A stretch of DNA of 64,000 nt from an uncultured Bacteroides sp. (GTDB lineage Bacteria > Bacteroidota > Bacteroidia > Bacteroidales > Muribaculaceae). Numbering within the stretch: position 1 is the stretch's first letter; each line of letters begins with the position of its first letter. Shown here piece by piece: positions 1 through 64,000 of this stretch. The notes beneath the pieces were generated by a model that was given only the letters and a program-made list of their open reading frames with translations, did not search any database and was not told where the DNA came from. Where the stretch lies: NCBI GenBank assembly GCA_964555405.1, contig CAZKSF010000001.1:26536-90535 (forward strand), written 5' to 3'. The position numbers and the translations under genes are program-made.

Positions 1-557
1 ACACTCACCTCAATCATCTCTACCCGCGCATGTGTTCGGGGCATCTTCAGGGGCGTATTCTGGCAATGCTGACGCGCATGATAGCGCCTCAAAGAATACT
101 TGAATTAGGTACTTTCACCGGTTACAGCGCTTTGTGCATTGCCGAAGGTATGCCGCAGGGTGCTCAACTGCATACTGTCGAAATCGATGACGAGCTTCAG
201 GATGAACTGATAACGCGGTTCGAAGCTTCGCCCCGTGGAGCAGATATTCATCTCCATATCGGTGATGCGCTGGAGTGGATCGACAGGCTCGGCGGCATGT
301 GGGATATGGTTTTTATAGATGCAAACAAACGTAATTACCCTGAATATTTTGAGGCGCTTGCCGAACGGATAAAACCGGACGGATATATTCTCGCCGATAA
401 TACGCTCTGGGACGGAAAAGTTGCCGAAGAGCCGGCACCCGCTGACGCTCAGAGCCGGGGCATCATGAAATTCAACGATATTGCCGCAGCCGATCCACGT
501 TTCGAAACAGTAATACTCCCGCTCCGTGACGGTCTCACCATAATGAGACATAAATAA
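1..557 (+). CDS. SAM-dependent O-methyltransferase (Methyltransf_3 family), 5'-truncated by window edge
   Basis: Motifs ILELGTFTGYS, DMVFIDANK and ILADNTLWDG; the frame stays open upstream of the ATG at 30 to the window start (THLNHLYPRM). Confidence 0.9.
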   Translation, partial: THLNHLYPRMCSGHLQGRILAMLTRMIAPQRILELGTFTGYSALCIAEGMPQGAQLHTVEIDDELQDELITRFEASPRGADIHLHIGDALEWIDRLGGMWDMVFIDANKRNYPEYFEALAERIKPDGYILADNTLWDGKVAEEPAPADAQSRGIMKFNDIAAADPRFETVILPLRDGLTIMRHK

Positions 558-581
558 TACGAATAACCAATTCATCATTTC

Positions 582-1928
582 ATGAAAGCATATACTTTAA
601 TTTCATGCGCGTTAGGCACTGTAATGCTTGCCTCGTGCGCCGACAAAGCGGAACAGCAAGCCACCGCCTACTTCGAATCATATATTTCCGGAACCACCGA
701 CTCTCTGTTTACCGGAGGAAATATCCTGAAACAGGATCAGGTTGCAGCCGCGACACAGAAAGTTTGGAATGCGTGGTGCAATGCCGTAAAAGCCGTTGAT
801 CAGGAATTACTGCCTGCTCCCGGGCAACTTGCCGATGCCGATTCAATGGCGTGGCATCTTCCTGCCGAACTGGAGCCGAATGCAGTGATGCCTTTCTACT
901 GGGGCTACAAGGGTGATTCGACTGCTACCGCACCGCGTCCGCTCTTCCTATATCTTCATGGATCGGGTCCCAAGGAGCGTGAGTGGGCTACCGGACTAAT
1001 ACTTGCTAACCGTTTCGAGGACTCACCGTCGGTTTACTTCATTCCGCAGATTCCGAACGAGGGTGAGTATTACCGCTGGTGGCAGCGTGCCAAACAGTTT
1101 GCATGGGAGCGTCTGCTGCGTCAGTCACTCGCATCGGGCGCGATAGATGCCGACAGCGTATATATCTTCGGTATTTCTGAAGGTGGATACGGCAGCCAGC
1201 GTCTCGCATCGTTCTATGCCGACTACCTCGCGGGAGCCGGTCCGATGGCAGGTGGAGAACCACTGCGTAACGCACCGGTTGAAAATCTGCGTAACACGGC
1301 GTTCAGTCTGCGTACGGGTGACAAGGATTTCGGTTTCTACCGCAATAGACTCACATATTACACACTTCGCGCTCTCGACAGTGTGCATGCCATCAACCCC
1401 GATGAATTTGTCTACAATATAGAGCTGATTCCGGACAGCGGTCATCACATCAATTATTCACCCACAACTCCATGGCTCAAGCAGTACAAACGCAACGCTT
1501 ATCCACGTCATATCAGTTGGGAGAATTTCGAAATGGACGGTCGTCGCCGTCAGGGATTCTATAACCTCTTCATTGATAAGGAACCGGGCGAAGCTGATTC
1601 ACTTCGTATACGATATGACATGGACATCACTGGAAATGAAATAGATCTGAACGTAAGCAGCGTCACATATGCCGTAACTGAAGTTGATCCCTACTGGGGA
1701 ATTCCTCTTGATTTTGAGCGCAGTTATTCTCCGGTTAACGATGGCACCGTTACAATATACCTTAACGACGAACTCGTTAATCTGAGCGAACCTGTAACAG
1801 TGCGTGTTAATGGCAAAGAAGTTTATTCCGGAGTTCCGGAGCTTCTTTTCTCCAACCTCGTCAACAGCTGCGCTGCATTCTACGATCCGAAACGACTTTT
1901 CCCTGCCGCCATCACCGTAAACATCTGA
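582..1928 (+). CDS. Lipoprotein alpha/beta-hydrolase (esterase/PHB-depolymerase-like)
   Basis: Lipobox LASC at the N-terminus; oxyanion-type LHGSG, nucleophile elbow GISEGG, candidate Asp (GDKD) and His (GHHI). Confidence 0.75.
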   Translation: MKAYTLISCALGTVMLASCADKAEQQATAYFESYISGTTDSLFTGGNILKQDQVAAATQKVWNAWCNAVKAVDQELLPAPGQLADADSMAWHLPAELEPNAVMPFYWGYKGDSTATAPRPLFLYLHGSGPKEREWATGLILANRFEDSPSVYFIPQIPNEGEYYRWWQRAKQFAWERLLRQSLASGAIDADSVYIFGISEGGYGSQRLASFYADYLAGAGPMAGGEPLRNAPVENLRNTAFSLRTGDKDFGFYRNRLTYYTLRALDSVHAINPDEFVYNIELIPDSGHHINYSPTTPWLKQYKRNAYPRHISWENFEMDGRRRQGFYNLFIDKEPGEADSLRIRYDMDITGNEIDLNVSSVTYAVTEVDPYWGIPLDFERSYSPVNDGTVTIYLNDELVNLSEPVTVRVNGKEVYSGVPELLFSNLVNSCAAFYDPKRLFPAAITVNI

Positions 1929-1954
1929 GCCTACCGTAAAAGTATTAAAAGTAT

Positions 1955-1992
1955 CAGGAAGTAAGCATCATTTAACGAATGTTTACTTCCTG
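1955..1992. terminator. Hairpin between convergent genes, probable bidirectional terminator
   Basis: caggaagtaagcat (1955-1968) pairs with atgtttacttcctg (1979-1992), with one G-U pair. Confidence 0.6.
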
Positions 1993-2041
1993 CTTTCTTG
2001 TCACCTTCTACCCTTTCACAAATTACGGTGTAAATTTAGAG

Positions 2042-2626
2042 TCATTTATTGCTCTTATTGCTTTGATAACTCTGATTGTTTCGGGCGGTTACACGTGCGC
2101 GATACATCTCTTCTTTAATTCCTCCTTTTTCAAGGAAAACAGCTTTGGCTCGCTCTATAACGCAATAAAGCATGTAATCAAGTTGATGACAAAGTGTAAG
2201 AGCTATATTGCAAAAGGCTTCCGGTGAACGTTGGCGCAACTTTGTCAGATAATCCTCAGGTTTATCGTGAGTTTTGGAGAATCGGCGCACCTGTAATGTC
2301 CGACTATCATCCTTACCCCATAATTGTAGATTATTATGCCGGATGAAGTCCCGATAATCTTCACGAAGTTCGCCAAGGCTGGCTTTAGCGACATTGGTCA
2401 ATTTGATTTCTGTCTCGCGTGAGGTTGCTGCTGCTATTGACCCTTCTACAATGTTTTGTTTGCAACTACGTGCAGCCTGAACCATTTGGTCAACCGTACG
2501 ATCACGGTATTTGTCAAGATACGTCTTGACAAACAGGTCGGTAATGTCAACAATTATAAGCGATAGCTTATATACATTCCAATCTTCATATTTGCCGGTA
2601 GGTGCTATAAAATCGTGATTTGCCAT
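2042..2626 (-). CDS. Four-helix-bundle protein with suffix domain (23S rRNA IVS protein/Avd-like, TIGR02436/TIGR04258-type)
   Basis: Characteristic DQMVQAARSCKQNIVEGS...EIKLTNVAKASLGELREDY and C-terminal FLEKGGIKEEMYRAR. Confidence 0.85.
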   Translation of the reverse strand: MANHDFIAPTGKYEDWNVYKLSLIIVDITDLFVKTYLDKYRDRTVDQMVQAARSCKQNIVEGSIAAATSRETEIKLTNVAKASLGELREDYRDFIRHNNLQLWGKDDSRTLQVRRFSKTHDKPEDYLTKLRQRSPEAFCNIALTLCHQLDYMLYCVIERAKAVFLEKGGIKEEMYRARVTARNNQSYQSNKSNK

Positions 2627-2672
2627 CGTAAATGATTATTAATACCTCTGAGAGCTTTAATAGCTCTGATAG
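2052..2672. repeat. Degenerate 27-bp direct repeats built of 9-bp units flanking the four-helix-bundle gene (2052-2078 and 2646-2672)
   Basis: ctcttattgctttgataactctgattg vs ctctgagagctttaatagctctgatag, 21/27 identical; 9-bp periodicity is visible in both copies. Confidence 0.6.
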
Positions 2673-2683
2673 CATCAATTTTG

Positions 2684-2774
2684 CAAAGATAAGGTATTTA
2701 AACTATATCTCAATTAATTTCGACTTGAAATAACAACGGAAATTTGTCGACTGAAAATTATGGGCGTATCTTTG
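2684..2774. promoter_or_regulatory. Divergent Bacteroidetes -7 promoter elements
   Basis: TAtcTTTG on the minus strand at 2691-2684 and on the plus strand at 2767-2774; both match the TAnnTTTG consensus. Confidence 0.6.
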
Positions 2775-2793
2775 TAAAATAATATAAAATGAG

Positions 2794-3288
2794 ATGAACC
2801 ACATAATCCGAATCAAATGCCCGTTTGACGGCGCTGTGCTTTCAGTGAGAGAGCAAACCGGTATCGAAACTAAAACTATTTCTTGCCCGGTATGCAGGAA
2901 TAAATACCCTTTTACGCAATACGAGAGGATATTGCCTCAGACTGACATTTTTGATTCTTTAGGTGTGATTACTGTTGTTGGTACCGGTCATTCATACCGG
3001 TTGAAAACGGGACGCAATATTATCGGTCGTATGGCGCAGAAATCAGAGGCGGATTTCCAGATAGACACTGCCGGTAAACTCATGATGAGCCGGGAACATA
3101 TAGTGATCGATGTGAAACAGAATCCCGGGAACAGGTTCGTCCACATCATTTCTCTCTATAAGGAAAAAGTGAATCCAACCTTTATTAACAACAAACAGTT
3201 GCTTTACGGCGATTGCATGACACTTAATCATGGCGACGTGATCGGATTGCCTGACGCTACACTCCGTTTTGAAATTCCCGGTAGCTGA
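2794..3288 (+). CDS. FHA-domain protein with N-terminal zinc-ribbon-like segment
   Basis: CPFD...CPVC at the N-terminus; FHA motifs IIGR, MSREH and NPTFIN, ending in LNHGDVIGL. Confidence 0.85.
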   Translation: MNHIIRIKCPFDGAVLSVREQTGIETKTISCPVCRNKYPFTQYERILPQTDIFDSLGVITVVGTGHSYRLKTGRNIIGRMAQKSEADFQIDTAGKLMMSREHIVIDVKQNPGNRFVHIISLYKEKVNPTFINNKQLLYGDCMTLNHGDVIGLPDATLRFEIPGS

Positions 3289-3310
3289 GAACAATTATTC
3301 GCGCAGGTAC

Positions 3311-3596
3311 AGAAAAAGGGAAGTCTCACGACTTCCCTTTAACTTCAAATACACAATTATCTATAAAACAACTATTTAATACTAAATTTTATTAATCAAG
3401 CTTAATACCAAATAATCACAGAGCCCAAATCTAAATCGATCTTTCTCTATCAAATCATTCAAAAGGACACGTTACTCAATATAATTTCACAATCATTTGA
3501 GAAACGTTGCTACTTCGGAATATCCTCAGAAGCTGTCCTCATATACACCTATCTAAGTTCTTAAGTATGCCTATATGCATTTACACCTATTAATCA
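3311..3596 (-). ncRNA. Candidate ~285-nt intergenic small RNA
   Basis: Bounded by a canonical promoter (3632-3602) and an intrinsic terminator (3340-3311); the ATG-started ORFs I read inside are 13 codons or shorter. No expression data. Confidence 0.45.
3312..3340. terminator. Intrinsic terminator with GUGA tetraloop (U-tail on minus strand; may also stop the FHA transcript)
   Basis: aaagggaagtc-tcac-gacttcccttt perfect stem; the minus strand reads ...gtcgtgagacttcccttttt. Confidence 0.8.
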
Positions 3597-3601
3597 CATT
3601 G

Positions 3602-3632
3602 CAAATATACACGCTTTACATCGAATGTGCAA
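3602..3632 (-). promoter_or_regulatory. Bacteroidetes housekeeping-type promoter (-33/-7)
   Basis: TTG (3632-3630), 20-nt spacer, TAtaTTTG (3609-3602). Confidence 0.7.
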
Positions 3633-3686
3633 GTATACATTGAAAGCATTAGCATTTTTTAACATAAAAACATAGCATTTTGAATT

Positions 3687-3730
3687 AAAAAAAGAGGATG
3701 ACATGCTATTTGAATAGCAGTTACCCTCTT
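3687..3730 (-). terminator. Terminator of the lysS-gpsA-pgi operon
   Basis: Minus strand aagagggtaactgctattcaaatagcatgtcatcctcttttttt: stem-loop plus U-tract. Confidence 0.75.
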
Positions 3731-3764
3731 ATTTATATAAAGTTATTACTTAAAATACTATTTG

Positions 3765-5108
3765 TCAGTTCAGACGCTTTTTTATGGCAGCTGTCTGTTC
3801 CTCATAACCCGGTTTTTCAAGCAATGCGAACATATTGCGCTTGTAATCTTCCACACCAGGCTGATTGAACGGATTCACATCAAGAATATATCCGCTTATA
3901 CCGCATCCTTTCTCAAAGAAATATATGAGCTGTCCGAGATAATATTCGGCAAGTTCGGGTATCGTAATGCGGATATTGGGAACATTTCCGTCGACATGAG
4001 CGATACGGGTTCCTAACTCTGCCATCTTGTTCACTTCGTCCACGCGTTTGCCGGCAATATAATTGAGACCGTCAAGATTATCGGCATCAACAGGAATCAC
4101 AACCTTGTGAGCAGGCTTCTCCACAGAAAGAACTGTTTCGAAAATCGTACGCTCTCCCTGCTGTATCCATTGTCCCATTGAATGCAGGTCCGTCGTATTA
4201 TCTACGGCAGCAGGGAAGATACCCTTCAGATCCTTACCTTCGCTTTCGCCATACAGCTGCTTCCACCATTCTCCGAAGTAGTGTAGTTTAGGATTGTAGT
4301 TGACCATTATCTCGATCTTCTTGCCGGCACGGTAAAGAGCATTACGGGTCATGGCATATGTCATGGACATATTGTCGGCTGTAGGTTGTGCGGTCGCTGC
4401 CTGCATCTGGCGGGCTCCGTCAAGTAGTTTGCGGATATCATATCCGGCAACAGCTATGGGAAGCAAACCCACGGGGGTGAGCACCGAGAAACGACCACCC
4501 ACGTTATCCTCGATAACAAAAGTAGTATAACCTTCCGTATCGGCAAGTTTGCGGAGAGCTCCCTTACGGGCATCGGTGATTGCTACGATACGTTTTGATG
4601 CTTCTGCCTTGCCAAGCTGACGTTCAAGCTGTTCACGTAGCAGACGGAAGGCTATCGCCGGCTCGGTGGTAGTACCGGACTTGGATATGACGATGATGCC
4701 GAATTTTTTATCTGCAAGATACTGCTGGAGTTCATACAGGTAATCCTCGCCGATATTCTGACCGGCAAACAATACTTCAGGAGCGCCTTTGCTTACAGGC
4801 TTGTAAGCGGCGAAAGAGTCGCTGAGTGCTTCGATTACGGCTTTGGCTCCAAGATATGAACCGCCGATGCCGATTGCCACAACAACATCACAGTTTTCAC
4901 GTAACGAAGCGGCACACTTCTCGATGTCGCTCACAAGTGTTTCAGTAGTTTCTGAAGGCAGATTCACCCAGCCGAGGAAATCATTGCCTGCACCTGTACC
5001 GCGCTCAACTTTATCCAGGCTCTCGGTTGCAGCCGGACGAAGATTCTCGATATCGGCAGCCGACACTGTTCCGAGCACATCCTGAATGTTGATTTTAATG
5101 GATTCCAT
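3765..5108 (-). CDS. pgi: Glucose-6-phosphate isomerase
   Basis: [35 protein letters not shown] and [10 protein letters not shown] motifs. Confidence 0.98.
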
Positions 5109-5137
5109 AATATTCAGTATAATTTTGTTTAGAATTA

Positions 5138-6133
5138 TCAGATGAAAGTCTCAGACATAGCTTTTATTGCCTTCTGAGGTTTTACACGGCGATAGAGTAT
5201 GTCATATACACCTTCGAGTATCGGCATCGGCACATCGTACTGCTGATTGATCTCATGGATACACTTCGTACCGTAATATCCCTCGGCAGTCTGTTCCATT
5301 TCCATGCGGGCTGCAGTCACCGAATAACCTTTACCGATCATCGATCCGAAATTATGATTGCGGCTGAAGTGGGAATAACTTGTTACAAGCAGGTCACCCA
5401 GATAAACCGAATCACATATCTGACGCGGACGCGGACACACTGCGTCCACGAAACGCTCCATCTCCCTGATAGCATTGCTGACGAGCATCGCCTGGAAATT
5501 ATCACCGTTTTTAAGTCCGTGTACTATTCCGGCTGCGATAGCGTAAACATTCTTCAGCACCGCTGCATATTCAATCCCTTCCACATCCGACGATGTGATA
5601 GTCCGCAGAGCCTTTCCCTGTATGCAGTGTGAGAATTGTTCGGCATGGAATATGTCATTGCAACCGACCGTCAGATAACTCTGACGTCCGAGAGCTACTT
5701 CCTCGGCATGACATGGACCGGAAACGACAAGCATGCGTTCCGGCGCCACATGATAGACACGTTCCATGTATGTGGATATGATTTCATTTTCATCAGGCAC
5801 AATTCCCTTTACAGCCGACACCACAAATTTCTGGCTGATATCAACCTTCAGCTTCTCCATGTGCGACTTAAAGTAGGGTGATGGCATGCCCAAAAGCAAA
5901 GTATCGGCTTTCGAGCATACTTCGTTTATATCTGATGAAAATTCAATTCGGTCAATATCGAATACCACATCACTCAGGTAAGCTGGATTATGACCCAGTT
6001 TACGGAAATCCTCGATGCGATCGGGACGTCTCATGTACCAGATAATGGTCTCACTGTTCGAAAGCAGCAACTTTGCCAACGCTGTCGGCCAGCTACCACC
6101 TCCAAGTACTGCTATCTTACCGGGAAAATTCAT
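5138..6133 (-). CDS. gpsA: NAD(P)H-dependent glycerol-3-phosphate dehydrogenase
   Basis: [32 protein letters not shown]...SRN and EGYYG motifs. Confidence 0.96.
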
Positions 6134-6154
6134 AATAGGTTAAGGATTTATGAC

Positions 6155-7915
6155 TTATTCTTCTGCTTTGGCTTCGCCTTGAATTCCGGCAGCAGCCTCT
6201 ATCCAACCTTTCACGTCGTCAATTGACGGAGTATTTAGTCCGAGCTTGAATTTCTTATTGATTCCACAGAGTTCCTGATGGAGTTTACCATGCGAGGATG
6301 CAGATCCAAGTGCGTTTACAGTCAGTACACCTGCCTTATGCAATGGAGCAACCCATTCTTCCGGTACCCCGGCGGCGGCAAAAGCGGCGGCTGAATCGCG
6401 GCGCACAACCTTCTCGGGGCGCATCTGCGGGAAGAACAATACCTCCTGTATGGTCGGATTGCCTGTCATTATCATTGCCAGACGGTCGATTCCCATACCC
6501 ATACCCGATGTAGGAGGCATGCCGTATTCAAGAGCACGTACAAAATCCTTGTCAATTATCATTGCCTCGTCATCGCCCTTGTCGGCAAGACGCATCTGCT
6601 CTACAAACCGCTCGTACTGATCTATCGGGTCGTTAAGCTCGGAATAGGCATTGCAGAGTTCCTTACCGTTGACCATCAGTTCGAATCGCTCTGTCAATTC
6701 CGGATTGTCACGATGTTTCTTGGTGAGAGGTGACATTTCGATAGGATAATCGATAATAAACGTCGGCTGGATGTACTTACCTTCGGAAGTTTCTCCGAAT
6801 ATTTCATCGATAAGCTTTCCTTTACCCATGGACGGATCAGTCTCTACGCCTAATTTCGCGCATACTTCACGTAATTGCTCTTCGTCCATTCCTGAAATAT
6901 CGATACCGGTGTTTTCCTTGATAGCGTCAATCATTGTGACACGACGGAACGGAGCCTTAAAGCTTATGACATTATCACCGACTTTAACCTCGGTCGTACC
7001 ATTGACATCAATACATATCTTCTCAAGAAGTTGCTCGGTAAAGCACATCATCCAGTTGTAATCCTTATATGCCACATATATTTCCATACATGTGAATTCC
7101 GGATTATGGGTACGGTCCATACCCTCGTTGCGGAAATTTTTTCCAATCTCATATACACCTTCGAAACCACCTACAATAAGACGTTTGAGATACAGCTCGG
7201 TAGCTATACGCAGATACAGGTCAATATTAAGCGAATTATGGTGTGTGATAAACGGACGTGCCGCCGCTCCGCCGGCAATAGACTGCAGTATAGGGGTCTC
7301 CACCTCCATATAACCGTGCGAATTGAAAAATTCACGCATCGAATTAAGTATCTTCGAACGCTTGATGAAAATTTCTTTCACGCCGTCATTGACAATGAGA
7401 TCGACATAACGCTGACGGTAGCGGAGTTCAGGATCCTCGAACGCATCATATGTCACGCCATCCTTGACCTTGACAATCGGGAGCGGACGGAGCGCTTTGC
7501 TCAGCACCGTGAGTTCCGAAGCATGTACGGTAATCTCTCCCATCTGTGTACGGAATACGTATCCCTTCACACCGATAAAGTCGCCTATATCAAGCAGCTT
7601 TTTCACTACTGTGTTATAAAGTTCTTTATTTTCACCCGGGCAGAGATCATCGCGGCTTATATACACCTGCACACGCCCACGTGAGTCCTGTAATTCGAGA
7701 AAGGTTGCCTTTCCCATAACGCGCCGGCTCATAAGTCTGCCGGCGACAGTCACGTCACGCCGCGGAGCTTCGTCCTTAAAATTTGCCTTTATTTCATCAG
7801 AATATGCATCGACGGGATATTCCGCAGCAGGATAAGGGTCAATCCCGAGACGGCGCATTTCTTCAAGAGTATTCCGGCGAACTATCTCCTGTTCGCTGAG
7901 TTCAAGTATGTTCAT
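6155..7915 (-). CDS. lysS: Lysine--tRNA ligase (class II) with Bacteroidetes C-terminal extension
   Basis: [35 protein letters not shown] and GIDRL motifs; start placed at ATG 7915 ([10 protein letters not shown]). Confidence 0.98.
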
Positions 7916-7986
7916 GATCGTATTAATCAGTCTTAAATAATACTTCGCAAATTTACTAATTTTTTTCATCACGGCAATATGCTCTG

Positions 7987-8514
7987 TCAGTGGCTCACAA
8001 GCATATATTCACCCTGAAGACCAGGTCCCACAAAATAGTGGGTGAGAGCGTAACCTTCCTTTGCCGCCGGTCCGCTCAGCGGTCCTCCGTAACGGAAAAT
8101 ATCATAGGTTGAATGGCATACTGGGCACTCCCCGCGAGGCTCACCTCCATCGTAAAGAATCGCATTTATGCGCACATCGGCACGCACTTCAACCGGACAC
8201 GCCAGATCGTAAGCACGGTAATCACCGTTATAGTCACACACCAGCAGAATGCCGCCAAAGCCGGTTGCCGACATTGATGTATACGGGAACCCCTGAGGTT
8301 CATAGAGCTGCCTGACAAACCTGCGTGCCTCCACCGCACCACCTACACCATATGTCACCCATTCTCCCTGTGTATTGAAGGGTATATAAACCGGCATATA
8401 GGGAATACGGTCATCGTCCACCGTGTGGCAACTCTGAAGCCACCACGCGATGGACGTTATAATCATCGTAAAAACAGCGTGTCGCAATATGTTACGACTT
8501 AGCGCCATCCGCAC
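7987..8514 (-). CDS. Conserved hypothetical lipoprotein with Rieske-like Cys motifs
   Basis: Lipobox LQSC; YDLACP...[10 protein letters not shown]. The start codon may lie a few codons downstream. Confidence 0.65.
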
Positions 8515-8926
8515 GGAAAAAAGTTCCTATAAGTTCAGCAAATTTATCAGCAGCTTCCTGCATCTTACCTCCTACCATGGGTCGCAACACTACAGGAATC
8601 TCAACGTCAATGGTGCTGACAACTCCTGTTTTATCGCCCGCTTCCGAAAGGTCAAGTGACAGCATCATCGGCACAGGTGAATTTTTTGCTTTCAAAGCAA
8701 CATGTTTAGGAGCTACCCGGTCGGTCACTTCAAATACCATCTCCCCTACTGGTGCGGCATTTATCACAATCGAATCCGGAGTGAAACGTACTTCTCCTAT
8801 TTTACCGCGTATTTCATCAGGGAGTTCATCAAGACGCGACTGATATGCCGAGAAATCACTCAGACGTGCATATGCGGTTTCTATCGGAGCATCGATAACC
8901 ACCGGTTTACTTGAATATTTAGCCAT
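8492..8926 (-). CDS. SRPBCC/START-fold family protein
   Basis: Size, position downstream of pyrE as in other Bacteroidales, and C-terminal helix LRPMVGGKMQEAADKFA; start placed at ATG 8926. Confidence 0.75.
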   Translation of the reverse strand: MAKYSSKPVVIDAPIETAYARLSDFSAYQSRLDELPDEIRGKIGEVRFTPDSIVINAAPVGEMVFEVTDRVAPKHVALKAKNSPVPMMLSLDLSEAGDKTGVVSTIDVEIPVVLRPMVGGKMQEAADKFAELIGTFFRADGAKS

Positions 8927-8940
8927 AAATGAAGCGGGAA

Positions 8941-9588
8941 TTAGTCTTTCTTTTCTGCGGGTGCCCAATTCGCCGGATCCTCACGCCACTCTTTGAGAGT
9001 GTCAAGATCATCGGGACAGATATATCCTGAAGCAAGAGCGGCTTCAAGCATCGCATTATAATTGCTCAAGGTAAGCAGACGCACATTTGCCGCCTCGAAT
9101 TGCTCACGTGCTACCGGGAAGCCGTAAGTGAACATGGCAGCCATTCCGATAACTTCGCAACCTGCGGCGCGGATTGCCTCACAAGCTTTAAGGCTGCTTT
9201 TACCGGTCGAGATAAGATCTTCGATCACCACTACGCGCTGACCAGGAGTAAGATTACCTTCAATAAGATTCTCAAGACCGTGGTCTTTAGGCGTGGAACG
9301 AACATATACGTAAGGAAGCCCGAGTTCATCAGCAACGAGCGCGCCCTGGGCAATCGCTCCGGTGGCTACACCGGCTATTGCATCCGGACGGGCAAAATTC
9401 TCCATTATCATACGGCAGAGTTCAACCTTGATAAAGGTTCTTATCTCAGGATAGGAAAGAGTTTTACGATTATCGGTATAAATTGGTGAATTCCATCCCG
9501 AAGCCCAGGTGAAAGGTAACTCGGGCTGTAGTTTTATAGCACTAATTTTAAGGAGTTTTTCTGCCAAAAGGCGATCTATCTGTTCCAT
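8941..9588 (-). CDS. pyrE: Orotate phosphoribosyltransferase
   Basis: FTWASGWNSPIYTDNR, GVATGAI and PRPP-binding VVVIEDLISTGKS; start at ATG 9588. Confidence 0.97.
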   Translation of the reverse strand: MEQIDRLLAEKLLKISAIKLQPELPFTWASGWNSPIYTDNRKTLSYPEIRTFIKVELCRMIMENFARPDAIAGVATGAIAQGALVADELGLPYVYVRSTPKDHGLENLIEGNLTPGQRVVVIEDLISTGKSSLKACEAIRAAGCEVIGMAAMFTYGFPVAREQFEAANVRLLTLSNYNAMLEAALASGYICPDDLDTLKEWREDPANWAPAEKKD

Positions 9589-9695
9589 AATTCGCGAAAA
9601 TGAGATTTGATATACATGTTTGCACTGCAAAGTTACATATTTACCATCGTTTACGCAAATCTATTACATATATTAAATATCATTTGCACTCGCTG

Positions 9696-10181
9696 TCAGC
9701 CCCGTGTTGCTGAATAAGTGATATGCTTGAATATCAGGATAGGTATCATCTGTCCTATTACCATACACAATATGACGAATCCACATGTGAGACCATTGAA
9801 TTCACACAGGTAAAAATAGTGTGAGAACTCTCCTTCGCCTTCGGTGGAAAGTGCGAGTACGAATGCCTGCACCGTCCGGTAAGCATAAATACCCGGTATC
9901 ATAGGCAACAGCGAGGGGTAAGCAAACGTTTCAGGCGGACATTTCACGCGCGGGGCGAAGAACACTGCAAGCAACCCTACGGTCAGCGCTCCGACAAGTG
10001 ATGCAAAAACTATATTCAGCCCGGCATAATTCATCAGACAGAAACGTGTGATGTGACCTACAGCTGCGATCAGGGCACAATAGCCGATCGCTATACGCGG
10101 AGGATTGCTTATCGCCGCAAATCCTACAGCAGCCAGAGCTGCGAAAAAGCCGTCCTGTAAAATTGCCCAGATTATTTCCAT
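9696..10181 (-). CDS. Threonine/serine exporter family, small membrane subunit (ThrE_2)
   Basis: Hydrophobic helices, GFAAISNPP and LLPMIPGIYAY motifs; paired with the adjacent ThrE gene. Confidence 0.85.
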   Translation of the reverse strand: MEIIWAILQDGFFAALAAVGFAAISNPPRIAIGYCALIAAVGHITRFCLMNYAGLNIVFASLVGALTVGLLAVFFAPRVKCPPETFAYPSLLPMIPGIYAYRTVQAFVLALSTEGEGEFSHYFYLCEFNGLTCGFVILCMVIGQMIPILIFKHITYSATRG

Positions 10182-10184
10182 AGC

Positions 10185-11021
10185 TCAGAATATTTTTAGA
10201 TTCATACATAAAAAGCCCGCTGTCAGTCCAAGCGCTATGCACGCGGTGAGAAGCAGTGCGTAAACAAACCGGCTGTAAGCGCATATGTAGTGTCCGTCAA
10301 TCAGGTCGTTCACACCGTTGATATACGGAATACCCGGAATAAGGTACAATACACTCGTACCTAACGCCACCTCGGTTGTAGCTGTCAGCCCCATGCGACA
10401 TGCGGCGCCTGTGATAATGACTGACAGAAACGCACAGAAAATGAATGTCGGCTTTATGTCCAGACGATTGTGCAACAGCACCAGTTTGAGCGAATATCCC
10501 GCGGCAGTGGCTATAGCCACAATCAACATTGCCGCCGGATCACCACCGAACAACCGGCAGAACGAAGCGTTGGCAACCGATACCAGCAACATCACCCACC
10601 ATGGATTATAGGCGCGGGTATGCACGAGGCGGCGGAACACCCACTGTGCTTCCTCCATGGTGATGCGCTTCTCCGCAACATCCCACGACAGTTTGCTGAG
10701 CCGTGTTATCAGATCATAACTGACCGCCACTTTGACTATCGAATGTGAATGACAGCATGCCTCGCCTTCGTTACTCCCCGCTTCCGTTACCGTGACCATC
10801 ACATGCGACGGAAGTATGATCAGATCAACTGTGAGCCTGACTGTAGCAGCCATGCGTTCCATATTTTTCGATATTCGCGCGCAGGTTGCACCACATCCCA
10901 GCATCCAGGATGCATACTCGGCAAAGAATCGCGTTATTCTGGTCAGTCGGCTACATTTACCTTCTTCCTTATGTGCCGGAGGTCCGTTAAAAACATGATG
11001 TGATGATGTCATAGCATTCAA
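10185..11021 (-). CDS. Threonine/serine exporter family protein (ThrE)
   Basis: MLGCGATCARI, ASFCRLFGGD and LYLIPGIPYING motifs. Confidence 0.85.
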   Translation of the reverse strand: MNAMTSSHHVFNGPPAHKEEGKCSRLTRITRFFAEYASWMLGCGATCARISKNMERMAATVRLTVDLIILPSHVMVTVTEAGSNEGEACCHSHSIVKVAVSYDLITRLSKLSWDVAEKRITMEEAQWVFRRLVHTRAYNPWWVMLLVSVANASFCRLFGGDPAAMLIVAIATAAGYSLKLVLLHNRLDIKPTFIFCAFLSVIITGAACRMGLTATTEVALGTSVLYLIPGIPYINGVNDLIDGHYICAYSRFVYALLLTACIALGLTAGFLCMNLKIF

Positions 11022-11116
11022 ATCTCTTATATTAAAAACCCTTTATTTCTCGTTAAGGTTTGGCAGAAGTGCCGATTTGTTGTAATTTTGCATGATATTG
11101 CATATTTTATGTGACG

Positions 11117-11998
11117 ATGAAACGAAAACGTCATTCCTTGTTGCCGATGTTCAGCTCTCAACTGACATCTACTGTCAGCGTTGCCATAGTCCTGCTTATC
11201 CTCGGGATTGTAGCTCTTATCGGCATAGCCGCACATAATGCCGCACGCGAAATCCAGGAGCAGACAGGGTTTGTGGTCATCATGGAGGATGATGCCGACG
11301 AAGCCCGGATACGGGCTATGAAATCACTTTGGGTAAAAGCCACTTATGTTTCTGACTTTAAATATGCCTCTGCCGACGAAGTAATGCGCCGGTGGCGTGA
11401 GATGATGGGCACCGATGATCTCCCTGATGAGACCGATCTGGGTGGAAATCCGTTTTCTCCCGAATTCGAAGTCAACCTCCGCGCCGAATATGCCTATCCC
11501 GACAGTGTCGACAGCATAATTGCAGCTATTGAAAAATACCCCGGTGTCAGCGAGATCCGTTTATACGGTGATACCGTAGCGGAAGTAAACCGCTCCATAC
11601 GTAGCGTGATGTTCATACTGCTGATAATAGCCGGAGCGCTGCTTCTCATATCCTTTGTACTTATCAACAACACCGTACGTCTCGCCATATTTTCCAAGCG
11701 TTTTATTATCCACACGATGAAGCTTGTAGGTGCTACGGCATCCTTTATCCGTCGTCCGTTTGTAATAGAGCACATCATAAGCGGTATCATCGCCGCCACT
11801 CTCGCCTCGGCGATACTTGCTTCCATGATTGGCTATCTTTCTTCTATAGAACCCATGTTGCCGCATCTGGTATCATGGGAAACCGTCGGTTATGTTATCG
11901 GCGCCATGTTTGTCACCGGCGCACTTCTTTCAGGTTTAGCCGCAGCTTTCGGAGCAACCAGGTATATAACCATCTCCTATGACGAATTATTCGAATAA
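11117..11998 (+). CDS. ftsX: Cell division permease FtsX
   Basis: N-terminal TM segment, periplasmic loop, INNTVRLAIFSKRFIIHTMKLVGAT..FIRRPF. Confidence 0.92.
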   Translation: MKRKRHSLLPMFSSQLTSTVSVAIVLLILGIVALIGIAAHNAAREIQEQTGFVVIMEDDADEARIRAMKSLWVKATYVSDFKYASADEVMRRWREMMGTDDLPDETDLGGNPFSPEFEVNLRAEYAYPDSVDSIIAAIEKYPGVSEIRLYGDTVAEVNRSIRSVMFILLIIAGALLLISFVLINNTVRLAIFSKRFIIHTMKLVGATASFIRRPFVIEHIISGIIAATLASAILASMIGYLSSIEPMLPHLVSWETVGYVIGAMFVTGALLSGLAAAFGATRYITISYDELFE

Positions 11999-12019
11999 AC
12001 AAATCCAACATCATAAGAT

Positions 12020-12301
12020 ATGATCGATCTAAATTCACTGACTGACTCAAAAGAGCAAGTCACCCCGGAGACATCATCCCAGTTTCCACTCACTCGCCTC
12101 AATTTTATTATCATGATAATAGCCGGTGTGATGATAGTACTGGGCTTTCTGCTCATGACAGGTTCTTCATCCACCGCCGAACAGTTTAACCCCGATATCT
12201 TTTCGACGCGTCGCATTGTAATCGGTCCGCTTTTCTCTTTCCTCGGTTTTGTACTCATGGGTATCGGAATCATTATACCCGGACGCCACAACAAACAGTA
12301 A
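12020..12301 (+). CDS. DUF3098 family membrane protein
   Basis: Two TM segments with FNPDIFSTRRIVIGP; the ftsX-DUF3098-uppP-truB order is typical of Bacteroidetes. Confidence 0.85.
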   Translation: MIDLNSLTDSKEQVTPETSSQFPLTRLNFIIMIIAGVMIVLGFLLMTGSSSTAEQFNPDIFSTRRIVIGPLFSFLGFVLMGIGIIIPGRHNKQ

Positions 12302-12325
12302 CAAATCAATATCAGCTTACCGATC

Positions 12326-13159
12326 ATGAATACTATCGACGCCATAATCATGGGCATAGTTCAGGGACTTGCCGAATACCTGCCCATCAGCAGCAGCGGA
12401 CATCTTGAAATTTTCCGGGAAATACTCGGACTTGATCTTTCGGGAGCCGATGCCCTTGAATTCGATATAGCCCTGCATGTTGCAACAGTCCTGAGCACTA
12501 TCGTTGTACTCTGGGGCGAGTTCAACGCCTTATGCCGGTCATTCTTTACCCTCAAGTTCGACGATAACTTCAAGTATGTATGCAAAATACTTGTTTCGTG
12601 CATTCCCGTTGCCATAGTCGGTCTATGCTTCAAGGACGTGGTTGAACAATTCTTCGGGAACGGACTTGGGACAGTAGGAATTTGCCTTATAATTACCGCC
12701 GCACTGCTTGCATTCGCTTACTTTTTCCGTCGTCCGGACCGTGAAGCTGTCCCGGGCAAGCTTAAAGATTCGGATCATGCCCACGGCATAACCTGGCTCG
12801 ACGCTTTTGTCATAGGATGCGCACAGGCAATAGCGGTTCTTCCGGGTCTCAGCCGTTCGGGATCGACAATCGCAACCGGCTTGTTGCTCGGAGTACGTCG
12901 CGATCTTATTGCCCGTTTTTCATTCTTCATGGTCATCATCCCCATCCTCGGCGAGGCTCTGCTCGACCTCAAGGATATGATCGGAGGTGAAGGCGCCAGC
13001 GAAGCTATAGGAATGACCCCTCTGATATGCGGTTTTCTCGCATCGTTCATTGTAGGATGTGCCGCCTGCAAATGGATGCTTAATATTGTGCGGAAAGGCA
13101 AGATGGTGTGGTTTGCGATTTACTGTCTGATCGTCGGTATAATATGTTTGGTATGGTAG
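12326..13159 (+). CDS. uppP: Undecaprenyl-diphosphate phosphatase
   Basis: GIVQGLAEYLPISSSGHL and AQAIAVLPGLSRSGSTI motifs. Confidence 0.97.
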   Translation: MNTIDAIIMGIVQGLAEYLPISSSGHLEIFREILGLDLSGADALEFDIALHVATVLSTIVVLWGEFNALCRSFFTLKFDDNFKYVCKILVSCIPVAIVGLCFKDVVEQFFGNGLGTVGICLIITAALLAFAYFFRRPDREAVPGKLKDSDHAHGITWLDAFVIGCAQAIAVLPGLSRSGSTIATGLLLGVRRDLIARFSFFMVIIPILGEALLDLKDMIGGEGASEAIGMTPLICGFLASFIVGCAACKWMLNIVRKGKMVWFAIYCLIVGIICLVW

Positions 13160-13923
13160 AAGCTATGACCGACGAAAACGATTCTATTTCCGGGTCATCA
13201 CGCGACTTTCTTGCCGGTGAAACGTTATATATTGACAAGCCTCTCGGATGGACCTCGTTCGATGTAGTTAAGCGGTTGCGTTCCACACTTCTCCGTAGGC
13301 TTGGATTACGGAAAATGAAAGTGGGTCACGCCGGTACTCTTGACCCCCTCGCCTCCGGCGTTATGATAGTTGTTACCGGACGCTCCACGAAACTGATAGA
13401 GAAGCTTCAGGCAGGTGTCAAGGAATATATTGCCGAAATACAGCTTGGGGCTACGACTCCGTCGTTCGACCTTGAGACTGCCATCGATGCCGTGTATCCT
13501 ACCGGGCACATCACCCGCGAGTCTATCGAACAGATTCTTCCGCAATTCACCGGACGCATCATGCAAGTGCCACCCGCATTTTCGGCATGCAAAGTTGACG
13601 GACATCGGGCATATCGTACCGCCCGTAAAGGGGGCGAGGTGGAACTTAAGCCGAAGGAACTGCAGATCGACGAAATCGAACTGCTTGGTTTTGATCCGCA
13701 ATCAATGAAACTTGAACTGCGGATTGTGTGCGGCAAAGGCACTTACATACGTGCGCTTGCCCGCGACATCGGACAGGCGCTTGAATCCGGGGCACACCTC
13801 ACAGCCCTGCGGCGTACACGTGTCGGTGACGTGACGGTTGCCGACTGTCTGTCGGTCGATCAGGCAGTTGAATGGATACGCATCGTCGACATGGTGTTAC
13901 CGGAAATGACTGAAAATAAATGA
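13153..13923 (+). CDS. truB: tRNA pseudouridine(55) synthase
   Basis: DKPLGWTSFDVV, KVGHAGTLDPLASG, CGKGTYIRALARD and LRRTRVG; start is 13153 or 13165. Confidence 0.97.
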   Translation: MVEAMTDENDSISGSSRDFLAGETLYIDKPLGWTSFDVVKRLRSTLLRRLGLRKMKVGHAGTLDPLASGVMIVVTGRSTKLIEKLQAGVKEYIAEIQLGATTPSFDLETAIDAVYPTGHITRESIEQILPQFTGRIMQVPPAFSACKVDGHRAYRTARKGGEVELKPKELQIDEIELLGFDPQSMKLELRIVCGKGTYIRALARDIGQALESGAHLTALRRTRVGDVTVADCLSVDQAVEWIRIVDMVLPEMTENK

Positions 13924-13962
13924 CAATAATATAATAATACTCCCTCATACTTACTCACCCGA

Positions 13963-15012
13963 ATGAAACTTTCACAATTCAAGTTCAAGCTCCCGGAAGA
14001 GCTTATAGCACAGCATCCCGCACAAGTACGTGACGAATCACGTATGATGGTTCTTCATCGTGCAAGCGGAGAAATAGAACATCGCATATTTAAAGACATA
14101 ATCAATTACTTCGAAGAAGGAGATATTTTCGTTTTTAACGACACCAAAGTATTCCCCGCCCGGCTTTACGGGAATAAGGAAAAAACAGGTGCCCGCATTG
14201 AAGTGTTTCTGCTCCGGGAACTGAATGCTGAAAACAAGCTATGGGACGTGCTTGTCGAACCGGCGCGCAAGATACGTATCGGAAATAAGCTTTACTTCGG
14301 TGAGGATGACTCAATGGTAGCGGAGGTTATCGACAATACCACTTCACGTGGCCGCACGCTCCGCTTTCTCTATGACGGACCCCATGATGAGTTCAAGAAT
14401 GCTTTGTATTCACTTGGTCAGACTCCCCTGCCCGAGTATATCCGCCGTGAGCCGGAACCTGAAGATGCCGATCGATACCAGACTATTTTTGCCCGTAACG
14501 AAGGCGCTGTAGTGGCTCCCGCAGCAAGCCTGCATTTCAGCCGCGAACTTATGAAGCGTCTTGAAATAAAAGGTGTGCATCAGGCATTCATGACCGTTCA
14601 CAGCGGTCTGGGTAATTTCCGCGAAATAGATGTCGAGGACCTGACCAAACACCGCATGGATTCCGAGCAGATTGAAATCAGCGAAAAACTTGTTGAAACC
14701 GTCAACGCTGTCAAAGATCATCACCATCGTGTATGCGCAGTCGGCACATCAGTACTCCGGGGCATTGCCAGTGCGGTGAGCATGGGTGGACACATGAAAA
14801 TTTACTCCGGCTGGACCAACAAATTTATTTTCCCTCCCTATGATTTCACGGTGACCGATGCTCTCGTAAGTAACTTCCATCTTCCCTACTCCACTATGCT
14901 CATGATGGTTGCGGCATTCGGCGGTTACGATCTGGTGATGAAAGCCTATAACGAAGCTGTCAAAGAAAAATACCGGTTCGGCGCTTACGGCGACGCCATG
15001 CTTATCCTCTGA
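13963..15012 (+). CDS. queA: S-adenosylmethionine:tRNA ribosyltransferase-isomerase
   Basis: [41 protein letters not shown] and YGDAMLI. Confidence 0.97.
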
Positions 15013-15014
15013 TA

Positions 15015-15614
15015 ATGGGTGGTGTCTGCGAATTCCTCACCGTAGCACGCACCGGCGAAGGCATATTCCGTGAAAAAATGAGTAAATTCATTGCCACGGC
15101 AACACATGTCACCACAGCCGCCGAGGCGAAAGCTATAATCAGCGATACCGTAAACAGGTACCACGATGCACGGCATGTGTGCTGGGCCTATATGGTTGGT
15201 GCCGACAGGTTGGAATACCTGTCATCTGACAACGGTGAACCGTCGGGTACTGCCGGTAAACCGATACTCGGTCAGATCAATTCCGCAGGTATCACCGATG
15301 TTGTAGTGACGGTCGTACGGTATTTCGGTGGAATAAAGCTTGGAACGTCAGGTCTCATAGCGGCTTACCGCGAGGCGGCACGCCTCGCGATAGAGGACGC
15401 CGGAACACGTGCCGATTGTGTACGTGAAACCGTTACCGTAACCTTCCCGTATCTTGCCATGAACGATGTGATGCGTGTGGTCAAAAACTCCGACATCAAC
15501 ATAGTATCACAGGAGTTCGACAATTCGTGTAGACTCACTTTTACAGTGCGTTCCGATATGGCAGAGGAATTGCGCCGGCGCCTTGACTCTATCGACGGAA
15601 CTTCTCTCTCATAA
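15015..15614 (+). CDS. yigZ: YigZ/IMPACT family protein
   Basis: EKMSKF, ARHVCWAY, DNGEPSGTAGKP and VVRYFGGIKLG motifs. Confidence 0.92.
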   Translation: MGGVCEFLTVARTGEGIFREKMSKFIATATHVTTAAEAKAIISDTVNRYHDARHVCWAYMVGADRLEYLSSDNGEPSGTAGKPILGQINSAGITDVVVTVVRYFGGIKLGTSGLIAAYREAARLAIEDAGTRADCVRETVTVTFPYLAMNDVMRVVKNSDINIVSQEFDNSCRLTFTVRSDMAEELRRRLDSIDGTSLS

Positions 15615-15616
15615 TC

Positions 15617-16582
15617 ATGACTGACAGTCATTCGCTTAATATACGCCCCGTCGGAAGGTTCGCGCCTTCTCCGTCGGGGCGCATGCATCTCGGAAATTTG
15701 TTTACGGCTCTTGTGTCGTGGCTGTCGGTACGTTCGCGGGGAGGCAAGTGGATTCTTCGTATCGAGGATCTTGATCCGCAGAGATCGCATACTGAATTCG
15801 CCCGACTTATCGAAGAGGACCTGCTTTGGGCAGGACTTGAATGGGACGAAGGCGGAGTGGACGGCAAAGGTCCGGCAGAACCATATTGTCAGAGCCTGCG
15901 ACATGACTTTTACACCGAAGCCCTGGAGCGACTGCGGCATCTCGGACTCACTTATCCATGCCGCTGTACACGTGCTGATATACGTGCCACACAAGCACCT
16001 CACCGTAGTGACGGCAGAGTAATATATGCAGGTACATGCCGCCCGGACGGATTTCCCGCAACTCGTCCTGAGTGGGGTACCGCACCCTATGCCGAACGGC
16101 TTTTTGTCCCCGACCGCATGATAAGCTTCGATGATCGGGTATTCGGTCATCAGGAATTCAATCTTACAGAACTATGCGGCGACTTCGTGCTGAGAAGAGC
16201 CGATGGTGCATGGGCTTACCAGCTTGCGGTAGTAGTCGATGATGCGCTTATGGGCGTAACCGAGGTAGTACGTGGCTGCGATCTGCTCCCTTCATCAGCA
16301 CAGCAGACCTATCTTTACGACTTGCTTGGATATGATTCTCCCTCATGGGCACATCTGCCTCTCATCGGGAACAGCAATGGTCAACGCCTGTCGAAACGCG
16401 ATGCTTCGCTTTCCATCGAGGCTTTGCGTTCAAGCCATACACCGGAAGAAGTCATAGGCATGCTGGCGCATCTTGCCGGATGGACTCCTTCACCGGTTCC
16501 TTGCAGCGCGGCGTCGCTGATTGACATATTCGACTGGAATCTTATTACTCCCGACGATATGATCACACAAGCTCACAGATAA
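15617..16582 (+). CDS. gluQ: tRNA glutamyl-Q(34) synthetase GluQRS
   Basis: GRFAPSPSGRMHLGN, LRIEDLD, zinc motif YPCRC...YAGTC, YQLAVVVDD and RLSKRD; short, with no anticodon-binding domain. Confidence 0.9.
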   Translation: MTDSHSLNIRPVGRFAPSPSGRMHLGNLFTALVSWLSVRSRGGKWILRIEDLDPQRSHTEFARLIEEDLLWAGLEWDEGGVDGKGPAEPYCQSLRHDFYTEALERLRHLGLTYPCRCTRADIRATQAPHRSDGRVIYAGTCRPDGFPATRPEWGTAPYAERLFVPDRMISFDDRVFGHQEFNLTELCGDFVLRRADGAWAYQLAVVVDDALMGVTEVVRGCDLLPSSAQQTYLYDLLGYDSPSWAHLPLIGNSNGQRLSKRDASLSIEALRSSHTPEEVIGMLAHLAGWTPSPVPCSAASLIDIFDWNLITPDDMITQAHR

Positions 16583-17954
16583 GTGTGGCTGAAGTCGAAT
16601 CGGTCACACGTACCTTTATCAGATCTCCAACACGGTAGTTACCCCGCGGAAATACAGCTGTCTTATTTTGCGATGTACGTCCCACCATCTGCTCACGGCT
16701 ACGCTTTGACACACCTTCGACAAGCACCTCAAATTCGCGTCCTTCGTCACGCCTGTTACTTTCAGCCGACAAACGGTCCTGAAGGGCAATCATGCGTGTA
16801 AGGCGCTCGATTTTCACAGCCTCGGGAACGTCATCCGGCAGATGTTTGGATGCGAATGTACCGGGACGTTCGGAATATTTGAACATGAACGCGGCATCGA
16901 AGCCAACTTCCCGCATCAGCGAAAGTGTATCTTCGAAATCAGCTTCAGTCTCACCGTGAAATCCTGTAAATAGATCGGTTGTTATCGCACAGTCAGGGAT
17001 AGCGCGGCGGATGGCATCTATTCGCCCGAGATACCACTCGCGTGTGTACTTGCGGTTCATGGCTTTGAGAACGGAATCCGAACCACTCTGTACAGGCAGA
17101 TGTATGTGGCTGCATACATTTGGATGAGAGGCTATTGCAGCGATAATCTCATCTGACATATCTTTGGGATGCGATGTCGTGAAACGTATGCGCATATCGG
17201 GGGCTGCCTCAGCTACTTTAGAAATCAGTGATGCGAAATCAGTCGTATCACCGGTCTTGGGATCGATGTACCGGTAACTGTTCACATTCTGTCCGAGCAA
17301 AGTCACCTCCTTAAAACCCTTGTCACGTAAATCAGAGAGTTCCCGGAGTATGCTGTCGGTTTCGCGCGACCGTTCACGACCGCGTGTGTACGGAACAATA
17401 CAATAGGAGCAAAAATTATTGCAACCGCGCATAATGCTTATATAACCCGAGACACGGTTTTCACCAAGCCGTACCGGTACGACCTCTCGATATGTTTCAG
17501 TAGTCGAAAGCTCAACATTTATTGCCTTGTGTCCTTGTTCCACCGAGGCGAACAATCCCGGCAAATCAAGATAGGAATCAGGTCCCGCAACCAGATCAAC
17601 GCCATGGTTCTCGATCAGGTCCTCTCTTGCCCGTTCAGCCATACATCCTATCACACCTACTATCAGGTTTTTTCCTTCCCGTGCACGGCGACGGCGGAGT
17701 GAAGAAAAATACTGAAGTCGACCGTAGATCTTTTGTTCAGCTTTATCCCGTATTGAGCATGTATTGAGGAGTACGGCATCGGCATCATCCGCGGATTTCA
17801 CCATCGAATAACCCGCCATTTCCATGACGGAAGCCACCACCTCACTGTCAGCGACATTCATCTGACATCCATAAGTTTCGATAAACAGTGTATTTGGCGT
17901 CTGATCATTCGCTTCTACGCCATTTATATTGGTATTATTGTCTTGTTCTGACAT
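16563..17954 (-). CDS. miaB: tRNA-2-methylthio-N6-dimethylallyladenosine synthase
   Basis: ETYGCQMN, LNTCSIR, radical SAM motif CNNFCSYC and a C-terminal TRAM domain. Confidence 0.97.
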   Translation of the reverse strand: MSEQDNNTNINGVEANDQTPNTLFIETYGCQMNVADSEVVASVMEMAGYSMVKSADDADAVLLNTCSIRDKAEQKIYGRLQYFSSLRRRRAREGKNLIVGVIGCMAERAREDLIENHGVDLVAGPDSYLDLPGLFASVEQGHKAINVELSTTETYREVVPVRLGENRVSGYISIMRGCNNFCSYCIVPYTRGRERSRETDSILRELSDLRDKGFKEVTLLGQNVNSYRYIDPKTGDTTDFASLISKVAEAAPDMRIRFTTSHPKDMSDEIIAAIASHPNVCSHIHLPVQSGSDSVLKAMNRKYTREWYLGRIDAIRRAIPDCAITTDLFTGFHGETEADFEDTLSLMREVGFDAAFMFKYSERPGTFASKHLPDDVPEAVKIERLTRMIALQDRLSAESNRRDEGREFEVLVEGVSKRSREQMVGRTSQNKTAVFPRGNYRVGDLIKVRVTDSTSATLICELV

Positions 17955-18059
17955 GTATTGTGAAACTACTTTTTTGGAGAATCAACTAAAAATGATTAAA
18001 TTTGTGGCAAATTTACTAAAAAATTACCGTACTGCAACACTAAAAACCGACCCGCATAC

Positions 18060-19553
18060 ATGGCATTCCCAATTCTGACAGCGGAAGAAGCGGCTGCGCT
18101 TATTCCCAACGACGCTAATGTAGGATTCTCCGGATTTACTGCTTCGGGTTCGCCTAAGGTAGTTACCGAGGCTATTGCAGCCCGCGCTATTCGCGAGCAT
18201 GAAGCCGGTCGTCCCTACAAGATCAATATTTTCACAGGTGCATCGACAAACAACCACGCCGACGGTGCATTGGCTCGTGCCAACGCCATCAACCGCCGTA
18301 CACCTTATCAGAACACTCCCGATCTGCGCAAGCGCATCAACTCTCACGACGCGCATTACTTCGATCTTCACCTCTCCGAGCTCGCTCAGAAATTCCGCTA
18401 TGGTTTTTACGGTGAACTCGACTTCGCGCTTATCGAAGTGTGTGAAGTACGTGATAACGGTGACGTGGTTCTCACGACAGGTGCCGGAAACGTCCCCACA
18501 TACGTAAACCGTGCCAAGCATGTCATTCTGGAGTTGAACCGTAAGGTTCCCGTTACCATGTACGGCATGCACGACATCTATATGCCTGCCGATCCTCCTG
18601 CCCGCCGCGAGATACCCATCTACACTCCAAGCGATCGCATCGGTGAACCGATCGTACATATCGATCCCAAGAAGATAGTAGGTGTCGTTTACAGCGACGA
18701 CTATGATGGAATCAAAGGCTTCACCGCACTCGATGACACCACTCTTACAATCGGTGCCAATGTATGCGGATTCCTTATCTCGGAACTTCGCGCCGGTCGT
18801 CTGCCGAAATCATTCCTCCCCATCCAGTCGGGTGTAGGTAATGTTGCAAACGCCGTTCTTTACGGTCTTGGCGACAGCAAGGAAATCCCACCGTTCTCGA
18901 TGTACACCGAAGTAATTCAGGACGCGGTTATCGAACTTATGAAGCTCGGCAAATGCAAATTCGGCTCTACATGCTCGCTTACCATCAGCAATGCGATGGA
19001 GGCGGAACTGTATTCGAATCTCGACTTCTTCCGCGACAAGATCGTGATACGACCAGCTGAAATTTCCAATAACCCGGAAGTTATACGTCGTCTTGGTGTC
19101 ATCGCCATGAACACGGCTCTTGAAGCTGATATCTTCGGTAATATCAACTCAACGCACGTAACCGGCACACGCATGATGAACGGTATAGGTGGTTCGGGTG
19201 ACTTCACACGCAACGGATATCTCTCGATATTCTCTTGCCCGTCAACCACTAAAGGTGGCTTGATCAGTAATATTGTACCTATGGTATCGCATGTCGATCA
19301 TTCCGAGCACTCAGTCGATGTCCTCATCACGGAGCAAGGTGTTGCCGATCTCCGTGGCAAAGATCCGGTACAGCGCGCCGAAGAGATCATCAACAACTGC
19401 GCTCATCCCGACTATCGTCCTCTGCTTACCGATTATCTCCGTATGGGCAAGGGCGGACAGACACCTCACAGCCTGAAGGCTTCGTTGGCGTTCCACACCG
19501 AATTCCTCGACTCCGGTTCGATGCGTAACGTTGACTTCTCCAAATACGAATAA
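18060..19553 (+). CDS. Succinate CoA-transferase (acetyl-CoA hydrolase/transferase family)
   Basis: GFSGFT, GAST, PIQSGVGNVAN, NTALEADIFGNINS, MNGIGGSGDF and ITEQGVADLRG. Confidence 0.92.
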   Translation: MAFPILTAEEAAALIPNDANVGFSGFTASGSPKVVTEAIAARAIREHEAGRPYKINIFTGASTNNHADGALARANAINRRTPYQNTPDLRKRINSHDAHYFDLHLSELAQKFRYGFYGELDFALIEVCEVRDNGDVVLTTGAGNVPTYVNRAKHVILELNRKVPVTMYGMHDIYMPADPPARREIPIYTPSDRIGEPIVHIDPKKIVGVVYSDDYDGIKGFTALDDTTLTIGANVCGFLISELRAGRLPKSFLPIQSGVGNVANAVLYGLGDSKEIPPFSMYTEVIQDAVIELMKLGKCKFGSTCSLTISNAMEAELYSNLDFFRDKIVIRPAEISNNPEVIRRLGVIAMNTALEADIFGNINSTHVTGTRMMNGIGGSGDFTRNGYLSIFSCPSTTKGGLISNIVPMVSHVDHSEHSVDVLITEQGVADLRGKDPVQRAEEIINNCAHPDYRPLLTDYLRMGKGGQTPHSLKASLAFHTEFLDSGSMRNVDFSKYE

Positions 19554-19585
19554 ACGACAATTACCGGTTATAGTCGTAACACTAC

Positions 19586-19630
19586 AGTTGCACCATCCTG
19601 ACATATGCCGGATGGTGCAGCTCTTTTTTT
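19586..19630 (+). terminator. Intrinsic terminator
   Basis: agttgcaccatcc / ggatggtgcagct stem followed by a T-run. Confidence 0.85.
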
Positions 19631-19687
19631 TAGATTAACGTATGTCATTGTACAGGATCTAAGAAAAAATAAGTATCTTTGCGGTGA

Positions 19688-19902
19688 AAATGGTTGCTCT
19701 GCCATCCGGGAGCGGAGGCGTTATAGAGCATCAAAAGGGAATGAGGTGTGATTCCTCGACAGTACCCGCTGCTGTATTTCCCCGCTTATTTAATGCACAA
19801 TGCATAATTGGACGTTGATAAGCAAGGTTTTCGCAACCTGCCACTGGTCACTATCCGACCGGGAAGGCGCGAATAAACCGGGATAAGTCAGAAGACCTGC
19901 CA
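19688..19902 (+). promoter_or_regulatory. Cobalamin riboswitch
   Basis: Conserved B12-element blocks in order: aaaagggaa, ggtg, cagtacccgctgctgta, gccactg, gggaaggc, aagtcagaagacctgcc; a -7 box TAtcTTTG lies at 19674-19681. Confidence 0.95.
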
Positions 19903-20012
19903 TTTTTTACATTTCGTGCAGTGCGCGGGAGGGCGGCTGTCATGGAGCTATAGCAGAAGGAACAGACATACCTGTTTCGCTATTATTACATGATATAGAC
20001 AACACCACTACT

Positions 20013-20055
20013 CCCGTTGACGAGCATAAGCATCGTTGACGGGTTTATTGTTTTG
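20013..20055 (+). terminator. Attenuator terminator in the riboswitch leader
   Basis: Stem cccgt-tgacga / tcgttg-acggg followed by tttattgttttg. Confidence 0.6.
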
Positions 20056-20129
20056 TGGCGTACCTTTTTCCCGTTGCACATCCGGAAACAGCAAACTTTC
20101 ACAGGCTAACGATTCATACTGCAACGGAC

Positions 20130-22067
20130 ATGGGTAAACTTCCACTTCCTATCCTCATATTGATAATAATACTTCCAGCTTATTGCTATGCCGCTACCAC
20201 AGAATCATCTGACACCGCTAAGATTCTGAATGAGGTGGTAGTGACAGCCCATAGACGTCATCTGGCAACCGTTCAGGCGCTTTCCGGTACCGAACTGAAG
20301 GCATTGTCCTCAACATCAATTGCCGATGCACTGAAATATTTCGCAGGAGTACAGATAAAGGACTATGGCGGTCTGGGAGGTATGAAAACAATCAATGTAC
20401 GCTCACTCGGCGCCCAGCATGTAGGGGTATATATCGATGGCGTGCGAATCACCAATGCACAAAACGGGACTGTCGATCTCGGAAAATTTTCCTTATCCAC
20501 TCTTGAATCAGTCTCTCTGTATAATGCCAATAAACTTGACCGATGCCAATCGGCATCGGAATACGCTTCGGGCGCTACCGTCTACCTGCGCACACGGCGT
20601 CCTGAGTCCGATTCTCTCTCAGTGATGGCATCCTTAGGTTCATTTCACACTTATAAAGGTCGTCTTACCGTGCAAATACGGCGCAAAGGCTGGAGCGGAT
20701 TCATTGATGGCGAATATCTTAATTCCAAGGGAGACTATCCCTTTCGATACAAGTCGGAATACGAGGATACCGTCGGCATACGTCGCAATTCCGACATCAA
20801 CTGCTACCGGATAGAAGGGGGTGCATTTCATAAAGGTTTTTCTTCACATGCCTACTGTTATGTATCCGAACGCGGCGTACCTGGAGGTATAGTAAGGCGT
20901 TTGTCAGACAAATATGTAAATGTAGGACGTGAATGGGATGTCGACTGGTTCGGACAAGCTTCATGGTCACACCAGTTTTCCTCCCGTCATCAGATATTGT
21001 TCAATGCCAAATACACTCAGGAATATCTGCGGTATTGTACCGACTATCCGGAAAACCAGAATACAGCCCGGGTGAACAATCATTATTGGCAAAAGGACGC
21101 ATTCGCTTCAGCCGCTTATACTTTAACACCATGCCGGTTTGCATGGATAAATGTAGGTTACGACGCACGCCTGTCATGGCTTAAGGCAGATTTGAAAAAT
21201 TTTCATACTGTCCGCCGTCTCGACCAGAAAGCTGTAGTTGCCGCCCAGGTTACTTATTCCAATACCAGATTGGCGGCATCTCTCCTTTACCAGCATTATA
21301 AAGACCATACTTTGACACATGCCGGAGCCGCGGATCCTCTAAGCAAGTTCACACCGTCGGTCACGTTCGGTTATTCACTAAAAGGATTTTCTTTTCGGGC
21401 ATGGTATAAGCGTATCTTCCGTGTACCCACATTAAATGATCTTTACTATACCCAGGCTGGGAACCGCAGCCTGAAACCGGAATATACACGTCAATACAAT
21501 TTAGGCGCGGAGTACCATTTCAATAATTCATTATGGTCGGCTGACGTGCAGGCTGACGTTTATATCAACCGTATTGAGAACCGTATAGTGTGCCTCCCTC
21601 TGAAGGGTACATATTCATGGTCGATGATGAATTATGGAGAAACCTACTGCCGTGGTCTGAATTCTACCCTGTCAGGAAGATATTCCCCCGGTCACTGGAC
21701 ATTTTCATTACTCGCCTCCCTCACGTGGCAACGCGATCTCAACCGCACCAATCCCGAAAGCCCGTCATACAACCGTCCGATCTGCTACTCCCCCTCACTG
21801 TCATACGGCATAACCGGTATTGTCTGTTGGAATTGGTTCTCTCTCACTCTATCAAGTCTGCACGTCGGTGAACGCATGTGGTCATATGCCGATCCGGAGG
21901 ATGTACTGCAACCGTATAACAACATCGACCTCAAATTGACTGCCGTCGGACGATTGCTTATCGCGTCACTTGAAATAAACGATCTGCTCGATGTGCAATA
22001 TGAACATGTACCGCGCTACCCCATGCCGGGTCGCAGTTTTACTTTTTCTCTCACTGTATCGTTTTAA
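20130..22067 (+). CDS. TonB-dependent receptor, probable cobalamin transporter (BtuB-like)
   Basis: Signal peptide, TonB box LNEVVVTA, plug segment IKDYGGLGGMKTINVRSLG and C-terminal Phe; directly under a B12 riboswitch. Start placed at ATG 20130. Confidence 0.88.
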   Translation: MGKLPLPILILIIILPAYCYAATTESSDTAKILNEVVVTAHRRHLATVQALSGTELKALSSTSIADALKYFAGVQIKDYGGLGGMKTINVRSLGAQHVGVYIDGVRITNAQNGTVDLGKFSLSTLESVSLYNANKLDRCQSASEYASGATVYLRTRRPESDSLSVMASLGSFHTYKGRLTVQIRRKGWSGFIDGEYLNSKGDYPFRYKSEYEDTVGIRRNSDINCYRIEGGAFHKGFSSHAYCYVSERGVPGGIVRRLSDKYVNVGREWDVDWFGQASWSHQFSSRHQILFNAKYTQEYLRYCTDYPENQNTARVNNHYWQKDAFASAAYTLTPCRFAWINVGYDARLSWLKADLKNFHTVRRLDQKAVVAAQVTYSNTRLAASLLYQHYKDHTLTHAGAADPLSKFTPSVTFGYSLKGFSFRAWYKRIFRVPTLNDLYYTQAGNRSLKPEYTRQYNLGAEYHFNNSLWSADVQADVYINRIENRIVCLPLKGTYSWSMMNYGETYCRGLNSTLSGRYSPGHWTFSLLASLTWQRDLNRTNPESPSYNRPICYSPSLSYGITGIVCWNWFSLTLSSLHVGERMWSYADPEDVLQPYNNIDLKLTAVGRLLIASLEINDLLDVQYEHVPRYPMPGRSFTFSLTVSF

Positions 22068-22088
22068 ACAAACCCTAAATATCAATCA

Positions 22089-23375
22089 ATGAACAGAATC
22101 CGTTCCTTTTTAACCTGTCTGTCGGTATGTGCTGTAATAACGTCTCCGGCATTAGCACAGGAAAAAATCATTCTTCTCAATGAAGGTACCTGGCAGTCTG
22201 ACAACGGCAGAATCACTTACTTTGAGGATGGCAAGATAATCAGCAACCAATGGTTCCGTGATGTAAACGGATCCAAGCTTGGAGACACGCCAAATGACAT
22301 CATCGCTGTCAACGACAATCTGATAGCCATCGCTTTAAACTGGTCGAATATCGTGCAGTTCATAACTCCCGAAGGCGAGGCTGTCGCAGCTACCGAGGAT
22401 GTTCCCAACAACCGCAAGTTAGCCTCCGATGGCGAATACGTTTATGTTACTTCCTACGCTCACGAGTGTCTTGTAGGGAACACCTATGAAACTTTCACCA
22501 AAGGATTTGTCGCCAAGATAGATGCAACTACATTCCGGGTAGTTTCAGCTTGTGAAGTGGGCTACGAGCCGGAGGGGATCGCCTTCTATAAGGGTCACCT
22601 TTTCGTTGCCAATTCCGGCGGATACGCCTATCAGGAAGCACACGACTACGAAAAGACCGTAAGCATTATCGACGCAGAAACAATGGAAGTAGTCCGCACC
22701 GTCGATACCGGACAGATCAATCTCTACGGCAATATGTCGCAGTGCGGGCAGTATCTGTGCATCAATTCACCCGGCGACTACTACACTACACCGGCATCCA
22801 CAATTATCTTCGATTGCCAGGCTGCACTTACCGGTAGTCCTGATGAGGAATGTTTCGTTAAACTTGACTACTCCGCGACGTACAGCTGTGTCACCACCGA
22901 TGACAGATTCTATGCCATAGGCTCCCGCTATTCCTATTATACCGGAGAATACACATTCAATTATATTATCATCGATCCTGCCGATGTGATGGAATCGGCA
23001 GGACATACGGGGATTGATAACCATTTCCCCGGGACGGTTCTTGAGGACTTGAAGAAGATGGATATGCCATACGGCATATATGTCAATCCATATACCGGCT
23101 ACATCTATGCGACAGATGCCGGAGGATTTGTCGAGGGAGGTACGCTTTACCAATGGTCGCCCGAAGGAACATTGCTGGGTAAACATGGCGTATACATCAA
23201 TCCGGGACATTTCCTTGCCCTTAAACCCGACAATTGGGAAGGCGGTATTGAAGAAATCAATGCCGGATCAACCGACCCGGATACCCCGTTATACAACCTC
23301 CAGGGTATAAGGATAACAAAACCGGTTCCCGGTGAAATATACATACAACGAGGCAAAAAATTCATTTTACACTAA
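22089..23375 (+). CDS. YncE/BtuG-like beta-propeller with T9SS-type C-terminal domain
   Basis: LNEG...FRDVNGSKLGD, VGYEPEGIA...LFVANSGG and GDYY motifs; SPI-type signal peptide (ALA-Q); tail GIEEI...LYNLQGIRI...IYIQRGKKFILH. Confidence 0.8.
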   Translation: MNRIRSFLTCLSVCAVITSPALAQEKIILLNEGTWQSDNGRITYFEDGKIISNQWFRDVNGSKLGDTPNDIIAVNDNLIAIALNWSNIVQFITPEGEAVAATEDVPNNRKLASDGEYVYVTSYAHECLVGNTYETFTKGFVAKIDATTFRVVSACEVGYEPEGIAFYKGHLFVANSGGYAYQEAHDYEKTVSIIDAETMEVVRTVDTGQINLYGNMSQCGQYLCINSPGDYYTTPASTIIFDCQAALTGSPDEECFVKLDYSATYSCVTTDDRFYAIGSRYSYYTGEYTFNYIIIDPADVMESAGHTGIDNHFPGTVLEDLKKMDMPYGIYVNPYTGYIYATDAGGFVEGGTLYQWSPEGTLLGKHGVYINPGHFLALKPDNWEGGIEEINAGSTDPDTPLYNLQGIRITKPVPGEIYIQRGKKFILH

Positions 23376-23391
23376 TCATAAATTCTTCCAT

Positions 23392-25602
23392 ATGAAACTA
23401 AAGCAATTATTGATTCCGCTGATGTTTTCAACATTGGCTTTCAGTGCCCAGGCTATCCGGGTAAATGTCTGGACAATGAACAACACCGACAAGATACTGA
23501 AACTTGTCAACAAAGAAACCGGAGAAAATATCGATGTCGGCGATATCGACGGATGGACCTACGACTTTACAGCGGATCCCGGTCTGTATGAATTCAGCAT
23601 GTATGAACCCGATGGAGAAACTTTTATCGGCGCTCTTGAATATGAGATCGTTGACGATGGCAAAGAACCGACTATAATGCTGTATAGAGCAACCGTCACA
23701 GTAAACAATTCTAACACTGACGGATCCGGATGGATTGAGGACGAAGATTATACCGTGACAGTCGGACTAAAAACTCAGCAGAATGATCCCATAGTCATTC
23801 GTACCGGGCACAACTCCGCTGGCACATTAACCATGCTTACCCGATCCGGAACAACGATTGCCGGTACAGCGATTCCATCCGAGGCGAAAAAAGTTGAAGG
23901 ATTTATGGAATATTCCGCCACAAGAGCGGTAACCAATAACTCTACACTAGATCTGACAATGCCTATGGGTGTGACCGCCACGGTGACTCTGCCAAAGGAT
24001 GCCGGAATACAGATCGGAGCCAAGAAAGCTCATTTTGTCGATTTTACACTTTTCGAACCGGTTGATGAAACTGTCGAGGGAGATAACAGGATTATTTCAT
24101 ACAGAGTCCTCCCTAATTCAACGATCAATTACCGGACATGGCGTGAGGGCGGACTGACACGTGCAGGATACTTCACTTCCGGCAAAGATGCAACGACAAC
24201 GTCCATATTTTTTATCGGCGAGGACTATGAAGCTTTCGATCCAAAGGAATATAATCAGGACGTGAATTCCAACAATGGGTATGAGACCGGTGACATTTTT
24301 ATAAATGGCAATGAGCGCGGACACATCAGTCTTGCAGTCGGTGAATCATTCAAGGCTCACGCAATGCGTTCCTGGCAATTGACCGACAATTCCACCGGCA
24401 ATTACTTTATGGAACCCGATTTTCACTACACTGTGATTGGAACGGATGGGAAACCATTGGAAGGAGTACTCGAACTTAACTCGAAGGAAGGTTCTGCATG
24501 GACCGAGATAAAAGCTTTGGCGGAAGGTACGGCAATCGTTCTCGTCACTTATGATGCCATGGGAGTGAACTATTATAGTAATGGAGTGCGTAAACCCTAT
24601 ATGGGTGGAGAAATCTGGGGTGCCATCTGGCCTGAGAACACTGCGGTATTTGTAGTGACCGTAGGACAGCAGGAATCATTTGCCGATCCTCTGATGATTG
24701 TAAATGAAGACTATAATACAGGTACTCTTAAGGTAGCCGGAAAATATGTCGATGCCGAACACGACGTATTTTATTATCTTGACAGTGAGGAGGGTTTCAA
24801 ATATACATTCACGCCTGAAAACGTTGAAGACATTACAATCGCTTATCCTGAAATTACAGAAACTTCCGTCAGCTATAATGGATTTACTTCCGAGGGAGTA
24901 ATCAGGAATACGGACGGCTCCTGGACTGTATTACTGAAGCACGGTCGCCAGATAGTCAGGATGACAGATGCCTCCGGTGCATCTGCTTATCAGGTGATTC
25001 GAGGCAGAAAATGTCACCGGGAAATCGAAAACACAACACGTCCGGGGAGCGATATATATTATCCGGGAGATAAGGTAAAAATCCAATATTCCGGTCTTTT
25101 CCACCCGGCGAACAAACTTGCCGGTATCTACAATATGTCGGCATATGTGACCTATAATGGAATCCCGAACGGTACGAGTCTGATATTAGGAGCCGGTCAG
25201 TACACATTCGGTTCCGCACCCGGTGCGCAGGCGGTCACAATTGACATCCCGGCAGACTTTGATACTGAAGCAAATCCTACGATCTCACTCACTGACGGAG
25301 TGATTCAGGTGAGCGGTTACGGAGATCCGGTAGGTAATCACCGTTTCATTGATCCCGAGAATGGTAGAAATGCCAATTTCACGGCGCAGGCACACAAGAC
25401 TTATTTTGGATCAATTCCGGATACGGAATTATCTGTTCATCCATACAATTCATCCATAATCAATGTAGAGTCTGATGTGGAGGATTTTGGCAATGCCCGT
25501 TGGTTCAATTTGCAGGGTATTGAAGTGGCAGCTCCTGATGCCGGCTCACACGGCGTATTTATCCGCGTGACCAACGGTAAAACCGAAAAAATAGTTTTAT
25601 AA
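23392..25602 (+). CDS. Hypothetical secreted beta-rich protein with T9SS-type C-terminal domain
   Basis: Signal peptide MKLKQLLIPLMFSTLAFSAQA; tail SSIINV...RWFNLQGIEV...GVFIRVTNGKTEKIVL; no catalytic motif recognised. Start placed at ATG 23392. Confidence 0.75.
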   Translation: MKLKQLLIPLMFSTLAFSAQAIRVNVWTMNNTDKILKLVNKETGENIDVGDIDGWTYDFTADPGLYEFSMYEPDGETFIGALEYEIVDDGKEPTIMLYRATVTVNNSNTDGSGWIEDEDYTVTVGLKTQQNDPIVIRTGHNSAGTLTMLTRSGTTIAGTAIPSEAKKVEGFMEYSATRAVTNNSTLDLTMPMGVTATVTLPKDAGIQIGAKKAHFVDFTLFEPVDETVEGDNRIISYRVLPNSTINYRTWREGGLTRAGYFTSGKDATTTSIFFIGEDYEAFDPKEYNQDVNSNNGYETGDIFINGNERGHISLAVGESFKAHAMRSWQLTDNSTGNYFMEPDFHYTVIGTDGKPLEGVLELNSKEGSAWTEIKALAEGTAIVLVTYDAMGVNYYSNGVRKPYMGGEIWGAIWPENTAVFVVTVGQQESFADPLMIVNEDYNTGTLKVAGKYVDAEHDVFYYLDSEEGFKYTFTPENVEDITIAYPEITETSVSYNGFTSEGVIRNTDGSWTVLLKHGRQIVRMTDASGASAYQVIRGRKCHREIENTTRPGSDIYYPGDKVKIQYSGLFHPANKLAGIYNMSAYVTYNGIPNGTSLILGAGQYTFGSAPGAQAVTIDIPADFDTEANPTISLTDGVIQVSGYGDPVGNHRFIDPENGRNANFTAQAHKTYFGSIPDTELSVHPYNSSIINVESDVEDFGNARWFNLQGIEVAAPDAGSHGVFIRVTNGKTEKIVL

Positions 25603-25615
25603 TTTTCTGCTTGTA

Positions 25616-25662
25616 AATTAACCCCGCAACTATTGAAACTTCAACAAGTTGCGGGGTTAATT
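25616..25662. terminator. Bidirectional terminator
   Basis: Perfect 16-bp inverted repeat aattaaccccgcaact / agttgcggggttaatt between convergent genes. Confidence 0.85.
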
Positions 25663-25703
25663 GTATTCAGTACGAATTATACGTCCAAATGTCAGGTGAC
25701 CGG

Positions 25704-26399
25704 TTAAAAATTGAAGGGATACTGCGAGGATGATTCCGCCATCTGAACCTCATATTCTTCCCGGTTAAAACTGAACAACTGAGGTGGACGATGTGCCAGA
25801 CGCATGTAGGCTATGCCTTCGGGCTTGAGTAACTCTGTCGCAATGACCTTACGGTAAAAATTACGCCGGTCATATTCCGTATTATTAAGAACCTCCATAA
25901 TACGCTGCAATTCACTTATTGAGAATTTAAATGGAAGTAATTCAAAAACTACCGGGTGTGTATGCGAACGGTTGCGTAAAGCTGTAAACGCGGCGTCTAC
26001 TATAAGATCATGATCGAGGACTGTCTCGTCAGGAAGTTCCTCGATAGGGAACCATGCAGCCCGTAAAGCATTATTTCGGTTATTTATCTGAACGCTACCT
26101 TTTGCCACCAATGCCATGACGCCTACGGCGACTGACCGTTCACGTGGATCACGTGCTGGCTCACTGAACACACCAAATTGCTCCATATATGCGCCGATTA
26201 TTCCAGTCTCCGAGTTAAGGATACGGATCGCGCTCAACTCCACAGTTTCATTTTCTTCAAGGAAACCTTCGGGTAGTGACCATGCCCCTTCAAAGGGATC
26301 GGTATTTCGCTGCACCAATAGAACGTTTAGTCCCACACCGTCGAAGCCAAAGACAACGACATTGACAGCAACCGCCGGATGATGAATATTTTTACTCAT
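25704..26399 (-). CDS. NrtR-family transcriptional regulator (Nudix plus winged helix)
   Basis: VNVVVFGFD, WSLPEGF, QFGVF..P.RDPRER, FDH-like LDH and C-terminal DRRNFYRK...HRPPQLF. Confidence 0.88.
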   Translation of the reverse strand: MSKNIHHPAVAVNVVVFGFDGVGLNVLLVQRNTDPFEGAWSLPEGFLEENETVELSAIRILNSETGIIGAYMEQFGVFSEPARDPRERSVAVGVMALVAKGSVQINNRNNALRAAWFPIEELPDETVLDHDLIVDAAFTALRNRSHTHPVVFELLPFKFSISELQRIMEVLNNTEYDRRNFYRKVIATELLKPEGIAYMRLAHRPPQLFSFNREEYEVQMAESSSQYPFNF

Positions 26400-26515
26400 T
26401 TATTTTAGCTGAATCAGGGCACAAAGGTAGTAACTCTTGCGGAAAAATCCAATTTTGAACCGCTAAAATAGCACACTTTCTATTCCGAAATATCGTTTTT
26501 GTCCAATTTTGGGAT

Positions 26516-28840
26516 TTAGAACGGATACCCGATTGCAAGGTGCAGAGCCATCCTTCTCCAGAAGCTTCCGGTCATATTATAATAGCCGCTTTTTCCAGTT
26601 TCGTAAGGTGCGTGAATACCTATTCCGAGATCAAGACGGAGTACCATCATGCCCAGATCGAAACGCAAACCCGTACCTGTGCCGAGTGCCAGATCACGCA
26701 GGAATGTGTTTGCACGCAATTCACCGCCCGGACGGTTAGGATCCTTTTTAAGCAGCCACACATTTCCCGCGTCCAGGAATAGTGCGCCATGAAGCGGACC
26801 CACAATCGGGAAGCGGTATTCCACATTTGCCTCAAACTTGAAAGTACCTGTCTGGTCAAAATAACCGTTAATCTCACTGGCGGGTGCCTTGTAGCTTCCC
26901 GGACCGATACTGCGCACCGTAAATGCCCTGACTGAGTTGGCGCCGCCACAGTAGAATTGCTCGCTGTACGGCACCTGGCTGGCATTACCATAGGCATGGG
27001 CCGCTCCTGCAGCCACACGCGAAACGATCCAGTTGTCACCCGTCAACCGGCGACCGTAAACCAACTGTGTCTGTCCCTTTACGAACTGCGAGAAAGGTGT
27101 GCCGAACAGATACTTCTCGCCGTGCTTGCCACACAACTCGTATATGCTCCAGAATACATTGCCGGCTTCCTGTACGGTAAACTGCCAGTTAATGGTGTTG
27201 TCGCGGTCAAGTATCCTGTCATATATATAGCTGAACTGCATCTGCGGTACGAACTGGTCACGGAAACTCATGGCAATCGCCTGGTTGGCATCCATTATCG
27301 AATCAAAGACAGGAGTGGTGTTGAGCAACTTGTTATATGTGAGCTTGAACAGTGTGAAACTGGTGTTTACATGTCGTGTGGCACGCCAGTCGTAGCTGAA
27401 TGAAGTATTGAATTGAGCCATCCTGAAATAATGAGGACGGTTAAGCAGGTCGCCGTTCAGCGATATCTTGGTCCAGTTGACACTACGGCGTGATCGCGGT
27501 ATGAATCGCGGAGCAAGCAGGCGCGGGAACGACAATGTTCCGGTCAGACCGATCTCATATGAGTTGAATACCGATCTGTTCGCTTCGTGACCGGTCTGCC
27601 ATTCATATGTGCCGTTCAACGCCACTGTCAGCAGTTCTCCCCCGCCGAAAAGATTACGGTTGGTGAGTCCGATATTTACACCCGGTCCGATGTAACTGTT
27701 CGATTTCGACGACACGTTCATTTCAAAGCTTACCTCCAGCGGTTTGTCGAAAGTACAGGATATGTCCACATCGAGTACATGCTCTCCGTCCTTTTCGAGA
27801 GCGCTGTCCGGATATGCCTGTATATCGATACCGTTGAATATGCCCAGACGTGCAAGATACGTCTGCGTGCGGTTCATATCGTTAACCGAGAACACTTTTC
27901 CTTTACGGAAGGTGATACATTCCGGAATTAGTTTTTCACGCAGGCGTGACGGGCGCATCACTATCACTTTACCGCGCGAAGTATCGAGTGTATCGGGTGT
28001 TCCCCCGCCATTGTTGCGGTATACCCGGGTCGTGACAGTTCCGGTGCGATAGCGCCACAATGCCTGTGGCGCCACGTTGGAGGCTACTGTCATGCGTAAC
28101 GCTATATGACCGGGATTTATCAGTGAATCCGCAAGATATTCGATGAATTCCGGTTTAAAGAAATAATATCCCCTGTTTCGCAATGCGTTGGTAATGCGTA
28201 TACGTTCCGCCGACAATGAATCCGTACAATATCGCACACCTTTTTGCAGGTATGTGCCCTTATGTGCTATGGAATCGATAAAATGATACAGCATACAGGT
28301 ATCAGGGAGAAGTTCTATTGAATCGATATTGAAAACCGGACCCGGATCAACTTTATACAGTATGCTCGCCTTACGCTTGTTCTTCCGTTGCACGAGTTCG
28401 TAGGACGCGCTTCCGCGAAAATAACCGTTGTTATCGAGTATCTGACCTATCATGTGCGTGCGCACTTCCGGACGTACATCTGACACAAGCACAGGTTCAC
28501 TCACAAGAAGATCATACATCCAGTGTTTAAATCCTTTGCCCGGGTCATCCCAGTGATTCCACACCCACAATCCCAAGGGGAAAGGATAGCGCAGATAGCC
28601 TCCGCTCAACGGAAGCATATTGTTAGGCTTGACATATACCGCCGAGCTAACCTGCGAACTGACCCCTTCGGCAAGCTTCTCCCCTTTTGGCATATCATAT
28701 TTGACTCCCTTTATACCGGTATAAAGAATTTCGCCTTCAGGCAAACGGCTGGTAGTAGAGCACGATGTTATACCGCAAGCCGCTGCTATAAGTAACAGAT
28801 GCAGCATATATCGTGCGAGTGATGAATTGAAGCTCTTCAT
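26516..28840 (-). CDS. TamA/BamA-family outer membrane assembly protein (lipoprotein)
   Basis: Lipobox ITSC, POTRA-like region, FYCGGANSVRAF, FLDAGNVW, GLRFD and terminal IGYPF; downstream of the TamB-like gene. Confidence 0.9.
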   Translation of the reverse strand: MKSFNSSLARYMLHLLLIAAACGITSCSTTSRLPEGEILYTGIKGVKYDMPKGEKLAEGVSSQVSSAVYVKPNNMLPLSGGYLRYPFPLGLWVWNHWDDPGKGFKHWMYDLLVSEPVLVSDVRPEVRTHMIGQILDNNGYFRGSASYELVQRKNKRKASILYKVDPGPVFNIDSIELLPDTCMLYHFIDSIAHKGTYLQKGVRYCTDSLSAERIRITNALRNRGYYFFKPEFIEYLADSLINPGHIALRMTVASNVAPQALWRYRTGTVTTRVYRNNGGGTPDTLDTSRGKVIVMRPSRLREKLIPECITFRKGKVFSVNDMNRTQTYLARLGIFNGIDIQAYPDSALEKDGEHVLDVDISCTFDKPLEVSFEMNVSSKSNSYIGPGVNIGLTNRNLFGGGELLTVALNGTYEWQTGHEANRSVFNSYEIGLTGTLSFPRLLAPRFIPRSRRSVNWTKISLNGDLLNRPHYFRMAQFNTSFSYDWRATRHVNTSFTLFKLTYNKLLNTTPVFDSIMDANQAIAMSFRDQFVPQMQFSYIYDRILDRDNTINWQFTVQEAGNVFWSIYELCGKHGEKYLFGTPFSQFVKGQTQLVYGRRLTGDNWIVSRVAAGAAHAYGNASQVPYSEQFYCGGANSVRAFTVRSIGPGSYKAPASEINGYFDQTGTFKFEANVEYRFPIVGPLHGALFLDAGNVWLLKKDPNRPGGELRANTFLRDLALGTGTGLRFDLGMMVLRLDLGIGIHAPYETGKSGYYNMTGSFWRRMALHLAIGYPF

Positions 28841-28874
28841 TATTGTCGGGTAATGAGCATTTGGTTTAATAAAG

Positions 28875-31800
28875 TTACAGCGAGACGTTCGACGGAGTTT
28901 CTGACGGTTCTTCAGGCTTTACAGCCTCCGCGACGGTCTTTTTCCGTGGACGGAGATGGCGGAGGAAGCGGAATACATCGCGGATCGAACCGACCTTCTT
29001 TTTATACACGAATCCGACACCGGTCTGCGTCACTTCGCCTTCGAGAATACTTTCATATCCGGTGTGACGGAACAGACGTACATACATTGATCCGCTCTTG
29101 TTAATCACGTACTCAAAAGAGATATCGCTTATAAGATTCTGTGAAAAATTCTCGTCCACATTATCATCAGTGGAATAATTTCCACCTACGACAATCTTGA
29201 AACGATCATTGAACAACGATTTCGACACACTGTAACTGTAGCTGGTGGTAGTGCCTGTACTGCCGTCAGTGGTTGTTTCATACTGATTCATTCCGAACGA
29301 CAGATCCACTCCCTTGATTGTTTTTGCAGCCCACGCGTTGAGACGTCCTGTCAGGAACGAATAAAGTGGATTACCCGACAGATTGGCGCTTCCGCGCGTC
29401 TCCGGACCATTGTACACATTAGTAAGCAACAGGTTCATTGCCTCGCTTGCGCGCTGTTGTGGAGTCATCGAAGCAAGTTCGTTCTGCACCGTTATGTCAT
29501 TGTCGGTGGAGAGGTCGAACGACAGATCGAGCGCTGACAATGTTCCCCCTACTCCGAGTGTGACTGCGAAATCAACTATACGTGAATTCTGACCCGACTG
29601 CACGATGTTGGCTTTTACATTGTCCACCGCCTTGATGTTTAGCTGGGGATTCATCATGTCGCCGGTAAATGCCACATAACTCCCCTCCTGAAAAATGAAA
29701 TTCTTTTCCGAAAGCACCGGTGGAATACTGTATCGTACGTTACCTCCATTGATATTGAACCTACCGATAAGCCTGCCGTTGTTCTGAGGATTCATGTTGA
29801 ATGAAAGCAAGCCGTCGCCCTGCACCGACACACGGTTTGATCCGTCGGTGTTGAGATATACGTTCAATGTGGTACCCTTCGAAACGGTAAGTTCGGCATT
29901 CAGATTCATCATCATGCCCGGAGCAGATATGGTATCGGCATTCAGAACTTGTGTGGTATCGCTGAAATTCACGAATTTCACCATTTCCTCGTCTGACTGT
30001 GACCCCACCGCCAATCCACTGTCATCCATTATATATGTCACATTTGTTCCCTGAAGCAGGTTAAGGTCGGCATCTACGTTAAGCAACGTCATGTTTCCAT
30101 GCACATCGACATCAGCGTTGATGAATGCTTTACCGAAAGCATCGGCGCCACCGCGCGCACGGTTCGTATTCATGATCTGCATGTTCCGTGCGGTCATTTT
30201 CAGGTCTATCTGGACATCGGACAGTTTACGTGCATCTACTGTTCCGTTTACGCTCAGCGGATTATCGTTTGCGGCAGTTATCGCGAAACCGTCGAAATGC
30301 ACGATATTGCTGTCCACCGGAATCTGTCCGTCCGAGAATTTGAAAGTGGAACCAAGCATTCCCACATTGACAGCCGTTGAATCGAACTGGATGAAGCCGT
30401 TGAACACCGGCTCTATCATTGAACCCGTTATATCCATAGTACCGTTTATCATACCGCTCAGACGGGCATAATCTTTGGGCAGGAACGGATTGAGGATATG
30501 CAACGGGAAATGTATCATCGAAAAATCGAGGTCAAACGGATGAATCGCCGTTGTATCGTTCAGATGACCTCTTGCGGTTATCACCTTTACACTGTCGACC
30601 AGAAGAGAGGCATCGGCATGCAATGAGCCGTTTGCCGAATTGGTTACATCCAGCCCCACTCGGAACGATCCCACACGGTCTCTGCCGTAATACAGATCGG
30701 TCAGGCTCACCACTCCCGTACCGGTGAGTTCGTTTGAGTTCCATTTGAAACGGAGATCGGCTCCCAGGTCACCCTTGACAGGAGGAGCGAACGGTGATAC
30801 CGCCAGCCAGTCGGAAAGGTGTATATCCGAAAGCTGCATTACCACATCTTCCTGTTCGTTTCCGAGCGAATCAGCCGCTTCGTCATGCTCGGTATAAAGC
30901 CTGATGGAACTGTTTTCATTACGCATCGTCAGATCGGCGTCAATATGCCGGGTAACGAAATTATATGTCACAAAATTATCTTTATTCAGCTCCCATTTCT
31001 TATATCCGATTGTGGGAGTAAACGGCACAAAACGCACTGTTACGGCTGAATCGGCAGCTATTGCCGACAGACCGAGCAAAAATCCCTGATCCCCCTCTAT
31101 ATTCGATTGTCTCAGGAGTGCCGATACTCGGTCATCACCTAAGAATCCCGATAGGGTGACATGGGCGAAGCCGTCCATCGTACCGCGGCGGTTATTGATC
31201 TTGGCTGTATAAGCCAGATACTTGCCATGCTGGATAACGCCTACCGAAAGTGTATCGATGCGCGTACTGCCGCTGATCAAGCCGAGTATGTTGGCATTCA
31301 TGGATATCAGGGAGTCGTTGGACAATGATAGCCGCGCACTGTTCACACTCATTTTCGAATCACGGAGAAAATCCCCGGCAATATTGTTCATTCCTCCCAT
31401 TTCCGCGATTATCGCCAGCGGTGGCAAAGTCTGCTCAAGCGCTATGATATCCGCATTGCGTTGTGAGATTATAGAGTCGATCTGAACTGAGGTCGCGGTG
31501 ACGCGTGCCAGCAAGGTATCAAGTCCGCATCCTGCCGCCATACGTGCATGTAAGTCACCGTTGTTGAGTTCTCCGGTGACAGTCGAATCGGAAGTCACCA
31601 GCCGGACCCCTATTTCGGGGGTGGAAAGCACCATATCAGGCATTGCCCATTTGAGGGAAGTCACATTCAGCCCGGCATCAATATTTTTGAAGTCAGCCGA
31701 TGCCGAACCCTCCGACTTGATTCCCATCGAACCCTGCATGGCAGATTCGGTGATTTTCATCGCGCCGAGATCAATATTATGCACCATTCCGTCCAGTGAC

Positions 31801-33710
31801 CAGGTAATGCCGGAATCGGCTACCAGGGCACGGAAATCCATATCAATGTCCGCATCTCTGTTCATTGAGCGCAATGATCCCGTGGCTTGCCCCTCGTCAA
31901 GCTTCGCATTCATGGTAATGTTCCGGTATGACTGATCCATGTATACCACATCGGTTACATCGGCTACAAAATTCAGCTGTGTGCCCGACTTGAAAAAATC
32001 CAGTCCTTTACCTTCTGCCGCGAGTGATGCCGTGACATCCCCTACTCCAAGAGATGGCATAAACGAGGCTACCGGGAATTTACGCACATCCAGGTTCGCC
32101 TTATATCGTTCGCCAAGCTGTACCCAGTTCCCCTTGAAACCGATATTGCCTTTCCCTGATCTGATACCTAAAGTACCGGAAGTCATCCGGGGAGAATAGG
32201 TGATGTCACCGGTAAGGACAGTATGCGGTATATTTATTTCTTTTGCAAGACGTGCCTCGAGGAGCGTCGGCTTTATCGAGTTAAGCCCCATTGCATCGAC
32301 CTTAAGCGATATTTTTCCGTCAATACGGTCTGCGTCAAAAGGATTGCTCACCTCTCCACTCCCTTCCAACGAAAGGAACCGCGCTATTGACGCACTGAGT
32401 TCTTTCACATTGATGTGCCCGGATGTCCCGTCTAAATCGGCATGGAGTATCGCCGGCGAACGGGGAACGCCCCGGAGCATCGGCACAATCGACGGCATGG
32501 CAAGTTCGGCATCCTCCAGTCCGAGCTGACCATCGAGCTTAAGCTGTAACGGCAACGATGCGTCAGTGGTGAGATCTCCCACCCCCATAGCGGCATTCAA
32601 CGATACCGACGAATAGTCAGTAGCTATTTTGAATTGATCGGCACGCATGAGTTCATTTTCCATGCTGAACACACCGCTCGCGCTGAGCGCTATGCCACAC
32701 CTCTCGCGTCCATACAGACGTGTCAGCGGAACGGTAATCGAAGTACCGCGGTTATAGAAGGAATCAACTGAAATCTCGACATCGTTTACCTGCAGATAAT
32801 TCATGTCGATACCGGGAAGAGGCGCGGCGCCACGCATGGCATATATTGCCGAATCCGCATTGAGCCGCAAGGTGCCGGCGGTTATTGTCCACAATGACGA
32901 ACTATCAGTCGCTACAGTATCCACAGGAACTGGGCGTTGCGGATGTGAGGCAAGCCATTCCGCATCCGGGAGCAGATAAAGTACTTTTCCTAAGGCGGCA
33001 TCCAGCGACTTTACGGTTATGCTACGTGAACCCATATCGATGCGTCCGCCGTCGAGTTCCGCAGATGCCACATGGCAATCGAGAGAGTCGATCGTAGGAA
33101 GCATCTGCATGCGGTAATCCACATTTTTGAGTTCGAGTTTCCCGGCGGTTATCAGCCATGGGGTGGACGCAACCGTATCAACCGGTGTCGGGGTAATGGT
33201 ATCAAGCATTATCAGCGATACCCTTGCACCGTCCACCGTGGCATGACCTACATCTATTTTCCCTGATTTAAGCTGAAGATCGGTCTCATCGAGGTCAAAA
33301 CGGTCGATATGTGCCCGTAACCACATTGCAGAATCGGGAGTGCCTAACTGATAGAAACCATTGTCGAGTGTGACCGATTTGACATCGATGTTCAGTTTGA
33401 GCAACGCTAATGGTGAAACCGAAAGTGATGCCGAACGTGCCGTCACCATCGTGTCACCTGTCGCTTCAAGCACCACTACATCGTCGACTCCCACACGCAG
33501 CGGGAATTTGAGACTGAGTCTACCCACCTGAATATTCATACCGGTAGACGCGTTTACCTTGTCAAGGGCTATGGTTTTTACTTCATTCTGAACCCAGGGT
33601 ATATACAGAAGAGCCGGAATGATAACTATTAACGCTATCACTACCAACAGAGTCCATTTAAGAATCCTCGTTATGAGGTGGTATATTTTCTTTCCTATTG
33701 AAGTATCCAC
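28875..33710 (-). CDS. Translocation/assembly module TamB-like protein
   Basis: N-terminal membrane anchor, long beta-taco body and C-terminal DUF490-like segment (SKSLFNDRFKIVVGG...GVGFVYKKK); GTG start. Confidence 0.9.
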   Translation of the reverse strand: MDTSIGKKIYHLITRILKWTLLVVIALIVIIPALLYIPWVQNEVKTIALDKVNASTGMNIQVGRLSLKFPLRVGVDDVVVLEATGDTMVTARSASLSVSPLALLKLNIDVKSVTLDNGFYQLGTPDSAMWLRAHIDRFDLDETDLQLKSGKIDVGHATVDGARVSLIMLDTITPTPVDTVASTPWLITAGKLELKNVDYRMQMLPTIDSLDCHVASAELDGGRIDMGSRSITVKSLDAALGKVLYLLPDAEWLASHPQRPVPVDTVATDSSSLWTITAGTLRLNADSAIYAMRGAAPLPGIDMNYLQVNDVEISVDSFYNRGTSITVPLTRLYGRERCGIALSASGVFSMENELMRADQFKIATDYSSVSLNAAMGVGDLTTDASLPLQLKLDGQLGLEDAELAMPSIVPMLRGVPRSPAILHADLDGTSGHINVKELSASIARFLSLEGSGEVSNPFDADRIDGKISLKVDAMGLNSIKPTLLEARLAKEINIPHTVLTGDITYSPRMTSGTLGIRSGKGNIGFKGNWVQLGERYKANLDVRKFPVASFMPSLGVGDVTASLAAEGKGLDFFKSGTQLNFVADVTDVVYMDQSYRNITMNAKLDEGQATGSLRSMNRDADIDMDFRALVADSGITWSLDGMVHNIDLGAMKITESAMQGSMGIKSEGSASADFKNIDAGLNVTSLKWAMPDMVLSTPEIGVRLVTSDSTVTGELNNGDLHARMAAGCGLDTLLARVTATSVQIDSIISQRNADIIALEQTLPPLAIIAEMGGMNNIAGDFLRDSKMSVNSARLSLSNDSLISMNANILGLISGSTRIDTLSVGVIQHGKYLAYTAKINNRRGTMDGFAHVTLSGFLGDDRVSALLRQSNIEGDQGFLLGLSAIAADSAVTVRFVPFTPTIGYKKWELNKDNFVTYNFVTRHIDADLTMRNENSSIRLYTEHDEAADSLGNEQEDVVMQLSDIHLSDWLAVSPFAPPVKGDLGADLRFKWNSNELTGTGVVSLTDLYYGRDRVGSFRVGLDVTNSANGSLHADASLLVDSVKVITARGHLNDTTAIHPFDLDFSMIHFPLHILNPFLPKDYARLSGMINGTMDITGSMIEPVFNGFIQFDSTAVNVGMLGSTFKFSDGQIPVDSNIVHFDGFAITAANDNPLSVNGTVDARKLSDVQIDLKMTARNMQIMNTNRARGGADAFGKAFINADVDVHGNMTLLNVDADLNLLQGTNVTYIMDDSGLAVGSQSDEEMVKFVNFSDTTQVLNADTISAPGMMMNLNAELTVSKGTTLNVYLNTDGSNRVSVQGDGLLSFNMNPQNNGRLIGRFNINGGNVRYSIPPVLSEKNFIFQEGSYVAFTGDMMNPQLNIKAVDNVKANIVQSGQNSRIVDFAVTLGVGGTLSALDLSFDLSTDNDITVQNELASMTPQQRASEAMNLLLTNVYNGPETRGSANLSGNPLYSFLTGRLNAWAAKTIKGVDLSFGMNQYETTTDGSTGTTTSYSYSVSKSLFNDRFKIVVGGNYSTDDNVDENFSQNLISDISFEYVINKSGSMYVRLFRHTGYESILEGEVTQTGVGFVYKKKVGSIRDVFRFLRHLRPRKKTVAEAVKPEEPSETPSNVSL

Positions 33711-33782
33711 AGCTTATTACTCTCAAAATAAATAGTCAACGTGTCGAAACCGGAAACAGCGCAGCCATAATCCGTTAATAAG

Positions 33783-33827
33783 AAAACGTCCGTCGGTGAA
33801 AAAAAGTTCTTTTCGCCGGACGGACGT
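33783..33827 (-). terminator. Terminator downstream of aspC
   Basis: acgtccgtc-ggtgaaaa / ttttcgcc-ggacggacgt stem with an adjacent A-run (U-tail on minus strand). Confidence 0.75.
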
Positions 33828-33843
33828 CGTAGTATTCGTGAAT

Positions 33844-35040
33844 TTATTTCAAGAGCGCTATGGCACAGCCGATACGGCGCATAGCTTCCTCGATGTTACT
33901 GTCGGAAGTCGCATAGCTCAGACGTATGTATCCCGGCATCATGAAAGCTGATCCGGCAACGGTTGCCACATGCGCTTCCTCAAGCAGATACATTGCGAGA
34001 TCACTGTCGGTTGCGATTACATTTCCGTCGGGAGCCGTTCTGCCAAGCACGCCGCTTACTTCCGGAAATAGGTAGAAAGCGCCTTGCGGTACATTTACTT
34101 TCCAGCCATCGATTTCCGAAGCGAGTCGTACTATCAGATCGCGGCGGCGTTCGAATGCTTTACGCATTGTCTCCACACAATCCTGTGGACCCGAATAAGC
34201 GGCTTCGGCTGCTTTCTGGGCTATTGACGAAGCATTGGAAGTCATCTGTCCCTGCAGCTTGTTCACCGCTTTGGCAATGGCGACCGGAGCCACACAGAAA
34301 CCGATACGCCAGCCGGTCATGGCATAAGCCTTTGAGACACCGTTTATTATCACGGTACGGTCGGCAGTTTCGGGGAATGAAGCCATTGATGTGTATGCAC
34401 CGGTGTAATTAATATGACGGTATATTTCGTCAGCCAGTATCATTACATCCGGATACTTTGCAAGTACATCCACCAGTGCCTGCAGTTCGTCACGGGTATA
34501 TACGCTACCTGTAGGATTGGACGGTGAACATAGCATTATCATACGTGTCCGCGGAGTAATCGCCGCCTCCAGTTGCGCCGGTGTTATCTTGAAGTCGGTG
34601 TCTATGGTAGCCGGGACTTCAATCGAGACAGCCTCGGCAAGCTTTATCAGTTCGGTGTAACTAACCCATGCGGGAGTAGGCACGATTACCTCGTCACCGG
34701 CGTTGAGCGTGGCAAGGAGGACATTTGCGATTGCCTGCTTCGCACCGTTCGACACCACAATCTGCTCCGGAACAAACTCTGTCGCATCCTCGGCATTCAT
34801 ACGGTCGCATATCGCGCGGCGCAACGAAAGATAGCCCGGAACCGGGGTATAGCGCGAAAAATTATCAGCAACCGCTTTTATAGCAGCGAGTTTTATATGG
34901 TCGGGGGTATCAAAATCCGGTTCTCCGACCGACATATTTATCACGTCAATGCCCTGAGCTTTCAGCTCATTGCTTTTCTGCGACATTGCCAGGGTCTGCG
35001 ACACCGCCAATGCATTTACTCTCTGAGATATCTGTATCAT
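33844..35040 (-). CDS. aspC: Aspartate aminotransferase (PLP-dependent class I)
   Basis: GEPDFDTP, SNGAKQA, CSPSNPTG, DEIY, PLP-lysine NGVSKAYAMTGWRIG and RLSYA; start at ATG 35040. Confidence 0.93.
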   Translation of the reverse strand: MIQISQRVNALAVSQTLAMSQKSNELKAQGIDVINMSVGEPDFDTPDHIKLAAIKAVADNFSRYTPVPGYLSLRRAICDRMNAEDATEFVPEQIVVSNGAKQAIANVLLATLNAGDEVIVPTPAWVSYTELIKLAEAVSIEVPATIDTDFKITPAQLEAAITPRTRMIMLCSPSNPTGSVYTRDELQALVDVLAKYPDVMILADEIYRHINYTGAYTSMASFPETADRTVIINGVSKAYAMTGWRIGFCVAPVAIAKAVNKLQGQMTSNASSIAQKAAEAAYSGPQDCVETMRKAFERRRDLIVRLASEIDGWKVNVPQGAFYLFPEVSGVLGRTAPDGNVIATDSDLAMYLLEEAHVATVAGSAFMMPGYIRLSYATSDSNIEEAMRRIGCAIALLK

Positions 35041-35059
35041 CTGCAATTATCTAAATCAG

Positions 35060-35094
35060 GGTGCAATATTCGCAATTTTTTACGACATATGCAA
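35060..35094. repeat. 35-bp direct repeat, copy 1 (promoter-like, upstream of aspC)
   Basis: ggtgcaatattcgcaattttttacgacatatgcaa, 34/35 identical to 39977-40011. Confidence 0.9.
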
Positions 35095-35120
35095 GTCATG
35101 TCCCAAAATAGCCGCCCGGC

Positions 35121-38100
35121 TTACCGGATAATCACCTTGCTCCGGCATACGATATAAATACCGGTATCGAGACCTCTCACACGACATACCTCTCCGCTCC
35201 TGACTTCAGCCATCCTTACCGGCACTCCCTTCAGATCATATACCGGAATCCGGCAACCTACCGCACTCCGTATGCACAGCTCGTTGCCTTCGGTCCATAT
35301 TTTCACACCTTGCCATGACATCAGTTCTTCTATCGAACTGTTGTCGAAAATCGGGATCATACGGCGTGAGTCATTCGACATCATGAAACATTCGAAGGGG
35401 CGCACATCGCGCAAGCCTCCTACAAACACACTTCCCGGTTCATTGCCGTCGAGTTTTTCGTCATTGATAATGCGGAATTGCTCGTCGGCTGTGCGTCCGC
35501 CGAACTCAGCAAAGAGCAGCGATCCGCTGAAGCAGGGTTTTCCTTCCGGTTCGGGCGTAGCCTCTACGGCGGCATTTGTGGCACTGAACCGCACTTCGCC
35601 AAGTATGTTGTAACTGTCGATATATTCCGGATTGTTAGGCATCGATATCAGATACGGCTCATAAGCGAGTATCTCGCCGGTCATTTCCCAGCCGGCGGCT
35701 GTCGGGCGGTATAGCCAGAACGGGCGGTCATCATCTTTCGCCGTAGCAAAGGGTCGAATTTCACTCACTGCGTCATTTATCGTTTCCACTCTGAACGGCA
35801 AAGCGATTGTCTCCCAGCCGGCGCATGTCCCGATTATAGTCGGTTTGCTGAAATGACGCGTATAGCTTATCTCACGCGCCGTGAAACTTTGTGGCGCGTG
35901 GAACGGATAGCGGTCGGTCAACCGTATGGCTGAGGCATACCCGTTCTCTATCCGGTTCATCACTCCGCACTCCCCTGTCGGATCACCGTAAGGCAGATAC
36001 ATCAGAAGGTTGGGATTAGTGGTCCCTTCGGTCAGACGCCCGTCGACACGTAGTGCTGCCGAATGCCACACTATGGCGCAGAGACCGGGATTACCGGCGA
36101 ACACACCATTGCCGTAAGCATTCATCGCTGCAGGCATATCCACCGTTACAAGTCCGGTCGAAGCAAGGGCCCCGTCCGGCATGACGGCACTCGTTACATC
36201 CGTCAGGTCAAGGTAACGCAACGCATGCAGCGAGCGTATGAACGAGTAGTCGGTTTCATCAAGCTCGCCTGCTACGGCAAGACGCAGTGTCTCGTCAGGC
36301 ATTCCTTCCGGCGCCCAGCCATAACATGAGGCGAGGATTCCGGGACGGGAAGTGACTGCATGATTCTCGTCGGCATACCCTTCGACGGAATATACAAGTG
36401 GCTCTGAATCCATATAGCCCTGCTTGACCGCTACCGCACGCACCGTCACCAGACCACCGGCATCGAACGCGCCGTCATAGATAATTCCTTCGGCGGGATT
36501 GCCGTCGCTGAAAGTATAGCGTATTTCGGCATCGGGTTCTCCGGTAGCAAGTGTGATATATCTGCCGTCATAATTGCTGACTGTCACTCCGGCACATATG
36601 AATTGTCTGATCAATATCTCCGCTGTCTCCGATTCAAGATAATCGGGCGCCTTGGCGCGGGCATACACAGTACAGTTACCTTCCACAGTTATCGGACCGG
36701 CATACGTAGCCCATTCGCCGGTAGAGTCATTGACCGCGTAACTGATCGCTGCACCCGGCGTAGCGCACCGGAGAGTAAGCAGCATCTCCTCACGATTGAA
36801 TTCACCGTATGGTTTGGCGGTGGTTTGTCCGGTCATGGCATACCACACCGTTTCCGAGTCGTACATTCCTGCCTTGCGCCCCTGAGCGTAGATTGTGAGA
36901 TTACCCTCAATAGCCACCGGACCGCTGTATTCACTCATCACCGATGTATCATCGTTACCGATCGAGTACCATATTGTGGAACCTTCGGTGACTGCGGTCA
37001 GCGTTACGATATTACCGGTAACGCTTATCAGCGGCGCGGCGACCGTGTGCTCGGCGCGGACGAAACTGTATTCGGCGATTTCCGACGGATTGAATCCCGC
37101 ACGGTAGGAACGTGCAAGTATTGTGGCGTCGCTTTCCGGAGCGACAAAAGGTGAATCGTAGAGAGTCGACGACTCCGACGGTTCACTTCCGTCAAGAGTG
37201 TAGTAGGTAGAGGTTCCTTCCATCTGCTCGGATTGTATCTCTATCATCAGATCGCGGAAACCGATCGAAGGTGCCGACACCTGATTTCCCATGTCTGTGA
37301 GATAGAAAGTGAATTGTCCGGGAGAATCCGGGGCGGCATCGCGTAGTATTCCGTAATAAACTCCGGCAGGGAGATCGGGACAGATCATGGCGTTGAGGCT
37401 TTCTCCGGAGACAGTCGCTTCGAGAACCCCGTCGCGCCATAAATCGAGCGTAACAGGTATATCGGTACGGAGATAAAGAGGTGTGCTGTCGGCAGTGAAC
37501 CGTATGGCTGCAAATTCACCCTGCCCCGGAGTGGAGAACTGATGAATCGAGTTAACCTTCATGTCGGTCACTACGGCACTATAACTTCCCTTTATCTCTA
37601 ATTTCCACATTTCGGGAGGTGCCCAGCCGAGTTCGGTACGCAATTGCATAATGTAACGCGCGGAATCGCTCGATTCTACCGTGATCCGGTCATCCTCGAA
37701 GCGTGGCTGCTGACCCGCGATATGGAACTGAAGCGAGTCAGGCAAATCGACGGTGAAGGTATAACTGTCGGAAAGTGTCCGCTCCACTTCCACAAAACCG
37801 AGATCGATGCCGTTGATATAGTGGCGGTAACCGGTTACGGGCGCACGCATACTGTCGCTGTAGAATACAATCAGTTTTCGGTAAACGGAACTCCAGTCGC
37901 CGTCATCATCGCGGAGACGCAGGTTGAAGTAGTGGGCTCCGCAGCTCTTGTCAAAGTCCGACAGGTCGACTTCAAAGCTGGCCGGATTTCCATCTGCCGT
38001 CGATGACACGCGGTTGAGGTAGTCGTTGTCAAACCAATATTCATATTCCGTAAAGCGTGAAGCATTGGATTCTATGAAGAAATACTTCATAAAGGGAGCG

Positions 38101-38936
38101 CCCCACACTCCTTCACAGGTCTGAATGCGGTAGCTGATTCTGTGCAGACCCTTGCGTATACCGGTTAGGTCAACTTCATATGTGTTTGCTTCGGAAGAGA
38201 GTTCTCCCGAGAATCTTTCATTATAATTGTCATCAATCCAGTATTCGTAGGCTACCGCGTCATCCGATCCTACGAGATTCACTATCATTTTCCGATAGAC
38301 ACTGCCCCGGCTACCGTCGATATACCCGAGACGGCAGTTAAAATAGTGAACCCCGGCGGGCAAAGAGGAAATATCAAGTTCAAGGTGATTGCTTCCGAAC
38401 GGTATATCACCCGACACTTTCGAAGCATAGTCATTGTCAAACCAATACTCATAGGATATGGCACTGTTATCCTGTCCTATTGATTGAAACATCTTTCGGT
38501 AGACGGGTCCCCACACACCATTGCCATATCCGACACGGCAATTGAAGAAATGGATTCCTTTAGGAAGTGAGGATAAATCAAGTTCCAGATATCGTTTTCC
38601 CGATGATATATCACCGGAAATCTTCGAGTCAATATCATTGTCAAACCAATACTCATAGGATACGGCACTGTTATCACTGCCGAAGGAATGAAACATACGG
38701 CGGTAGACGGAGCCATATATGCTGTCACCTTTCGCGAGGCGGATATTGAAGTAATGGATGCCTTTGGGTAGGTCGGAGGTATCGATCAGAAGGTCGAATG
38801 ACTTGCCGGACACAGTACCGGTTTGCACAGACGAAGCATCATTGTCGAACCACCACTCATAACTGTCGGGCGTGACAGCCTGTATAATGCCGGCAGTAAG
38901 GAGTAACGCTGTGATTATTGAGTAAAGTTTTCCCAT
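35121..38936 (-). CDS. Large T9SS-type cell-surface scaffold: five 68-aa YEYWFD repeats, four CHB_HEX_C/Fn3-associated domains, short LRR-like segment, CTD
   Basis: Signal peptide; YExWxD repeats at aa 26, 94, 162, 230 and 298; TYYTLDGSEP-type stalk repeats; CTD with YDLKG...GIYIV...KVIIR. Confidence 0.85.
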   Translation of the reverse strand: MGKLYSIITALLLTAGIIQAVTPDSYEWWFDNDASSVQTGTVSGKSFDLLIDTSDLPKGIHYFNIRLAKGDSIYGSVYRRMFHSFGSDNSAVSYEYWFDNDIDSKISGDISSGKRYLELDLSSLPKGIHFFNCRVGYGNGVWGPVYRKMFQSIGQDNSAISYEYWFDNDYASKVSGDIPFGSNHLELDISSLPAGVHYFNCRLGYIDGSRGSVYRKMIVNLVGSDDAVAYEYWIDDNYNERFSGELSSEANTYEVDLTGIRKGLHRISYRIQTCEGVWGAPFMKYFFIESNASRFTEYEYWFDNDYLNRVSSTADGNPASFEVDLSDFDKSCGAHYFNLRLRDDDGDWSSVYRKLIVFYSDSMRAPVTGYRHYINGIDLGFVEVERTLSDSYTFTVDLPDSLQFHIAGQQPRFEDDRITVESSDSARYIMQLRTELGWAPPEMWKLEIKGSYSAVVTDMKVNSIHQFSTPGQGEFAAIRFTADSTPLYLRTDIPVTLDLWRDGVLEATVSGESLNAMICPDLPAGVYYGILRDAAPDSPGQFTFYLTDMGNQVSAPSIGFRDLMIEIQSEQMEGTSTYYTLDGSEPSESSTLYDSPFVAPESDATILARSYRAGFNPSEIAEYSFVRAEHTVAAPLISVTGNIVTLTAVTEGSTIWYSIGNDDTSVMSEYSGPVAIEGNLTIYAQGRKAGMYDSETVWYAMTGQTTAKPYGEFNREEMLLTLRCATPGAAISYAVNDSTGEWATYAGPITVEGNCTVYARAKAPDYLESETAEILIRQFICAGVTVSNYDGRYITLATGEPDAEIRYTFSDGNPAEGIIYDGAFDAGGLVTVRAVAVKQGYMDSEPLVYSVEGYADENHAVTSRPGILASCYGWAPEGMPDETLRLAVAGELDETDYSFIRSLHALRYLDLTDVTSAVMPDGALASTGLVTVDMPAAMNAYGNGVFAGNPGLCAIVWHSAALRVDGRLTEGTTNPNLLMYLPYGDPTGECGVMNRIENGYASAIRLTDRYPFHAPQSFTAREISYTRHFSKPTIIGTCAGWETIALPFRVETINDAVSEIRPFATAKDDDRPFWLYRPTAAGWEMTGEILAYEPYLISMPNNPEYIDSYNILGEVRFSATNAAVEATPEPEGKPCFSGSLLFAEFGGRTADEQFRIINDEKLDGNEPGSVFVGGLRDVRPFECFMMSNDSRRMIPIFDNSSIEELMSWQGVKIWTEGNELCIRSAVGCRIPVYDLKGVPVRMAEVRSGEVCRVRGLDTGIYIVCRSKVIIR
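37850..38864 (-). repeat. Five tandem 204-bp (68-aa) intragenic repeats
   Basis: The first Tyr codons fall at 38861, 38657, 38453, 38249 and 38045; a 41-bp block at 38431-38471 and 38635-38675 is 40/41 identical. Confidence 0.9.
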
Positions 38937-38953
38937 CTACGTATGGTTGGGAA

Positions 38954-39919
38954 TCAGTCAGCCTTGACTGTAATATTGACCCTCAGTTTGTTGGTGGCAG
39001 CATCGTATTCCACTGAACTCTTGGCTGTGTCGACTGTGGGAACCGATGGATTTTCGGAGAAGGGAGAATCTCCGCCGTCAATCCCTACCACAGTACCGTC
39101 TTGTCCCAGATAACCTAATTCAGTCAAATCCAATGGGCAATTCATCTCACTATCCAAAAGTTCTTCTGTGTCCTCCGTATAGTAATAGCAGTTATGCTGA
39201 TAAATCGAAGTACAAGTTGGCGTTTCATTCAAGACGGAGTTAATAAAAGAAGATGTAATAGCACCACTATTAGTTAAATTAGCGTCCTTATTTTGTAAAA
39301 TACACGAGATTACTGTCGATGGACAATACTGACTGTTTAGTTTTATATTACAATTAATCATTGTGGTAGAGTGTGCGTAGCCTACTAACGTCAACTTTGA
39401 GTTTTTTATAAACACACTTCTATCATAACTTCCTTCAAAATCAGCTCTTTCTATGATACATTTATCATAGGTCACCTCTTGTCCTGCGTAACCACCAGCA
39501 ACAAGATCTCTTATCCAGCATCTTCTGATTTCAGATCTATATAAATTCCCTAAGGAATTAAGCTCCTCATAAAAAAAGAGTCTATCCAATCTTACACCAT
39601 CAAATAACGGCGCTTCCATATAGGAATTAGGATTAGATGACATATCGAAAGTAATATTGCCTAATATATGAGAGCCATATCCGTTACCTATAATACTCAG
39701 ACGTTTACGAATGGTATATGATCCTCCCCTAATAACGAAGTCGCCTTCCGACAGATAAATGGTATCGCCATTGACTGCGGCGTCAACAGCGCTTTCAAAT
39801 GCCGCGAGATTGGTGAAGAATGAGAGTTCGCCGTTATGAGACAGTGTCACCATAGGATTCTGTGCTAATGCTGCTACAAAAGTGCCTATAACTACGATCA
39901 TTGAAAAGATTCGCTTCAT
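38954..39919 (-). CDS. Secreted beta-helix-like hypothetical protein, co-transcribed with the scaffold
   Basis: Signal peptide ending ALA-Q; AVDAAVNGDTIYLSEG start, Asn/Cys/Ile-ladder core and YLGQDGTVVGIDGG motif; ends in two short beta-strands with no T9SS CTD; 17-bp gap to the scaffold gene. Confidence 0.75.
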   Translation of the reverse strand: MKRIFSMIVVIGTFVAALAQNPMVTLSHNGELSFFTNLAAFESAVDAAVNGDTIYLSEGDFVIRGGSYTIRKRLSIIGNGYGSHILGNITFDMSSNPNSYMEAPLFDGVRLDRLFFYEELNSLGNLYRSEIRRCWIRDLVAGGYAGQEVTYDKCIIERADFEGSYDRSVFIKNSKLTLVGYAHSTTMINCNIKLNSQYCPSTVISCILQNKDANLTNSGAITSSFINSVLNETPTCTSIYQHNCYYYTEDTEELLDSEMNCPLDLTELGYLGQDGTVVGIDGGDSPFSENPSVPTVDTAKSSVEYDAATNKLRVNITVKAD

Positions 39920-39976
39920 TGTGTGCGTATTTGAGATTTGTAATTGATTGGTTTGTGTTTGTATTGAGGTTAATAA

Positions 39977-40011
39977 GGTGCAATATTCGCAATTTTTTCC
40001 GACATATGCAA
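39977..40011. repeat. 35-bp direct repeat, copy 2 (promoter-like, upstream of the two-gene cassette)
   Basis: ggtgcaatattcgcaattttttccgacatatgcaa; on the minus strand it reads TTG-N20-GAatATTG-CA. Confidence 0.9.
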
Positions 40012-40060
40012 ATAAAAAAACGAGAGCGTGTCATACCTGAGTATTATGACACACTCTCGT
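40012..40060 (-). terminator. Terminator of the susCD operon
   Basis: acgagagcgtgtcata / tatgacacactctcgt stem with an A-run at 40013-40020 (U-tail on minus strand); abuts repeat copy 2. Confidence 0.8.
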
Positions 40061-40088
40061 CGGAGTTGGGATTATTGGTGTTTATTTA

Positions 40089-43000
40089 TTACTTTGGAGG
40101 GAAAAGAAGCATAAGCGACGGAACAGAAGAAGCTGTGTAACTGCCTATTACAGCTCCTTCGGGAGTCTGGTTCCAAGATTCTCCATCGCAAATGTTACGC
40201 GAAGGATCGCGGCGCGCCCACCCTTCAATTATATTATTCTCGATGAACGGACGGAACTGTTCCTGACCGCACTCATCAACCAAAAGCTTCATATACTGCA
40301 CCCAGATTGCAGGATAGATCCCTTGTTCAAGACCACCCTGATCCATAAGATTACGGCGGTTGTGCGCCCACGGAAGCAGACCATGATCACGTGACATCAC
40401 ATCTATGCTGTACTCGGCAGCCTTGACCGCATTATCAAGATAGCGCTGCTCACCGGTGGCGAGATACAGCAATGCCGAAGCTCCGATATAGGTGCCCTGA
40501 TTGTAGATGAGTGAGCCGCCACGGCGCTCATGACCTGCAAAATGGTCGACCACCTGACCGGTAGCGGTATCGACAAGACTGTCGACACTCCAGTCATATA
40601 TCTCGCGTGCCATCTCCATGTAGCGGTCGCGCGTCTCATAGGCAGGGCGGGTGAAATCGCCGTAACCGTTACTCCATGTTTCGGGCTTCTTGTCAGCCTT
40701 TCGTTTGGCGGGAACGGAATTGTGAAGCAGGACTGCCGCAACGACGGTCGGGAAATTTATACACGACATTTTTCCATCGGTGGCGTTCGGATATTTGGGA
40801 TCACGTAACGGTTGCCACTGCCAGAACATTCCGCCTCCGAGACCCTTTGCCGGATCGGCATAACTGCCGGCGTCACCTACTTCGGGCGACCCGTACCACA
40901 CACGGGCAAAACTCTGCTCGGCAAGACGGCGGTAAGCCTCATTTCCGGTCTGCAGATAGGCTCGCGCCATAGTGATGGTCCACCATTGGATATCATCGTA
41001 GATAAACCATCCTAATGTCTCGTCGGCATTGTCAAAATCAAAATTGAGGTAGTGCCGGATATTACCTTCGAGTATACGGTCAGCAAGATCGGCATAACGT
41101 GCTTCCCGGTCCTTGTCACCGGTCTTAGCTGCAAGAGCCGCAGCATTAAGCGCCATATCGGCAAACATCGGCTGGCACCAGATTGCAGCGGCGCCGTTGA
41201 AACGGTCTGTCGCCTTTGGATCAGCCGAGGTATTGCGGTAGATCATCTTATCGGTGTCGAGATAAACATTGTTGAATGAATCATATGCTTCCCATACATC
41301 ATCAAGAGTGTAAGCGGCAGGAAGCGCAGCAGCCGGATCCCATGAGAATGACACATGAACACCATAGGGATTATTCTCGAAGCGTACGCGGTAAGTTGAA
41401 CTTACCTCGTCCCAGTCGGCATCATCAAACACCTCTTCACCGTCGATCGTCACACTTGCGGGACGGACAGGAAGATAAACGCGTGCGACAGCCGAGGTCT
41501 CCACCGGACCCTTGGCGAGATAACTGAAATGCCCCGGAGCCGCTTTCTCATTGTATTCACGCGAAGCTGAAGCGAGCACCCGTGGAACGGTACGGTCGGT
41601 CATGCGCTGCGGATGCACGAGCAGCGCGTGATGTCCGGGGGCGACGCTGTAAGTGGAATGTACGGTAAGTTCCGGATCGTAAAGATCGATCACGGGTCCG
41701 GTAACAATTACCGGCTCATCACTGACACTTTCGTCAACCACGCCTATTACCTCATACACTCCGCGGTCAAGACGGAAATTGTTCTTGACTTCAAGTTCTC
41801 CGGCACGGGCTCTCTGCTCGTAAAGGCGTTTTACCTCATTGAAAAGCTGCTCGTCGCCTCCTTGGCTGAGGATATATTCCTTTGGGTCATGACGCATGAC
41901 AGTCACGGTACCTCTGCCTGCGCGGTGTTCACCTTCGGCAGGATGACGTCCGAGACCGAGTGTCTCGAAAAGGTGTTCGGATGGGGCTGCATAATCGTTA
42001 TCGCCGGTATTCCACCATTCGCTGACACTCTGGAAAGGATCGGCATCCGTTCCGGTAAACAGCAGGTGACCGCCGGACTCCACCCATGCGGCAAGCTGAC
42101 GATGTGCGATGCTGTCAAGAGGTTTCATATTGGAATAAGTCATCAACAGCACTTTGATATCGGCGAGAGCCGGTCCGTAACCTAAATTCTCGATATGCAC
42201 GGTCTGCACCGGGATTCCGCGCTTTATCATGGGGAGAGCCATTCCGTAAAAATTGGCAAGCTGCGGATCATCGTAACCTTCATGCTGTGGAAAGCGCTGG
42301 AACATCAGGGAGTTCCCCATAAGCACACCGATACCCTGCGATCCGCTGACCCGATTGCCGGAACGCGGCATCTTGTTAAGCGCGTTTACCATCACCTGCA
42401 TCTGAGTGGAGTAGAAGCGGGGTATGCGTCCACGCTCCTCACTGTCGGCACTCATGCGGTAGAGTCCCTCGTAGATACGCTCCGGCCAGGGCATTACCTC
42501 AAAATCGGATATACCCGGATAGAGCAGCTGGGCGGTGAAGGTTGCCTGATAATTTCTCCGGTAGTCCTCCCAGTCCTTTGCGCGGTCCTCGATGGGATCG
42601 GTGAGGAAAAACATCTTACGTCCGGTCGGGGCGGTCATGGCTTCCATTGATCCGTATTCGAGATATGCGGTCTCGAACACACGCTCGCGCTGCTTACCGT
42701 CGTAGAAATTAGGTTCGCGGGATGTACCCGTCCATACCTGGGCGATATATCCGTCGCACGACGGAAGCGAAGCGAGACTTGCCTCCGGACTTACAATCTG
42801 CCATTGGGAATAATTGACCAGAGAGTGAGTGGGCACATAGCATTTGACATCCATACCTTTGGACTTGCCATATTCCTTGGCGAAGGTGAAGATTTCGTCG
42901 AGCGCACGGTAATAGAGATGATATTTGAGTTTGTTGGAGAGATAAGTTGCTTCCGGCGACTCGTCCTGCGGACGCCAGTCGGTGCCGTAATACTCTTTCC

Positions 43001-43505
43001 ACTCGCGCTTGAATGCATCGCTGTATCCGCTCCGTGCCCAGAACTCCGGTTCCTCCATGAAAATGGCGTCGATTCCGGCATCTATGACACGCTTTATGTG
43101 TCGTCCCTTGAGATATTCGAGAAAGTTTTTCGACGGAACGATGTAAGGCACCAGATGTCCGTGCCATATCGTGTCGCCGCGCTGATTCACCTGTCCCTCG
43201 TCCAGGTGCCACTTTCCGTCCCAACCGCCGGTGAAATAGTCCTGATACTCACCCCATGCTATACCGGTCATGAAATGTACGGTATATCCATGATCGCGCC
43301 ACGAACTGACACGCTCCTCGAACGAATTGCTCCGGTGGCGGTCGGAAGGATTTCCTCCCACACCGTACACCATAACGGCATCGGCGCGGTTATCGATAGT
43401 CGGTCGCCACTCGCGCGATGTCTGGAAAGTAGTCTTGACATCGGTCTGCGCCAGCAATGCAGCGGGCATAATTACCGAAGCGAATAAAGTTATTATCTTA
43501 CTCAT
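40089..43505 (-). CDS. Fusion of an unclassified GH-like N-terminal module (~720 aa) and a C-terminal GH76 (~415 aa)
   Basis: SPI-type signal peptide; GH76 catalytic YDDIQWW and YNQG motifs; the N-module has a GH42-trimerisation-like segment (KVLLMTYSNMKP...WVESGGHLLFTG). Junction near 41340. Confidence 0.8.
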   Translation of the reverse strand: MSKIITLFASVIMPAALLAQTDVKTTFQTSREWRPTIDNRADAVMVYGVGGNPSDRHRSNSFEERVSSWRDHGYTVHFMTGIAWGEYQDYFTGGWDGKWHLDEGQVNQRGDTIWHGHLVPYIVPSKNFLEYLKGRHIKRVIDAGIDAIFMEEPEFWARSGYSDAFKREWKEYYGTDWRPQDESPEATYLSNKLKYHLYYRALDEIFTFAKEYGKSKGMDVKCYVPTHSLVNYSQWQIVSPEASLASLPSCDGYIAQVWTGTSREPNFYDGKQRERVFETAYLEYGSMEAMTAPTGRKMFFLTDPIEDRAKDWEDYRRNYQATFTAQLLYPGISDFEVMPWPERIYEGLYRMSADSEERGRIPRFYSTQMQVMVNALNKMPRSGNRVSGSQGIGVLMGNSLMFQRFPQHEGYDDPQLANFYGMALPMIKRGIPVQTVHIENLGYGPALADIKVLLMTYSNMKPLDSIAHRQLAAWVESGGHLLFTGTDADPFQSVSEWWNTGDNDYAAPSEHLFETLGLGRHPAEGEHRAGRGTVTVMRHDPKEYILSQGGDEQLFNEVKRLYEQRARAGELEVKNNFRLDRGVYEVIGVVDESVSDEPVIVTGPVIDLYDPELTVHSTYSVAPGHHALLVHPQRMTDRTVPRVLASASREYNEKAAPGHFSYLAKGPVETSAVARVYLPVRPASVTIDGEEVFDDADWDEVSSTYRVRFENNPYGVHVSFSWDPAAALPAAYTLDDVWEAYDSFNNVYLDTDKMIYRNTSADPKATDRFNGAAAIWCQPMFADMALNAAALAAKTGDKDREARYADLADRILEGNIRHYLNFDFDNADETLGWFIYDDIQWWTITMARAYLQTGNEAYRRLAEQSFARVWYGSPEVGDAGSYADPAKGLGGGMFWQWQPLRDPKYPNATDGKMSCINFPTVVAAVLLHNSVPAKRKADKKPETWSNGYGDFTRPAYETRDRYMEMAREIYDWSVDSLVDTATGQVVDHFAGHERRGGSLIYNQGTYIGASALLYLATGEQRYLDNAVKAAEYSIDVMSRDHGLLPWAHNRRNLMDQGGLEQGIYPAIWVQYMKLLVDECGQEQFRPFIENNIIEGWARRDPSRNICDGESWNQTPEGAVIGSYTASSVPSLMLLFPPK

Positions 43506-43587
43506 TGATTATGATTGATTTGAAATGGCCGCGCCACATGATATGCTCATCTGACGCGGCCACTGAAGTCTGTGTACCGGCTCCTTG

Positions 43588-44400
43588 TCAGGGCACGAGA
43601 ATCTGCATGGGCTCGCTATAGTTATAGCGGCGTACTTCAGCCGTGGAGTAATTGATACGGGCGGCAGCGCGGATATAGACACGCTGACCCGAGGGTATCT
43701 CTCCGTTTGAAGTAATAGTGATCTCCTTGCCGAAATAGTCATCGAAATCACATCCCTGGAATGTCGCGGAAGCTGACCAGCGCTCGTCGCGCGCACGATA
43801 ACCTACCGATGACGAGTAGCTTACGAACAATTGTACGTCAGTTACGTTAAGCAGGTCGTCGGAGTAATCGGAACGGGTCGGCTCGATCTTGTCGCGGAAA
43901 TCGGATTTCGCAACAGCACGCTCTACAACGATTTTGGCTTTTACCTGACCGTTGCTCACCTGCGGTTCGCCAACGATGCGGACTTTAAGGAACGGCTGTA
44001 CCTCGAATTTCACCTTGGCAGTACCCTTGATATATATTTCCTGACCTTCGTCGGCAAGCAGGACACCGTCGGGAGTCTCGCGTACGATAGGGATGAACGG
44101 TCCGTCGACACGCACATAATAGTGACCGCCGAATACCTTGGTGTTCTGGAATGTGCCGTCCGGCATTGCGTAAAAGTCGGGGTTATGATCGGCGTTCTCG
44201 CCCCAGCTCAGTTCTGTCATGCGCACACGGATTCCTTCGCTACCCTGATCGGTAAGGACGCGTTCGCCTGTGGCGACATCCACCACCTCGCCCCAGATGG
44301 TCTCTTCAGGCTCGTCGTAATTGTCGATCTCAAAGAGACTGCAGGAACTCATCGACATCATCAGTGCAGCAAGTGTGCCGAATATTTGAAGTTTTTTCAT
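43588..44400 (-). CDS. DUF3823 lipoprotein (surface glycan-binding candidate)
   Basis: Lipobox MSSC; IDNYDEP...GEVVD..TGE and DGTFQNTKVF..GPF motifs; directly after susD. Confidence 0.85.
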   Translation of the reverse strand: MKKLQIFGTLAALMMSMSSCSLFEIDNYDEPEETIWGEVVDVATGERVLTDQGSEGIRVRMTELSWGENADHNPDFYAMPDGTFQNTKVFGGHYYVRVDGPFIPIVRETPDGVLLADEGQEIYIKGTAKVKFEVQPFLKVRIVGEPQVSNGQVKAKIVVERAVAKSDFRDKIEPTRSDYSDDLLNVTDVQLFVSYSSSVGYRARDERWSASATFQGCDFDDYFGKEITITSNGEIPSGQRVYIRAAARINYSTAEVRRYNYSEPMQILVP

Positions 44401-44430
44401 TGCGATTGGTTTTCGTAAGAGAGTTATTTA

Positions 44431-46497
44431 TTAACGGTTAGGCTGCTGATCGATTACAGAGCTCTTGTTCACCTCACCGCCGGGGATTGAGAAGTAGTAG
44501 TCAACCGGGCTGTAGCTGAGCTGCTTCGATGCCATATTCTGGAAATGGGTGTCGAAGAAATATTTGTTGTTGGCTACGCAATAGAACGGATACAGACCAC
44601 GGAAACGGTAATTGTTGCTGTTGCTGAATGAATCCTTGTCGCGGACCTCGCCCCAGAAACCGTCACGACCTTCGTAGTGCTGTACACGCCAGCGACGGAT
44701 ATCCCATTTTGCCTGATGTTCGAAAGCAAGCTCCTTGCGGCGTTCGCGGCGGACTATGTTACGGCTCTCTACCGATCCGGAGAGTGTTCCGGTAAGCTGG
44801 TCGGCACCGGCACGCTCACGGATATCCTTTATAGCCTGGGTGGCGACTGCAAGCATATCGGTACCGTCGGGCGACTGAACGCCGGCGATCGCAAGTTCTA
44901 CGGCTGCCTCAGCCGCGTCAAGAAGCACTTCGGCATAACGCATCAGTATGTAGGGCTGATCGCTCACACCCTCACGACCTCCGATGAAATCGGGATCAAG
45001 CCATTTACGGGTAACAAGACCTGTGACACCTGACTCACCGTATGAGCGGTAAGGTCCGCATGGACCGGTTGCAGGCTTTTCGTTGCCGAATATATCGGTG
45101 ACATATTTCAGCTCGGTAGGACTTGCGCTCATTACAAGCTGATCAGCCTTGGCACATGAAGTGAACTCCTGAGTGGCGTTACCATAGGTATAATCGTTGA
45201 AAAGCGATGTCACGGGGAGGGAACCGGTATACGAACCGGCATACGAGTCAATTGTACCGCCGGCGAATTTGTCACCGGGGAATATTACCTGTGCGCGGAG
45301 ACGAGGCTCGGCATTGGCGAAGAAATCGTAAAGATTGTCGAACATCAGGTACTCGCCTTCGGTAATCTTATCGCCGGTAGTCACCTTAAGGGTGCCGTCG
45401 GGATAACGGTCAAATCCGTCGAAAAGCTCTACAAAATCAGCTGTCGGGCAAGTACCGCAGCTAAGCGGTGAGTGATAGGGGTAGCTTGTGCCCGGAAGAT
45501 ACGGACCGTTGTAGCCGTCGTAGCTGTGAGTGGAAGTGGGATACATGTATTCCTTTACCCACAGATGCTCGGTACTGTTGACATCAAATGTCATGTCGAC
45601 GAGGTTCTCATACTGTGCGTTGCGGTCGTTCGCAGCCCACTTTGATTTGTGAAGCGAGTAAACATTATCGGAAATGATTTCTGAAGCTGCTTTGTAGGCT
45701 TCAGCGAAATAGCGTTTTGATGCTGCTTCCCAGCTGTCGGGCGCGAAACCCATGACACGTACGTTTGTCTTGGAACCGAAACCGGTGAGGTTGCCGTCGA
45801 CAGTCTGATTGTATTTGGCGACAGATCCGGCATAGAGCATGGCACTCGACTTATAGGCAAGAGCTATGTAACGGTTGACATAACCGCGCTTGATGCTCTG
45901 AGGCATCAGAAGTTCGGCTGCTGTGGTGTAATCCTCCAGGATCTGATCCCATGTTTCTTCCTCGGATGAACGGGGAACTTCCAGATTATCCTGATCCTCG
46001 GGATAATTGATCACGCGGGTTACCAAAGGTATACCACCGTAACGCATCGCCATCTGAGTGAACATGAAGGCACGGATGAAGTATGCCTGTCCGAGATAGT
46101 TATTATAGGCGAGTTCGGTGAAATTGCCGCGATAGGCGGGCAGATTTTCGATAAGGAAGTTAGCCTTACGCAATTCACGGAAAGCATCTCTCCAGCAATC
46201 ACCGGCTTTTTCCTCACCGGTGAATGCGGTAACGATACCGTCACGACCTACAGCTTCGCCTGTTCCTTCAACACCCTTGCTGACAAGCCAGCCGTTGAAG
46301 TTGGGACCGCGCTGCGGCAGATATTTCAGGTCCTCGATGGGGAGGTTACTGTAAAGCTCGGCGAGATACAGTTCCATTCCACCCTCGTTGCTGAGAAGGT
46401 CATCGGCTGTCATCATGTTTTTGGGCGAGATGTCAAGGTCGACACACGAGGTGAGAAGACTCAGGCCCATGATGGTTGATATGATGATTTTTTTCAT
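44431..46497 (-). CDS. susD: SusD/RagB family lipoprotein
   Basis: Lipobox LTSC; GQAYFIRAF, YGGIPLV, MRYAEVLL and ERRKELAFE...WDIRRW. Confidence 0.95.
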   Translation of the reverse strand: MKKIIISTIMGLSLLTSCVDLDISPKNMMTADDLLSNEGGMELYLAELYSNLPIEDLKYLPQRGPNFNGWLVSKGVEGTGEAVGRDGIVTAFTGEEKAGDCWRDAFRELRKANFLIENLPAYRGNFTELAYNNYLGQAYFIRAFMFTQMAMRYGGIPLVTRVINYPEDQDNLEVPRSSEEETWDQILEDYTTAAELLMPQSIKRGYVNRYIALAYKSSAMLYAGSVAKYNQTVDGNLTGFGSKTNVRVMGFAPDSWEAASKRYFAEAYKAASEIISDNVYSLHKSKWAANDRNAQYENLVDMTFDVNSTEHLWVKEYMYPTSTHSYDGYNGPYLPGTSYPYHSPLSCGTCPTADFVELFDGFDRYPDGTLKVTTGDKITEGEYLMFDNLYDFFANAEPRLRAQVIFPGDKFAGGTIDSYAGSYTGSLPVTSLFNDYTYGNATQEFTSCAKADQLVMSASPTELKYVTDIFGNEKPATGPCGPYRSYGESGVTGLVTRKWLDPDFIGGREGVSDQPYILMRYAEVLLDAAEAAVELAIAGVQSPDGTDMLAVATQAIKDIRERAGADQLTGTLSGSVESRNIVRRERRKELAFEHQAKWDIRRWRVQHYEGRDGFWGEVRDKDSFSNSNNYRFRGLYPFYCVANNKYFFDTHFQNMASKQLSYSPVDYYFSIPGGEVNKSSVIDQQPNR

Positions 46498-46518
46498 TGC
46501 ATTTACAAAATTAGTGAT

Positions 46519-49500
46519 TTAGAACGAGAGATTCAAACCTACGGTATATGTGCGGTTAAGCGGGTAGAGACGACCGAGATCCGAATCGGGGTGCTCGGGA
46601 TCGACGAACTTCACCTTAGTGAAGGTAAAAGGATTGTAGCAGTTGAAATATACACGGATTGTATTACCGCCAAGGAGGTGCGACGGCACGGTGTAGCCGA
46701 GTTCGACACTCTTCAGACGCAGGTAATCGGTTGATACACGGTTGAATGAAGAATTATCTCTGGCGTAACGTCCGGAGAAGGCATAATAGCCGGGTACCCA
46801 TTCGGCATTCTGGTCATATACGAACGCTTCGGGGTCAGCTGTGTGCCAACGGTCGGTGAACTGTTCGAGGACACCGCCGCCATTCGAACCCCAGATGGCG
46901 TAGAGGGGTTCCTCGTACTTCATGGAACCCATTGCCGTACCCTGCCAGAGCATATTCAGGTCGAAATCACGCCAGTTGAGCGAAAGATCAAGCGAGAAGT
47001 TCATCCACGGGGTCTGGTCGAATGCAAAGGGGTGTTCATCGAGACCGTCGATCTGACCGTCACCGTTCCAGTCCTCATAACGGTAGTCGCCGGGAAGAAC
47101 GTCGCGTTCTGTGTACAGACGGTCATTCCAGATTTCATACCAGTTGTTATAGCGTCCTGCTCCTTCGTAGCCGAACTGCACACCCTGATAACGGTTGTTA
47201 AGGTTATCATGGCGCCAACGGTCGTAAGAGTTTCCATAGTTGGCGTTCTGCACTGCTGTCAGATATTTGTTACGGGTAACGGAGAAGATGCCACGTGCGC
47301 TCCATGCCCAGTCACCTACACGGTAACGGTGGGTGAGCTGTACTTCAAGACCCATATGACGGTCGGAGTTAAGGTTTTCCTGCGGAGCCTCTGCACCGAC
47401 TACAGTAGGCAGATCGCCTGTGTTACGTGCGAAGAGTCCTTCACGGTTGCGGAGGAAGTATTCGACGGTAGCACCGATAATTCCGTTACCGCCTTCGAAG
47501 TCAACACCTACGTTGAACGTCTTTGCCTTGTACCATGTGAGCAGTTCATTGGGAATTGCAGTGGGGTTAACACCGTAAACGAACTGTCCGTTAAGGATAA
47601 AGCCCGGTGAGTAACCGTTGTAGTTGCCGTTGTCGGCTACGGTTCCGCCACGGTAGGTGTAACCCTGAAGCCATTCGTAATTAATCGAACCGTCATCACC
47701 GAGTACACCATAGCTGGCACGGAGTTTCAACTGATTGAAGAATGCGTGCGTGTCAAGTGATTTGAACCAAGGTTCCTCGCTGATACGCCAGCCTGCCGAT
47801 ACCGACGGGAAGAAACCCCAGCGATGTCCTTTGGCAAACTTTGAAGATCCGTCGTAACGGAACTGACCTTCGATGAGGTAACGGCTGTCGAAATCATAAG
47901 TAAGACGACCGATAAGCGCCTCGTTGCCCATATCATAAAGATCACCTGTACCTGTGTTCATCGAGCCGACCTGACCTTCTTCAACACCTGCGAGAAGATA
48001 CGGTATGGAGAATGCGAGATCGCGGTAAGCGTAGAAGTTGTCGCCGTGACGGCTGGTGGTTTCCCAACCGATGAGTGCGCCTACGTTGTGAAGCTGATTG
48101 AACTTACGGTTGTAGTTAAGAGTGAACTGTGACAGAAGCTGTGATTTGTCGTAGAACTCACGGCGCATATTCGAGGGAGAGCTTGCGGCATAGAGTTTCT
48201 GGATGTATGAATCGGTAGTCTCGTCGTAAGCATACTGATAATATTCCTTACGGTAGATTTCGTTGTTGTCGACCGTATAATCATAGCTGATAAGCGCTTT
48301 TGCCTGCAATCCGGTGAGAGCTTTTGTATAAGCGCCGAGATCGATGGTAAGCGCGGCGCCCGACTGGAATGTCTTTTTCTTGTATTTGCGGTAACCGGTA
48401 ACGTCCGATGTCATCATTGCTACGGTGTTCTGCTCCAGGTCGAGACCGGCATAGTTAAGCATTGTCCCTTCCGGATCGGCGTATGCGGGATACAGCACAC
48501 CCTGCTTCCAGTAATTACGGATAATGTCGACCGCACTGTTATACGGTGTGTTACGGGTGTCGGACATCGCTGAAAGGTTGATGTCGAGTTTAACACCGTT
48601 CCAGAGTTTTGTAGTGAGATTACTGCGGAGGTTGAACTTGTCATAGTTGAGGTCGCCCGACTTGAAAATACCTTCCTGATAGATATATCCGAGGCTTGCG
48701 AAGAACTGGGTGCGGTCATTGCCTCCCGATACACTGATATCGTGCTGTGTCTGGGGAGCCCAATCGGCTATTACCTCGCCGTTCCAGTCGGTCTGACGGC
48801 GTGTACCGTTACGATAAGCCTCGAAATCGGCTTCGGTATAGATTATCGAACCGCCATTGATGTCGTTACGGCTCTTTTCATTCCAGATTGTCATTGCATC
48901 GAGGGCATCGGCAAGTTTCGGCATACCCTGTGGTTTCTGGATTGTGAATGATCCGTTGTAGTTCACTTTGGTCTGACCGGACGCACCGCTCTTGGTGGTG
49001 ACAAGCAGCACACCGTTTGCAGCACGTACACCGTATATTGCGGCGGCAGCATCCTTGAGGACCGAGACATCCTGAATGTCGTTGGCATTCAGACGCTGGA
49101 AATCCTCGACAGTACGGGGAACGCCGTCAATAACCACCAGCGGACTGCCAAGACCGCGGACATCAAAGTTATTGTTATAGGTACCGGGCTCGGCACTCTT
49201 CTGCCAGACACGTACACCGGGTATTTTACCGGTGAGCATGTTCTGCGGGTTTTCGTTGTTGGTCTTGATGATGTCATCGCCCTTGATGGACGACACAGCA
49301 CCTGTGATAGAACCGCGGCGCTGTACGCCGTAACCGACCACCACGACTTCATCCATGACCTGGGCGTTGGTAGTGAGCTGTACATTGATAACTGTACGGC
49401 CGGCTATCTTCTCTTCCTTCGTGTTACAGCCGATATAGCTGAAAACGAGGGTCGCGTCGGGAGAGGTGGTGATGACATATTCGCCGTCGACATTCGTCAC

Positions 49501-49680
49501 GACACCGGTTTTTGTATTTTTCACCATGACCGACGCACCTATGAGCGGTTCATTCTCATGGTCAGTAACCGTACCTGTCACAGTGACGGTCTGTGCCGCG
49601 ACCACACCCGGAAGCAGCGCCGCTAACAGCGCCACCACTGCGAAAGCGGTGCTTAACTTGAATTTTAGGATTCTGAACAT
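46519..49680 (-). CDS. susC: SusC/RagA TonB-dependent transporter
   Basis: N-terminal extension EPLIGASV, EVVVVGYG, LKDAAAAIYGVRAANGVLLVTTK, RYDGSSKF and terminal GLNLSF. Confidence 0.97.
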   Translation of the reverse strand: MFRILKFKLSTAFAVVALLAALLPGVVAAQTVTVTGTVTDHENEPLIGASVMVKNTKTGVVTNVDGEYVITTSPDATLVFSYIGCNTKEEKIAGRTVINVQLTTNAQVMDEVVVVGYGVQRRGSITGAVSSIKGDDIIKTNNENPQNMLTGKIPGVRVWQKSAEPGTYNNNFDVRGLGSPLVVIDGVPRTVEDFQRLNANDIQDVSVLKDAAAAIYGVRAANGVLLVTTKSGASGQTKVNYNGSFTIQKPQGMPKLADALDAMTIWNEKSRNDINGGSIIYTEADFEAYRNGTRRQTDWNGEVIADWAPQTQHDISVSGGNDRTQFFASLGYIYQEGIFKSGDLNYDKFNLRSNLTTKLWNGVKLDINLSAMSDTRNTPYNSAVDIIRNYWKQGVLYPAYADPEGTMLNYAGLDLEQNTVAMMTSDVTGYRKYKKKTFQSGAALTIDLGAYTKALTGLQAKALISYDYTVDNNEIYRKEYYQYAYDETTDSYIQKLYAASSPSNMRREFYDKSQLLSQFTLNYNRKFNQLHNVGALIGWETTSRHGDNFYAYRDLAFSIPYLLAGVEEGQVGSMNTGTGDLYDMGNEALIGRLTYDFDSRYLIEGQFRYDGSSKFAKGHRWGFFPSVSAGWRISEEPWFKSLDTHAFFNQLKLRASYGVLGDDGSINYEWLQGYTYRGGTVADNGNYNGYSPGFILNGQFVYGVNPTAIPNELLTWYKAKTFNVGVDFEGGNGIIGATVEYFLRNREGLFARNTGDLPTVVGAEAPQENLNSDRHMGLEVQLTHRYRVGDWAWSARGIFSVTRNKYLTAVQNANYGNSYDRWRHDNLNNRYQGVQFGYEGAGRYNNWYEIWNDRLYTERDVLPGDYRYEDWNGDGQIDGLDEHPFAFDQTPWMNFSLDLSLNWRDFDLNMLWQGTAMGSMKYEEPLYAIWGSNGGGVLEQFTDRWHTADPEAFVYDQNAEWVPGYYAFSGRYARDNSSFNRVSTDYLRLKSVELGYTVPSHLLGGNTIRVYFNCYNPFTFTKVKFVDPEHPDSDLGRLYPLNRTYTVGLNLSF

Positions 49681-49703
49681 ATGTTTGATTGATTGATTAT
49701 TTT

Positions 49704-51158
49704 CTACTTCTTCTCAAGGTCATGGCATGCGAGCACGGCATACTCGGCAGCGAAACCGAATGTGAACATACCTTCGACATCGCACTTCGCCTGTTCGCGG
49801 CTCCAACCTGCAAGAGGATTGACCGGCAGCATATTATTGTGAAGGAAATGCTCATAACCGTAATCAAGATTCGCCTGAAAAGCGGCGCAACCCTTGGCGG
49901 CATCGGGACATACGCTGTAAGCCTCGGCATATGCACGCATCAGCACTCCGTTGAACCACGGGGAGAAACCGGTCAGGTCGAATGAATAATATCCGGGGCG
50001 GCTCTCGCCAAGTTTCGCGAAATGGGAGAAACTCTTTTCTGTCAGTTCTGCTACATCGGTCTTGAAACGTGAGTCTCCGGTGGCACGCGCCAGGTCGGCG
50101 GCTCCCGAAAGCATGGTTCCGGTATTATAACTGTAGTACTTGCCTGTAGGTCCCTCATCATTATTATGGGCGCGGTAGCGTACTCCGTCGACAGTGATGT
50201 AACTGATCTGACCTTGAGCGCCGCACATATCCCAGTAGACCCCTTTCGAGGCATCGAGAAGCTTGCTCTTCTGCCAGTCGTACACTTTGGTTGCCATAGT
50301 CAGGTAATAGTCGTGTTTCGGCTCGGTAACCTCGAAACGCTTTCCATCCTTGTCGATACGCCGGTAAGTGATCTTGTCATCCTTTCCCTTATAGATATCG
50401 CTGAGCCAGACGAGCGGACTGATTATCGGTCCGTTGCTGCATGAGTGTTTGGTTATATAACCGGGACCCCAGGTGATGCCTCCATATTCGTTTCCTTTGT
50501 TATCGACCGAACAATCCCAACCATCGAGTACATATGAGGTAAGATACTCGGCTTTTTCGAGATAGCCGGCCGTTCCGGTGATTTCGTAAGCCTCCAACAG
50601 TTCACGCACGAGCCATTCCTGGTCATCATAAACATTCAGGACTCCGGTTACATCGGCGGTACCCTTCCCTGAAGCACGGTTTACGGCATATACAGTCCAG
50701 CTGGCAGTGCCTGTATAGGAAGTCAGCGAGTATGTTCCGGCATAGAACTCAAGATTTTCGATGAGACGTGCAAGGAGATCGGTATAGCGGTTCCAGTTGG
50801 CATCGTATAAGGCGCTCTTTCCGTCAGCCTTCAGAGCCTTCATCGCTTTGAGGGTAGCGTTGACAGCCTCGATAGAACTGGTGTACATCCATACGCTTCC
50901 GGTTTCATTCGATCTGTTTCCGGTGTAAGGATTATAATACCGGTGCATGATCATCGACGATGACTCGAAGTAATTGTCAACAGCAGCGTCAATGATGGTT
51001 ATGGCACGTGAAACATTTGTCTCGGCAACAGAATTCTCCGTATTGCCGCCGGGAGTGGTCCCCGGCTGTTCTCCGGAATCCACCTTGGGATCGTCCGAAG
51101 AACAGGAGGCGCTCATTGCGAGCAGTGCCACGGCAGCTAAAACTTTCGATATTTTCAT
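49704..51158 (-). CDS. GH76 endo-alpha-1,6-mannanase-like lipoprotein
   Basis: Lipobox SASC; catalytic YDDQEW, GGITW, CSNGP and YSYNTG motifs. Confidence 0.92.
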   Translation of the reverse strand: MKISKVLAAVALLAMSASCSSDDPKVDSGEQPGTTPGGNTENSVAETNVSRAITIIDAAVDNYFESSSMIMHRYYNPYTGNRSNETGSVWMYTSSIEAVNATLKAMKALKADGKSALYDANWNRYTDLLARLIENLEFYAGTYSLTSYTGTASWTVYAVNRASGKGTADVTGVLNVYDDQEWLVRELLEAYEITGTAGYLEKAEYLTSYVLDGWDCSVDNKGNEYGGITWGPGYITKHSCSNGPIISPLVWLSDIYKGKDDKITYRRIDKDGKRFEVTEPKHDYYLTMATKVYDWQKSKLLDASKGVYWDMCGAQGQISYITVDGVRYRAHNNDEGPTGKYYSYNTGTMLSGAADLARATGDSRFKTDVAELTEKSFSHFAKLGESRPGYYSFDLTGFSPWFNGVLMRAYAEAYSVCPDAAKGCAAFQANLDYGYEHFLHNNMLPVNPLAGWSREQAKCDVEGMFTFGFAAEYAVLACHDLEKK

Positions 51159-51186
51159 CGTTTGTCAGTGCTTATGGTTACTTATA

Positions 51187-52983
51187 TCAGTCGATGGTCA
51201 CTTTGTTGAACACGAGCTTGTTTTCATCACCGTTCTGCTCTCCGTTGTGGACGCTGACGGTGATCAGGACATCCTGACCGTTGAACTGTGACAAGTCGTA
51301 GACAAAGTCACAGTAGTTGTCGCCGCTCTTGAATTTCCAGCATCCGTTATCAGCTGCTGAAGCGTCTTCGCAGGTATTGCTTACAGGAGCGAGGGCATTT
51401 ACATTGCAGTCCATGGTAATGGCGTTGACCTTGAAGAAGGTGTAATTGCCACCGAAGTTGCGTGTGGTGAGAGTGAGTTTGTTGTGACCTTCATAAATCG
51501 AGAACTTGGCATAGACATATGATTCCGGTTCATCGAGATTAGCGGGTTCGTTACCACGGGTCTTTATCAACCATCCCTCGCCGGGGAATACTTCCGGGTC
51601 TTTATGCAGCGGCATGAATGTCCAGTAAGCCATGATATGCCCTGCTTCGTGCCAGGTTGAATATGCGTCACGATAGTTATCGCGGTTACCGCCTACCGGG
51701 CTGATACCGGTAAATGAGGTGCGGTCCTGCGGCATTGACGAACGTACGATTGATTCTGTCATATGCCATCCGCCGAGTGCGGGGAGCTCGGTACCGGGCA
51801 TCCAGCAGATGACATCGGTGAACGGCTCGTTGGAGAATGCGATGCGACGGAGTACGAGCTGATGCCAGTAATCGCCGGTCTCCTTACGGAACTGTCCGAT
51901 TACTACCACGACTTCTTTTCCTATATATCCGGAAAGGTCGAACGCCTCATTCATATATGAACCGGTATCACACATGCGCTCACCGCCGATGAGTACCGCC
52001 TTCGGTTCGGCAGCCTCGAGGTCGATAACCTGAACACCCCAATAACAGGGAGGCTGATGAGTACGTACCTGAACTGTGAGGATACTGTTGTCGGCAGTGA
52101 TCAGCTTGCGTCCATACACGAAAGAATCGAAGTTCTCGCTGTCGGCAGGATTTGACTGATCGTCGGAACTGTTGCGGATACGAAGTGTCGAACCCTCGTT
52201 CTGTTCTTCATAGTCACCGTTCCATGTTGTGAATGTAGCCATGTAATTACATGCCCAGTCGAACATGGGGTAGGCATCGGCATTTCGACCGCCCTTATAC
52301 TCGTTGTTGTACCAACGCGGTGCCTGACGGAGATCTTCGGCAGTAAGACCGCGAAGTATCTCTATGCCGCCGATACGTGCGTCAAAGGTAGCTACACCAT
52401 CAACGAAATCATCCATTTTGATTGCTTTGGTTACGGTAGCGAAACCTTCTTTCGATACGGTTATGGTGTAGTCGCGGAGCACGAGACCCGAAATCTCGTA
52501 ACGTCCGTCAGCACCGGTCTTGACAGTCTTTGCCGAGCTGACACTTACTGTCACACCTTCGAGCGGTGCGCCATTGTTGCGGGCATCTGTGATAACACCT
52601 TTGATAGAGGCGTCAGCAAAAACCATCTCTACATCAGCAGTGGCAATGTTTGATTTGAATTTTGAAGGAACAAGAGTAATTGAAGTTGTCTCGTAACCAT
52701 CTTTTTCGAATAGAATGATCTGACCTTCGCTGTGGATAGCCACATCACTTAATGTGTAAGAACCGTCAGTACCGGTAGTGGTGGTTTTCGATGATTCTTT
52801 GTCGGTGACTGTTACGCCGGCGATAGGCACGGCAAGTTCGTCGGTCACCTTTCCTGAAACTTGTCCGGTTCCGACAATCGAGTCGGACTGGACTTCCTTG
52901 TCATCATGACACGACGCAGCCAGCATGGCAAGGCAGCTGATTGCGAAGAGCCCGAATGATTTAAGAGCAGATTTCACTTTCAT
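51187..52983 (-). CDS. Lipoprotein with two carboxypeptidase-regulatory-like domains and two tandem beta-sandwich domains (surface glycan-binding candidate)
   Basis: Lipobox AASC; GKVTD...PIAGVTV...DGSY and GVITD...PLEGVTV...DGRY repeats; FDLSGYIG and YDLSQFNG modules. Confidence 0.75.
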   Translation of the reverse strand: MKVKSALKSFGLFAISCLAMLAASCHDDKEVQSDSIVGTGQVSGKVTDELAVPIAGVTVTDKESSKTTTTGTDGSYTLSDVAIHSEGQIILFEKDGYETTSITLVPSKFKSNIATADVEMVFADASIKGVITDARNNGAPLEGVTVSVSSAKTVKTGADGRYEISGLVLRDYTITVSKEGFATVTKAIKMDDFVDGVATFDARIGGIEILRGLTAEDLRQAPRWYNNEYKGGRNADAYPMFDWACNYMATFTTWNGDYEEQNEGSTLRIRNSSDDQSNPADSENFDSFVYGRKLITADNSILTVQVRTHQPPCYWGVQVIDLEAAEPKAVLIGGERMCDTGSYMNEAFDLSGYIGKEVVVVIGQFRKETGDYWHQLVLRRIAFSNEPFTDVICWMPGTELPALGGWHMTESIVRSSMPQDRTSFTGISPVGGNRDNYRDAYSTWHEAGHIMAYWTFMPLHKDPEVFPGEGWLIKTRGNEPANLDEPESYVYAKFSIYEGHNKLTLTTRNFGGNYTFFKVNAITMDCNVNALAPVSNTCEDASAADNGCWKFKSGDNYCDFVYDLSQFNGQDVLITVSVHNGEQNGDENKLVFNKVTID

Positions 52984-53353
52984 GTTTGATTGGATAAGGA
53001 ATATTGATTATTATTGTTTTCGGTAAGAATGTTCAGACGTTTATTCACTTGGCAAAGTAATTAAATCTTTTTTAACCGAGCAAGCGGTGTTTACCCGATA
53101 ATTCTTAATTTACGTGTCTAAATACACAATTGTCTTAATCGGGCACATTTTACACATGAATATATCACGCCTATGACACAACAATAATTACAATCCTGAT
53201 TATGTGATCGTTACAAAAATAGCATACAAAAAAGTACAGAATGTGGCACATTTTTAATTCACGCACATAACCCCTCTTCGATCCTTTTTGGCTATTTTTG
53301 CAAAAGTTATATTTCATGTCAAAACCAATACAAAAACATAATTAAACCTATTC

Positions 53354-55660
53354 ATGACAAACAAATTTTTTTCAACAGGTTCCACACGTCTTGCCATGGT
53401 GGTGTCGGGCATCGCCGCAGCACTGATGGCTAACGCCGCCGACCCCGTTGACTATGTGAATACTCTCGTAGGTTCACAATCGAAACATTCGCTTTCCACC
53501 GGTAATACCTATCCTGCCGTAGCCATGCCCTGGGGAATGAATTTCTGGACTCCCCAGACCGGTAAAACAGGCGATGGCTGGGCTTACACTTACGATGCTG
53601 AAAAGATCCGCGGTATCAAACAGACTCACCAGCCGAGTCCGTGGATCAACGATTACGCACAGTTCGCGATAATGCCCGTCACCGGAAAGGTGGTTTTCGA
53701 CGAGGATGAGCGTGCAAGCTGGTTCTCGCACAAGGCAGAAGTAGCGAAACCTTACTATTACCGCACTTATCTTGCCGACTGGGATGTGATTGCCGAAATC
53801 GCTCCCACCGACCGTGCTGCAATAATGCAGTTCACTTTCCCGGAATCAGAACTTTCAACTGTTATTGTGGACCCGTTCGACAATGGCTCATCAGTTACAG
53901 TCGACCCCACAAAACGCCGTATCACCGGATATACCACTAAAAATTCGGGCGGTGTCCCGGAGAATTTCCGGAACTATTTTGTTATTGAATTCGACAAACC
54001 ATTCACCTATACCGCTACCGTAACCGACGGAAATATCAATCAGGGAACTCTCTCGGCAACCGCCAACCACGCAGGTGGAATTATAGGTTTCCCTACCGTG
54101 AAAGGTGAAAAGGTGACGGCACGTATCGCCTCGTCGTTCATCAGCCCCGAACAGGCGGAGATAAACCTGCGCGAACTTGACGGCAAGAATTTCGAGGCTG
54201 TAAAGTCGGAAGGACGTGCACGCTGGAATGAGGTACTCGGGCGCATTGAGGTGGAAGACAATGATATAGACCGTCTGCGCACTTTCTATTCCTGTCTTTA
54301 CCGGTCTGTACTGTTCCCCCGTAGTTTTTATGAAATCGATGCTGAGGGCAACCCGGTACATTATAGCCCCTATAACGGCGAAGTGCTTCCGGGGTACATG
54401 TTCACCGATACCGGTTTCTGGGACACATTCCGCGCACTTTTCCCGTTCCTTAACCTCATGTATCCGTCAATGAATGCAAAAATTCAGGAGGGTCTTGCCA
54501 ATACTTACAAAGAGAGCGGTTTTCTGCCCGAGTGGGCAAGTCCCGGTCACCGCGGATGTATGGTAGGTAACAACTCTGCTTCTATTGTTGCGGATGCCTG
54601 GCTTTCAGGGGTGCGGGGGCAGGATATCGAAGCTCTCTGGGAAGGTGTGGTAAGCGGCACTACTAAAGTACATCCTCAGGTATCATCGACAGGCAGGCTC
54701 GGGCACGAATACTACAATACACTCGGATACGTACCTTATGACGTGAATATCAAAGAGAATGCAGCCCGTACACTCGAATATGCCTACGATGACTGGTGTA
54801 TCTATCAGCTTGGCAAGGCTCTCGGCAAGTCAAAAAAAGAATTGAAACCGTTTGCCGAACGCGCTCTCAATTACCGGAATCTATACGATCCTGAACACCG
54901 TCTGATGCGCGGACGTAATCAGGACGGTTCGTTCCAGTCGCCTTTCAACCCGCTGAAGTGGGGCGATGCCTTCACCGAAGGCAACAGCTGGCACTATTCA
55001 TGGTCAGTATTCCATGATCCACAAGGACTTATAGATCTTATGGGTGGTAAACCGATATTTGTGGCTATGCTTGACTCCGTATTCACAGTTCCGCCGGTAT
55101 TCGATGACAGCTATTACGGAGGCGTGATACACGAGATACGTGAAATGCAGATAATGAACATGGGCAATTATGCACATGGCAATCAGCCTATACAGCACAT
55201 GATTTATCTGTATGACTGGGCGGGAGAACCCTGGAAGACCCAATACTGGGTGCGTGAGACTATGGACCGCATGTACAACCCTAATCCTGACGGTTATTGC
55301 GGCGATGAGGACAACGGACAGACTTCAGCCTGGTATGTTTTCTCGGCGCTCGGATTCTATCCTGTATGTCCGGGCAGTGGCGAATATGCACTCGGAGCAC
55401 CTCTGTTCCGCAAGGCAACGCTTCATCTCGAAAATGGCAACGATGTGATTATCAATGCACCGGACAACAGTAATGCAAACCGATATATCGGCAAGCTTAC
55501 TGTTAACGGCAAAGCGACAGATCGTAATTATCTTACTCAGAAGGAACTCTTTGACGGCGCGGTTCTCAACTTCGAGATGCAGGATACGCCGGCGACAACC
55601 CGCGGTACGGCTCCCGGCTCTGTTCCTTATTCATTCAGCAGTGAACTCTCGGCTAAATAG
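53354..55660 (+). CDS. GH92 alpha-mannosidase
   Basis: GNTYP..AMPWGMNFWTPQT, THQPSPW, DTGFWDTFR, TLEYAYDD, EGNSWHY, GNQP and DEDNGQTSAW. Confidence 0.96.
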   Translation: MTNKFFSTGSTRLAMVVSGIAAALMANAADPVDYVNTLVGSQSKHSLSTGNTYPAVAMPWGMNFWTPQTGKTGDGWAYTYDAEKIRGIKQTHQPSPWINDYAQFAIMPVTGKVVFDEDERASWFSHKAEVAKPYYYRTYLADWDVIAEIAPTDRAAIMQFTFPESELSTVIVDPFDNGSSVTVDPTKRRITGYTTKNSGGVPENFRNYFVIEFDKPFTYTATVTDGNINQGTLSATANHAGGIIGFPTVKGEKVTARIASSFISPEQAEINLRELDGKNFEAVKSEGRARWNEVLGRIEVEDNDIDRLRTFYSCLYRSVLFPRSFYEIDAEGNPVHYSPYNGEVLPGYMFTDTGFWDTFRALFPFLNLMYPSMNAKIQEGLANTYKESGFLPEWASPGHRGCMVGNNSASIVADAWLSGVRGQDIEALWEGVVSGTTKVHPQVSSTGRLGHEYYNTLGYVPYDVNIKENAARTLEYAYDDWCIYQLGKALGKSKKELKPFAERALNYRNLYDPEHRLMRGRNQDGSFQSPFNPLKWGDAFTEGNSWHYSWSVFHDPQGLIDLMGGKPIFVAMLDSVFTVPPVFDDSYYGGVIHEIREMQIMNMGNYAHGNQPIQHMIYLYDWAGEPWKTQYWVRETMDRMYNPNPDGYCGDEDNGQTSAWYVFSALGFYPVCPGSGEYALGAPLFRKATLHLENGNDVIINAPDNSNANRYIGKLTVNGKATDRNYLTQKELFDGAVLNFEMQDTPATTRGTAPGSVPYSFSSELSAK

Positions 55661-55681
55661 CAGCATTAGTTTCAGTATATA

Positions 55682-55736
55682 AAAAACATGTCAGCCCGCA
55701 GTCTTATATTTCCTGACTGCGGGCTGACATGTTTTT
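55682..55736. terminator. Bidirectional terminator
   Basis: Perfect 22-bp inverted repeat aaaaacatgtcagcccgcagtc / gactgcgggctgacatgttttt between convergent genes. Confidence 0.9.
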
Positions 55737-55763
55737 GTACTCGATAAACCGATTTGTACGGTA

Positions 55764-58259
55764 TTATTTCATCTTCTGCTCAAGCATCTTGATAAAATAA
55801 CCTCCCACTACCGCACGCGCCTGGAAACCACGCTGTTCGGGACGATCGGTGAATACCCAGTCGCTCATAGGAACACGGTTGGATGTCTCGTTCATGAAAT
55901 CATAGACCGGAGAGATGAACTCCACGAATGTCTCCTTATCGGGTGCCATAGTAGCGGTCCACATTATCCAGTCGGTCTTGGTGTAAAGTTCGCGGTTATC
56001 GAGCGGAAGTCCGTAACGGTTCTGTTTCGCAAGATAGTAAGGTATTTCCTTCCTGATAATTGAATCGGCAAAGACATCGAATCCCATCAGCTTATCCCAT
56101 ACCATATTATACTTCTGGCTCCAACTTCCGGGCTTATCGAATGTCAACCTGTAATGATCGCCGTCATTGGCAAGTTTCTCCCATTCAGTTGCCATTTCAC
56201 GTGCCATTTTATCGTATTTTTCGGCTACCTCTTTTTTCCCAAGCATTCCGGCAAGATAACTGTATGATTCAAGCCCCATGATAGCTTTGACCGAAAGATT
56301 TGCGTTATGAGCGAAGTGACCGGCAAAATCGTCAGTACAAAGCTGATTCTCAGGATCAAGACCAAATTCTGCAAGATATTCAGCCCATGTTGTAAGAGTC
56401 GACCAGTGTTTTGCGGCATAATCGGCATTCCCTTCAATGCGGGCAAGCGCGCCGGCAAGAATCAGCATATTACCTCCCTCTTCGACAGGCATGTCACCAC
56501 CATAAGTCTGACCGTTTGCAAGCGGATATGTTCCGACATCGTGTGCCGGGAATGGTTTTACCCAGCCGTATTTCTCGCTGTAATCAAAAATATGGTTCAT
56601 AAGCCCCTTTACAAGTTCGGGATTGTACAGCAGGAACAACGGTGCCGACGGATAGGTTATGTCAACCGTGCCGATAGAGCCATTGCTGAAATTCTCCTTC
56701 GAAAACCATAGAAGTTCACCGTCGGGTGATTCGACGAGCTTGTGCGCCGCAATTGCCTGACGGTAAGCGAGTGCGCAAAGAGCCGCATATTCCTCGCCCC
56801 CGGCTTCGGTAGCCTGTGCGAGCATTTCCCTATCAAATTCTGCGGTTTCTTTCATCAGTTGCGGATAATCGCGGGCTGCCGATGCGAGCTGATCAGCAAT
56901 CGTTGAACTATTGTTGCGGTTCCAGTAGGGCCGGAGATTATTCCCGAAATACTGAATCGAATAACCGTCGTCGTAAGCAAACATCAGAAATCCCGAAACA
57001 GCCGATTTACCCACTTTACCCTTATCGATAACCATGCCTATGCGTTCGCCAACGACCGGAATAATCGAATCACCGGCTATAAAAGCCTGACGCGCTGCCA
57101 CTCCATCAGCGATAAACGGTGTTACACCATCCTTGGCGGATGCAAGATAGAAACGCCCCCAGTCAATGCGTACATCATCGCCGGAACGGTTAACAGGATT
57201 CTGTTCGACATTAGCGACAGTCACCGCACACAGATTATCAGGCAGTTCCAATATTGATGACTCGGCAGTCTGACCGATATTGTCCAGCGCCCATTCTTTT
57301 CCAGCCTCTACGTAAAACTCCACGTCGTGCTCCTGACCGTCATTTGAAACCACCTCATAGGTCATATAATTCACCGGACGCGACAGCAAGTCAAGCCGGT
57401 CAAGGAAAGCAGGAGCCGTAAATGTAATCTTAAGATCAGTCGCGCCGCAAGTGAAAGTATAGATAGTGTTCATCGGATTCACAACGGCAGAAGTCTGCAC
57501 TGCCTCATTGGTGAAAAAGCGCGATGCCGACATCTCGGCATCCACACCATAATCAACAAACGCGAGTCCTCCGCGATCCATACACCAGGCGGCTATCACA
57601 TTGCCCTGAGGGCGCAAGGTAGCCTTGACTTCATCGCTAAGCTCGGCTGTGCGGTTCTTCTGTGCGTCATTACCGGTATCGACCACTTTTATTCCGTTGA
57701 TATAACCTATCATATCATCATCGTGTGAGTAATTGAGATACAATGGTTTATCCGAGACATCCTCCGGCATGTCGAATGTGCGGCGTGTCCATATCTCCGG
57801 ACCGTTCCATTCTGTTTTAGCAAGACTTTCGGCAGGTATCGAACCGAATGCACCCTCACCCGAATTCCATGACGAATCATCAAAACCCGGCTTCATCCAG
57901 TCATCCGAAGGTTTTTCGGTGACAAATCTGCCACTCCACGCCCCGCTTGCCGCAGTAGGTACGATATTTGTCAGTATCGGAAGTTCCTGCCCCATGAAGC
58001 GATAAATCTCACCGTCGATGCGCACGGCACCTATAAGCGGGAAGGGTTTGCCGGTCCAGTGGGTGACACCTGCACCGTACAGCTGATCAGAAGCCGACCA
58101 TGCACTTGTGTAAGGGTCAATAGTCACAAGCGGATATGCCGGAGCCCTGAGCGCTACCGGCTCAGAGGCGTCCGGCTTATGGCAGCTCTGAAGTGTTAAA
58201 ACTCCACCGGTCAGCACGACGACAGATGCTGCCAGCGGGAGTAGTCTGAAATTGTACAT
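55764..58259 (-). CDS. 'Glutaminase A'-family lipoprotein (DUF4964/DUF5127/DUF4965-type) with inserted galactose-binding-like domain
   Basis: Lipobox LQSC; RAPAYPLVTIDPY, KENFSNG..TVD, HDVG.YP, MPVEE.GNM, QLCTDDFAG and YTKTDW; start placed at ATG 58259. Confidence 0.88.
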   Translation of the reverse strand: MYNFRLLPLAASVVVLTGGVLTLQSCHKPDASEPVALRAPAYPLVTIDPYTSAWSASDQLYGAGVTHWTGKPFPLIGAVRIDGEIYRFMGQELPILTNIVPTAASGAWSGRFVTEKPSDDWMKPGFDDSSWNSGEGAFGSIPAESLAKTEWNGPEIWTRRTFDMPEDVSDKPLYLNYSHDDDMIGYINGIKVVDTGNDAQKNRTAELSDEVKATLRPQGNVIAAWCMDRGGLAFVDYGVDAEMSASRFFTNEAVQTSAVVNPMNTIYTFTCGATDLKITFTAPAFLDRLDLLSRPVNYMTYEVVSNDGQEHDVEFYVEAGKEWALDNIGQTAESSILELPDNLCAVTVANVEQNPVNRSGDDVRIDWGRFYLASAKDGVTPFIADGVAARQAFIAGDSIIPVVGERIGMVIDKGKVGKSAVSGFLMFAYDDGYSIQYFGNNLRPYWNRNNSSTIADQLASAARDYPQLMKETAEFDREMLAQATEAGGEEYAALCALAYRQAIAAHKLVESPDGELLWFSKENFSNGSIGTVDITYPSAPLFLLYNPELVKGLMNHIFDYSEKYGWVKPFPAHDVGTYPLANGQTYGGDMPVEEGGNMLILAGALARIEGNADYAAKHWSTLTTWAEYLAEFGLDPENQLCTDDFAGHFAHNANLSVKAIMGLESYSYLAGMLGKKEVAEKYDKMAREMATEWEKLANDGDHYRLTFDKPGSWSQKYNMVWDKLMGFDVFADSIIRKEIPYYLAKQNRYGLPLDNRELYTKTDWIMWTATMAPDKETFVEFISPVYDFMNETSNRVPMSDWVFTDRPEQRGFQARAVVGGYFIKMLEQKMK

Positions 58260-58390
58260 AGTATGTTTGATTAGTAATCTTTGATATGCGAAATTAATCA
58301 TTATCAGAGAGGTGCGATGTGCGGTTTTTGGTCAAAAAAGTATGTTTTATGTCGGATTATTGCTAACTTTGACCGAAATTTCTGAATACC

Positions 58391-61300
58391 ATGTATAAGA
58401 GAATCAAACTATCCATACATCACATTCTCTCACTGCTTTCCATATTCATAGTCACTTTCTGCCATTTAGAGGCAGACGCATACAATATGCGCCGTATTAC
58501 CAATACAGACGGATTGAACAACAGTGCCATTCTTTCACTGTGTAACAGCGAATCGGGATTACTGTGGATAGGGACCTGTGACGGTGTAAACCTTTATGAC
58601 GGTCTTACAGTCTATGGATTCGAATCAATTTTTCCGGATCTTCGCCTGTCAGGAAACATCATAGAATCCATGATGGAAGGTGAGCCGGGAGAAATGTGGA
58701 TAAGTACCAACTTCGGCATCGACCGTATCGACACCCGCAAGGGGACAATGGATGAATTTCCGCAATTTCACGGACGCGAAATCATCGCAAAAAATTCCCG
58801 GAATGACCTGTTCTTATTGGATGAGAATAACCGGGTACACCGGTTCGACCGGGAGGATCACTCATTTCACATTCTGCCGGGTGTGGAAGCTGACCATGAA
58901 AATGTATTCGTACTCGGCTTCGTTGCCAACCGCATGATAACGTTCGGTCCCGACGGAATATATTCAATCAGCCTCATGCCTGAAAATGAAGTCGATCCCG
59001 CTCAACGTCGTATAACGGTGGACAACGATAAACTTGTGTATGCCGGATTTGACCGTAAATTCGTGTATACTGTCAATGATCATGGGGTGATACGTCGGTT
59101 CGATCCGGTGACGTTTACAAGTGATTCGATTACTGCCATTCCGGCACAGATTGCCGAACGGGGCGAGATTTCGGGTATTGTCGCCGACAAACGTAACAAC
59201 CTGTTTATCTCGTTCACCACCGATGGTGTTATTCTGGCGGATGCCGCTAACAATTACTCCACCCGCCCGCTCGACATTGATGTCGGCGTGTTCTGTCTCG
59301 CTGCTTCCGACAATCAGGAGGTGATATGGATTGGTTCTGACTGCCACGGACTTTATAACTACTTTTCTTCGGAATACATGGTTCAATCACTTGATTTCAC
59401 ACGGTTCGACGCCCTCATCTCTCACCCTGTGCGATCACTTCTGATTGACGATGACCATAATCTGTGGATAGGCACCAAGGGTGACGGACTGCTCCGGGTT
59501 GCCGGTTTCAACACTGCCGACGGATCACATAAAGGAATTGCCCGCTTTACTACCACCAACTCCCCACTACGTAGTAATCAGGTATTTGCCACTGCTCCGG
59601 GCGCTCACGACCGCATATGGATCGCAACTGAAGAAGGAGTGAACATGTACGACCGCCGCACGGGACATATCCATGCTATCGATACCCCTCCGTTTAAAGC
59701 GCGATGGCTCCATGGAATATATGAACAAGGTGATTCCGTACTTTGGATGGCATCGACCGGTCAAGGTGTTTTCCGTGCCCGCATCGACAACAGCCAGCCG
59801 GTGCCCCGACTGTACGATGTACATCAGTATCTGAGCGGCGACGGGAAACATTCCAGCAACTACATATTCGCGCTGGCAGCGGGCCTGAAAGGTAACCCCG
59901 TATTCGGCAACCGCGGTCTCGGTGCTTTCATTCTGGATGAGAAAGCAGATACACTGAAGTTGCTGCCATTGCATAACTCATACGATACAAACACCATAAA
60001 TGATGTTTTTGCTATCCTCCCTCAGGACTCCACACTATGGCTGGGTACCGGACACGGACTTATACGACGCACTCCAAACAACGAACAGATATATATAGGG
60101 AAAACCCAAGGTTTTTCAAATAATACCGTACACTCGGTGATGAAAAGCTCATGCGGCGATATATGGATTTCGACCAACCGCGGTCTTGTAAGTCTGAATC
60201 CGGCAACCGGACACACACGTTCTTATGACCGTATTTCCGGAGTCACTGTATCGGAATTCAGCGACGGAGCGGCATGTCTCGCCGGTGACAGCATAATCAT
60301 ATTCGGTGGTACCGACGGTATAGCTATAGTGAGCCGCAACGGTGATTTCAGACCGGACACAAGCTATAGTCCTGAAATACAACTGATCGGTTTATCCATA
60401 GGTGATAAAAAAGTGGGTATTCACCGTTATTATGACTCTGAGGCACGACGCCTGTCACTCGAAAATGATAACAGCTCCTTTTCATTAGTGTTCTCGCTCT
60501 CCGATTTTATCACGGCTGTGAACACCTATTTCTATTACTCGCTCGATGGAAAAGAATGGTATAATAATGCAACGAGCAATATTTTGTCATTCAATGGTCT
60601 GCCTCATGGCAACCATTCTCTGCGCGTGAAATACGTGAATAACGAGACAGGCTACGAAAGTCCCGTATCACAGTTTGATATATACGTTGCTCCGCCCTGG
60701 TATCTCTCTCCCATCTCCATAATACTGTATATCCTGATAGTGATTGCCGCAATCGGCTGGTTCATATATACGCTTCTACGCCGCCAGCGCCTTAACCAGA
60801 AACGGGAACTGGAAGATATGCAGCGGGCGCATAAAGATGAAGTTTATGAAGAGAAACTAAAATTCTTCACCAATATAACTCATGAATTCTCGACGCCTCT
60901 GACACTGATATACGGTCCGTGCGAACGAATCCTCGCTTATGAAAAGACTGACAGTTACATTCACAAATATGTGTCACTGATACGGAGCAATACCCAGCGC
61001 CTGAATAATCTCATTCAGGAAATCATCGATTTCCGCCGTATCGAAACCGGTAATAACCGCCGGAAGGTACGTCATATCGACGTCAGCGATCTGTGTAACG
61101 AAACCATTAATTCGTTCAGTGATCTTGCGGAACGTAACGGAGTGGCGGTCATCAACGAGGTGCAACCTGACATAGCATGGAATACGGATTACCGATGCCT
61201 CAGTAAAATCATCACGAACCTTATTTCCAACGCCTTCAAATATACTCCGACCGGCGGTACAATCAGGATCGGACTCAAAGTTTGCGAGAACGACTCTCTG

Positions 61301-62476
61301 CAGCTGACTGTCTGGAACACGGGCAAGGGTATCAGAGAAGAAGATAAGGAGAGGATATTCAACCATTACGCCATCCTGGATAATGTAGAGGAAAACGCCA
61401 CGAAAGGATTGTCGGCACGCAACGGACTGGGCATGGCAATATGTCATTCGATGGTTGAAATACTTGAAGGAAACATCGAAATTGAAAGCGTGGTAGGCAA
61501 GTATGCATCTTTTATAGTAACACTCCCCGCTCTTGAACCGGATGAAGATACACCCGCAGAACACACCGCCACTCCCGCGGCAATAGCTGTCCCAGAAATA
61601 CCTGTTTCATCTCAGAGTATTGTGAAGCCGACAGTATCAGCCCCCGGACCTCTGCCGACAGAACGTGATGCTTCCCGCTCGCGAATCCTTATTGTGGATG
61701 ACAACCGGGAAATGCTCACATTGCTTTCGGATTCACTTTCAGAGTACGATATAACCACTGCGACCGACGGACGCGAGGCTATTGACCTGATAGTGCAGTC
61801 GCCTCCCGACCTGATTATTACAGATGTAATGATGCCCGGAACGGACGGACTCGAACTGACACGGCAGATAAAGGCAAACCGGCACACCCGGCATGTACCG
61901 CTTATTATTCTGTCTGCGAAGAACTCCAATGAGGAAATGGTGCAGGGTATCGAATCGGGAGCCGATATTTATATTGGAAAGCCTTTCAGCTTCAGTTATC
62001 TCAGAGCCGTCATAAACAGACTACTCGACTTCAAACATAAACTGAAAGAATATTACAACAACTCCGACAGTGCGTACGAGTACTCCAAGGGACAGCTCGT
62101 GCGAAGTGAAGACAAGGAATTTTTCGACAGATATGTGGCATTTATCGACTCGCGTCTCGACGATCCTGATTTGCGTACTGAGTCTATAGCTGATCACTTC
62201 AATATGTCGGCACGTGTGCTGACACGCCGGCTCAAGGAAATGGATCAGGTTTCGCCAAGCGAATTCATAAAGACTCACCGCATGAACAATGCCGCCCGAC
62301 TGTTGCGCACAACTTCGCTGACAATTGGTGAGATTATTTTCCGGTGCGGGTATTCCAACCGTTCACACTTCTACACGGAATTCCGAAAGAACTTTTCAGT
62401 GACTCCGCGCGAATACCGGATGCAGCAGACATGTGTCGATGACTCGCTTTCGATGAGTACAGAACCGGACGAATGA
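58391..62476 (+). CDS. Hybrid two-component system sensor/regulator
   Basis: Reg_prop propeller repeats, Y_Y_Y domain, TM segment, HisKA FFTNITHEFSTPL, HATPase, receiver domain (IVDDN, TDVMMP) and AraC HTH. Confidence 0.96.
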   Translation: MYKRIKLSIHHILSLLSIFIVTFCHLEADAYNMRRITNTDGLNNSAILSLCNSESGLLWIGTCDGVNLYDGLTVYGFESIFPDLRLSGNIIESMMEGEPGEMWISTNFGIDRIDTRKGTMDEFPQFHGREIIAKNSRNDLFLLDENNRVHRFDREDHSFHILPGVEADHENVFVLGFVANRMITFGPDGIYSISLMPENEVDPAQRRITVDNDKLVYAGFDRKFVYTVNDHGVIRRFDPVTFTSDSITAIPAQIAERGEISGIVADKRNNLFISFTTDGVILADAANNYSTRPLDIDVGVFCLAASDNQEVIWIGSDCHGLYNYFSSEYMVQSLDFTRFDALISHPVRSLLIDDDHNLWIGTKGDGLLRVAGFNTADGSHKGIARFTTTNSPLRSNQVFATAPGAHDRIWIATEEGVNMYDRRTGHIHAIDTPPFKARWLHGIYEQGDSVLWMASTGQGVFRARIDNSQPVPRLYDVHQYLSGDGKHSSNYIFALAAGLKGNPVFGNRGLGAFILDEKADTLKLLPLHNSYDTNTINDVFAILPQDSTLWLGTGHGLIRRTPNNEQIYIGKTQGFSNNTVHSVMKSSCGDIWISTNRGLVSLNPATGHTRSYDRISGVTVSEFSDGAACLAGDSIIIFGGTDGIAIVSRNGDFRPDTSYSPEIQLIGLSIGDKKVGIHRYYDSEARRLSLENDNSSFSLVFSLSDFITAVNTYFYYSLDGKEWYNNATSNILSFNGLPHGNHSLRVKYVNNETGYESPVSQFDIYVAPPWYLSPISIILYILIVIAAIGWFIYTLLRRQRLNQKRELEDMQRAHKDEVYEEKLKFFTNITHEFSTPLTLIYGPCERILAYEKTDSYIHKYVSLIRSNTQRLNNLIQEIIDFRRIETGNNRRKVRHIDVSDLCNETINSFSDLAERNGVAVINEVQPDIAWNTDYRCLSKIITNLISNAFKYTPTGGTIRIGLKVCENDSLQLTVWNTGKGIREEDKERIFNHYAILDNVEENATKGLSARNGLGMAICHSMVEILEGNIEIESVVGKYASFIVTLPALEPDEDTPAEHTATPAAIAVPEIPVSSQSIVKPTVSAPGPLPTERDASRSRILIVDDNREMLTLLSDSLSEYDITTATDGREAIDLIVQSPPDLIITDVMMPGTDGLELTRQIKANRHTRHVPLIILSAKNSNEEMVQGIESGADIYIGKPFSFSYLRAVINRLLDFKHKLKEYYNNSDSAYEYSKGQLVRSEDKEFFDRYVAFIDSRLDDPDLRTESIADHFNMSARVLTRRLKEMDQVSPSEFIKTHRMNNAARLLRTTSLTIGEIIFRCGYSNRSHFYTEFRKNFSVTPREYRMQQTCVDDSLSMSTEPDE

Positions 62477-62481
62477 CCATT

Positions 62482-62512
62482 ATTTTGTATGAATCACGAC
62501 AAATTCTGTATG
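62482..62512 (+). promoter_or_regulatory. Candidate HTCS operator: direct repeat with 21-bp period
   Basis: attttgtatg (62482-62491) and attctgtatg (62503-62512) upstream of the -7 box TAacTTTG (62593-62600). Confidence 0.45.
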
Positions 62513-62638
62513 TTTTCCGACATTTTTCGCTGATTACCCTATATCTTACAACTTTGACATAATACGGTACATCCTGATAAATGTACCATCACTAACTTTG
62601 CACCGTAACCAATGAACAAACTTCCACGAAACAAAACA

Positions 62639-64000
62639 ATGGAAAATATGAAACATCGTTTTCTGATCACTTTATCGGGCATGCTGCTCGCATCGGCAGG
62701 ATCTGCAGTAAGTGCCGCAAATGTCCCGGTGTGCGCCGCAGATAACACTGCGGTCACCGATCAGTACTCGCGTACATGCCGTCCGCCTCAGAATGAACGT
62801 CTGTTCCGCTCGGATGCTGTCGAGGCGCAGATAGCGCGCGTAAAGGCACTTCTTACTAATCCGAAGCTCGCCTGGATGTTCGAGAATTGTTTTCCTAACA
62901 CTATAGATACAACGGTTCACTTCCGCAAAGATAAGGAGGATGGCAAAAACGATACATTTGTTTACACCGGCGACATCCATGCCATGTGGCTCCGCGACTC
63001 CGGCGCTCAGGTATGGCCATATGTCCAGCTCTGCGCCGCCGATCCGAAACTCAAGGATATGGTTGAAGGGGTAATCCGTCGCCAGTTCAAGTGCATCCTG
63101 CTCGATCCTTATGCCAATGCCTTCAATGATGGTCCTACCGGCGGAGAATGGATGACAGATATGACTGAGATGCGACCCGAGGTTCACGAGCGTAAATGGG
63201 AAATCGACTCGCTCTGTTATCCGGTACGACTCGCCTATGAATACTGGAAAGTTACCGGAGATGACTCGATTTTCGACAACACCTGGCTTCAGGCTATAAC
63301 CACCATACTCGCCACTTTCAAAGAGCAGCAGCGTCGCGACGGTGTAGGTTCATACACATTCATGCGCTCATCGGAACGCGCTCTGGACACTCTCAACAAT
63401 AATGGTAACGGTTCGCCCGTAAAACCGTGCGGGCTGATAGTATCGTGCTTCCGGCCGAGCGACGATGCCACCACCCTGCAGTATCTGGTACCGTCAAATT
63501 TCTTCGCGGTATCTATTCTCCGCAAGGCGGCTGAAATTCTGTCTACGGTTAACGGTAATAACGAGCTTGCAAACGAGTGTAGCGACCTCGCCAACGAAGT
63601 GGATACCGCTCTCGCACAATATGCCGTAGTCAATCATCCGGTTTACGGATCGATATACGCATTTGAAGTAGACGGCTTCGGAAACGCATATATGATGGAC
63701 GATTCAAACGCACCGAGTCTGCTGTCACTCCCCTATCTCAGCGATGTGGATGTGAACGATCCGATATATCAGAATACACGCCGTTTCGTATGGAGCGACA
63801 GCAACCCCTACTTCTTCTCCGGGAAAGCCGGCGAAGGTATCGGAGGACCCCACGTCGGTTATGATATGATATGGCCCATGAGTGTGATGATGAAGGCGTT
63901 CACAAGTACCGACGACAATGAAATCGCTGCTTGTATACGTTCGGTGATGGATACCGACGCCGGTACAGGATTCGTTCATGAATCATACAACAAGGACGAC
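62639..64000 (+). CDS. GH125 exo-alpha-1,6-mannosidase, 3'-truncated by window edge (absent from the supplied ORF track)
   Basis: My translation gives [71 protein letters not shown] and GIGGPH; start is 62639 or 62648. Confidence 0.95.

Follow-up and report, generated by a model that had tools for sequence, protein, structure and literature searches.

Organisation of the locus

The locus belongs to a mouse-gut-type Bacteroidales genome, Muribaculaceae-like in character. A cobalamin riboswitch is followed by the genes of a BtuB1-like receptor, a BtuG-family propeller and a third protein, all on the forward strand. The features are listed below with the evidence for each.

19590..19631 (+): hairpin and T-run; 9-bp stem GCACCATCC/GGATGGTGC, read directly in the sequence
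19674..19918 (+): cobalamin riboswitch aptamer (Rfam RF00174)
20130..22067 (+): BtuB1-like TonB-dependent receptor, 645 aa (Plug and barrel domains; BtuB1 is the best PDB match)
20130-20192 (+): SPI signal of the receptor, aa 1-21
20226-20249 (+): TonB-box-like LNEVVVTA, aa 33-40 of the receptor
22089..23375 (+): BtuG-family seven-bladed beta-propeller, 428 aa, non-lipidated (profile, AlphaFold2, Foldseek)
22089..22157 (+): SPI-type signal peptide of the propeller, aa 1-23, cleavage between ALA and Q (junction conserved in 120 homologs)
23223..23243 (+): beginning of the linker that joins the last propeller strand (PGHFLAL) to the tail (AlphaFold2 confidence, alignment)
23244..23372 (+): 43-aa tail of the propeller, by sequence a truncated homolog of T9SS type A sorting domains (hhalign, homologs)
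23392..25602 (+): third operon gene, 736 aa, multi-beta-sandwich protein (AlphaFold2, synteny)
23392-23454 (+): SPI signal of the third protein, aa 1-21
25450..25599 (+): C-terminal tail of the third protein, …WFNLQGIEVAAPDAGSHGVFIRVTNGKTEKIVL (aligns with the propeller tails)

The riboswitch matches the full RF00174 model (positions 1-189) with 92.3 bits against a gathering score of 31.5 (E 1.4e-21). The gap between btuB and the propeller gene is 21 nt, and the third gene begins 16 nt past the propeller gene. The hairpin upstream looks like the terminator of the preceding acetyl-CoA hydrolase-like gene and would therefore set the 5' boundary of the B12 unit; it was missed by a consensus terminator scan because its loop is 11 nt long. 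The locus is a conserved riboswitch-controlled cassette: the three genes are syntenic in L041, L124 and L127, the riboswitch is also found upstream of the last two, and the homologous cassettes occupy different genomic neighbourhoods.

The elements named in the original prediction (riboswitch, BtuB-like receptor, BtuG-like propeller, SPI signal and tail) were all confirmed with their coordinates, but its account of the operon overlooked the tail-bearing third gene of the same cassette. It had also described the operon as lacking btuFCD, which holds for the operon and for the whole 64 kb stretch of DNA that was analysed (the window).

The receptor and the propeller

The receptor is composed of a Plug domain (PF07715) and a 22-strand TonB-dependent barrel (PF00593). 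All ten of its matches among PDB sequences are BtuB proteins, the best of which is BtuB1 of Bacteroides thetaiotaomicron (8blw_A, E 2e-77, full length). Its best NCBIfam family is TonB-B12, far under the model cutoff; the curated BtuB equivalog models (TIGR01779 / NF007926), which are built on proteobacterial BtuB, give 97.5 bits against a cutoff of 599.7 and 59.9 against 836. A GTG at 20055 was rejected as the start of the gene in favour of the ATG at 20130, and the same gene call is found on the independent assembly L001.

The propeller family profile matches BtuG1, BtuG2 and BtuG3 of the PDB with E-values from 3e-21 to 1e-14, and the AlphaFold2 (AF2) model of the propeller has a pLDDT of 86.9. 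The top 16 Foldseek matches of this model are BtuG or BtuBG structures of B. thetaiotaomicron, with TM(target) values of 0.7-0.8 except for the 626-residue 8blw_B chain (0.46). Profile and fold thus agree with the BtuG-like identity first proposed for this protein: it is a seven-bladed propeller homologous to BtuG1/2/3, and its gene adjoins btuB under the cobalamin riboswitch. In BtuG2, Glu55, Gly56 and Phe58 contact cobalamin and form an E-G-x-aromatic motif (bioRxiv 10.1101/2024.02.16.580637). The motif is E32-G33-T34-W35 in the propeller studied here, and three of its four positions (E32, G33 and W35) are invariant. Judging from these residues, the propeller would capture corrinoids.

Replacement of the lipid anchor by a C-terminal tail

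The N-terminus of the propeller is MNRIRSFLTCLSVCAVITSPALA/QEKIILLNEG, where the slash marks the cleavage site (ALA/QEK). It is a Sec/SPI signal instead of a lipoprotein signal, and the lipobox Cys of a surface lipoprotein is missing from it. Among 120 close homologs of the propeller the junction xxA/Q-E-[KR]-I-I-L-L-N-E-G is conserved, a lipobox-like Cys is absent in 107 and the C-terminal tail is present in 119. The conserved xxA/Q site and the missing Cys are in agreement with the earlier view that this BtuG is not a lipoprotein.

The anchors were also counted across the BtuG family, using 106 full-length representatives at 50% identity. Lipobox and tail are mutually exclusive: 91 representatives carry the lipobox alone and end right after the PGHxA motif, four carry the tail alone, and the two are never combined. 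Across the family, the tail stands in for the lipobox.

The tail itself (aa 386-428) is GIEEINAGSTDPDTPLYNLQGIRITKPVPGEIYIQRGKKFILH, with the motifs GI..I, YNLQGIRI and GEIYIQRGKKFILH. The linker which precedes it is variable in both length and sequence in the alignment. The pLDDT of the AF2 model is below 50 over aa 385-396, a low-confidence stretch that extends into the first tail residues, and 85-93 over aa 400-428. About 30 of the 43 residues are structured, and the canonical domain is shortened by roughly one third, model positions ~31-48 being absent. To our knowledge, the tail is shorter than any CTD experimentally shown to drive secretion.

Distribution of the tail and its relation to T9SS sorting domains

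The tail is one form of a very common C-terminal module, tGI…Y.L.G…GIYI.NGKK…stop, which is carried by SPI-signal proteins without relation to one another in Prevotella, Muribaculaceae and Alistipes. Among the matches listed in the genome scan, whose taxon labels are mostly MAG labels, 111 of 124 sites coding for IYI.NGKK lie 3-5 codons before the stop. The proteins concerned (again among the matches listed) number more than 100, range from 130 to 2000 aa and are functionally unrelated; 60 of the 74 with a complete 5' end have an SPI-like signal. Glycoside hydrolases and other evidently extracellular proteins carry the tail, and it is also C-terminal in the PDB constructs 4kca and 7jvi. By their labels, two of the tail-bearing contigs among the matches listed are Bacteroides (L012 and L032) and two others are Firmicutes bins. 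As a signal the tail is portable, and its occurrence on so many unrelated proteins points to a general sorting signal and not to a partner-specific dock.

Neither TIGR04183 nor PF18962 matches either tail of the window (propeller and third gene), even at E<=10. For 105 sampled tails, TIGR04183 is the top family (22 at E<=1, against ~0.006 expected by chance) and PF18962 matches 11; one of the 105 exceeds the curated cutoff. All ten long-spacer copies chosen for comparison match TIGR04183, from model positions 3-24 to 55-67 of 72, and a Muribaculum sp. copy with the same terminal motif (L109) reaches 23.5 bits against the TIGR04183 cutoff of 23. In hhalign, the BtuG tails align to 14 TIGR04183-positive tails with a probability of 98.5% (E 3.5e-15) and one 7-residue deletion, a score which is in part given by construction because this bridging set was chosen via the IYI.NGKK motif. 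On these alignments the propeller tail is homologous to bona fide T9SS type A sorting domains. The original prediction had taken the propeller for T9SS cargo and proposed a check with T9SS CTD HMMs. That check was negative, since the propeller tail is recognised by neither model; the cargo reading itself is supported in so far as the tail is homologous to type A CTDs, one copy of which is above the cutoff, and takes the place of the lipobox.

The third gene

The core of the third protein has no match in Pfam, NCBIfam or PDB sequences. Its AF2 model (pLDDT 85.7) is all-beta, and Foldseek returns only generic multi-Ig matches. The tail is a second flavour of the propeller's tail class. Among the 120 listed members of the family, all except P0331 and P0332 have at their C-terminus one of several tail flavours that are interchangeable, and TIGR04183 matches none of 10 sampled tails. 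In P0132 propeller and third protein form one fused chain, which has only one tail, at its extreme C-terminus.

Proposed export and location of the propeller

Characterised BtuG proteins of Bacteroides are surface lipoproteins, and in B. thetaiotaomicron BtuG caps BtuB stably, over a very large interface (PMC10404256). We consider export of the non-lipidated BtuG by the T9SS likely. The loss of the lipid anchor and the gain of a shortened T9SS tail suggest a second, so far undescribed route for the surface display of BtuG; we found no published paper linking BtuG with the T9SS. The T9SS components are reported to be complete in 22 of 30 S24-7/Muribaculaceae genomes (PMC4936053), and none of the T9SS genes porK/L/M/N, sov, porU and porV is found within the window.

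Based on the above, we infer T9SS dependence, cleavage of the tail with anchoring, corrinoid binding and a role for the third protein, as follows. Under corrinoid scarcity, the cell would make the BtuB1-like receptor, the corrinoid-capturing propeller and its large beta-sandwich partner. Propeller and partner would reach the periplasm via Sec and signal peptidase I, and the T9SS would carry them over the outer membrane. PorU-type processing would cut off the tail, and the new C-terminus would most likely be tethered to a surface glycolipid, which would leave the propeller able to cap BtuB. In a propeller the two termini are neighbours, and a C-terminal tether could therefore do the work of the lipid hinge at the N-terminus. 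Tethering would be more likely than release of the propeller as a soluble scavenger.

Lipidation of the propeller after all, at Cys14 (LSVC) or Cys10, is highly improbable. A lax lipobox pattern does fit L-S-V-C14 in the propeller and in 11 other close homologs, but both Cys residues sit within the hydrophobic core of the signal, and the Cys is missing from the 107 homologs noted above while xxA/Q is conserved. Position -1 of Cys14 is Val, and residues +2 to +5 (AVIT) are hydrophobic and extend the h-region, with no acidic stretch resembling a lipoprotein export signal, as is expected of Bacteroidetes surface lipoproteins. Also, in the AF2 model the mature QEKIILLNEG leads directly into the first propeller strand and leaves no linker. 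The SPI-type signal without a lipobox would also suit a propeller which stays periplasmic as a corrinoid-binding shuttle, that is, a BtuF substitute below BtuB, its tail having another role such as docking; the absence of btuF and btuCD from the operon and the window and the failure of the T9SS HMMs to recognise the tail are consistent with this. We regard it as quite unlikely, given that the family otherwise consists of surface-type lipoproteins with the same propeller (lipobox in 91 of 106 representatives), that the tail occurs exactly where the lipobox is lost, that glycoside hydrolases and other evidently extracellular proteins carry the same tail and that it grades into bona fide type A domains.

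An equally low probability is given to a tail which descends from a T9SS CTD and is no longer a secretion signal, for example a small beta-module docking onto BtuB, another outer-membrane protein or the third protein, while the protein would be exported in some other way. Such a module might be expected from the truncated, sub-threshold domain, from the compact and confident mini-sheet of aa 400-428 in the AF2 model and from the presence of the tail on both co-operonic proteins. Against it are the position at the very end of the protein, with 3-5 codons left to the stop (111/124 among the matches listed), the more than 100 functionally unrelated bearers (among the matches listed), the single terminal copy retained by the P0132 fusion and the fact that in Muribaculaceae no second route has been identified by which non-lipidated proteins cross the outer membrane (PMC4936053). 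A little less doubtful, though still unlikely, is the second option of the original prediction, in which the T9SS-exported propeller is released as a diffusible cobalamin scavenger ('cobalophore') and is not tethered to the surface. It shares the evidence for T9SS export, and some type A CTD cargo of Flavobacterium and Cytophaga is soluble on release. However, only 21 nt separate btuB from btuG and their synteny is kept in every cassette seen, BtuG of B. thetaiotaomicron is a stable BtuB lid with a very large interface (PMC10404256), and a free binder that holds its ligand so tightly would become a public good, whose benefit in a dense community is doubtful.

T9SS export with surface tethering, our preferred reading, can be extended beyond this locus. 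We see about even chances that a minimal T9SS signal of ~30-45 residues, missed almost completely by the curated models, is in use in Prevotella, Muribaculaceae and related gut Bacteroidales and that the B12 capture apparatus of Muribaculaceae (BtuG lid and multi-domain partner) has moved wholesale to it from the lipoprotein pathway, giving a BtuB-BtuG tethered by a C-terminal glycolipid instead of an N-terminal lipid. In the prevailing view, BtuG-type lids on TonB-dependent transporters are lipoprotein devices. It has been proposed that they help to explain why Bacteroides is so successful in the gut (PMC10404256). A clade with the propeller retained and its anchor exchanged would demonstrate that the architecture of the lid is independent of the lipoprotein export pathway, would offer a natural experiment on lid hinging and would connect the T9SS with micronutrient competition in Muribaculaceae, the family that dominates the mouse gut. 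Should the short tail function as a T9SS signal, the numbers of cargo proteins obtained with TIGR04183 or PF18962 (for example, 161 proteins in 30 S24-7 genomes) would be far too low, and the minimal requirements for T9SS CTD recognition would need revisiting.

Comparison with known systems

The receptor resembles BtuB1 of B. thetaiotaomicron (8blw_A) and BtuB of E. coli in being a 22-strand TonB-dependent receptor with a plug, a TonB box and riboswitch control. It differs in that it scores under the curated TonB-B12 equivalog cutoffs and in that its partner lid would be anchored another way. The third protein can be compared with BtuH, BtuJ and BtuK of B. thetaiotaomicron, which are accessory corrinoid-binding surface lipoproteins (PMC8941943, PMC12751083, PMC13616437): it is likewise an extra, here predicted, surface protein encoded in a riboswitch-controlled btuBG locus, but it is not a lipoprotein and has no detectable sequence or fold relationship to them (DUF4465 has no match in it, and BtuH/BtuK structures are absent among its 50 listed Foldseek matches).

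The CTD of P. gingivalis cargo is a beta-sandwich (PMC4804311). Like the T9SS type A CTDs (TIGR04183 / PF18962), the propeller tail is located at the extreme C-terminus of SPI-signal proteins, has the motifs Y.L.G..V and G.Y.(I/V)…K…K (model positions ~20-30 and 52-72) and has the taxon range of T9SS-bearing Bacteroidales. In contrast to them, it is ~43 aa long instead of 70-80, lacks the strands of model positions ~31-48, has a tGI motif in place of the N-terminal YPNP-type strand and falls under the HMM thresholds.

With BtuG1, BtuG2 and BtuG3 of B. thetaiotaomicron (8ptd, 8ptf, 8blw_B, 8bmy, 8bai, 8p97), the propeller has in common the family and the seven-bladed fold, a gene located directly 3' of btuB behind a cobalamin riboswitch, and the E-G-x-aromatic ligand-contact motif; its identity to BtuG1 and BtuG2 in structural alignment is ~22%. 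Unlike them, it is without an N-terminal lipid anchor, linker or hinge; its signal is of the SPI type, with Gln at +1, and its C-terminus is extended by a linker followed by the 43-aa tail.

Operon organisation

Based on the mapped elements and the gene calls, which agree, the riboswitch operon of the original prediction is confirmed, apart from a third gene which had been overlooked. The elements of the locus are as follows.

Elements of the cobalamin riboswitch operon and its flanks
Ending at 19553: acetyl-CoA hydrolase-like gene, upstream neighbour
19590-19631, + strand: hairpin followed by a T-run, found by eye in the sequence
19674-19918, + strand: full-length cobalamin riboswitch aptamer (92.3 bits, E 1.4e-21)
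19959-19978: weak hairpin and short T-rich run, between the aptamer and the btuB start
20130-22067, + strand: receptor gene (645 aa)
22089-23375, + strand: propeller gene (428 aa), 21 nt after the receptor gene
23392-25602, + strand: third gene (736 aa), 16 nt after the propeller gene
25704-26399: NUDIX/NrtR-like gene, next downstream, convergent

The three tightly spaced + strand genes behind the riboswitch form one transcription unit, which is regulated by the cobalamin riboswitch; all three gene calls are identical in an independent metagenome assembly (L001). The hairpin at 19959-19978 may belong to the expression platform; in a scan for promoter and terminator consensus, matches, including hairpins of this type, were no commoner than by chance or in shuffled sequence. 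The operon contains no btuFCD genes, as predicted, and none are found elsewhere in the 64-kb window.

Identity of the receptor and the propeller

The receptor contains a Plug domain and a TonB-dependent barrel, a signal-peptidase-I (SPI) signal and a TonB-box-like LNEVVVTA. Its PDB relatives are BtuB proteins only, the best being Bacteroides thetaiotaomicron BtuB1 (8blw_A, E 2e-77, full length), which bears out the BtuB-like assignment; its score is far under the cutoffs of the BtuB equivalog models, which are proteobacteria-based. Concerning the propeller, a profile of 71 homologs matches the structures of BtuG1, BtuG2 and BtuG3 (E 3e-21 to 1e-14), and the best 16 Foldseek matches of its AlphaFold2 model (pLDDT 86.9) are all B. 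theta BtuG or BtuBG structures. With btuB adjoining, the BtuG-like assignment holds as well. BtuG2 contacts cobalamin via an E-G-x-aromatic motif (Glu55, Gly56 and Phe58; bioRxiv 10.1101/2024.02.16.580637). The corresponding motif of the propeller is E32-G33-T34-W35, of which E32, G33 and W35 are invariant across the propeller family. We therefore regard the receptor as BtuB and the propeller as BtuG; the pair resembles BtuB1-BtuG1 most.

The third gene and conservation of the cassette

In its AlphaFold2 model (pLDDT 85.7), the third-gene protein is a chain of sandwich domains and all-beta throughout. No informative Pfam, NCBIfam or PDB sequence match was found with the single sequence or a profile, and Foldseek returned generic multi-Ig matches only, so an identity as a BtuH/BtuJ/BtuK-like protein is unsupported. 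The one PDB match obtained for its family, 3n6z, falls in an insert absent from the window protein. The family is large (at least 830 members, with an SPI signal) and uncharacterised, with a beta-sandwich core of ~500-700 aa and no Pfam or PDB relative found; its loci include window 23392-25602, P0132, L124:11304-13019 and L127:11324-14758. A GLUG-like insert of ~400 aa precedes the C-terminal tail in many members. All but two (P0331 and P0332) of the 120 members listed end in such a tail, in flavours that are interchangeable within the family.

Tail flavours of the third-gene family
RWFNLQGIEV…GIFIRV.NG.SEKV.L
YYNLQG…GLNIVR.SDG..RK..K
Y.L.G…GIYIRNGKK
Longer L..GVYIVR…K..VK forms

The three-gene cassette is conserved: the receptor gene recurs together with a tailed propeller and a tailed third protein in three other contigs (L041, L124 and L127), whose surroundings otherwise differ. 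A cobalamin riboswitch lies upstream in L124 and L127, and L041 ends too soon upstream. About 2 kb downstream of the L127 cassette (GCA_023666615.1) there is a gene for a PduO-type cob(I)alamin adenosyltransferase (L127:16835-17386), which fits a corrinoid-salvage neighbourhood. Also, the homologous protein P0132 (1132 aa) is a fusion of a propeller (residues 1-416, 44% identity) and the third protein (41% identity), so the two are functionally linked. The internal tail is lost in this fusion and a single tail is found at the very end, as expected for a signal needing a C-terminal position. By analogy with BtuH, BtuJ and BtuK, we would guess at an accessory corrinoid-binding or relay role for the third protein.

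Signal peptide and membrane anchor of the propeller

The N-terminus of the propeller is MNRIRSFLTCLSVCAVITSPALA/QEKIILLNEG (the slash marks the junction). It was compared with 120 homologs of 69-79% identity, whose named sources are Muribaculaceae or 'Prevotella sp.' MAGs and one 'Clostridium sp.'. The junction xxA/Q-E-[KR]-I-I-L-L-N-E-G is kept among these homologs and 107 of them lack a lipobox-like cysteine (the lipobox being the lipoprotein signal cysteine motif), in agreement with the predicted SPI signal (ALA-Q) without a good lipobox. Cys10 and Cys14 are thus incidental residues of the hydrophobic core, and lipidation at either was rejected as very unlikely on this comparison. Gln is the first residue of the mature propeller, and in the AlphaFold2 model the first propeller strand comes directly after it. 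Gln is common at the mature N-terminus of Bacteroidetes SPI substrates. Judged from these comparisons, the propeller is not a lipoprotein and its lipid anchor has been lost.

The BtuG family was searched with one representative per 50%-identity cluster among ~15 billion proteins, and 106 full-length representatives were classed. A lipobox, with the sequence ending just past the last propeller motif (PGHxA), is found in 91 representatives, whereas four lack a lipobox and carry a C-terminal tail; in no representative do the two occur together. The remaining 11 were left unclassed by pattern, several of them being evidently lipoproteins or truncated sequences. Of all the evidence for the tail replacing the lipid anchor in function, this mutual exclusion is the strongest.

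Nature of the C-terminal tail

The tail of the propeller comprises 43 aa (residues 386-428). Neither this tail nor that of the third gene matched TIGR04183, PF18962 or any other type IX secretion system (T9SS) model in NCBIfam and Pfam at E<=10, so the original prediction of T9SS cargo was not borne out by the curated models of the C-terminal domain (CTD). The same holds for TIGR04183 and ten C-termini of the third-gene family, long canonical-looking ones included. A profile of the tails matches two unrelated PDB constructs at their very C-terminal ends (E ~6e-6), both of them crystallised metagenomic proteins: a rumen GH43 arabinanase (4kca_A, residues 643-682) and the capybara CapCBM89 (7jvi_A, residues 811-842); a two-sequence profile of these two tails retrieved just two proteins in a database search. 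The T9SS mentions in the CapCBM89 paper refer to Fibrobacter alone (PMC8810776).

DNA encoding IYI.NGKK was scanned across 185,579 species genomes, which gave at least 124 matches at at least 120 loci. Among the matches listed, a stop codon follows 3-5 codons after the motif in 111 of 124, the proteins range from 130 to 2000 aa, and an SPI-like signal is present in 60 of the 74 with a complete 5' end. The taxa listed are almost all Prevotella/Prevotellaceae, Muribaculaceae (Muribaculum, Duncaniella and Sangeribacter), Alistipes, Alloprevotella and unnamed Bacteroidales. Conservation extends beyond the search pattern to a Y.L.G[RQ].V motif upstream and to a tGI motif. The short tail, tGI…Y.L.G[RQ].V…GIYI.NGKK plus 3-4 residues and a stop, is thus seen in more than 100 unrelated SPI-signal proteins (loci L004-L123, e.g. 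L109:1279-1608, L005:5139-5468, L034, L036 and L113). Some tail-bearing contigs lie in bins where no T9SS is expected (L012 and L032, Bacteroides; L027 and L061, Oscillospiraceae/Oscillibacter). Mis-binning or mislabelling is likely; if these labels are right, they are evidence against T9SS dependence.

TIGR04183 is by far the commonest family in the 105 C-termini scanned, matching 22 (last 110 residues, E<=1; chance expectation ~0.006), and PF18962 is found in 11. All ten copies picked for longer spacers match TIGR04183 with 13-21 bits, from model positions 9-24 to 55-67 of 72, and a Muribaculum sp. copy (L109) ending GIYIINGKKIIL reaches 23.5 bits against the curated cutoff of 23. In a profile-profile comparison with 14 TIGR04183-positive tails, the BtuG tails align end to end with one 7-residue deletion (probability 98.5%, E 3.5e-15), although the bridging tails were chosen via the terminal IYI.NGKK motif and that portion of the similarity is built in by construction. 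On this evidence, the propeller tail is a shortened type A sorting domain of the T9SS without the middle strands. The T9SS part of the prediction therefore stands as homology to type A CTDs.

The cutoff of TIGR04183 is reached by one of the 105 sampled short tails, so HMM-based counts of T9SS cargo for Prevotella, Muribaculaceae and Alistipes are probably large underestimates. That a very common tail escapes the curated CTD models in ~99% of samples may be of at least equal interest to T9SS specialists.

T9SS in Muribaculaceae and the rest of the window

The 64-kb window contains no T9SS genes; its remainder is made up of housekeeping genes, together with TamA/TamB and a polysaccharide utilisation locus of the alpha-mannan type. 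On the - strand at 26516-33710, immediately downstream of the NUDIX/NrtR-like regulator gene (25704-26399, convergent), there are a TamA-like Omp85 gene (774-aa ORF; the L001 call gives 763 aa) and a TamB-like gene of 1611 aa. The utilisation locus (40089-62476) contains two proteins with a GH76 domain, one of them 1138 aa long, SusC/SusD, GH92, a six-hairpin protein resembling glutaminase A and a 1361-aa ORF that lacks annotation. In Muribaculaceae (S24-7), Ormerod et al. (2016) found PorK, L, M, N, P, T, U, V, W, Sov, PorX and PorY in 22 of 30 genomes and identified no further secretion system; TIGR04183 proteins across the 30 genomes were just 161 in total (PMC4936053). A T9SS-CTD surface protein has been described in Muribaculaceae in a 2026 preprint (PMC13404670).

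Proposed mechanism and comparison with known systems

We regard the tail gained by the propeller as T9SS-derived on the strength of its homology. The propeller and the third protein would probably reach the periplasm via Sec and SPI, and the T9SS would then carry them over the outer membrane. A PorU-type sortase would take the tail off, and a surface glycolipid would be joined to the new C-terminus, as in type A cargo of P. gingivalis. Because the two termini of the propeller are adjacent, the C-terminal tether would exit roughly at the site of the N-terminal lipid linker of BtuG2, which would leave the propeller lid able to cap BtuB.

The propeller might instead be released as a soluble scavenger, though this is less likely than such tethering, because btuB-btuG linkage is strict and a large lid interface is known from B. 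theta. Three further readings differ in weight: the most serious is that the propeller is a periplasmic binder, followed by the tail being a docking module which has lost its secretion-signal role, whereas lipidation at Cys14 is very unlikely on the comparative grounds of the cysteine missing in 107 of 120 homologs.

Within the searchable literature, no relevant work was found to connect BtuG or cobalamin capture to the T9SS; neither the DUF4465 paper nor a review of September 2026 on the B. theta cobamide relay mentions the T9SS. The propeller belongs to the BtuG family by fold, sequence and context, yet it lacks the lipoprotein signal. Its tail is likewise homologous to the type A CTD of the T9SS, yet falls under the curated model thresholds. 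In BtuB2G2 the N-terminal linker makes a hinge (PMC10404256), whereas the propeller has no counterpart to it, since its mature N-terminus leads straight into the first strand.

Follow-up and report, generated by a model that had tools for sequence, protein, structure and literature searches.

Layout of the locus

The window (the whole stretch of DNA that was analysed, 64 kb) carries a two-gene module for secreted proteins between the end of a PUL and an aspC-like gene, and two copies of a 35-bp direct repeat bracket this module (Table 1). On the minus strand the order is GH76-like gene, terminator, the dinucleotide AT, repeat copy 2, a 57-nt leader, the 321-aa ORF, the 1271-aa ORF, 26 nt, repeat copy 1, 19 nt, and the aspC ATG. 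An earlier note on this DNA had placed one copy before aspC and the other before the cassette, directly abutting the PUL terminator, and this holds: the end of the terminator, a strong hairpin, is separated from copy 2 by 2 nt. In the PUL orthologues this position holds terminators that are unrelated to this one. A terminator is present upstream of the module and none is found inside it.

Table 1. Features of the locus, in window coordinates.
Feature	Position	Strand	Remarks
TamB-like gene	28875..33710	-	Follows aspC, as it also does in the three closest relatives
aspC-like class I/II PLP aminotransferase, 398 aa	33844..35040	-	ATG at 35040
Conserved 44-nt block (AC + 35-mer + CTGATTT)	35053..35096	-	Reaches 7 nt past the repeat toward aspC
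Repeat copy 1, aspC core-promoter-like	35060..35094	-	Reads TTGCATATGTCGTAAAAAATTGCGAATATTGCACC; -33-like TTG at 35094-35092; -7-like GAATATTG at 35071-35064
Spacer, 1271-aa ORF stop to copy 1, 26 nt	35095..35120	-	No significant terminator (z -0.07), weak 5-bp hairpin alone
1271-aa protein	35121..38936	-	Signal peptide; five 68-aa YEYWFDND repeats; CHB_HEX_C_1/Fn3_assoc repeats
321-aa secreted protein	38954..39919	-	Signal peptide
Leader, copy 2 to 321-aa ORF, 57 nt	39920..39976	-	A/C-rich
Repeat copy 2, heads the two-gene unit	39977..40011	-	-7-like GAATATTG at 39988-39981; T at 40012 makes the -33 element TTTG
Intrinsic terminator of the GH76-like gene	40014..40061	-	17-bp stem, 9-nt loop, T7; -26.2 kcal/mol, z -6.67
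GH76-domain protein, 1138 aa	40089..43505	-	Final gene of mannan-type PUL

A gap of 17 nt separates the 321-aa ORF from the start of the 1271-aa ORF, and the two families are also paired in other genomes. No Pfam or NCBIfam family was found for the 321-aa protein; its AlphaFold2 model (pLDDT 90) gave weak matches to right-handed beta-helices in a fold search (best E = 4.8e-3, TM 0.35), which hints weakly at a beta-helix-like fold. No match to a T9SS sorting domain (Por_Secre_tail or TIGR04183) was found in the C-terminal 100 or 471 residues of the 1271-aa protein, even at E<=1, which did not bear out a likeness noticed by eye, and PDB sequence searches with both module proteins returned nothing useful. 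The low GC content of the 321-aa ORF was considered as a mark of recent transfer and rejected, because its homologues are just as GC-poor compared with the genes around them. For aspC, the TTG at 35046, which is the first start listed, is unlikely to be used and the ATG is preferred; an exact-protein look-up of aspC gave no record. The order aspC-TamB is conserved synteny.

Sequence and conservation of the 35-bp repeat

Copy 1 corresponds to GGTGCAATATTCGCAATTTTTTACGACATATGCAA, and copy 2 differs from it solely by a C at the 23rd base. Direct comparison and a window search confirmed the reported match at 34/35 positions, including uninterrupted identical stretches of 22 and 12 nt. Homology ends sharply on both sides, save for one additional common A, 5' on the minus strand. 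Allowing up to 3 mismatches, these were the only two sites in the 64-kb window (0 expected, 100 shuffles), and the next-best match in a full-window scan was 21/35. The 35-mer pattern had 0 matches in JGI metagenome contigs and 0 in viral contigs. The earlier note had named a generic high-copy motif as one of two findings that would count against its reading, and by these searches the 35-mer is not such a motif.

Read on the minus strand, the repeat is TTG-N20-GAATATTG-CACC, in agreement with the reading (TTG-N20-GAATATTG-CA) given earlier. Bacteroidetes sigma-ABfr promoters have a -33 TTTG and a -7 TAnnTTTG, and their consensus and typical 5'UTR lengths have been described (PMC7366714). The 35-mer resembles them in having a TTG (TTTG in copy 2), a 20-nt spacer, and an 8-mer ending in TTG followed by CA, and differs from them in its degenerate -7 box: GAATATTG matches the consensus at 4/6 specified positions, a level that is common by chance (approximately 0.04 per position). 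The -33 element (TTTG in copy 2, CTTG in copy 1) lies at a spacing of 20 nt in both copies, within the range of about 19-21 nt and equal to that of canonical promoters of the window, such as the one upstream of the PRT gene with its perfect -7 box TAACTTTG. Many other genes of the window are preceded by canonical -7 boxes with 0 mismatches, and TAnnTTTGCA occupies the corresponding position in distant aspC orthologues. From the final G of the box to the ATG there are 24 nt for aspC and 62 nt for the 321-aa ORF, both normal 5'UTR distances; the implied 5'UTRs of approximately 17-19 nt and 55-57 nt are inside the Bacteroides thetaiotaomicron range (PMC7366714). By its sequence, the 35-mer is consistent with a Bacteroidetes promoter of the -33/-7 type whose -7 box is weak, and we infer that it acts as a promoter.

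The closest relative found (L081-L084; aspC 88% identical at the amino acid level) has one copy of the 35-mer, 33/35 identical, directly upstream of aspC, in an upstream context that differs from that of the window. Across the 44-nt block the window and L081 agree at 41/44 positions, against an identity of just 37% at the four-fold degenerate sites of aspC, which indicates that the element is under purifying selection. Upstream of the 35-mer there is no conservation between the window and L081. The claim that the repeat duplicates the promoter region of aspC is borne out by this single aspC-upstream copy, conserved far above neutral sites, and from the comparison of the sequences the aspC-proximal copy 1 is evidently ancestral and copy 2 derived. 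Moreover, both window copies have G12 and G22 where the relative has an A at each position, and hence the duplication occurred after the split from this relative or the copies have been homogenised since.

Origin of the arrangement

Homologous modules in Muribaculaceae have their own canonical promoter (TAATTTTG), a leader of approximately 215 nt, and a strong terminator. In the window the module has only 57 nt before it and 26 nt after it, and its leader has neither the approximately 100-nt conserved leader nor the canonical promoter of these homologues. The module thus evidently lacks the usual promoter and leader of its family. An Rfam search of the homologues' leader returned nothing significant. 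In JGI metagenomes the 321-aa family occurs at 11 loci, the closest no nearer than 56%. Two candidates for the orthologue from the 88% relative were rejected: P0131, which is from another study, and P0122, which is from the same run series, but has a leader identical to that of the P0131 lineage, so that its organism is not assignable.

The reading that we tentatively favour, at a little under an even chance, is that a module without promoter or terminator was inserted into the aspC promoter region, doubling 35 bp, and that the result is a fixed chromosomal scar and not an active mobile element. The direct repeat would then have arisen by recent duplication of the native core promoter of aspC, from about -33 to just before the transcription start, and the inserted fragment would be the two-gene module. 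Either a staggered break followed by fill-in or microhomology-mediated template switching could have left the 35 bp on both sides of the insert. The arrangement may have been retained because each unit keeps one promoter copy: copy 2, right after the PUL terminator, would drive the module, and copy 1 would drive aspC, with additional read-through from the module. Both the single step of this insertion and a pre-insertion site in the order PUL terminator-promoter-aspC are inferred. An inversion between inverted copies and a simple tandem duplication were rejected on geometry, as neither yields 35-bp direct repeats 4.9 kb apart. A similar outcome is reportedly known from the rnk-citT event of the E. 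coli long-term evolution experiment, a promoter capture in which a kilobase-scale tandem duplication makes a new junction. There too a copy of a host promoter lands before genes without suitable expression signals and the original gene keeps its own copy; the difference is that here approximately 35 bp are duplicated, flanking a 4.9-kb segment.

The empty site that the earlier note proposed (terminator-promoter-aspC) was not found among the relatives examined, in which different genes precede aspC and follow the PUL. In relatives without the cassette at aspC the upstream gene is PAP2, HPPK, or TMEM260-like, and after the two closest PUL orthologues come convergent genes of no relation. In none of the nearest relatives is aspC joined to the PUL or to the module. 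The earlier note had itself named such junctions as grounds for refuting its model, and by that standard they count against it. No JGI metagenome contig had a single-copy terminator-promoter-aspC junction, and in GTDB species representatives 0/80 aspC loci adjoin TamB, the PUL gene, or the module (best aspC match 74%). Because the relatives are so distant that synonymous sites are saturated, their junctions are weak evidence either way.

These junctions also bear on a two-step origin, in which the module already lay 3' of the PUL, aspC-TamB was joined to it by rearrangement, and a patch of the aspC promoter later replaced the native promoter and leader, e.g., by template switching over 4.9 kb. 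The zone just upstream of the aspC promoter is a synteny breakpoint relative to L081: in L081 the LysRS-PRT block lies next to aspC in divergent orientation, and in the window it is 24 kb away and co-directional. Separate rearrangements could thus have built the junctions seen here. The upstream neighbour of aspC differs in every relative, and in the one species for which many contigs were readable the module forms a stable operon on the chromosome, both in keeping with such a history. However, two steps require an additional unusual event that copied exactly 35 bp between terminator and leader, and the module is absent after the PUL orthologues. As the repeats bracket the module exactly, a single insertion is simpler, and we consider the two-step origin unlikely, if the likeliest of the alternatives.

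The 35-mer might instead be a conserved operator or 5'-leader element of aspC (e.g., a regulator site), so that its duplication placed the module under the same regulator. This would account for the weak -7 match (GAATATTG, 4/6) and for a partial dyad symmetry in the 35-mer (TGCA-N4-TCG..CGA-N4-TGCA). Other -7-like boxes with 1 mismatch lie just upstream of the copies, TATTTTGG at 35110-35103 and TTTATTTG at 40016-40009, the latter overlapping the T-run of the terminator, and they likewise weigh against the favoured reading. However, it is the 35-mer and not the upstream sequence that is conserved between the window and L081, and where copy 2 has TTTATTTG, the corresponding bases at copy 1 show 3 mismatches. 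L081 has a weaker form of the dyad with no compensatory substitutions, the folds of the 35-mer do not reach significance (z -0.9 and -1.5), and an Rfam search of the region gave no significant match. Altogether, we regard an operator or leader role as improbable.

Mobility, assembly integrity, and significance

Site-specific integration typically leaves direct repeats of 30-60 bp on either side of the insert, and the repeats could accordingly be the attL and attR of a small integrative cassette, excisable as a circle, whose recombinase is encoded elsewhere. The likeness to such elements of Bacteroidales (NBU-type mobilisable elements and integrative islands) lies in direct repeats of tens of bp that bracket the cassette, and the ends of the insert are trimmed, with no promoter of its own. 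The differences are that here there is neither an integrase nor a tRNA target, and that the repeat consists of host promoter sequence that is also conserved in a relative whose aspC site has no module. The earlier note had reported no integrase or transposase, and Pfam searches agree: none was found in the cassette proteins, both ORFs between the repeats being free of transposase domains, or in 35/36 other called genes of the 64-kb window, a scan that covered the genes other than a 1361-aa ORF (58391-62476) and ORFs of <150 aa. Its suggestion of mobilisation in trans is unsupported. Homologous modules elsewhere showed no flanking repeats, no member of the 321-aa family was found in viral contigs, and in the species with many readable contigs the module had the same context in 18/18 contigs read; the module thus shows no sign of mobility elsewhere. 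With the 35-mer itself missing from JGI metagenome and viral contigs, we judge an attL/attR origin to be very unlikely.

As in the target-site duplications of transposons, direct repeats of host sequence immediately flank the insert and homology is lost abruptly at its edges. Unlike transposons, the insert has no transposase and no terminal inverted repeats (the best local alignment of the two 80-nt ends scored 6, versus a shuffle mean of 7.8), and no other copy of it was found, a second module copy being absent from the window; 35 bp is also far above the usual target-duplication lengths of transposition, which is a point against the favoured insertion as well. There is a very slim chance that the 35-mer is the site of an unrecognised trans-acting Bacteroidales system that inserts promoterless cassettes into core promoters and duplicates the promoter. 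If so, each insertion would arrive expressed and the target gene would not be silenced.

A chimeric join at a short repeat, conceivable in a window that comes from a metagenome assembly, is the least probable account: a Logan contig made with a different assembler (L087, run SRR9335148, 10,429 nt), which may share the window's reads, is 100% identical to window positions 34303-44731, including both copies and the whole cassette, the single mismatch tells the copies apart, and their longest exact common run is 22 nt, usual assembly k-mers being believed longer than this.

Neither a new mobile element nor a new mechanism is indicated by these results. If the insertion reading is true, the locus would be a clean natural case of regulatory rewiring, in which a cell-surface gene pair that is normally served by a promoter of its own, with a long conserved leader, is now under a copy of a housekeeping promoter, with aspC keeping its own. 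The 35-mer would in addition be a compact candidate minimal promoter for an uncultured Bacteroidales lineage, open to testing in reporter constructs.

The 35-bp repeat and the ancestry of its copies

Direct comparison bore out the duplication claimed in the earlier note: copies 1 and 2 of the 35-mer differ at a single position (34/35 identical), and a search of the window allowing up to 3 mismatches returned these two sites only (0 expected), the next best 35-mer match anywhere in the 64 kb being at chance level (21/35). Homology breaks off sharply at either edge of the repeat, save for one extra common A on the 5' side. Gene order likewise agreed with the claimed placement of one copy before aspC and the other before the cassette, at the terminator of the mannan-type polysaccharide locus (PUL), and all genes of this region lie on the minus strand. 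Folding detected no significant terminator in the spacer after the 1271-aa ORF (z -0.07). Two mechanical plus-strand ORFs, 34573-35157 (antisense to aspC) and 39901-40140 (across the terminator and the repeat), are almost certainly spurious; one of them was called as a 44-aa gene in the Logan contig L087.

Features of the region, in 5' to 3' order of the minus strand
Feature	Window position	Strand	Details
Mannan-type PUL	40089-55660		two GH76-domain genes, SusC/SusD, CarboxypepD_reg-domain protein, DUF3823-like 270-aa gene, divergent GH92
GH76-domain gene		minus	final gene of the SusC/SusD mannan-type PUL
PUL terminator		minus	after the GH76-domain gene; 17-bp stem, T7 run, -26.2 kcal/mol, z -6.7
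Copy 2	39977-40011	minus	two bases past the PUL terminator
Leader		minus	57 nt, between copy 2 and the 321-aa ORF
321-aa ORF	38954-39919	minus	followed by 17 nt
1271-aa ORF	35121-38936	minus	YEYWFDND repeats at 38020-38861
Spacer		minus	26 nt, 1271-aa ORF to copy 1
Copy 1	35060-35094	minus	followed by 19 nt
aspC-like aminotransferase	ATG at 35040	minus	followed by TamB

The lineage of the window is poorly sampled, the best aspC among GTDB species representatives being 74% identical and the best matches in a collection of 5.8 billion proteins 88%, 83%, and 80% identical. In the 88% relative (contigs L081-L084, four runs), TTGCATATGTCAGAAAAAATTACGAATATTGCACC stands directly 5' of aspC and matches copy 2 at 33/35 and copy 1 at 32/35 positions; at the single position that differs between the copies, copy 2 retains the relative's G. 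The match of the relative to copy 1 further includes the AC before the element and the 7 nt after it (CTGATTT). Compared with L081, the window's aspC DNA is 76% identical and its four-fold degenerate sites only 37%, indicating that these sites are saturated. Despite this, a 44-nt block around copy 1 is identical at 41/44 positions, and the element is therefore under purifying selection and belongs to aspC. Copy 1 is the ancestral element and copy 2 its duplicate. Because positions 12 and 22 are G in both window copies and A in the relative, the duplication, or the last homogenisation, is later than the split from this relative.

The cassette as a conserved module

The 321-aa/1271-aa pair forms a two-gene module that is conserved in Muribaculaceae. 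The 321-aa protein carries a signal peptide and falls in no Pfam or NCBIfam family, and its confident AlphaFold2 model (pLDDT 90) weakly matches right-handed β-helix enzymes and tailspikes. The 1271-aa protein likewise carries a signal peptide, together with CHB_HEX_C_1/Fn3_assoc repeats and, at its N-terminus, five tandem 204-nt (68-aa) YEYWFDND repeats, which have no confident Pfam family and whose 204-nt period is also present in the homologues of contigs L088, L091, and L099; the searches did not confirm a T9SS sorting domain in this protein. The module context is chromosomal and unchanged in 18/18 contigs read of one species, homologous modules elsewhere have no flanking direct repeats, and the module is absent from the viral contigs searched. 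A recent transfer inferred from the low GC of the 321-aa ORF was rejected because low GC is a trait of the family.

The homologue in L088 and L089 is preceded by a canonical TAATTTTG promoter and approximately 215 nt of leader, and a strong terminator follows the large gene. L091 and L114, which end before any promoter, conserve the proximal part of this leader. The highly conserved leader stretch of approximately 100 nt (L088 400-520, L089 1710-1830, L091 1-97, L114 1-122) includes an inverted repeat, CCATATG...CATATGG, and a hairpin with a T-run (CGTAGGA...TCCTACGCTTTTTT); it matched nothing in Rfam and could act as an attenuator-like control element. The window module is without the family's canonical promoter, conserved leader, and terminator after the large gene. 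In another species, tandem 113-134-nt repeats lie 5' of the 321-aa homologue (L099 7745-7972), and a 36-nt motif of this region recurs 3.6 kb away in front of another gene (4335-4370), which looks like a regulatory motif common to that cluster. In one Muribaculaceae MAG, the module is followed downstream by a 7/14-nt microsatellite of the AGATAAG type (L088 5506-5678).

Synteny of the flanks and origin of the duplication

The empty site proposed previously, terminator-promoter-aspC, was not recovered: the PUL terminator is joined to aspC in no relative found, and these are too distant to settle the order of events. Both cassette flanks are nevertheless synteny boundaries. The downstream order aspC-TamB(-Omp85) is conserved in L081, L085, and L086, and the gene 5' of aspC is PAP2 in L081, HPPK in L086, and a divergent TMEM260-like gene in L085. 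In the two closest PUL orthologues (80% and 77%) the architecture of the locus is retained, and each ends in a terminator of its own, beyond which lie unrelated convergent genes. The 80% last gene, in the 'uncultured Muribaculum sp.' contig L094, exceeds the identity of this genome's aspC to Muribaculaceae (about 70-74%). HPPK (folate pathway) lies immediately 5' of aspC in two relatives, with a gap of 24 nt in L086 (901-2600), and the record P0005 has both genes called as a single fusion protein of 558 aa. L085 (GCA_023663805.1, JAMPGR010000001.1), labelled 'Clostridium sp.', has aspC-TamB-Omp85 together with genes for TonB-dependent receptors, as is typical of Bacteroidales, and its taxonomic label is probably wrong.

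We tentatively favour a single insertion of the module, which would have duplicated 35 bp of its target. A two-step origin, by rearrangement and patch copy, is a less likely rival. The L081 genes upstream of PAP2 (LysRS, 175-aa, 145-aa, PRT; compared region L081 1-4093) map to window 6572-9588 (~9700). In L081 they neighbour aspC divergently; in the window, from which PAP2 is absent, they lie 24 kb away from it and are co-directional with it. Their displacement and reorientation thus point to an inversion-type rearrangement, one breakpoint of which coincides with the 5' boundary of the aspC promoter (~35095).

Promoter reading and mobility

In the Bacteroides promoter consensus, TTTG lies near -33 and the -7 box is TAnnTTTG; 5'UTRs are mostly ~23 nt (PMC7366714). 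On the minus strand the repeat reads TTG, 20 nt, GAATATTG, CACC, which confirms the TTG-N20 layout with a degenerate -7 box described earlier; a -7 match of this quality (4/6) often arises by chance. Canonical promoters within the window with the same spacing (e.g., TTTG-N20-TAACTTTG of the PRT gene) and TATCTTTGCAC-type boxes in the corresponding position of distant aspC orthologues fit a promoter. Because the repeat ends 4 nt past the -7-like box, just 5' of where transcription should start, the duplicated stretch would correspond almost exactly to a core promoter. Boxes with 1 mismatch to the -7 element also lie just upstream of each copy; since the flanks holding them are not conserved in L081, we prefer the 35-mer as the putative promoter. 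That it is instead an operator or leader is improbable; an Rfam search of the repeat region returned no family.

Att-type integration is highly doubtful. The absence of an integrase or transposase noted before holds for 40 proteins of the window compared with Pfam, a set that does not include the 1361-aa ORF 58391-62476, and the cassette has no terminal inverted repeats. Nor is the 35-mer a high-copy motif, the possibility that had called for a count: no further copies occur in the window, the relatives' contigs, JGI metagenome contigs, or viral contigs. Homologous loop-out is expected to be rare given minimal homology lengths, the exact runs being only 22 and 12 nt and 4.9 kb apart. An assembly artefact is the least credible account, L087 (run SRR9335148) being 100% identical to window 34303-44731, both copies included, so that a contig record from another assembler shows the same structure, possibly from the same reads.

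Altogether, the sequence comparisons show that the repeat is real and is an aspC promoter region, duplicated and under selection. One of its copies now heads a secreted-protein operon in which the family's own control region has been lost. It would make a neat example of promoter sharing and regulatory rewiring, its general interest being modest.

Follow-up and report, generated by a model that had tools for sequence, protein, structure and literature searches.

Two adjacent genes on the minus strand of a stretch of Bacteroides DNA raise the question whether their products work together and, if so, by which parts. The window, i.e., the whole stretch of DNA that was analysed, comprises 64,000 nt; Table 1 lists the features of the two genes, called A and B in the following. 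[quoted passage not shown]

Table 1. Features of the gene pair; positions are counted within the window and aa numbers within the respective protein.
Feature	Position	Strand	Basis
Terminator-like hairpin at A stop codon (stem 35128..35115, T-rich tail)	35105..35128	(-)	scan
Gene A, putative surface protein, 1271 aa	35121..38936	(-)	ORF
A C-terminal ~72 aa, T9SS type-A-CTD-like	35124..35339	(-)	hhalign; motif common to orthologues
A stalk, 3-4 CHB_HEX_C_1 / Fn3_assoc modules, aa ~565-860	36357..37244	(-)	Pfam, E 8.7e-27 and 1.1e-26
A degenerate sixth unit and next beta-domain, aa ~369-455, GYRHYINGIDLG...	37572..37832	(-)	in-register alignment with homologues' sixth unit
A unit 5, aa 297-368, KSCG insertion	37833..38048	(-)	motif period and AF2
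A unit 4, aa 229-296, YEYWID...GLHRISYR type	38049..38252	(-)	motif period and AF2
A unit 3, aa 161-228	38253..38456	(-)	motif period and AF2
A unit 2, aa 93-160	38457..38660	(-)	motif period and AF2
A unit 1, aa 25-92, YEWWFD type	38661..38864	(-)	motif period and AF2
A signal peptide, aa 1-20	38877..38936	(-)	read from sequence by eye
Gene B, predicted secreted right-handed beta-helix protein, 321 aa	38954..39919	(-)	ORF
B C-terminal tail, aa 285-321, SPFSENPSVPTVDTAKSSVEYDAATNKLRVNITVKAD, predicted two-stranded amphipathic beta-hairpin	38957..39067	(-)	AF2, family alignment
B signal peptide, aa 1-19, MKRIFSMIVVIGTFVAALA followed by Q	39863..39919	(-)	read from sequence by eye
Terminator-like hairpin and T-run between GH76-like gene and B, GACGAGAGTGTGTCATA...TATGACACGCTCTCGTTTTTTT	40014..40061	(-)	read from sequence

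B is located upstream of A with an intergenic gap of 17 nt, and reading the sequence of this gap revealed no terminator-like site. Terminator-like hairpins are present upstream of B and at the stop codon of A; the former is missing from the list of the terminator scan, which did report the latter. Given this layout, co-transcription of B and A is plausible.

The pairing recurs far beyond this locus. B is directly upstream of an array gene in 18/18 genome loci. Of 69 metagenome loci, 61 have the start of the array at a distance below 400 nt behind B, and in 5 more it is located deeper in the next ORF (i.e., 61-66/69); no array was detected downstream of B in 3/69. The assumption that arrays are widespread without B, and hence self-sufficient, was dropped, since each distant array protein that was looked up has a diverged B upstream (8/8; Prevotella, Thalassobellus and metagenome contigs). 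The pairing thus spans Muribaculaceae to Prevotella and Flavobacteriaceae, such that the proposed co-occurrence across Bacteroidetes is strongly supported. Within the pairs examined, B-A gaps range from 2 to 17 nt with strict gene order, and the pair sits in unrelated genomic contexts elsewhere. Between 1 and 3 B copies are found per array, where tandem B paralogues (2-3) are 35-45% identical with near-identical tails. Overall, the A/B pairs amount to about 80 non-redundant cases with strong clade structure. The locus is one case of a two-gene cassette conserved across Bacteroidota; a description of such a beta-helix/repeat-array pair was not found in the literature.

From N- to C-terminus, A consists of the array, a CHB_HEX_C/Fn3_assoc stalk, another region and a CTD-like end. 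The array had been described as five exact 68-aa repeats. Here, the period is indeed exact, with the [YW]E[YW]W[FI]D motif at aa 26, 94, 162, 230 and 298, but the five units share only 19-59% pairwise identity and are followed by a degenerate sixth unit at ~aa 369, for which AF2 predicts beta-strands (pLDDT 72-92). When orthologues are compared, the units are position-specific and therefore not interchangeable copies. Homologous arrays comprise 3-8 units of 65-78 aa each, and almost all of the 120 homologues have the array start at ~aa 23-26; in about 7% of the loci the array is internal, i.e., it follows unrelated or helical sequence.

Modelled without a partner, the A array is predicted confidently (AF2; pLDDT 85.6, units 80-95) with five strands per unit, where strand 3 (E-equivalent) of units 1 and 5 is short or unassigned. 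Foldseek matches the array model to tandem FnIII/Ig strings (E down to 2e-7). In a direct coupling analysis (DCA) of the units, E3-R42 and D7-H37 are strongly coupled, next to a ladder between strands 4 and 5 and an F6-L29 contact that closes the core with strand 3, involving a conserved turn at Y10. Units of 75 aa in other lineages contain loop or linker insertions only and no added strand. None of the A units exceeds the threshold of a curated Pfam model (best: TcfC E-set, E 0.009), while relatives of the units match Y_Y_Y (P0140, E 1e-11; the threshold is passed by P0140 and P0154), TcfC E-set, Big_13 and GbpA_D3 over strands E-F-G. Weak Pfam matches of the relatives cover the C-terminal (E-F-G) halves of Ig-like models that are 90-117 aa long. 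PDB sequence and profile searches with the array returned no informative solved relative, only marginal E-F motif matches.

For B, the N-terminal region including the AQ site is conserved in the family alignment, and the protein has neither a T9SS CTD nor a lipobox. AF2 models B alone as a compact protein (pLDDT 94.3, pTM 0.91) with regular short strands arranged in coils, which identifies it, at the level of the model, as a right-handed parallel beta-helix. DCA based on 364 B sequences recovers the respective stacking pairs (spacing 19-30). Foldseek reports weak beta-helix matches to PL6 lyases, pectin methylesterases and tailspikes (probability up to 0.97; best E 0.02, TM at most 0.43). In a PDB profile search, the N-terminal cap gives a match to PL6 lyases (E 4e-5). 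PDB sequence and profile searches with B otherwise gave no informative solved relative, Pfam and NCBIfam gave no family match, and no catalytic motif was recognised.

These matches bear on the possibility that A and B are functionally linked without forming a stable complex, e.g., that B is a glycan-binding or -cleaving protein which acts on the ligand of an adhesin A and is co-regulated with it. B has its beta-helix fold in common with polysaccharide lyases, esterases and tailspikes, the PL6-like cap points in the same direction, and the pair adjoins an alpha-mannan-type PUL with SusC/D and GH76. The Foldseek matches are weak, however, and come without a catalytic motif; the pair is parted from the PUL by a terminator-like hairpin and occurs elsewhere in unrelated contexts. 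Furthermore, it is the array that stays constant with B, whereas the rest of A-type proteins varies (PKD, MBG, LRR, dockerin-like), which points to the array itself as the partner of B. We consider a link without a complex unlikely. With regard to these variable parts, A itself shows no BspA-type LRR_5 match (PF13306) at E up to 0.1, and LRR_5 is precomputed for some array relatives (P0123, P0129, P0132).

The B family has >350 members with lengths of 301-367 aa. Its most conserved part is the tail, where pairwise identity reaches 70% as compared to 38% in the body; conservation also extends to the N-terminal 45 aa. B ends with ...PSVPTVDTAKSSVEYDAATNKLRVNITVKAD at 39049-38957, as originally read, and the tail is C-terminal in 118/120 B homologues, the other 2 being fragments. 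Searched against 1.84e9 representatives, the tail profile finds B-family proteins only. Proteins matched in multiple stretches by the tail profile were discarded, as they are YadA-like or SBBP-like repeat proteins with no relation to B. The two tail strands are predicted at mature residues 283-287 and 292-296 (AF2, pLDDT ~90).

Among the top-70 DCA couplings of B with a separation above 150, 9/10 join the last ~45 columns, i.e., the tail plus the preceding conserved GxDGTxVG stretch, to the N-terminal columns 23-116. V310 on the hydrophobic face of the hairpin, i.e., the face that fold completion would require to enter the core of a unit, is among the residues coupled to the N-terminal strand and first coil. 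Based on pLDDT, DSSP and these couplings, the tail hairpin is predicted to pack on B's own N-terminal cap. Such couplings between both ends could in principle also stem from B-B contacts or from both ends co-evolving with a common partner. With pLDDT ~90 in a model of pTM 0.91 and 9/10 couplings directed to the N-terminus, the tail does not appear as a free terminal extension.

How do these results relate to the proposed completion of A's units by B's tail? Several observations agree with it: the units have only five predicted strands, with strand 3 short or unassigned in two of them; their relatives match only the E-F-G halves of longer Ig-like models; the tail is an amphipathic, highly conserved hairpin at the extreme C-terminus; several B paralogues may precede one array; and the B-array synteny is near-universal. 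Moreover, B ends 2-5 residues past its last strand and mature A begins 4-6 residues before its first strand, such that a B-A junction would be a loop of normal length. On the other hand, the array is predicted confidently without any partner, which contradicts, in silico, the idea that the repeats do not fold alone. The claim that a repeat covers strands C to G only thus holds in so far as the units are five-stranded and shorter than seven-strand Ig/FnIII domains, but they are predicted with confidence on their own, their couplings describe a closed core to which strand 3 and the conserved turn at Y10 contribute, and the 75-aa units of other lineages add no strand. Likewise, the tail of B is predicted as a two-stranded hairpin, but it is confidently placed within a compact B model, and according to DCA the region around V310 faces the N-terminal strand and the first coil of B itself.

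Natural fusions of B and the array, which the original prediction had brought up, are absent as well: the tail profile search gave none, the tail HMM has no match among 120 array proteins, and no ORF holding both B and array domains was found. The position-specific subtypes of the units and the arrays located internally behind helical or unrelated domains also argue against completion in trans. Given these results, the split-Ig mode of A-B binding is not supported, and we consider the full proposal very unlikely, i.e., the least probable of the readings weighed here. Two related ideas were rejected. First, a unit could be a PKD domain lacking strands A-B, as prompted by the similarity of YEYWFD to WDFGDG and the weak E-F matches; hhalign of the unit, the tail and the combined tail+unit profile (with reversed/shuffled controls) gave no significant match to the PKD profile, which also speaks against the split-Ig proposal. 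Second, the C-terminus of B and the N-terminus of mature A could form a 1:1 split domain, where the loop length fits but internal arrays and DCA weaken the idea.

The export of A bears on how B might reach the surface. The stalk domains of A are verified as CHB_HEX_C_1/Fn3_assoc (3-4 modules, E ~1e-26, Pfam). The assignment of a T9SS-type CTD is less clear. Profile-profile comparison of 9 A-type C-termini with 10 PF18962-positive CTDs shows a likeness (hhalign; probability 77%, E 2e-5) that covers only 40 columns, but A gives no Pfam/NCBIfam match to the curated CTD models (Por_Secre_tail PF18962 / TIGR04183), also when the last 72 aa are searched by themselves at E up to 10, and NCBIfam reports a weak T9SS_DNase_Rie match (aa 1228-1264, E 0.072). 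Support for a T9SS CTD in A is thus weaker than originally claimed. By eye, the C-terminus of A resembles that of P0139, which is PF18962-positive (precomputed). No T9SS component was recognised among the ORFs scanned in the window; T9SS cargo has been predicted in Muribaculaceae (preprint, PMC13404670).

If A is T9SS cargo, B might also be a periplasmic helper, i.e., a chaperone, holdase or targeting factor that acts on the array before export and is not displayed itself. A Sec signal without CTD or lipobox, strict gene order and tight coupling with gaps of 2-17 nt would suit such a role. There is also a precedent for dedicated partner genes beside T9SS cargo: type B CTD cargo is accompanied by neighbouring PorP/SprF-like partner genes, i.e., cargo and dedicated neighbour are conserved as a pair as observed here. 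The PorP/SprF-like partner is an outer-membrane beta-barrel, whereas B is a soluble beta-helix encoded upstream of its cargo, and the CTD-like end of A resembles type A. Against a helper role, a rigid beta-helix of 300 aa with a fast-diverging body would be an unusual chaperone, the array is predicted to fold autonomously, and 2-3 diverged paralogues per cargo are more in line with heads that vary and are displayed than with a housekeeping function. We regard a helper role as improbable, below the functional link without a complex and above the split-Ig proposal.

The reading we prefer, with a probability of roughly 45%, is a scaffold-docking cassette: B proteins dock on the array via a conserved terminal module and are displayed on a T9SS-anchored stalk. 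From the observed synteny, copy-number and conservation patterns together with the predicted folds and intramolecular couplings, we infer that A and B probably bind each other; likewise, the binding face, the stoichiometry and B's way to the surface are what we infer in the following. A would be exported by its Sec signal and T9SS-type C-terminal domain, and its mature N-terminus would present 3-8 five-stranded Ig-like modules. Since A would be anchored by its C-terminus, the array would point away from the cell. The individual modules would fold by themselves as 'atrophied' Ig/Y_Y_Y-like units, in which a network of conserved E-R-W and D-H residues spans strands 1, 4 and 5. B, a right-handed beta-helix of 300-350 aa, would be exported by Sec and lack a CTD; its C-terminal segment would return along the helix to the N-terminal cap, so that the terminal hairpin packs there. 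In consequence, both conserved ends of B would be joined in a single terminal module, with diversification confined to the helix body. The array would then serve as a binding platform, with variable beta-helix 'heads' shown at the tip of the T9SS-anchored stalk.

The conservation of the B tail and its place at the extreme C-terminus support, at the level of sequence, such scaffolding and docking, and the 1-3 B paralogues with the same tail before one array would fit a multivalent scaffold. For B, no pathway through the outer membrane is known, such that its surface display would need a putative co-export step or release. In a more specific form, the array would be a multivalent receptor whose units capture the terminal hairpin module of B, by edge-strand augmentation or fold completion; a single T9SS-anchored stalk would then bear several different beta-helix heads and pass with them, folded and assembled, through the T9SS translocon. 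We know of no earlier case of such piggy-back T9SS export, and this form is a long shot, placed between the helper role and the functional link without a complex. If true, Bacteroidota would possess their own counterpart to cohesin-dockerin display.

The scaffold-docking reading can be compared with known systems. Like the cohesin-dockerin scaffoldins of cellulosomes, the cassette combines tandem small beta-sandwich modules on a surface-anchored protein with partners whose bodies diverge but which share a short, conserved tag at one terminus, including several paralogous partners per scaffold. This likeness is formal only, i.e., it concerns the arrays of 3-8 units and the 1-3 B paralogues with near-identical tails; neither A nor B has a cohesin or dockerin Pfam match. 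The A units are five-stranded with ~68 aa, whereas cohesins are nine-stranded jelly rolls, and the B tag is a hairpin predicted to lie on its own cap, whereas a dockerin is a Ca-binding EF-hand pair. Furthermore, the A/B setting is a Gram-negative T9SS, and A/B binding is our interpretation. Some distant array proteins carry Dockerin_1 at their own C-terminus, which is a different arrangement.

Donor-strand complementation, as in chaperone-usher pili and type V pili (FimA/Mfa1), is similar in idea, since a terminal strand completes the Ig-like fold of another protein; type V pili of Bacteroidota use C-terminal strands (PMC4789730). In contrast to such systems, the A units are predicted to be closed and the B hairpin to be engaged within B. 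Type V pilins are also proteolytically activated lipoprotein precursors; the signal of B, by contrast, is of the signal-peptidase-I type. The Rib domain and 'periscope' proteins of Gram-positives provide a precedent for stable atrophied Ig repeats, i.e., for tandem repeats of Ig origin which remain stable despite the loss of strands and build up rods (PMC6936399, PMC8201768). Their short tandem units resemble the A array, but there is no sequence kinship, their repeats are near-identical copies, and the A array is distal and N-terminal, has position-specific units and is tied to a partner gene. Finally, Y_Y_Y (PF07495) and the E-set families are matched by unit relatives in their strand E-F-G part, with A's own units below the curated thresholds.

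The cassette has a constant part, i.e., the array and both ends of B, and variable parts, i.e., the body of B and the stalk or payload of A. Such a layout would be expected if the cassette were a modular system for display or adhesion that is subject to diversifying selection. What defines a T9SS substrate is its C-terminal domain. Here, B lacks a CTD and is genetically tied to the distal part of surface proteins of the T9SS type, in Bacteroidota from gut, rumen and marine habitats. The pair thus points either to an undescribed route of surface placement, by docking and perhaps co-export, or to a specialised maturation factor. Several hundred 'hypothetical' proteins thereby gain a testable role, and the two-gene system offers a simple means to ask whether the T9SS moves complexes.

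The 321-aa beta-helix protein (B) and the 1271-aa surface-type protein (A), which carries an N-terminal array of ~68-aa Ig-like units, are encoded by a phylum-wide gene pair. That is, an array gene directly follows a B homologue on the same strand in 18/18 genome loci. When metagenomes were scanned with the broad B alignment, 69 loci had enough downstream sequence. Here, the array starts <400 nt after B in 61/69 and deeper in the next ORF in 5/69, while none was detected downstream of B in 3/69. For 8/8 distant array proteins looked up (Prevotella, the flavobacterium Thalassobellus suaedae, metagenome contigs), a gene of ~305-351 aa ends 2-14 nt upstream. Each encodes a diverged B, with the N-terminus common to the family (..ALH..G..T.F....A..A..GDT.YL..G.F) and an end of the same kind (G.DGT.VG.YGG..P[FY]....P..P.[VI]......L.[VI]...V...stop). 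The co-occurrence envisaged in the original prediction is thus confirmed in genomes, metagenomes and distant look-ups. Natural fusions of B and array in one protein, also considered there, were seen neither among the array proteins and the broad B family nor in the tail-profile search and the loci ORFs. We found no description of the pair in the searchable literature.

Some loci carry two or three tandem B paralogues ahead of one array gene (see table). These are 35-45% identical overall with almost identical tails (last 37 residues of B). In L067, an additional B copy follows the array gene.

In the window, a gap of 17 nt separates A from B, both on the same strand. Between B and the upstream GH76-like gene lies a long hairpin with a T-run after it; a terminator-like hairpin overlaps the A stop codon, and a scan of the sequence found none between B and A, which makes a two-gene transcript plausible. 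The neighbourhood is ordinary, i.e., a SusC/SusD/GH76 polysaccharide utilisation locus (PUL) upstream as well as aminotransferase, TamB and Omp85-type genes downstream. The upstream locus looks like an alpha-mannan-type PUL. It encodes two GH76-family proteins of 1138 aa (unassigned over a large N-terminal stretch) and 484 aa, a CarboxypepD_reg-domain protein and a 270-aa protein without any Pfam match. The TamB and Omp85/POTRA genes form a TAM-type outer-membrane assembly pair. G+C differs along the pair (see table) and is 37.6% in the B body vs. a window average of 48.9%. Judged from composition, B and the array may form one cassette that gets exchanged or replaced, or may be differently selected.

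Features of the A/B pair, its surroundings and related loci (nt positions in the window, or in the respective locus for L-numbers)
Feature	Position	Strand	Remark
ORF A	35121..38936	(-)	1271 aa
Rest of A	35121-37832	(-)	G+C 53.7%
Array of A	37833-38876	(-)	G+C 47.5%
ORF B	38954..39919	(-)	321 aa; G+C 39.6%
SusC/SusD locus	40089-43505, 43588-52983	(-)	upstream of B
TamB (1611 aa, PF04357 E 1e-41) + Omp85/POTRA protein (774 aa)	26516-33710	(-)	directly downstream of aminotransferase gene
Unit strand 1			xxSYEYWF, then short helical turn (predicted model)
Unit strand 2			4 residues (predicted model)
Unit strand 3			short; unassigned in units 1 and 5 (predicted model)
Unit strands 4 and 5			long (predicted model)
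Tandem B copies, L015	8876-10966
Tandem B copies, L063
Tandem B copies, L067	2398-4499 and 6703-7761
Tandem B copies, L094	604-2982
Tandem B copies, L104	1-2508
Tandem B copies, L105	1-2488
Tandem B copies, L106	406-2498
Non-N-terminal array, L064	1400-4330
Non-N-terminal array, L067	4487-6556
Non-N-terminal array, L069	2027-4072
Non-N-terminal array, L094	2934-4745
Non-N-terminal array, L099	1537-5001

Within A, the motif [YW]E[YW]W[FI]D recurs at aa 26, 94, 162, 230 and 298. The repeats, originally described as exact, are so in spacing (period exactly 68 aa) but not in sequence, where the five units share only 19-59% mutual identity. A sixth, degenerate unit at ~aa 369 is in register with the homologues' sixth unit. 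Across orthologues, the unit subtype goes with the array position (unit 1 YEWWFD..VSS.Q.G; unit 4 YEYWIDDNY..GLHRFNYR; unit 5 with FDKSGG). The array is constant across lineages and nearly always starts right after the signal peptide; in ~7% of loci it is internal, behind helical or unrelated sequence. Internal arrays are preceded by 165-820 aa of other sequence, which in L064 leads into the first unit through a long helical linker, and an ORF with an L064-type N-terminus (L084, 1684-2856) lies on a contig that ends before any array.

The non-array part differs widely by lineage (PKD, MBG, LRR_5, CHB_HEX_C, dockerin-like). In A, Pfam identifies 3-4 CHB_HEX_C_1/Fn3_assoc modules at aa ~565-860, which bears out the predicted stalk domains. 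Between stalk and C-terminal domain (CTD), aa 880-1190 (window ~35367-36299) are without Pfam match; by eye, they contain BspA/LRR_5-like repeats (LRYLDLTDV...), and PF13306 is present in several relatives from the array search. The last 72 aa resemble a T9SS type A CTD. For this part of the original prediction, profile-profile comparison with bona fide CTDs gives a probability of 77% (E 2e-5), but curated CTD models do not recognise these residues.

Next, we consider whether each unit is a half-Ig to which the B tail donates strands A-B in trans. In favour of this, the units are truly short, with five predicted strands each in the array model (A aa 21-470; 114-sequence alignment; AF2), and matches of unit relatives to longer Ig-like models in Pfam are confined to the E-F-G halves. 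On the other hand, the array alone reaches a mean pLDDT of 85.6 (pTM 0.53), although such AF2 monomer confidence is compatible with partner-induced rearrangement. At E values as low as 2e-7, Foldseek relates the array to strings of FnIII/Ig domains (e.g., GhpA, adhesin extender regions, cytokine receptors). In the unit coupling analysis (758 units, Meff 530), E3-R42 and D7-H37 are very strong across strands 1 and 4. It also gives F6-L29 (strand 1 to strand 3), Y4/W5-Y10 (conserved turn), a ladder between strands 4 and 5 and an R42/K44-W50 cluster. These couplings describe a putatively closed small fold with its core covered by the turn and strand 3, and count against fold completion. Likewise, what sets apart the 75-aa units of other lineages is only an insertion of 3 residues in a loop plus longer linkers, without additional strand, and unit, tail or tail+unit profiles show no significant similarity to the PKD profile. 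Stably folded 'atrophied' Ig repeats have a precedent in the Rib domain (PMC6936399).

A conserved E-R-W plus D-H network spans strands 1, 4 and 5 of every unit (consensus positions 3, 5, 7, 37, 42, 50; in unit 2 A aa 95, 97, 99, 129, 134, 142). Its coupling scores are 6.4-6.5 vs. 2.5 for the next pair. The network might serve as a structural clasp or as a surface that binds a ligand or partner.

For B, neither Pfam nor NCBIfam provides a match. Its family comprises proteins of ~310-340 aa in Muribaculaceae; taken broadly, it numbers at least 353 proteins, 301-367 aa long. The tail is its best-conserved part (70% pairwise identity vs. 38% for the body); the N-terminal 45 aa are conserved too. 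Against 1.84 billion representative proteins, the tail profile finds the B family only, always at the extreme C-terminus, its few other matches being unrelated repeat proteins. Mature B is modelled (109-sequence alignment; AF2) as a right-handed beta-helix (pLDDT 94.3, pTM 0.91). The last coil is followed by ~60 irregular but confidently predicted residues and a terminal hairpin whose strands span mature residues 283-287 and 292-296 (pLDDT ~90). Structural neighbours (Foldseek) are generic beta-helices only (best E 0.02), and PDB searches found no solved relative. The homologues P0079 and P0080 (450-454 aa) carry an N-terminal extension of ~130 aa (DYYLTGEFNGW...) which, judged by eye, is reminiscent of a carbohydrate-binding or amylase-N-type module. 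Some B heads may thus have a role related to glycans.

The tail forms an amphipathic hairpin, 118/118 full-length B homologues stop within few residues of the last strand, B itself runs on for 2-5 residues past that strand, and mature A starts 4-6 residues before its first strand, all of which would suit strand donation. Direct-coupling analysis of B (364 sequences, Meff 263) suggests otherwise. It recovers the expected coil-stacking pairs (19-30 apart), and among its 70 strongest couplings, 10 are separated by >150. Nine of these 10 run from the last 45 columns to columns 23-116 in the N-terminal part (chance ~6e-5), e.g., V310-T27, V310-T55, S309-E33, T305-N81 and T316-H86. The hairpin thus appears to pack on B's own N-terminal cap, which would explain why both ends are conserved together; in principle, the couplings might instead be intermolecular. 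V310, on the hydrophobic face that fold completion would need for the unit core, is among the residues coupled to the cap. Together with the putatively closed unit core and the internal arrays, this leaves fold completion by the tail unsupported, and we consider it quite improbable.

Synteny, copy-number and conservation patterns point to a physical partnership of A and B as scaffold and docking protein, to which we assign a probability of about 0.45. A looser functional link without stable complex appears unlikely, and a role of B as periplasmic helper somewhat more so. The pair is alike in form to cohesin-dockerin display but shares neither fold nor family with it. Type V pili of the same phylum use donor-strand complementation; one defining feature of that mechanism, a free donor strand, is not seen in the model and couplings of B. 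The pair is best described as a surface protein of T9SS type that bears an Ig-like array, together with a dedicated partner. Within such a partnership, receptor (the array) and ligand (the ends of B, joined together) would both stay constant, and variation would lie in the B body and in the A payload; B, which has no CTD, might be co-exported through the T9SS.

Follow-up and report, generated by a model that had tools for sequence, protein, structure and literature searches.

Yeast and other fungal alpha-mannan is a major glycan for gut Bacteroidota, and the accepted model for its degradation, which involves GH76, GH92, GH125, GH38 and GH99 enzymes together with phosphatases, derives from Bacteroides thetaiotaomicron. 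The MAN-PULs of this species reportedly include a phosphatase, and their GH76 enzymes BT2631 and BT3782 are said to be periplasmic. In clan GH-A, an Asn precedes the acid/base after barrel strand beta4, and the nucleophile after beta7 is a Glu. The enzymes that come closest in structure to the protein described here are the GH42 beta-galactosidases (Thermus A4-beta-gal, 1KWG; Gan42B, 4OIF; the Marinomonas enzyme, 6Y2K), which belong to a galactan or lactose context, the GH164 beta-mannosidase Bs164 of Bacteroides salyersiae (6T5O), a mannoside enzyme of a gut Bacteroides, and the GH35 beta-1,2-glucosyltransferase IaSGT of Ignavibacterium album (7VKY), which is associated with beta-1,2-glucan. 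For the coupling of two activities in one protein, a parallel is PbSulf1-GH195, a sulfatase-mannanase multidomain enzyme of which an O. pacifica relative has the two domains as separate genes (PMC13063451). Finally, GxGYxYP proteins are putative glycoside hydrolases and are present in the alpha-mannan PUL BT3853-62 (PMC4071793).

Here, we describe a gene in a window of 64,000 nucleotides (the whole stretch of DNA analysed) in which a large module of GH42-like build is fused to a GH76 domain.

A fusion gene in a predicted alpha-mannan PUL

Judged from its gene content, the locus is a fungal-type alpha-mannan PUL of a gut Muribaculaceae bacterium: it has adjacent SusC and SusD genes, co-oriented CAZymes and a regulator (two GH76 genes, GH92, HTCS), and the intergenic gaps in the operon measure 21-82 nt. 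The genes around the fusion are as follows.

43588..44400 (-), DUF3823-like surface lipoprotein (weak PF18003; syntenic in 53/84 loci)
44431..46497 (-), SusD-like protein (PF07980, PF14322)
46519..49680 (-), SusC-like TonB-dependent transporter (orthologues with CarbopepD_reg_2 and Plug; syntenic in 56/84 loci)
49704..51158 (-), second GH76, a lipoprotein with no more than 24% identity to the fused one (PF03663, lipobox, pairwise comparison)
51187..52983 (-), CarboxypepD_reg-domain lipoprotein, the operon's first gene (PF13620; syntenic in 40/84 loci; no PDB relative)
53354..55660 (+), GH92 alpha-mannosidase (PF07971, E 5.9e-170)
55764..58301 (-), GtaA-like (DUF4964/DUF5127/six-hairpin) uncharacterised protein (Pfam; syntenic in 40/84 loci; no PDB relative)
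58391..62476 (+), hybrid two-component system regulator of the PUL (Reg_prop, HisKA, HATPase_c, Response_reg, HTH_AraC)

In Bacteroidota the module belongs to a conserved PUL made up of GH76, SusC, SusD, DUF3823-like, module, GtaA-like, GH92 and GH125; across 84 loci the module has as neighbours GH76 in 50, SusC/D in 56, GH92 in 49, GtaA-like in 40 and GH125 in 14. In Cohnella, a Firmicute, the module comes directly after a GH38 alpha-mannosidase in an operon that begins with an ABC transporter and has the GtaA-like protein on the module's other side; the latter thus co-occurs with it across phyla. The GH76 fusion and this GH38 operon tie the module to alpha-mannoside processing, and the link that the sequence-only reading had drawn from the fusion gains from the agreement of the synteny with GH76, GH92 and GH125 and of the Firmicute neighbour. 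Distant members in Acidobacteriota and Planctomycetota have contexts unrelated to mannan; they were therefore left out of the substrate inference, and module specificity may vary.

The fusion gene is one continuous reading frame, whose product is a 100% match to P0001 in a homologue search that also returned fused orthologues (P0002, P0004, P0005) at 78-81% identity; homologues reach E = 0, and chance is ruled far out. Its 1138 residues run from an SPI-type signal through a module of ~700 aa and a 15-aa linker to an intact GH76.

40089..43505 (-), whole fusion gene, continuous ORF of 1138 aa plus stop codon
43446..43505 (-), SPI-type signal peptide, aa 1-20, MSKIITLFASVIMPAALLAQ, without a lipobox Cys (read from sequence)
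42336..43388 (-), (beta/alpha)8 barrel of the module, aa ~40-390 (AlphaFold2 barrel-only model, pLDDT 84.9)
43044..43055 (-), E151-E152-P153-E154, candidate acid/base region at the C-terminal end of barrel strand beta4 (conservation in alignment A3; DSSP of models)
42585..42599 (-), D303-P304-I-E-D307, candidate nucleophile or base region at the C-terminal end of strand beta7 (conservation)
41946..42335 (-), alpha/beta domain, GH42 trimerisation-like and class I glutamine amidotransferase-like, aa ~391-520 (DSSP; weak Pfam matches)
41340..41945 (-), C-terminal beta-sandwich of the module, aa ~521-722 (DSSP, pLDDT >90)
41295..41339 (-), linker DPAAALPAAYTLDDV, aa 723-737, in place of the ancestral GH76 lipoprotein signal (junction comparison with loci L022, L025 and L005)
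40092..41294 (-), GH76 endo-alpha-1,6-mannanase domain, aa 738-1138 (Pfam PF03663, 4BOJ alignment)
40992-40997 (-), predicted catalytic D837/D838 of the fused GH76 (DD pair aligned with 4BOJ)

All motifs that the sequence-only reading had picked out lie in this frame: HFMTGIAWGEY (aa 77), FMEEPEFW (aa 149), YLEYG (aa 281), FEVMPWP (aa 335), DPAAALPAA (aa 723, its first codon at nt 41339) and YDD (aa 836). Its layout of a module joined by a short linker to an intact GH76 agrees with the ORF, the Pfam scan and the junction comparison. It had also assigned an SPI-type signal to the fusion and a lipoprotein signal to the other GH76, and the lipobox comparison concurs: with signal-peptide types assigned by eye from sequence, the N-terminus MSKIITLFASVIMPAALLAQ followed by TD has no lipobox Cys, while the upstream GH76 has a lipobox (LLAMSASC followed by SSDD). 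Non-lipoprotein signals of a similar kind are found in most Bacteroidota members of the module family.

The C-terminal head, by sequence, is a conventional GH76 endo-alpha-1,6-mannanase with the Asp pair D837/D838. PF03663, at 74 bits against a curated cutoff of 25.9, is the sole Pfam match of the fusion protein and lies in its C-terminal part. Thirteen PDB GH76 chains match this domain, the best being Bacillus circulans Aman6 (4BOJ, E 3.8e-14), and FIYDDIQWW of the fused GH76 (YDD at aa 836-838) aligns with FNDDIMWW of Aman6, so that the adjacent Asp-Asp pair of nucleophile and acid/base is present.

The fusion is genuine. It arose when the adjacent genes for the module and for a lipoprotein GH76 were joined and the signal peptide of the GH76 was lost. 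Independent assemblies of related Muribaculum carry it too (the WP_295729663.1 cluster, with 7 members on >25 contigs, and L005), and these fused orthologues rule out the assembly chimera that the sequence-only reading had named as a way for its proposal to fail. In other relatives the module takes two forms, standing alone in most genomes or lying beside a lipoprotein GH76 in some Muribaculaceae; in two of the latter, L022 and L025, the module and the orthologous GH76 are adjacent separate genes. The module of the fusion ends at W722, the point where standalone homologues stop (...SFCW and stop codon). Standalone GH76 orthologues begin with the lipoprotein signal MKLIPFSIIAASLIGAAAC followed by GSS, where the fusion has the linker, in keeping with the earlier remark that there is no second signal peptide. 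The fused GH76 shares 64% identity with its standalone counterpart in L022; that it might be a duplicate of the second GH76 of the PUL was considered and ruled out by the low pairwise identity given above.

Fold and conservation of the module

An AlphaFold2 model of aa 1-720 (pLDDT 77, pTM 0.78) has, by DSSP, a (beta/alpha)8 barrel at ~43-345, an alpha/beta domain at ~390-515 and a beta-sandwich at ~525-720. This is the barrel, trimerisation-like and beta-sandwich layout that had been read from the sequence, and the domain order is that of GH42, as seen in full-length alignments to 6Y2K, 3TTS, 5DFA and 1KWG. Full-length Foldseek matches are three-domain enzymes of GH35, GH164 and GH42 (TM 0.45-0.51, identity 10-14%). 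The best overall is IaSGT (E 1.6e-12, TM 0.47, ~750 aligned columns, identity 13-14%), followed by Bs164 (E 7.6e-11), which shares the three-domain GH42-like architecture but is only 11% identical and has another gene neighbourhood. For the GH42 enzymes named above, E lies between 1e-8 and 1e-10 and TM between 0.46 and 0.51 at 10-12% identity, and their context differs from the alpha-mannan context of the module. Thus, as modelled, the module is a GH42/GH164/GH35-type three-domain build without sequence kinship to those families. The barrel, refolded alone with a deeper cross-phylum alignment, has weak and scattered matches to GH-type barrels of GH14, GH153, GH35 (IaSGT among them), GH31, GH66, GH156, GH42, GH168 and GH53, the best at TM 0.58 and E about 1e-6. 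Because these matches spread over many mechanistically different families at TM<=0.59, no single closest family was assigned.

The module family is large and well conserved: there are >7,663 close homologues, clustering at 50% gives 1,284 representatives, members occur in at least 597 species genomes, and module identity across orders from Muribaculaceae to Sphingobacterium is 62-80%. Most members are standalone proteins of ~727 aa named "hypothetical protein"; others are fused to CBM9 and, in one member, to GxGYxYP. In the window protein, Pfam has no match in aa 1-720, NCBIfam none over the whole protein and PF02449 (Glyco_hydro_42) none at E<=0.1. Across 51 diverse members, a permissive Pfam scan (2025 models) gave no match to the barrel in any, none to PF02449 at E<=1, and recurrent weak matches to the middle domain (DUF4350 in 18/51, GLMA_2nd in 3, ThuA in 2, Glyco_hydro_42M in 1); GH35 likewise had no Pfam match in the window protein or these members. 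Searches of PDB sequences with a single sequence or a profile returned no relative of the module at E<=10, only noise (endolysin, GGDEF, CRP), nor any similarity to the GH164 founder, and the likeness to Bs164 is thus at fold level only. The "GH42_dist" protein of Helbert et al. is presumably Bs164. Since Bs164 is not related in sequence to the module, "GH42_dist" was rejected as a relative (PMC6442616); GH195 was rejected as the module's family because it is GH99-like (PMC13063451). Full-text literature searches yielded no account of a characterised member or of this PUL type, and the B. salyersiae mannan PUL paper has no counterpart unknown protein. Pfam, NCBIfam, PDB sequences, source names and literature served as proxies for membership in an existing CAZy family and were all negative; the module may therefore represent a new glycosidase family. 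The earlier proposal of a new CAZyme family keeps the rank of a candidate.

Conservation points to a putative active site on the barrel face. In the cross-phylum alignment A3, E152, P153 and E154 do not vary, and conservation of E151 is >=90%; D303, P304 and D307 are invariant as well, and >=90% conserved in alignment A2. At or near the C-terminal ends of the barrel strands, E152, E154, H227, N231, W258, E283, Y284, D303, D307, W340 and R343 are invariant across phyla. As in GH42, a Glu at the end of beta4 is followed by Pro or an aromatic residue. However, the module has EEP instead of the NE motif and D303 instead of Glu at beta7: the positions are analogous to those of clan GH-A but the residues differ. 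Because the beta7 residue is Asp and a Glu precedes the putative acid/base, the analogy to GH42 may be architectural only, and the likeness may stop short of mechanism.

A putative two-headed enzyme and its alternatives

Based on these data, we suggest, with a probability of about 0.55, that the fusion protein is a periplasmic two-headed enzyme in which the module, a candidate new glycosidase family, acts on imported alpha-mannan oligosaccharides beside GH76. In this model, the barrel would be a glycosidase with its carboxylates at the ends of beta4 (E152, with E151 and E154) and beta7 (D303, with D307). The module would take a residue or decoration, for instance a branch-point or capping residue, off imported oligosaccharides beyond the reach of GH92, GH125 and GH76, and its removal would lay the alpha-1,6 backbone open to the tethered GH76. 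Action on a mannan side chain or cap, as the sequence-only reading had proposed, is a reasonable inference. The fused GH76, like BT2631 and BT3782, is predicted to be periplasmic and to act after import. By analogy to PbSulf1-GH195, a "decoration-removing" head would be coupled to a backbone-cleaving head, except that GH76 is here paired with an uncharacterised family rather than a sulfatase and sequential action is putative.

A narrower form of this model, which has some chance of being right but is unlikely, makes the module a retaining beta-glycosidase whose targets in fungal mannoprotein glycans are the non-alpha-mannosyl parts (core Man-beta-1,4-GlcNAc, beta-1,2-mannose caps or a beta-linked 2-amino/2-acetamido sugar) instead of an alpha-mannan side chain. 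The nearest full-length folds are those of enzymes that act on beta-linkages, among them the GH164 beta-mannosidase and the GH5 exo-beta-1,4-mannosidase Op5Man5; beta4 and beta7 bear the carboxylates, which is also their place in clan GH-A; the middle domain has the weak matches to GLMA_2nd (exo-beta-glucosaminidase); and E151 in place of the GH-A Asn might favour a 2-amino sugar or a neighbouring-group mechanism of the kind seen in GH20, GH84 and GH2 CsxA. Yet identity is only 10-14%, the barrel alone shows no preference for clan GH-A families, D303 is not the canonical Glu nucleophile, and the chitobiose-core enzymes (GH18, GH85, GH20, GH130) are absent from the conserved locus. We regard it as rather improbable that the module belongs to a recently created CAZy family with neither a Pfam/NCBIfam model nor a solved structure, in which case the finding would be a new multidomain arrangement of known families. 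GH42-like families of sparse coverage exist, for example GH147, GH165 and GH167, the architecture is common to several newer clan GH-A families, and one member carries the UniRef name "Beta-galactosidase trimerisation domain-containing protein"; the negative Pfam, NCBIfam, PDB-profile and literature searches, the source names (all "hypothetical protein") and the specific rejection of GH164 and GH195 argue against it.

The invariant residues also include His, Asp and Glu side chains compatible with metal binding: H100, H115, H227, E152, E154, E283, D303 and D307 could make up such a site. The barrel might then be an enzyme other than a glycosidase that strips a non-sugar decoration from mannan, either an acyl group or a mannosyl-phosphate (diester or monoester), perhaps by means of a bound metal. 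The Asp at beta7 is compatible with this, and no phosphatase was found among the neighbours of this PUL type, as opposed to the B. thetaiotaomicron MAN-PULs. We consider it quite improbable, however, given that the three-domain architecture as a whole matches glycosidases and transglycosidases only, that nearly all barrel-level matches are GH families, that many invariant aromatics are typical of sugar subsites (W84, Y121, W156, W258, Y284, W340), and that CBM9 and a putative GH are fusion partners in other members. Least probable is a non-catalytic module, a scaffold for oligomerisation or carbohydrate binding that would hold substrate or multimerise GH76. Such a role would draw on the trimerisation-like domain and on the GxGYxYP proteins of mannan PULs, fused to the module family elsewhere and inactive when tried (personal communication in PMC4071793). 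However, the standalone form is the rule, and the module is therefore not there to serve a partner domain; moreover, the very strong conservation of the barrel-face carboxylates is a pattern typical of active sites and not of binding modules.

Meaning for fungal mannan catabolism

The PUL type described here differs from the B. thetaiotaomicron model, is kept in hundreds of species and has a ~727-aa glycosidase-shaped protein unknown to the libraries searched. The GxGYxYP (PF14323) and GtaA-like (PF16335) proteins resemble the module in being uncharacterised, glycosidase-like and recurrent beside alpha-mannosidases, but they are associated proteins rather than homologues, with a 7-stranded barrel and an (alpha/alpha)6 fold, respectively. 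We speculate, tentatively and at somewhat less than even odds, that the module founds a new GH family for a so-far unassigned step of fungal alpha-mannan or mannoprotein catabolism, that together with GtaA-like and GxGYxYP it would form a conserved "second tier" of mannan machinery from gut and soil Bacteroidota to Firmicutes, and that its EEPE/D303 site may depart from clan GH-A chemistry in a GH42-type scaffold. Were the module inactive or already classified, the finding would shrink to a domain fusion of an ordinary kind. An active module would define a new CAZy family, offer a way to approach the GtaA-like and GxGYxYP unknowns that occur with it, and make it easier to predict from PULs how microbiomes use fungal glycans.

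The fusion gene, its locus and its origin

The frame at 40089..43505 (minus strand) is uninterrupted and encodes 1138 aa, joining an N-terminal module (N-module) to a GH76 domain. It lies in a PUL in which genes for a regulator, a GtaA-like protein and a GH92 accompany a tight minus-strand operon.

PUL genes outside the operon
58391-62476, plus strand: HTCS regulator
55764-58301, minus strand: GtaA-like protein (DUF4964/DUF5127/six-hairpin)
53354-55660, plus strand: GH92

The operon runs in the order CarboxypepD_reg lipoprotein, lipoprotein GH76, SusC, SusD, DUF3823-like protein and fusion, with intergenic gaps of 21-82 nt. Its first gene (51187-52983, minus strand) specifies a lipoprotein of 598 aa that carries two CarboxypepD_reg domains and a weak MetallophosN match; this protein is without a solved relative, is kept in 40 of 84 fetched loci of relatives and is possibly a surface glycan-binding protein. 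Directly downstream of the fusion region is the gene for a 1271-aa protein (35121-38936, minus strand) with five tandem ~68-aa repeats starting YE(Y/W)WFDND, then CHB_HEX_C/Fn3_assoc repeats and a C-terminal ~80 aa that, judged by eye, resemble a T9SS sorting domain. It is preceded, in a lower-GC stretch (0.42), by the gene for a 321-aa protein without Pfam match (38954-39919), and both genes are missing from the syntenic PULs of relatives. Elsewhere, the 2-kb stretch at 2001-4000 has a GC content of 0.38, against ~0.49 around it.

All motifs quoted in the sequence-only reading lie in the protein where it had placed them.

Motifs of the fusion protein
aa 77: HFMTGIAWGEY, N-module
aa 149: FMEEPEFW, N-module
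aa 281: YLEYG, N-module
aa 335: FEVMPWP, N-module
aa 723 (nt 41339): DPAAALPAA, linker
aa 836: YDD, GH76 part

In a Pfam scan of the 1138-aa protein, GH76 (PF03663) matched the C-terminal third with 74 bits (cutoff 25.9). Bacillus circulans Aman6 (4BOJ) aligns with the same part (E 3.8e-14), its catalytic FNDDIMWW pairing with FIYDDIQWW of the fusion. The C-terminal part is thus intact, as described earlier, and in itself a conventional GH76.

The fusion is genuine and not an assembly error, as fused orthologues recur in independent assemblies. An independent Muribaculum MAG (L005) has a fused 1139-aa orthologue of ~80% identity at the same operon position, and the fused cluster WP_295729663.1 holds seven members, taken from NCBI, ENA, Logan and JGI and lying on more than 25 contigs. 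The closest unfused relative (L006, 78%) stops at the module's normal end. Other Muribaculaceae (L020, L022, L025 and L029) have a fused-type GH76 immediately after the module. Inspection of L022 and L025 showed that it has a gene of its own, 40-160 nt downstream, so that relatives with both parts as separate genes do exist. The standalone GH76 of L022 shares 64% identity with the fused domain. Such separate GH76 proteins start with the lipoprotein signal MKLIPFSIIAASLIGAAAC|GSS; in the window, the 15-aa linker DPAAALPAAYTLDDV takes its place right after the module's terminal Trp, in agreement with the absence of a second signal peptide remarked on earlier. Because the fused GH76 shares only 24% identity with the PUL's own lipoprotein GH76, we regard it as a distinct paralogue captured by fusion with a neighbour. 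The fusion retains the module's SPI-type signal, as had been read in contrast to the lipoprotein signal of the other GH76, and most Bacteroidota members have similar non-lipoprotein signals. The protein is probably periplasmic and would act after SusC/D import.

Fold and candidate active site of the N-module

Aa 1-720 have no Pfam match, and the whole protein has no NCBIfam match. For this stretch, AlphaFold2 with an alignment of 40 sequences predicts three domains (pLDDT 77, pTM 0.78).

Predicted domains of the N-module
aa ~43-345: eight-stranded beta/alpha barrel
aa ~390-515: Rossmann-like alpha/beta domain
aa ~525-720: beta-sandwich, well predicted

Full-length Foldseek matches in the PDB (~750 columns) are three-domain enzymes, i.e. 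the GH35 beta-1,2-glucosyltransferase IaSGT (7VKY; E 1.6e-12), the GH164 beta-mannosidase Bs164 (6T5O; E 7.6e-11), the GH42 beta-galactosidases 6Y2K, 3TTS, 5DFA and 1KWG, GH112 and the trimeric GH5 Op5Man5, all with TM ~0.45-0.5 and 10-14% identity. Model and matches confirm the earlier proposal of a barrel, a trimerisation-like domain and a beta-rich end. Refolded alone with a deeper cross-phylum alignment, the barrel reached pLDDT 84.9 and matched many GH barrels weakly with none preferred (GH14, GH153 PgaB/BpsB, GH35, GH31, GH66, GH156, GH42, GH168 and GH53); GH153 PgaB/BpsB gave the best TM, 0.58.

Invariant across phyla are W84, Y121, E152, P153, E154, W156, H227, N231, W258, E283, Y284, D303, P304, D307, W340 and R343, while conservation reaches 90% or more for E151, H100, H115, R263 and E336. 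In the models, conserved residues lie at or just past the C-terminal ends of barrel strands, which is where (beta/alpha)8 glycosidases have their active sites.

Conserved residues in the models
After beta4: E151/E152
After beta5: H227
End of beta6: W258
End of beta7: D303
At beta8: E336, W340

The beta4/beta7 carboxylates recall clan GH-A. However, the module has EEP where the clan has NEP, and Asp where it has Glu, and we therefore do not file it under GH42 or clan GH-A.

Distribution and gene neighbourhoods

The module alone has more than 7,663 homologous proteins, nearly all of them standalone "hypothetical proteins" of ~725-731 aa without Pfam domains. When representatives at 50% identity were searched exhaustively with HMMER, 1,284 clusters matched (435 at E<=1e-30), and at least 597 species genomes encode the module. 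Carriers include Muribaculaceae, Alistipes, Bacteroides, Parabacteroides, Dysgonomonas, Prevotella, Sphingobacterium, Prolixibacteraceae and Chitinophagaceae, with a striking 62-80% identity across these Bacteroidota; the family extends, more distantly, to Planctomycetota, Acidobacteriota and Cohnella. Other fusions in the family have CBM9 or GxGYxYP as partners.

In Bacteroides/Phocaeicola, the order is CarboxypepD_reg, GH76, SusC, SusD, a 271-aa protein and the standalone module (727 aa), followed by GtaA-like, GH92 and GH125.

Neighbours of the module in the 84 fetched loci
SusC/D: 56
DUF3823-like: 53
Lipoprotein-type GH76: 50
GH92: 49
GtaA-like: 40
CarboxypepD_reg protein: 40
GH125: 14

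In Cohnella thermotolerans, the module is part of an ABC-transporter operon; the gene just before it encodes a GH38 alpha-mannosidase, and a GtaA-like gene and GxGYxYP fragments lie next to it. GxGYxYP proteins are uncharacterised putative glycosidases of the B. thetaiotaomicron alpha-mannan PUL BT3853-62 and elsewhere occur near GH92/GH38 (PMC4071793). Because distant Acidobacteriota and Planctomycetota members have contexts unrelated to mannan, the mannan link covers the Bacteroidota subfamily and Cohnella, not necessarily the whole family. On a soil Acidobacteriota-like contig (L089, 10001-14362), the gene after a distant member encodes a glycosyltransferase of the PMT family (dolichyl-phosphate-mannose type), which may be a mannose-related link outside PULs.

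The GtaA-like protein (window 55764-58301, minus strand; Cohnella locus L085, 12421-14433) is a second uncharacterised glycosidase-like protein, found with the module in Bacteroidota (40 of 84 loci) as well as, next to GH38, in Cohnella; a sequence search for a solved relative found none. In relatives (L001/L007, 12180-17000), the module is followed by the genes for the GtaA-like protein and GH92 in the same orientation, whereas those of the window (53354-58301) are located upstream of the operon and point in opposite directions. A rearrangement therefore came either with the GH76 fusion in this lineage or after it. The module is broken into two ORFs (318 + 386 aa) in the Muribaculum MAG L007 (9977-12166), as is SusC (234 + 806 aa) in L005 (3799-6959); either break may reflect a frameshift, a pseudogene or a sequencing error in the MAG.

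Proposed function and alternatives

We suggest, as the most economical reading, a periplasmic enzyme with two heads. Its N-module would act as a glycosidase, with E152 (assisted by E151 and E154) and D303 (together with D307) as putative catalytic residues, and would remove from imported mannan oligosaccharides a residue that hinders GH92, GH125 and GH76 or is left behind by them. The tethered GH76 would next cut the exposed alpha-1,6 backbone.

The structural matches include beta-mannosidase and beta-galactosidases, and a beta-glycosidase for core or caps has some, if limited, probability; the barrel alone favours no GH family. That the module belongs to an already classified CAZy family outside the searched libraries is unlikely. 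It has the same build as GH42, GH164 and GH35 enzymes but lacks the sequence and catalytic motifs by which these are recognised. Searches of PDB sequences with phmmer and the family profile (E<=10) gave nothing meaningful, and Pfam, run at permissive thresholds on 51 diverse members, matched the middle domain alone, weakly (DUF4350 18/51, GLMA_2nd 3/51, ThuA 2/51, Glyco_hydro_42M 1/51). A B. salyersiae "GH42_dist" protein is, we presume, Bs164, the later founder of GH164. Taken as such, it (PMC6442616) was ruled out by sequence in the PDB searches (E<=10), and GH195 (PMC13063451), which is GH99-like and unrelated, was rejected. Our literature search turned up no description of the family.

Chemistry of another kind than glycosidic cleavage, acting on decorations of the mannan, is less likely still, given that the three-domain build matches glycosidases and transglycosidases. 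A non-catalytic scaffold is the least probable explanation, with the conserved residues clustered at the barrel's strand ends.

Returning to the two-headed enzyme, we see in the module a candidate for a new GH family built on a known scaffold, and the natural GH76 fusion points to its pathway. With its glycosidase activity putative, the module fusion is a well-supported lead for enzyme discovery in a much-studied system.
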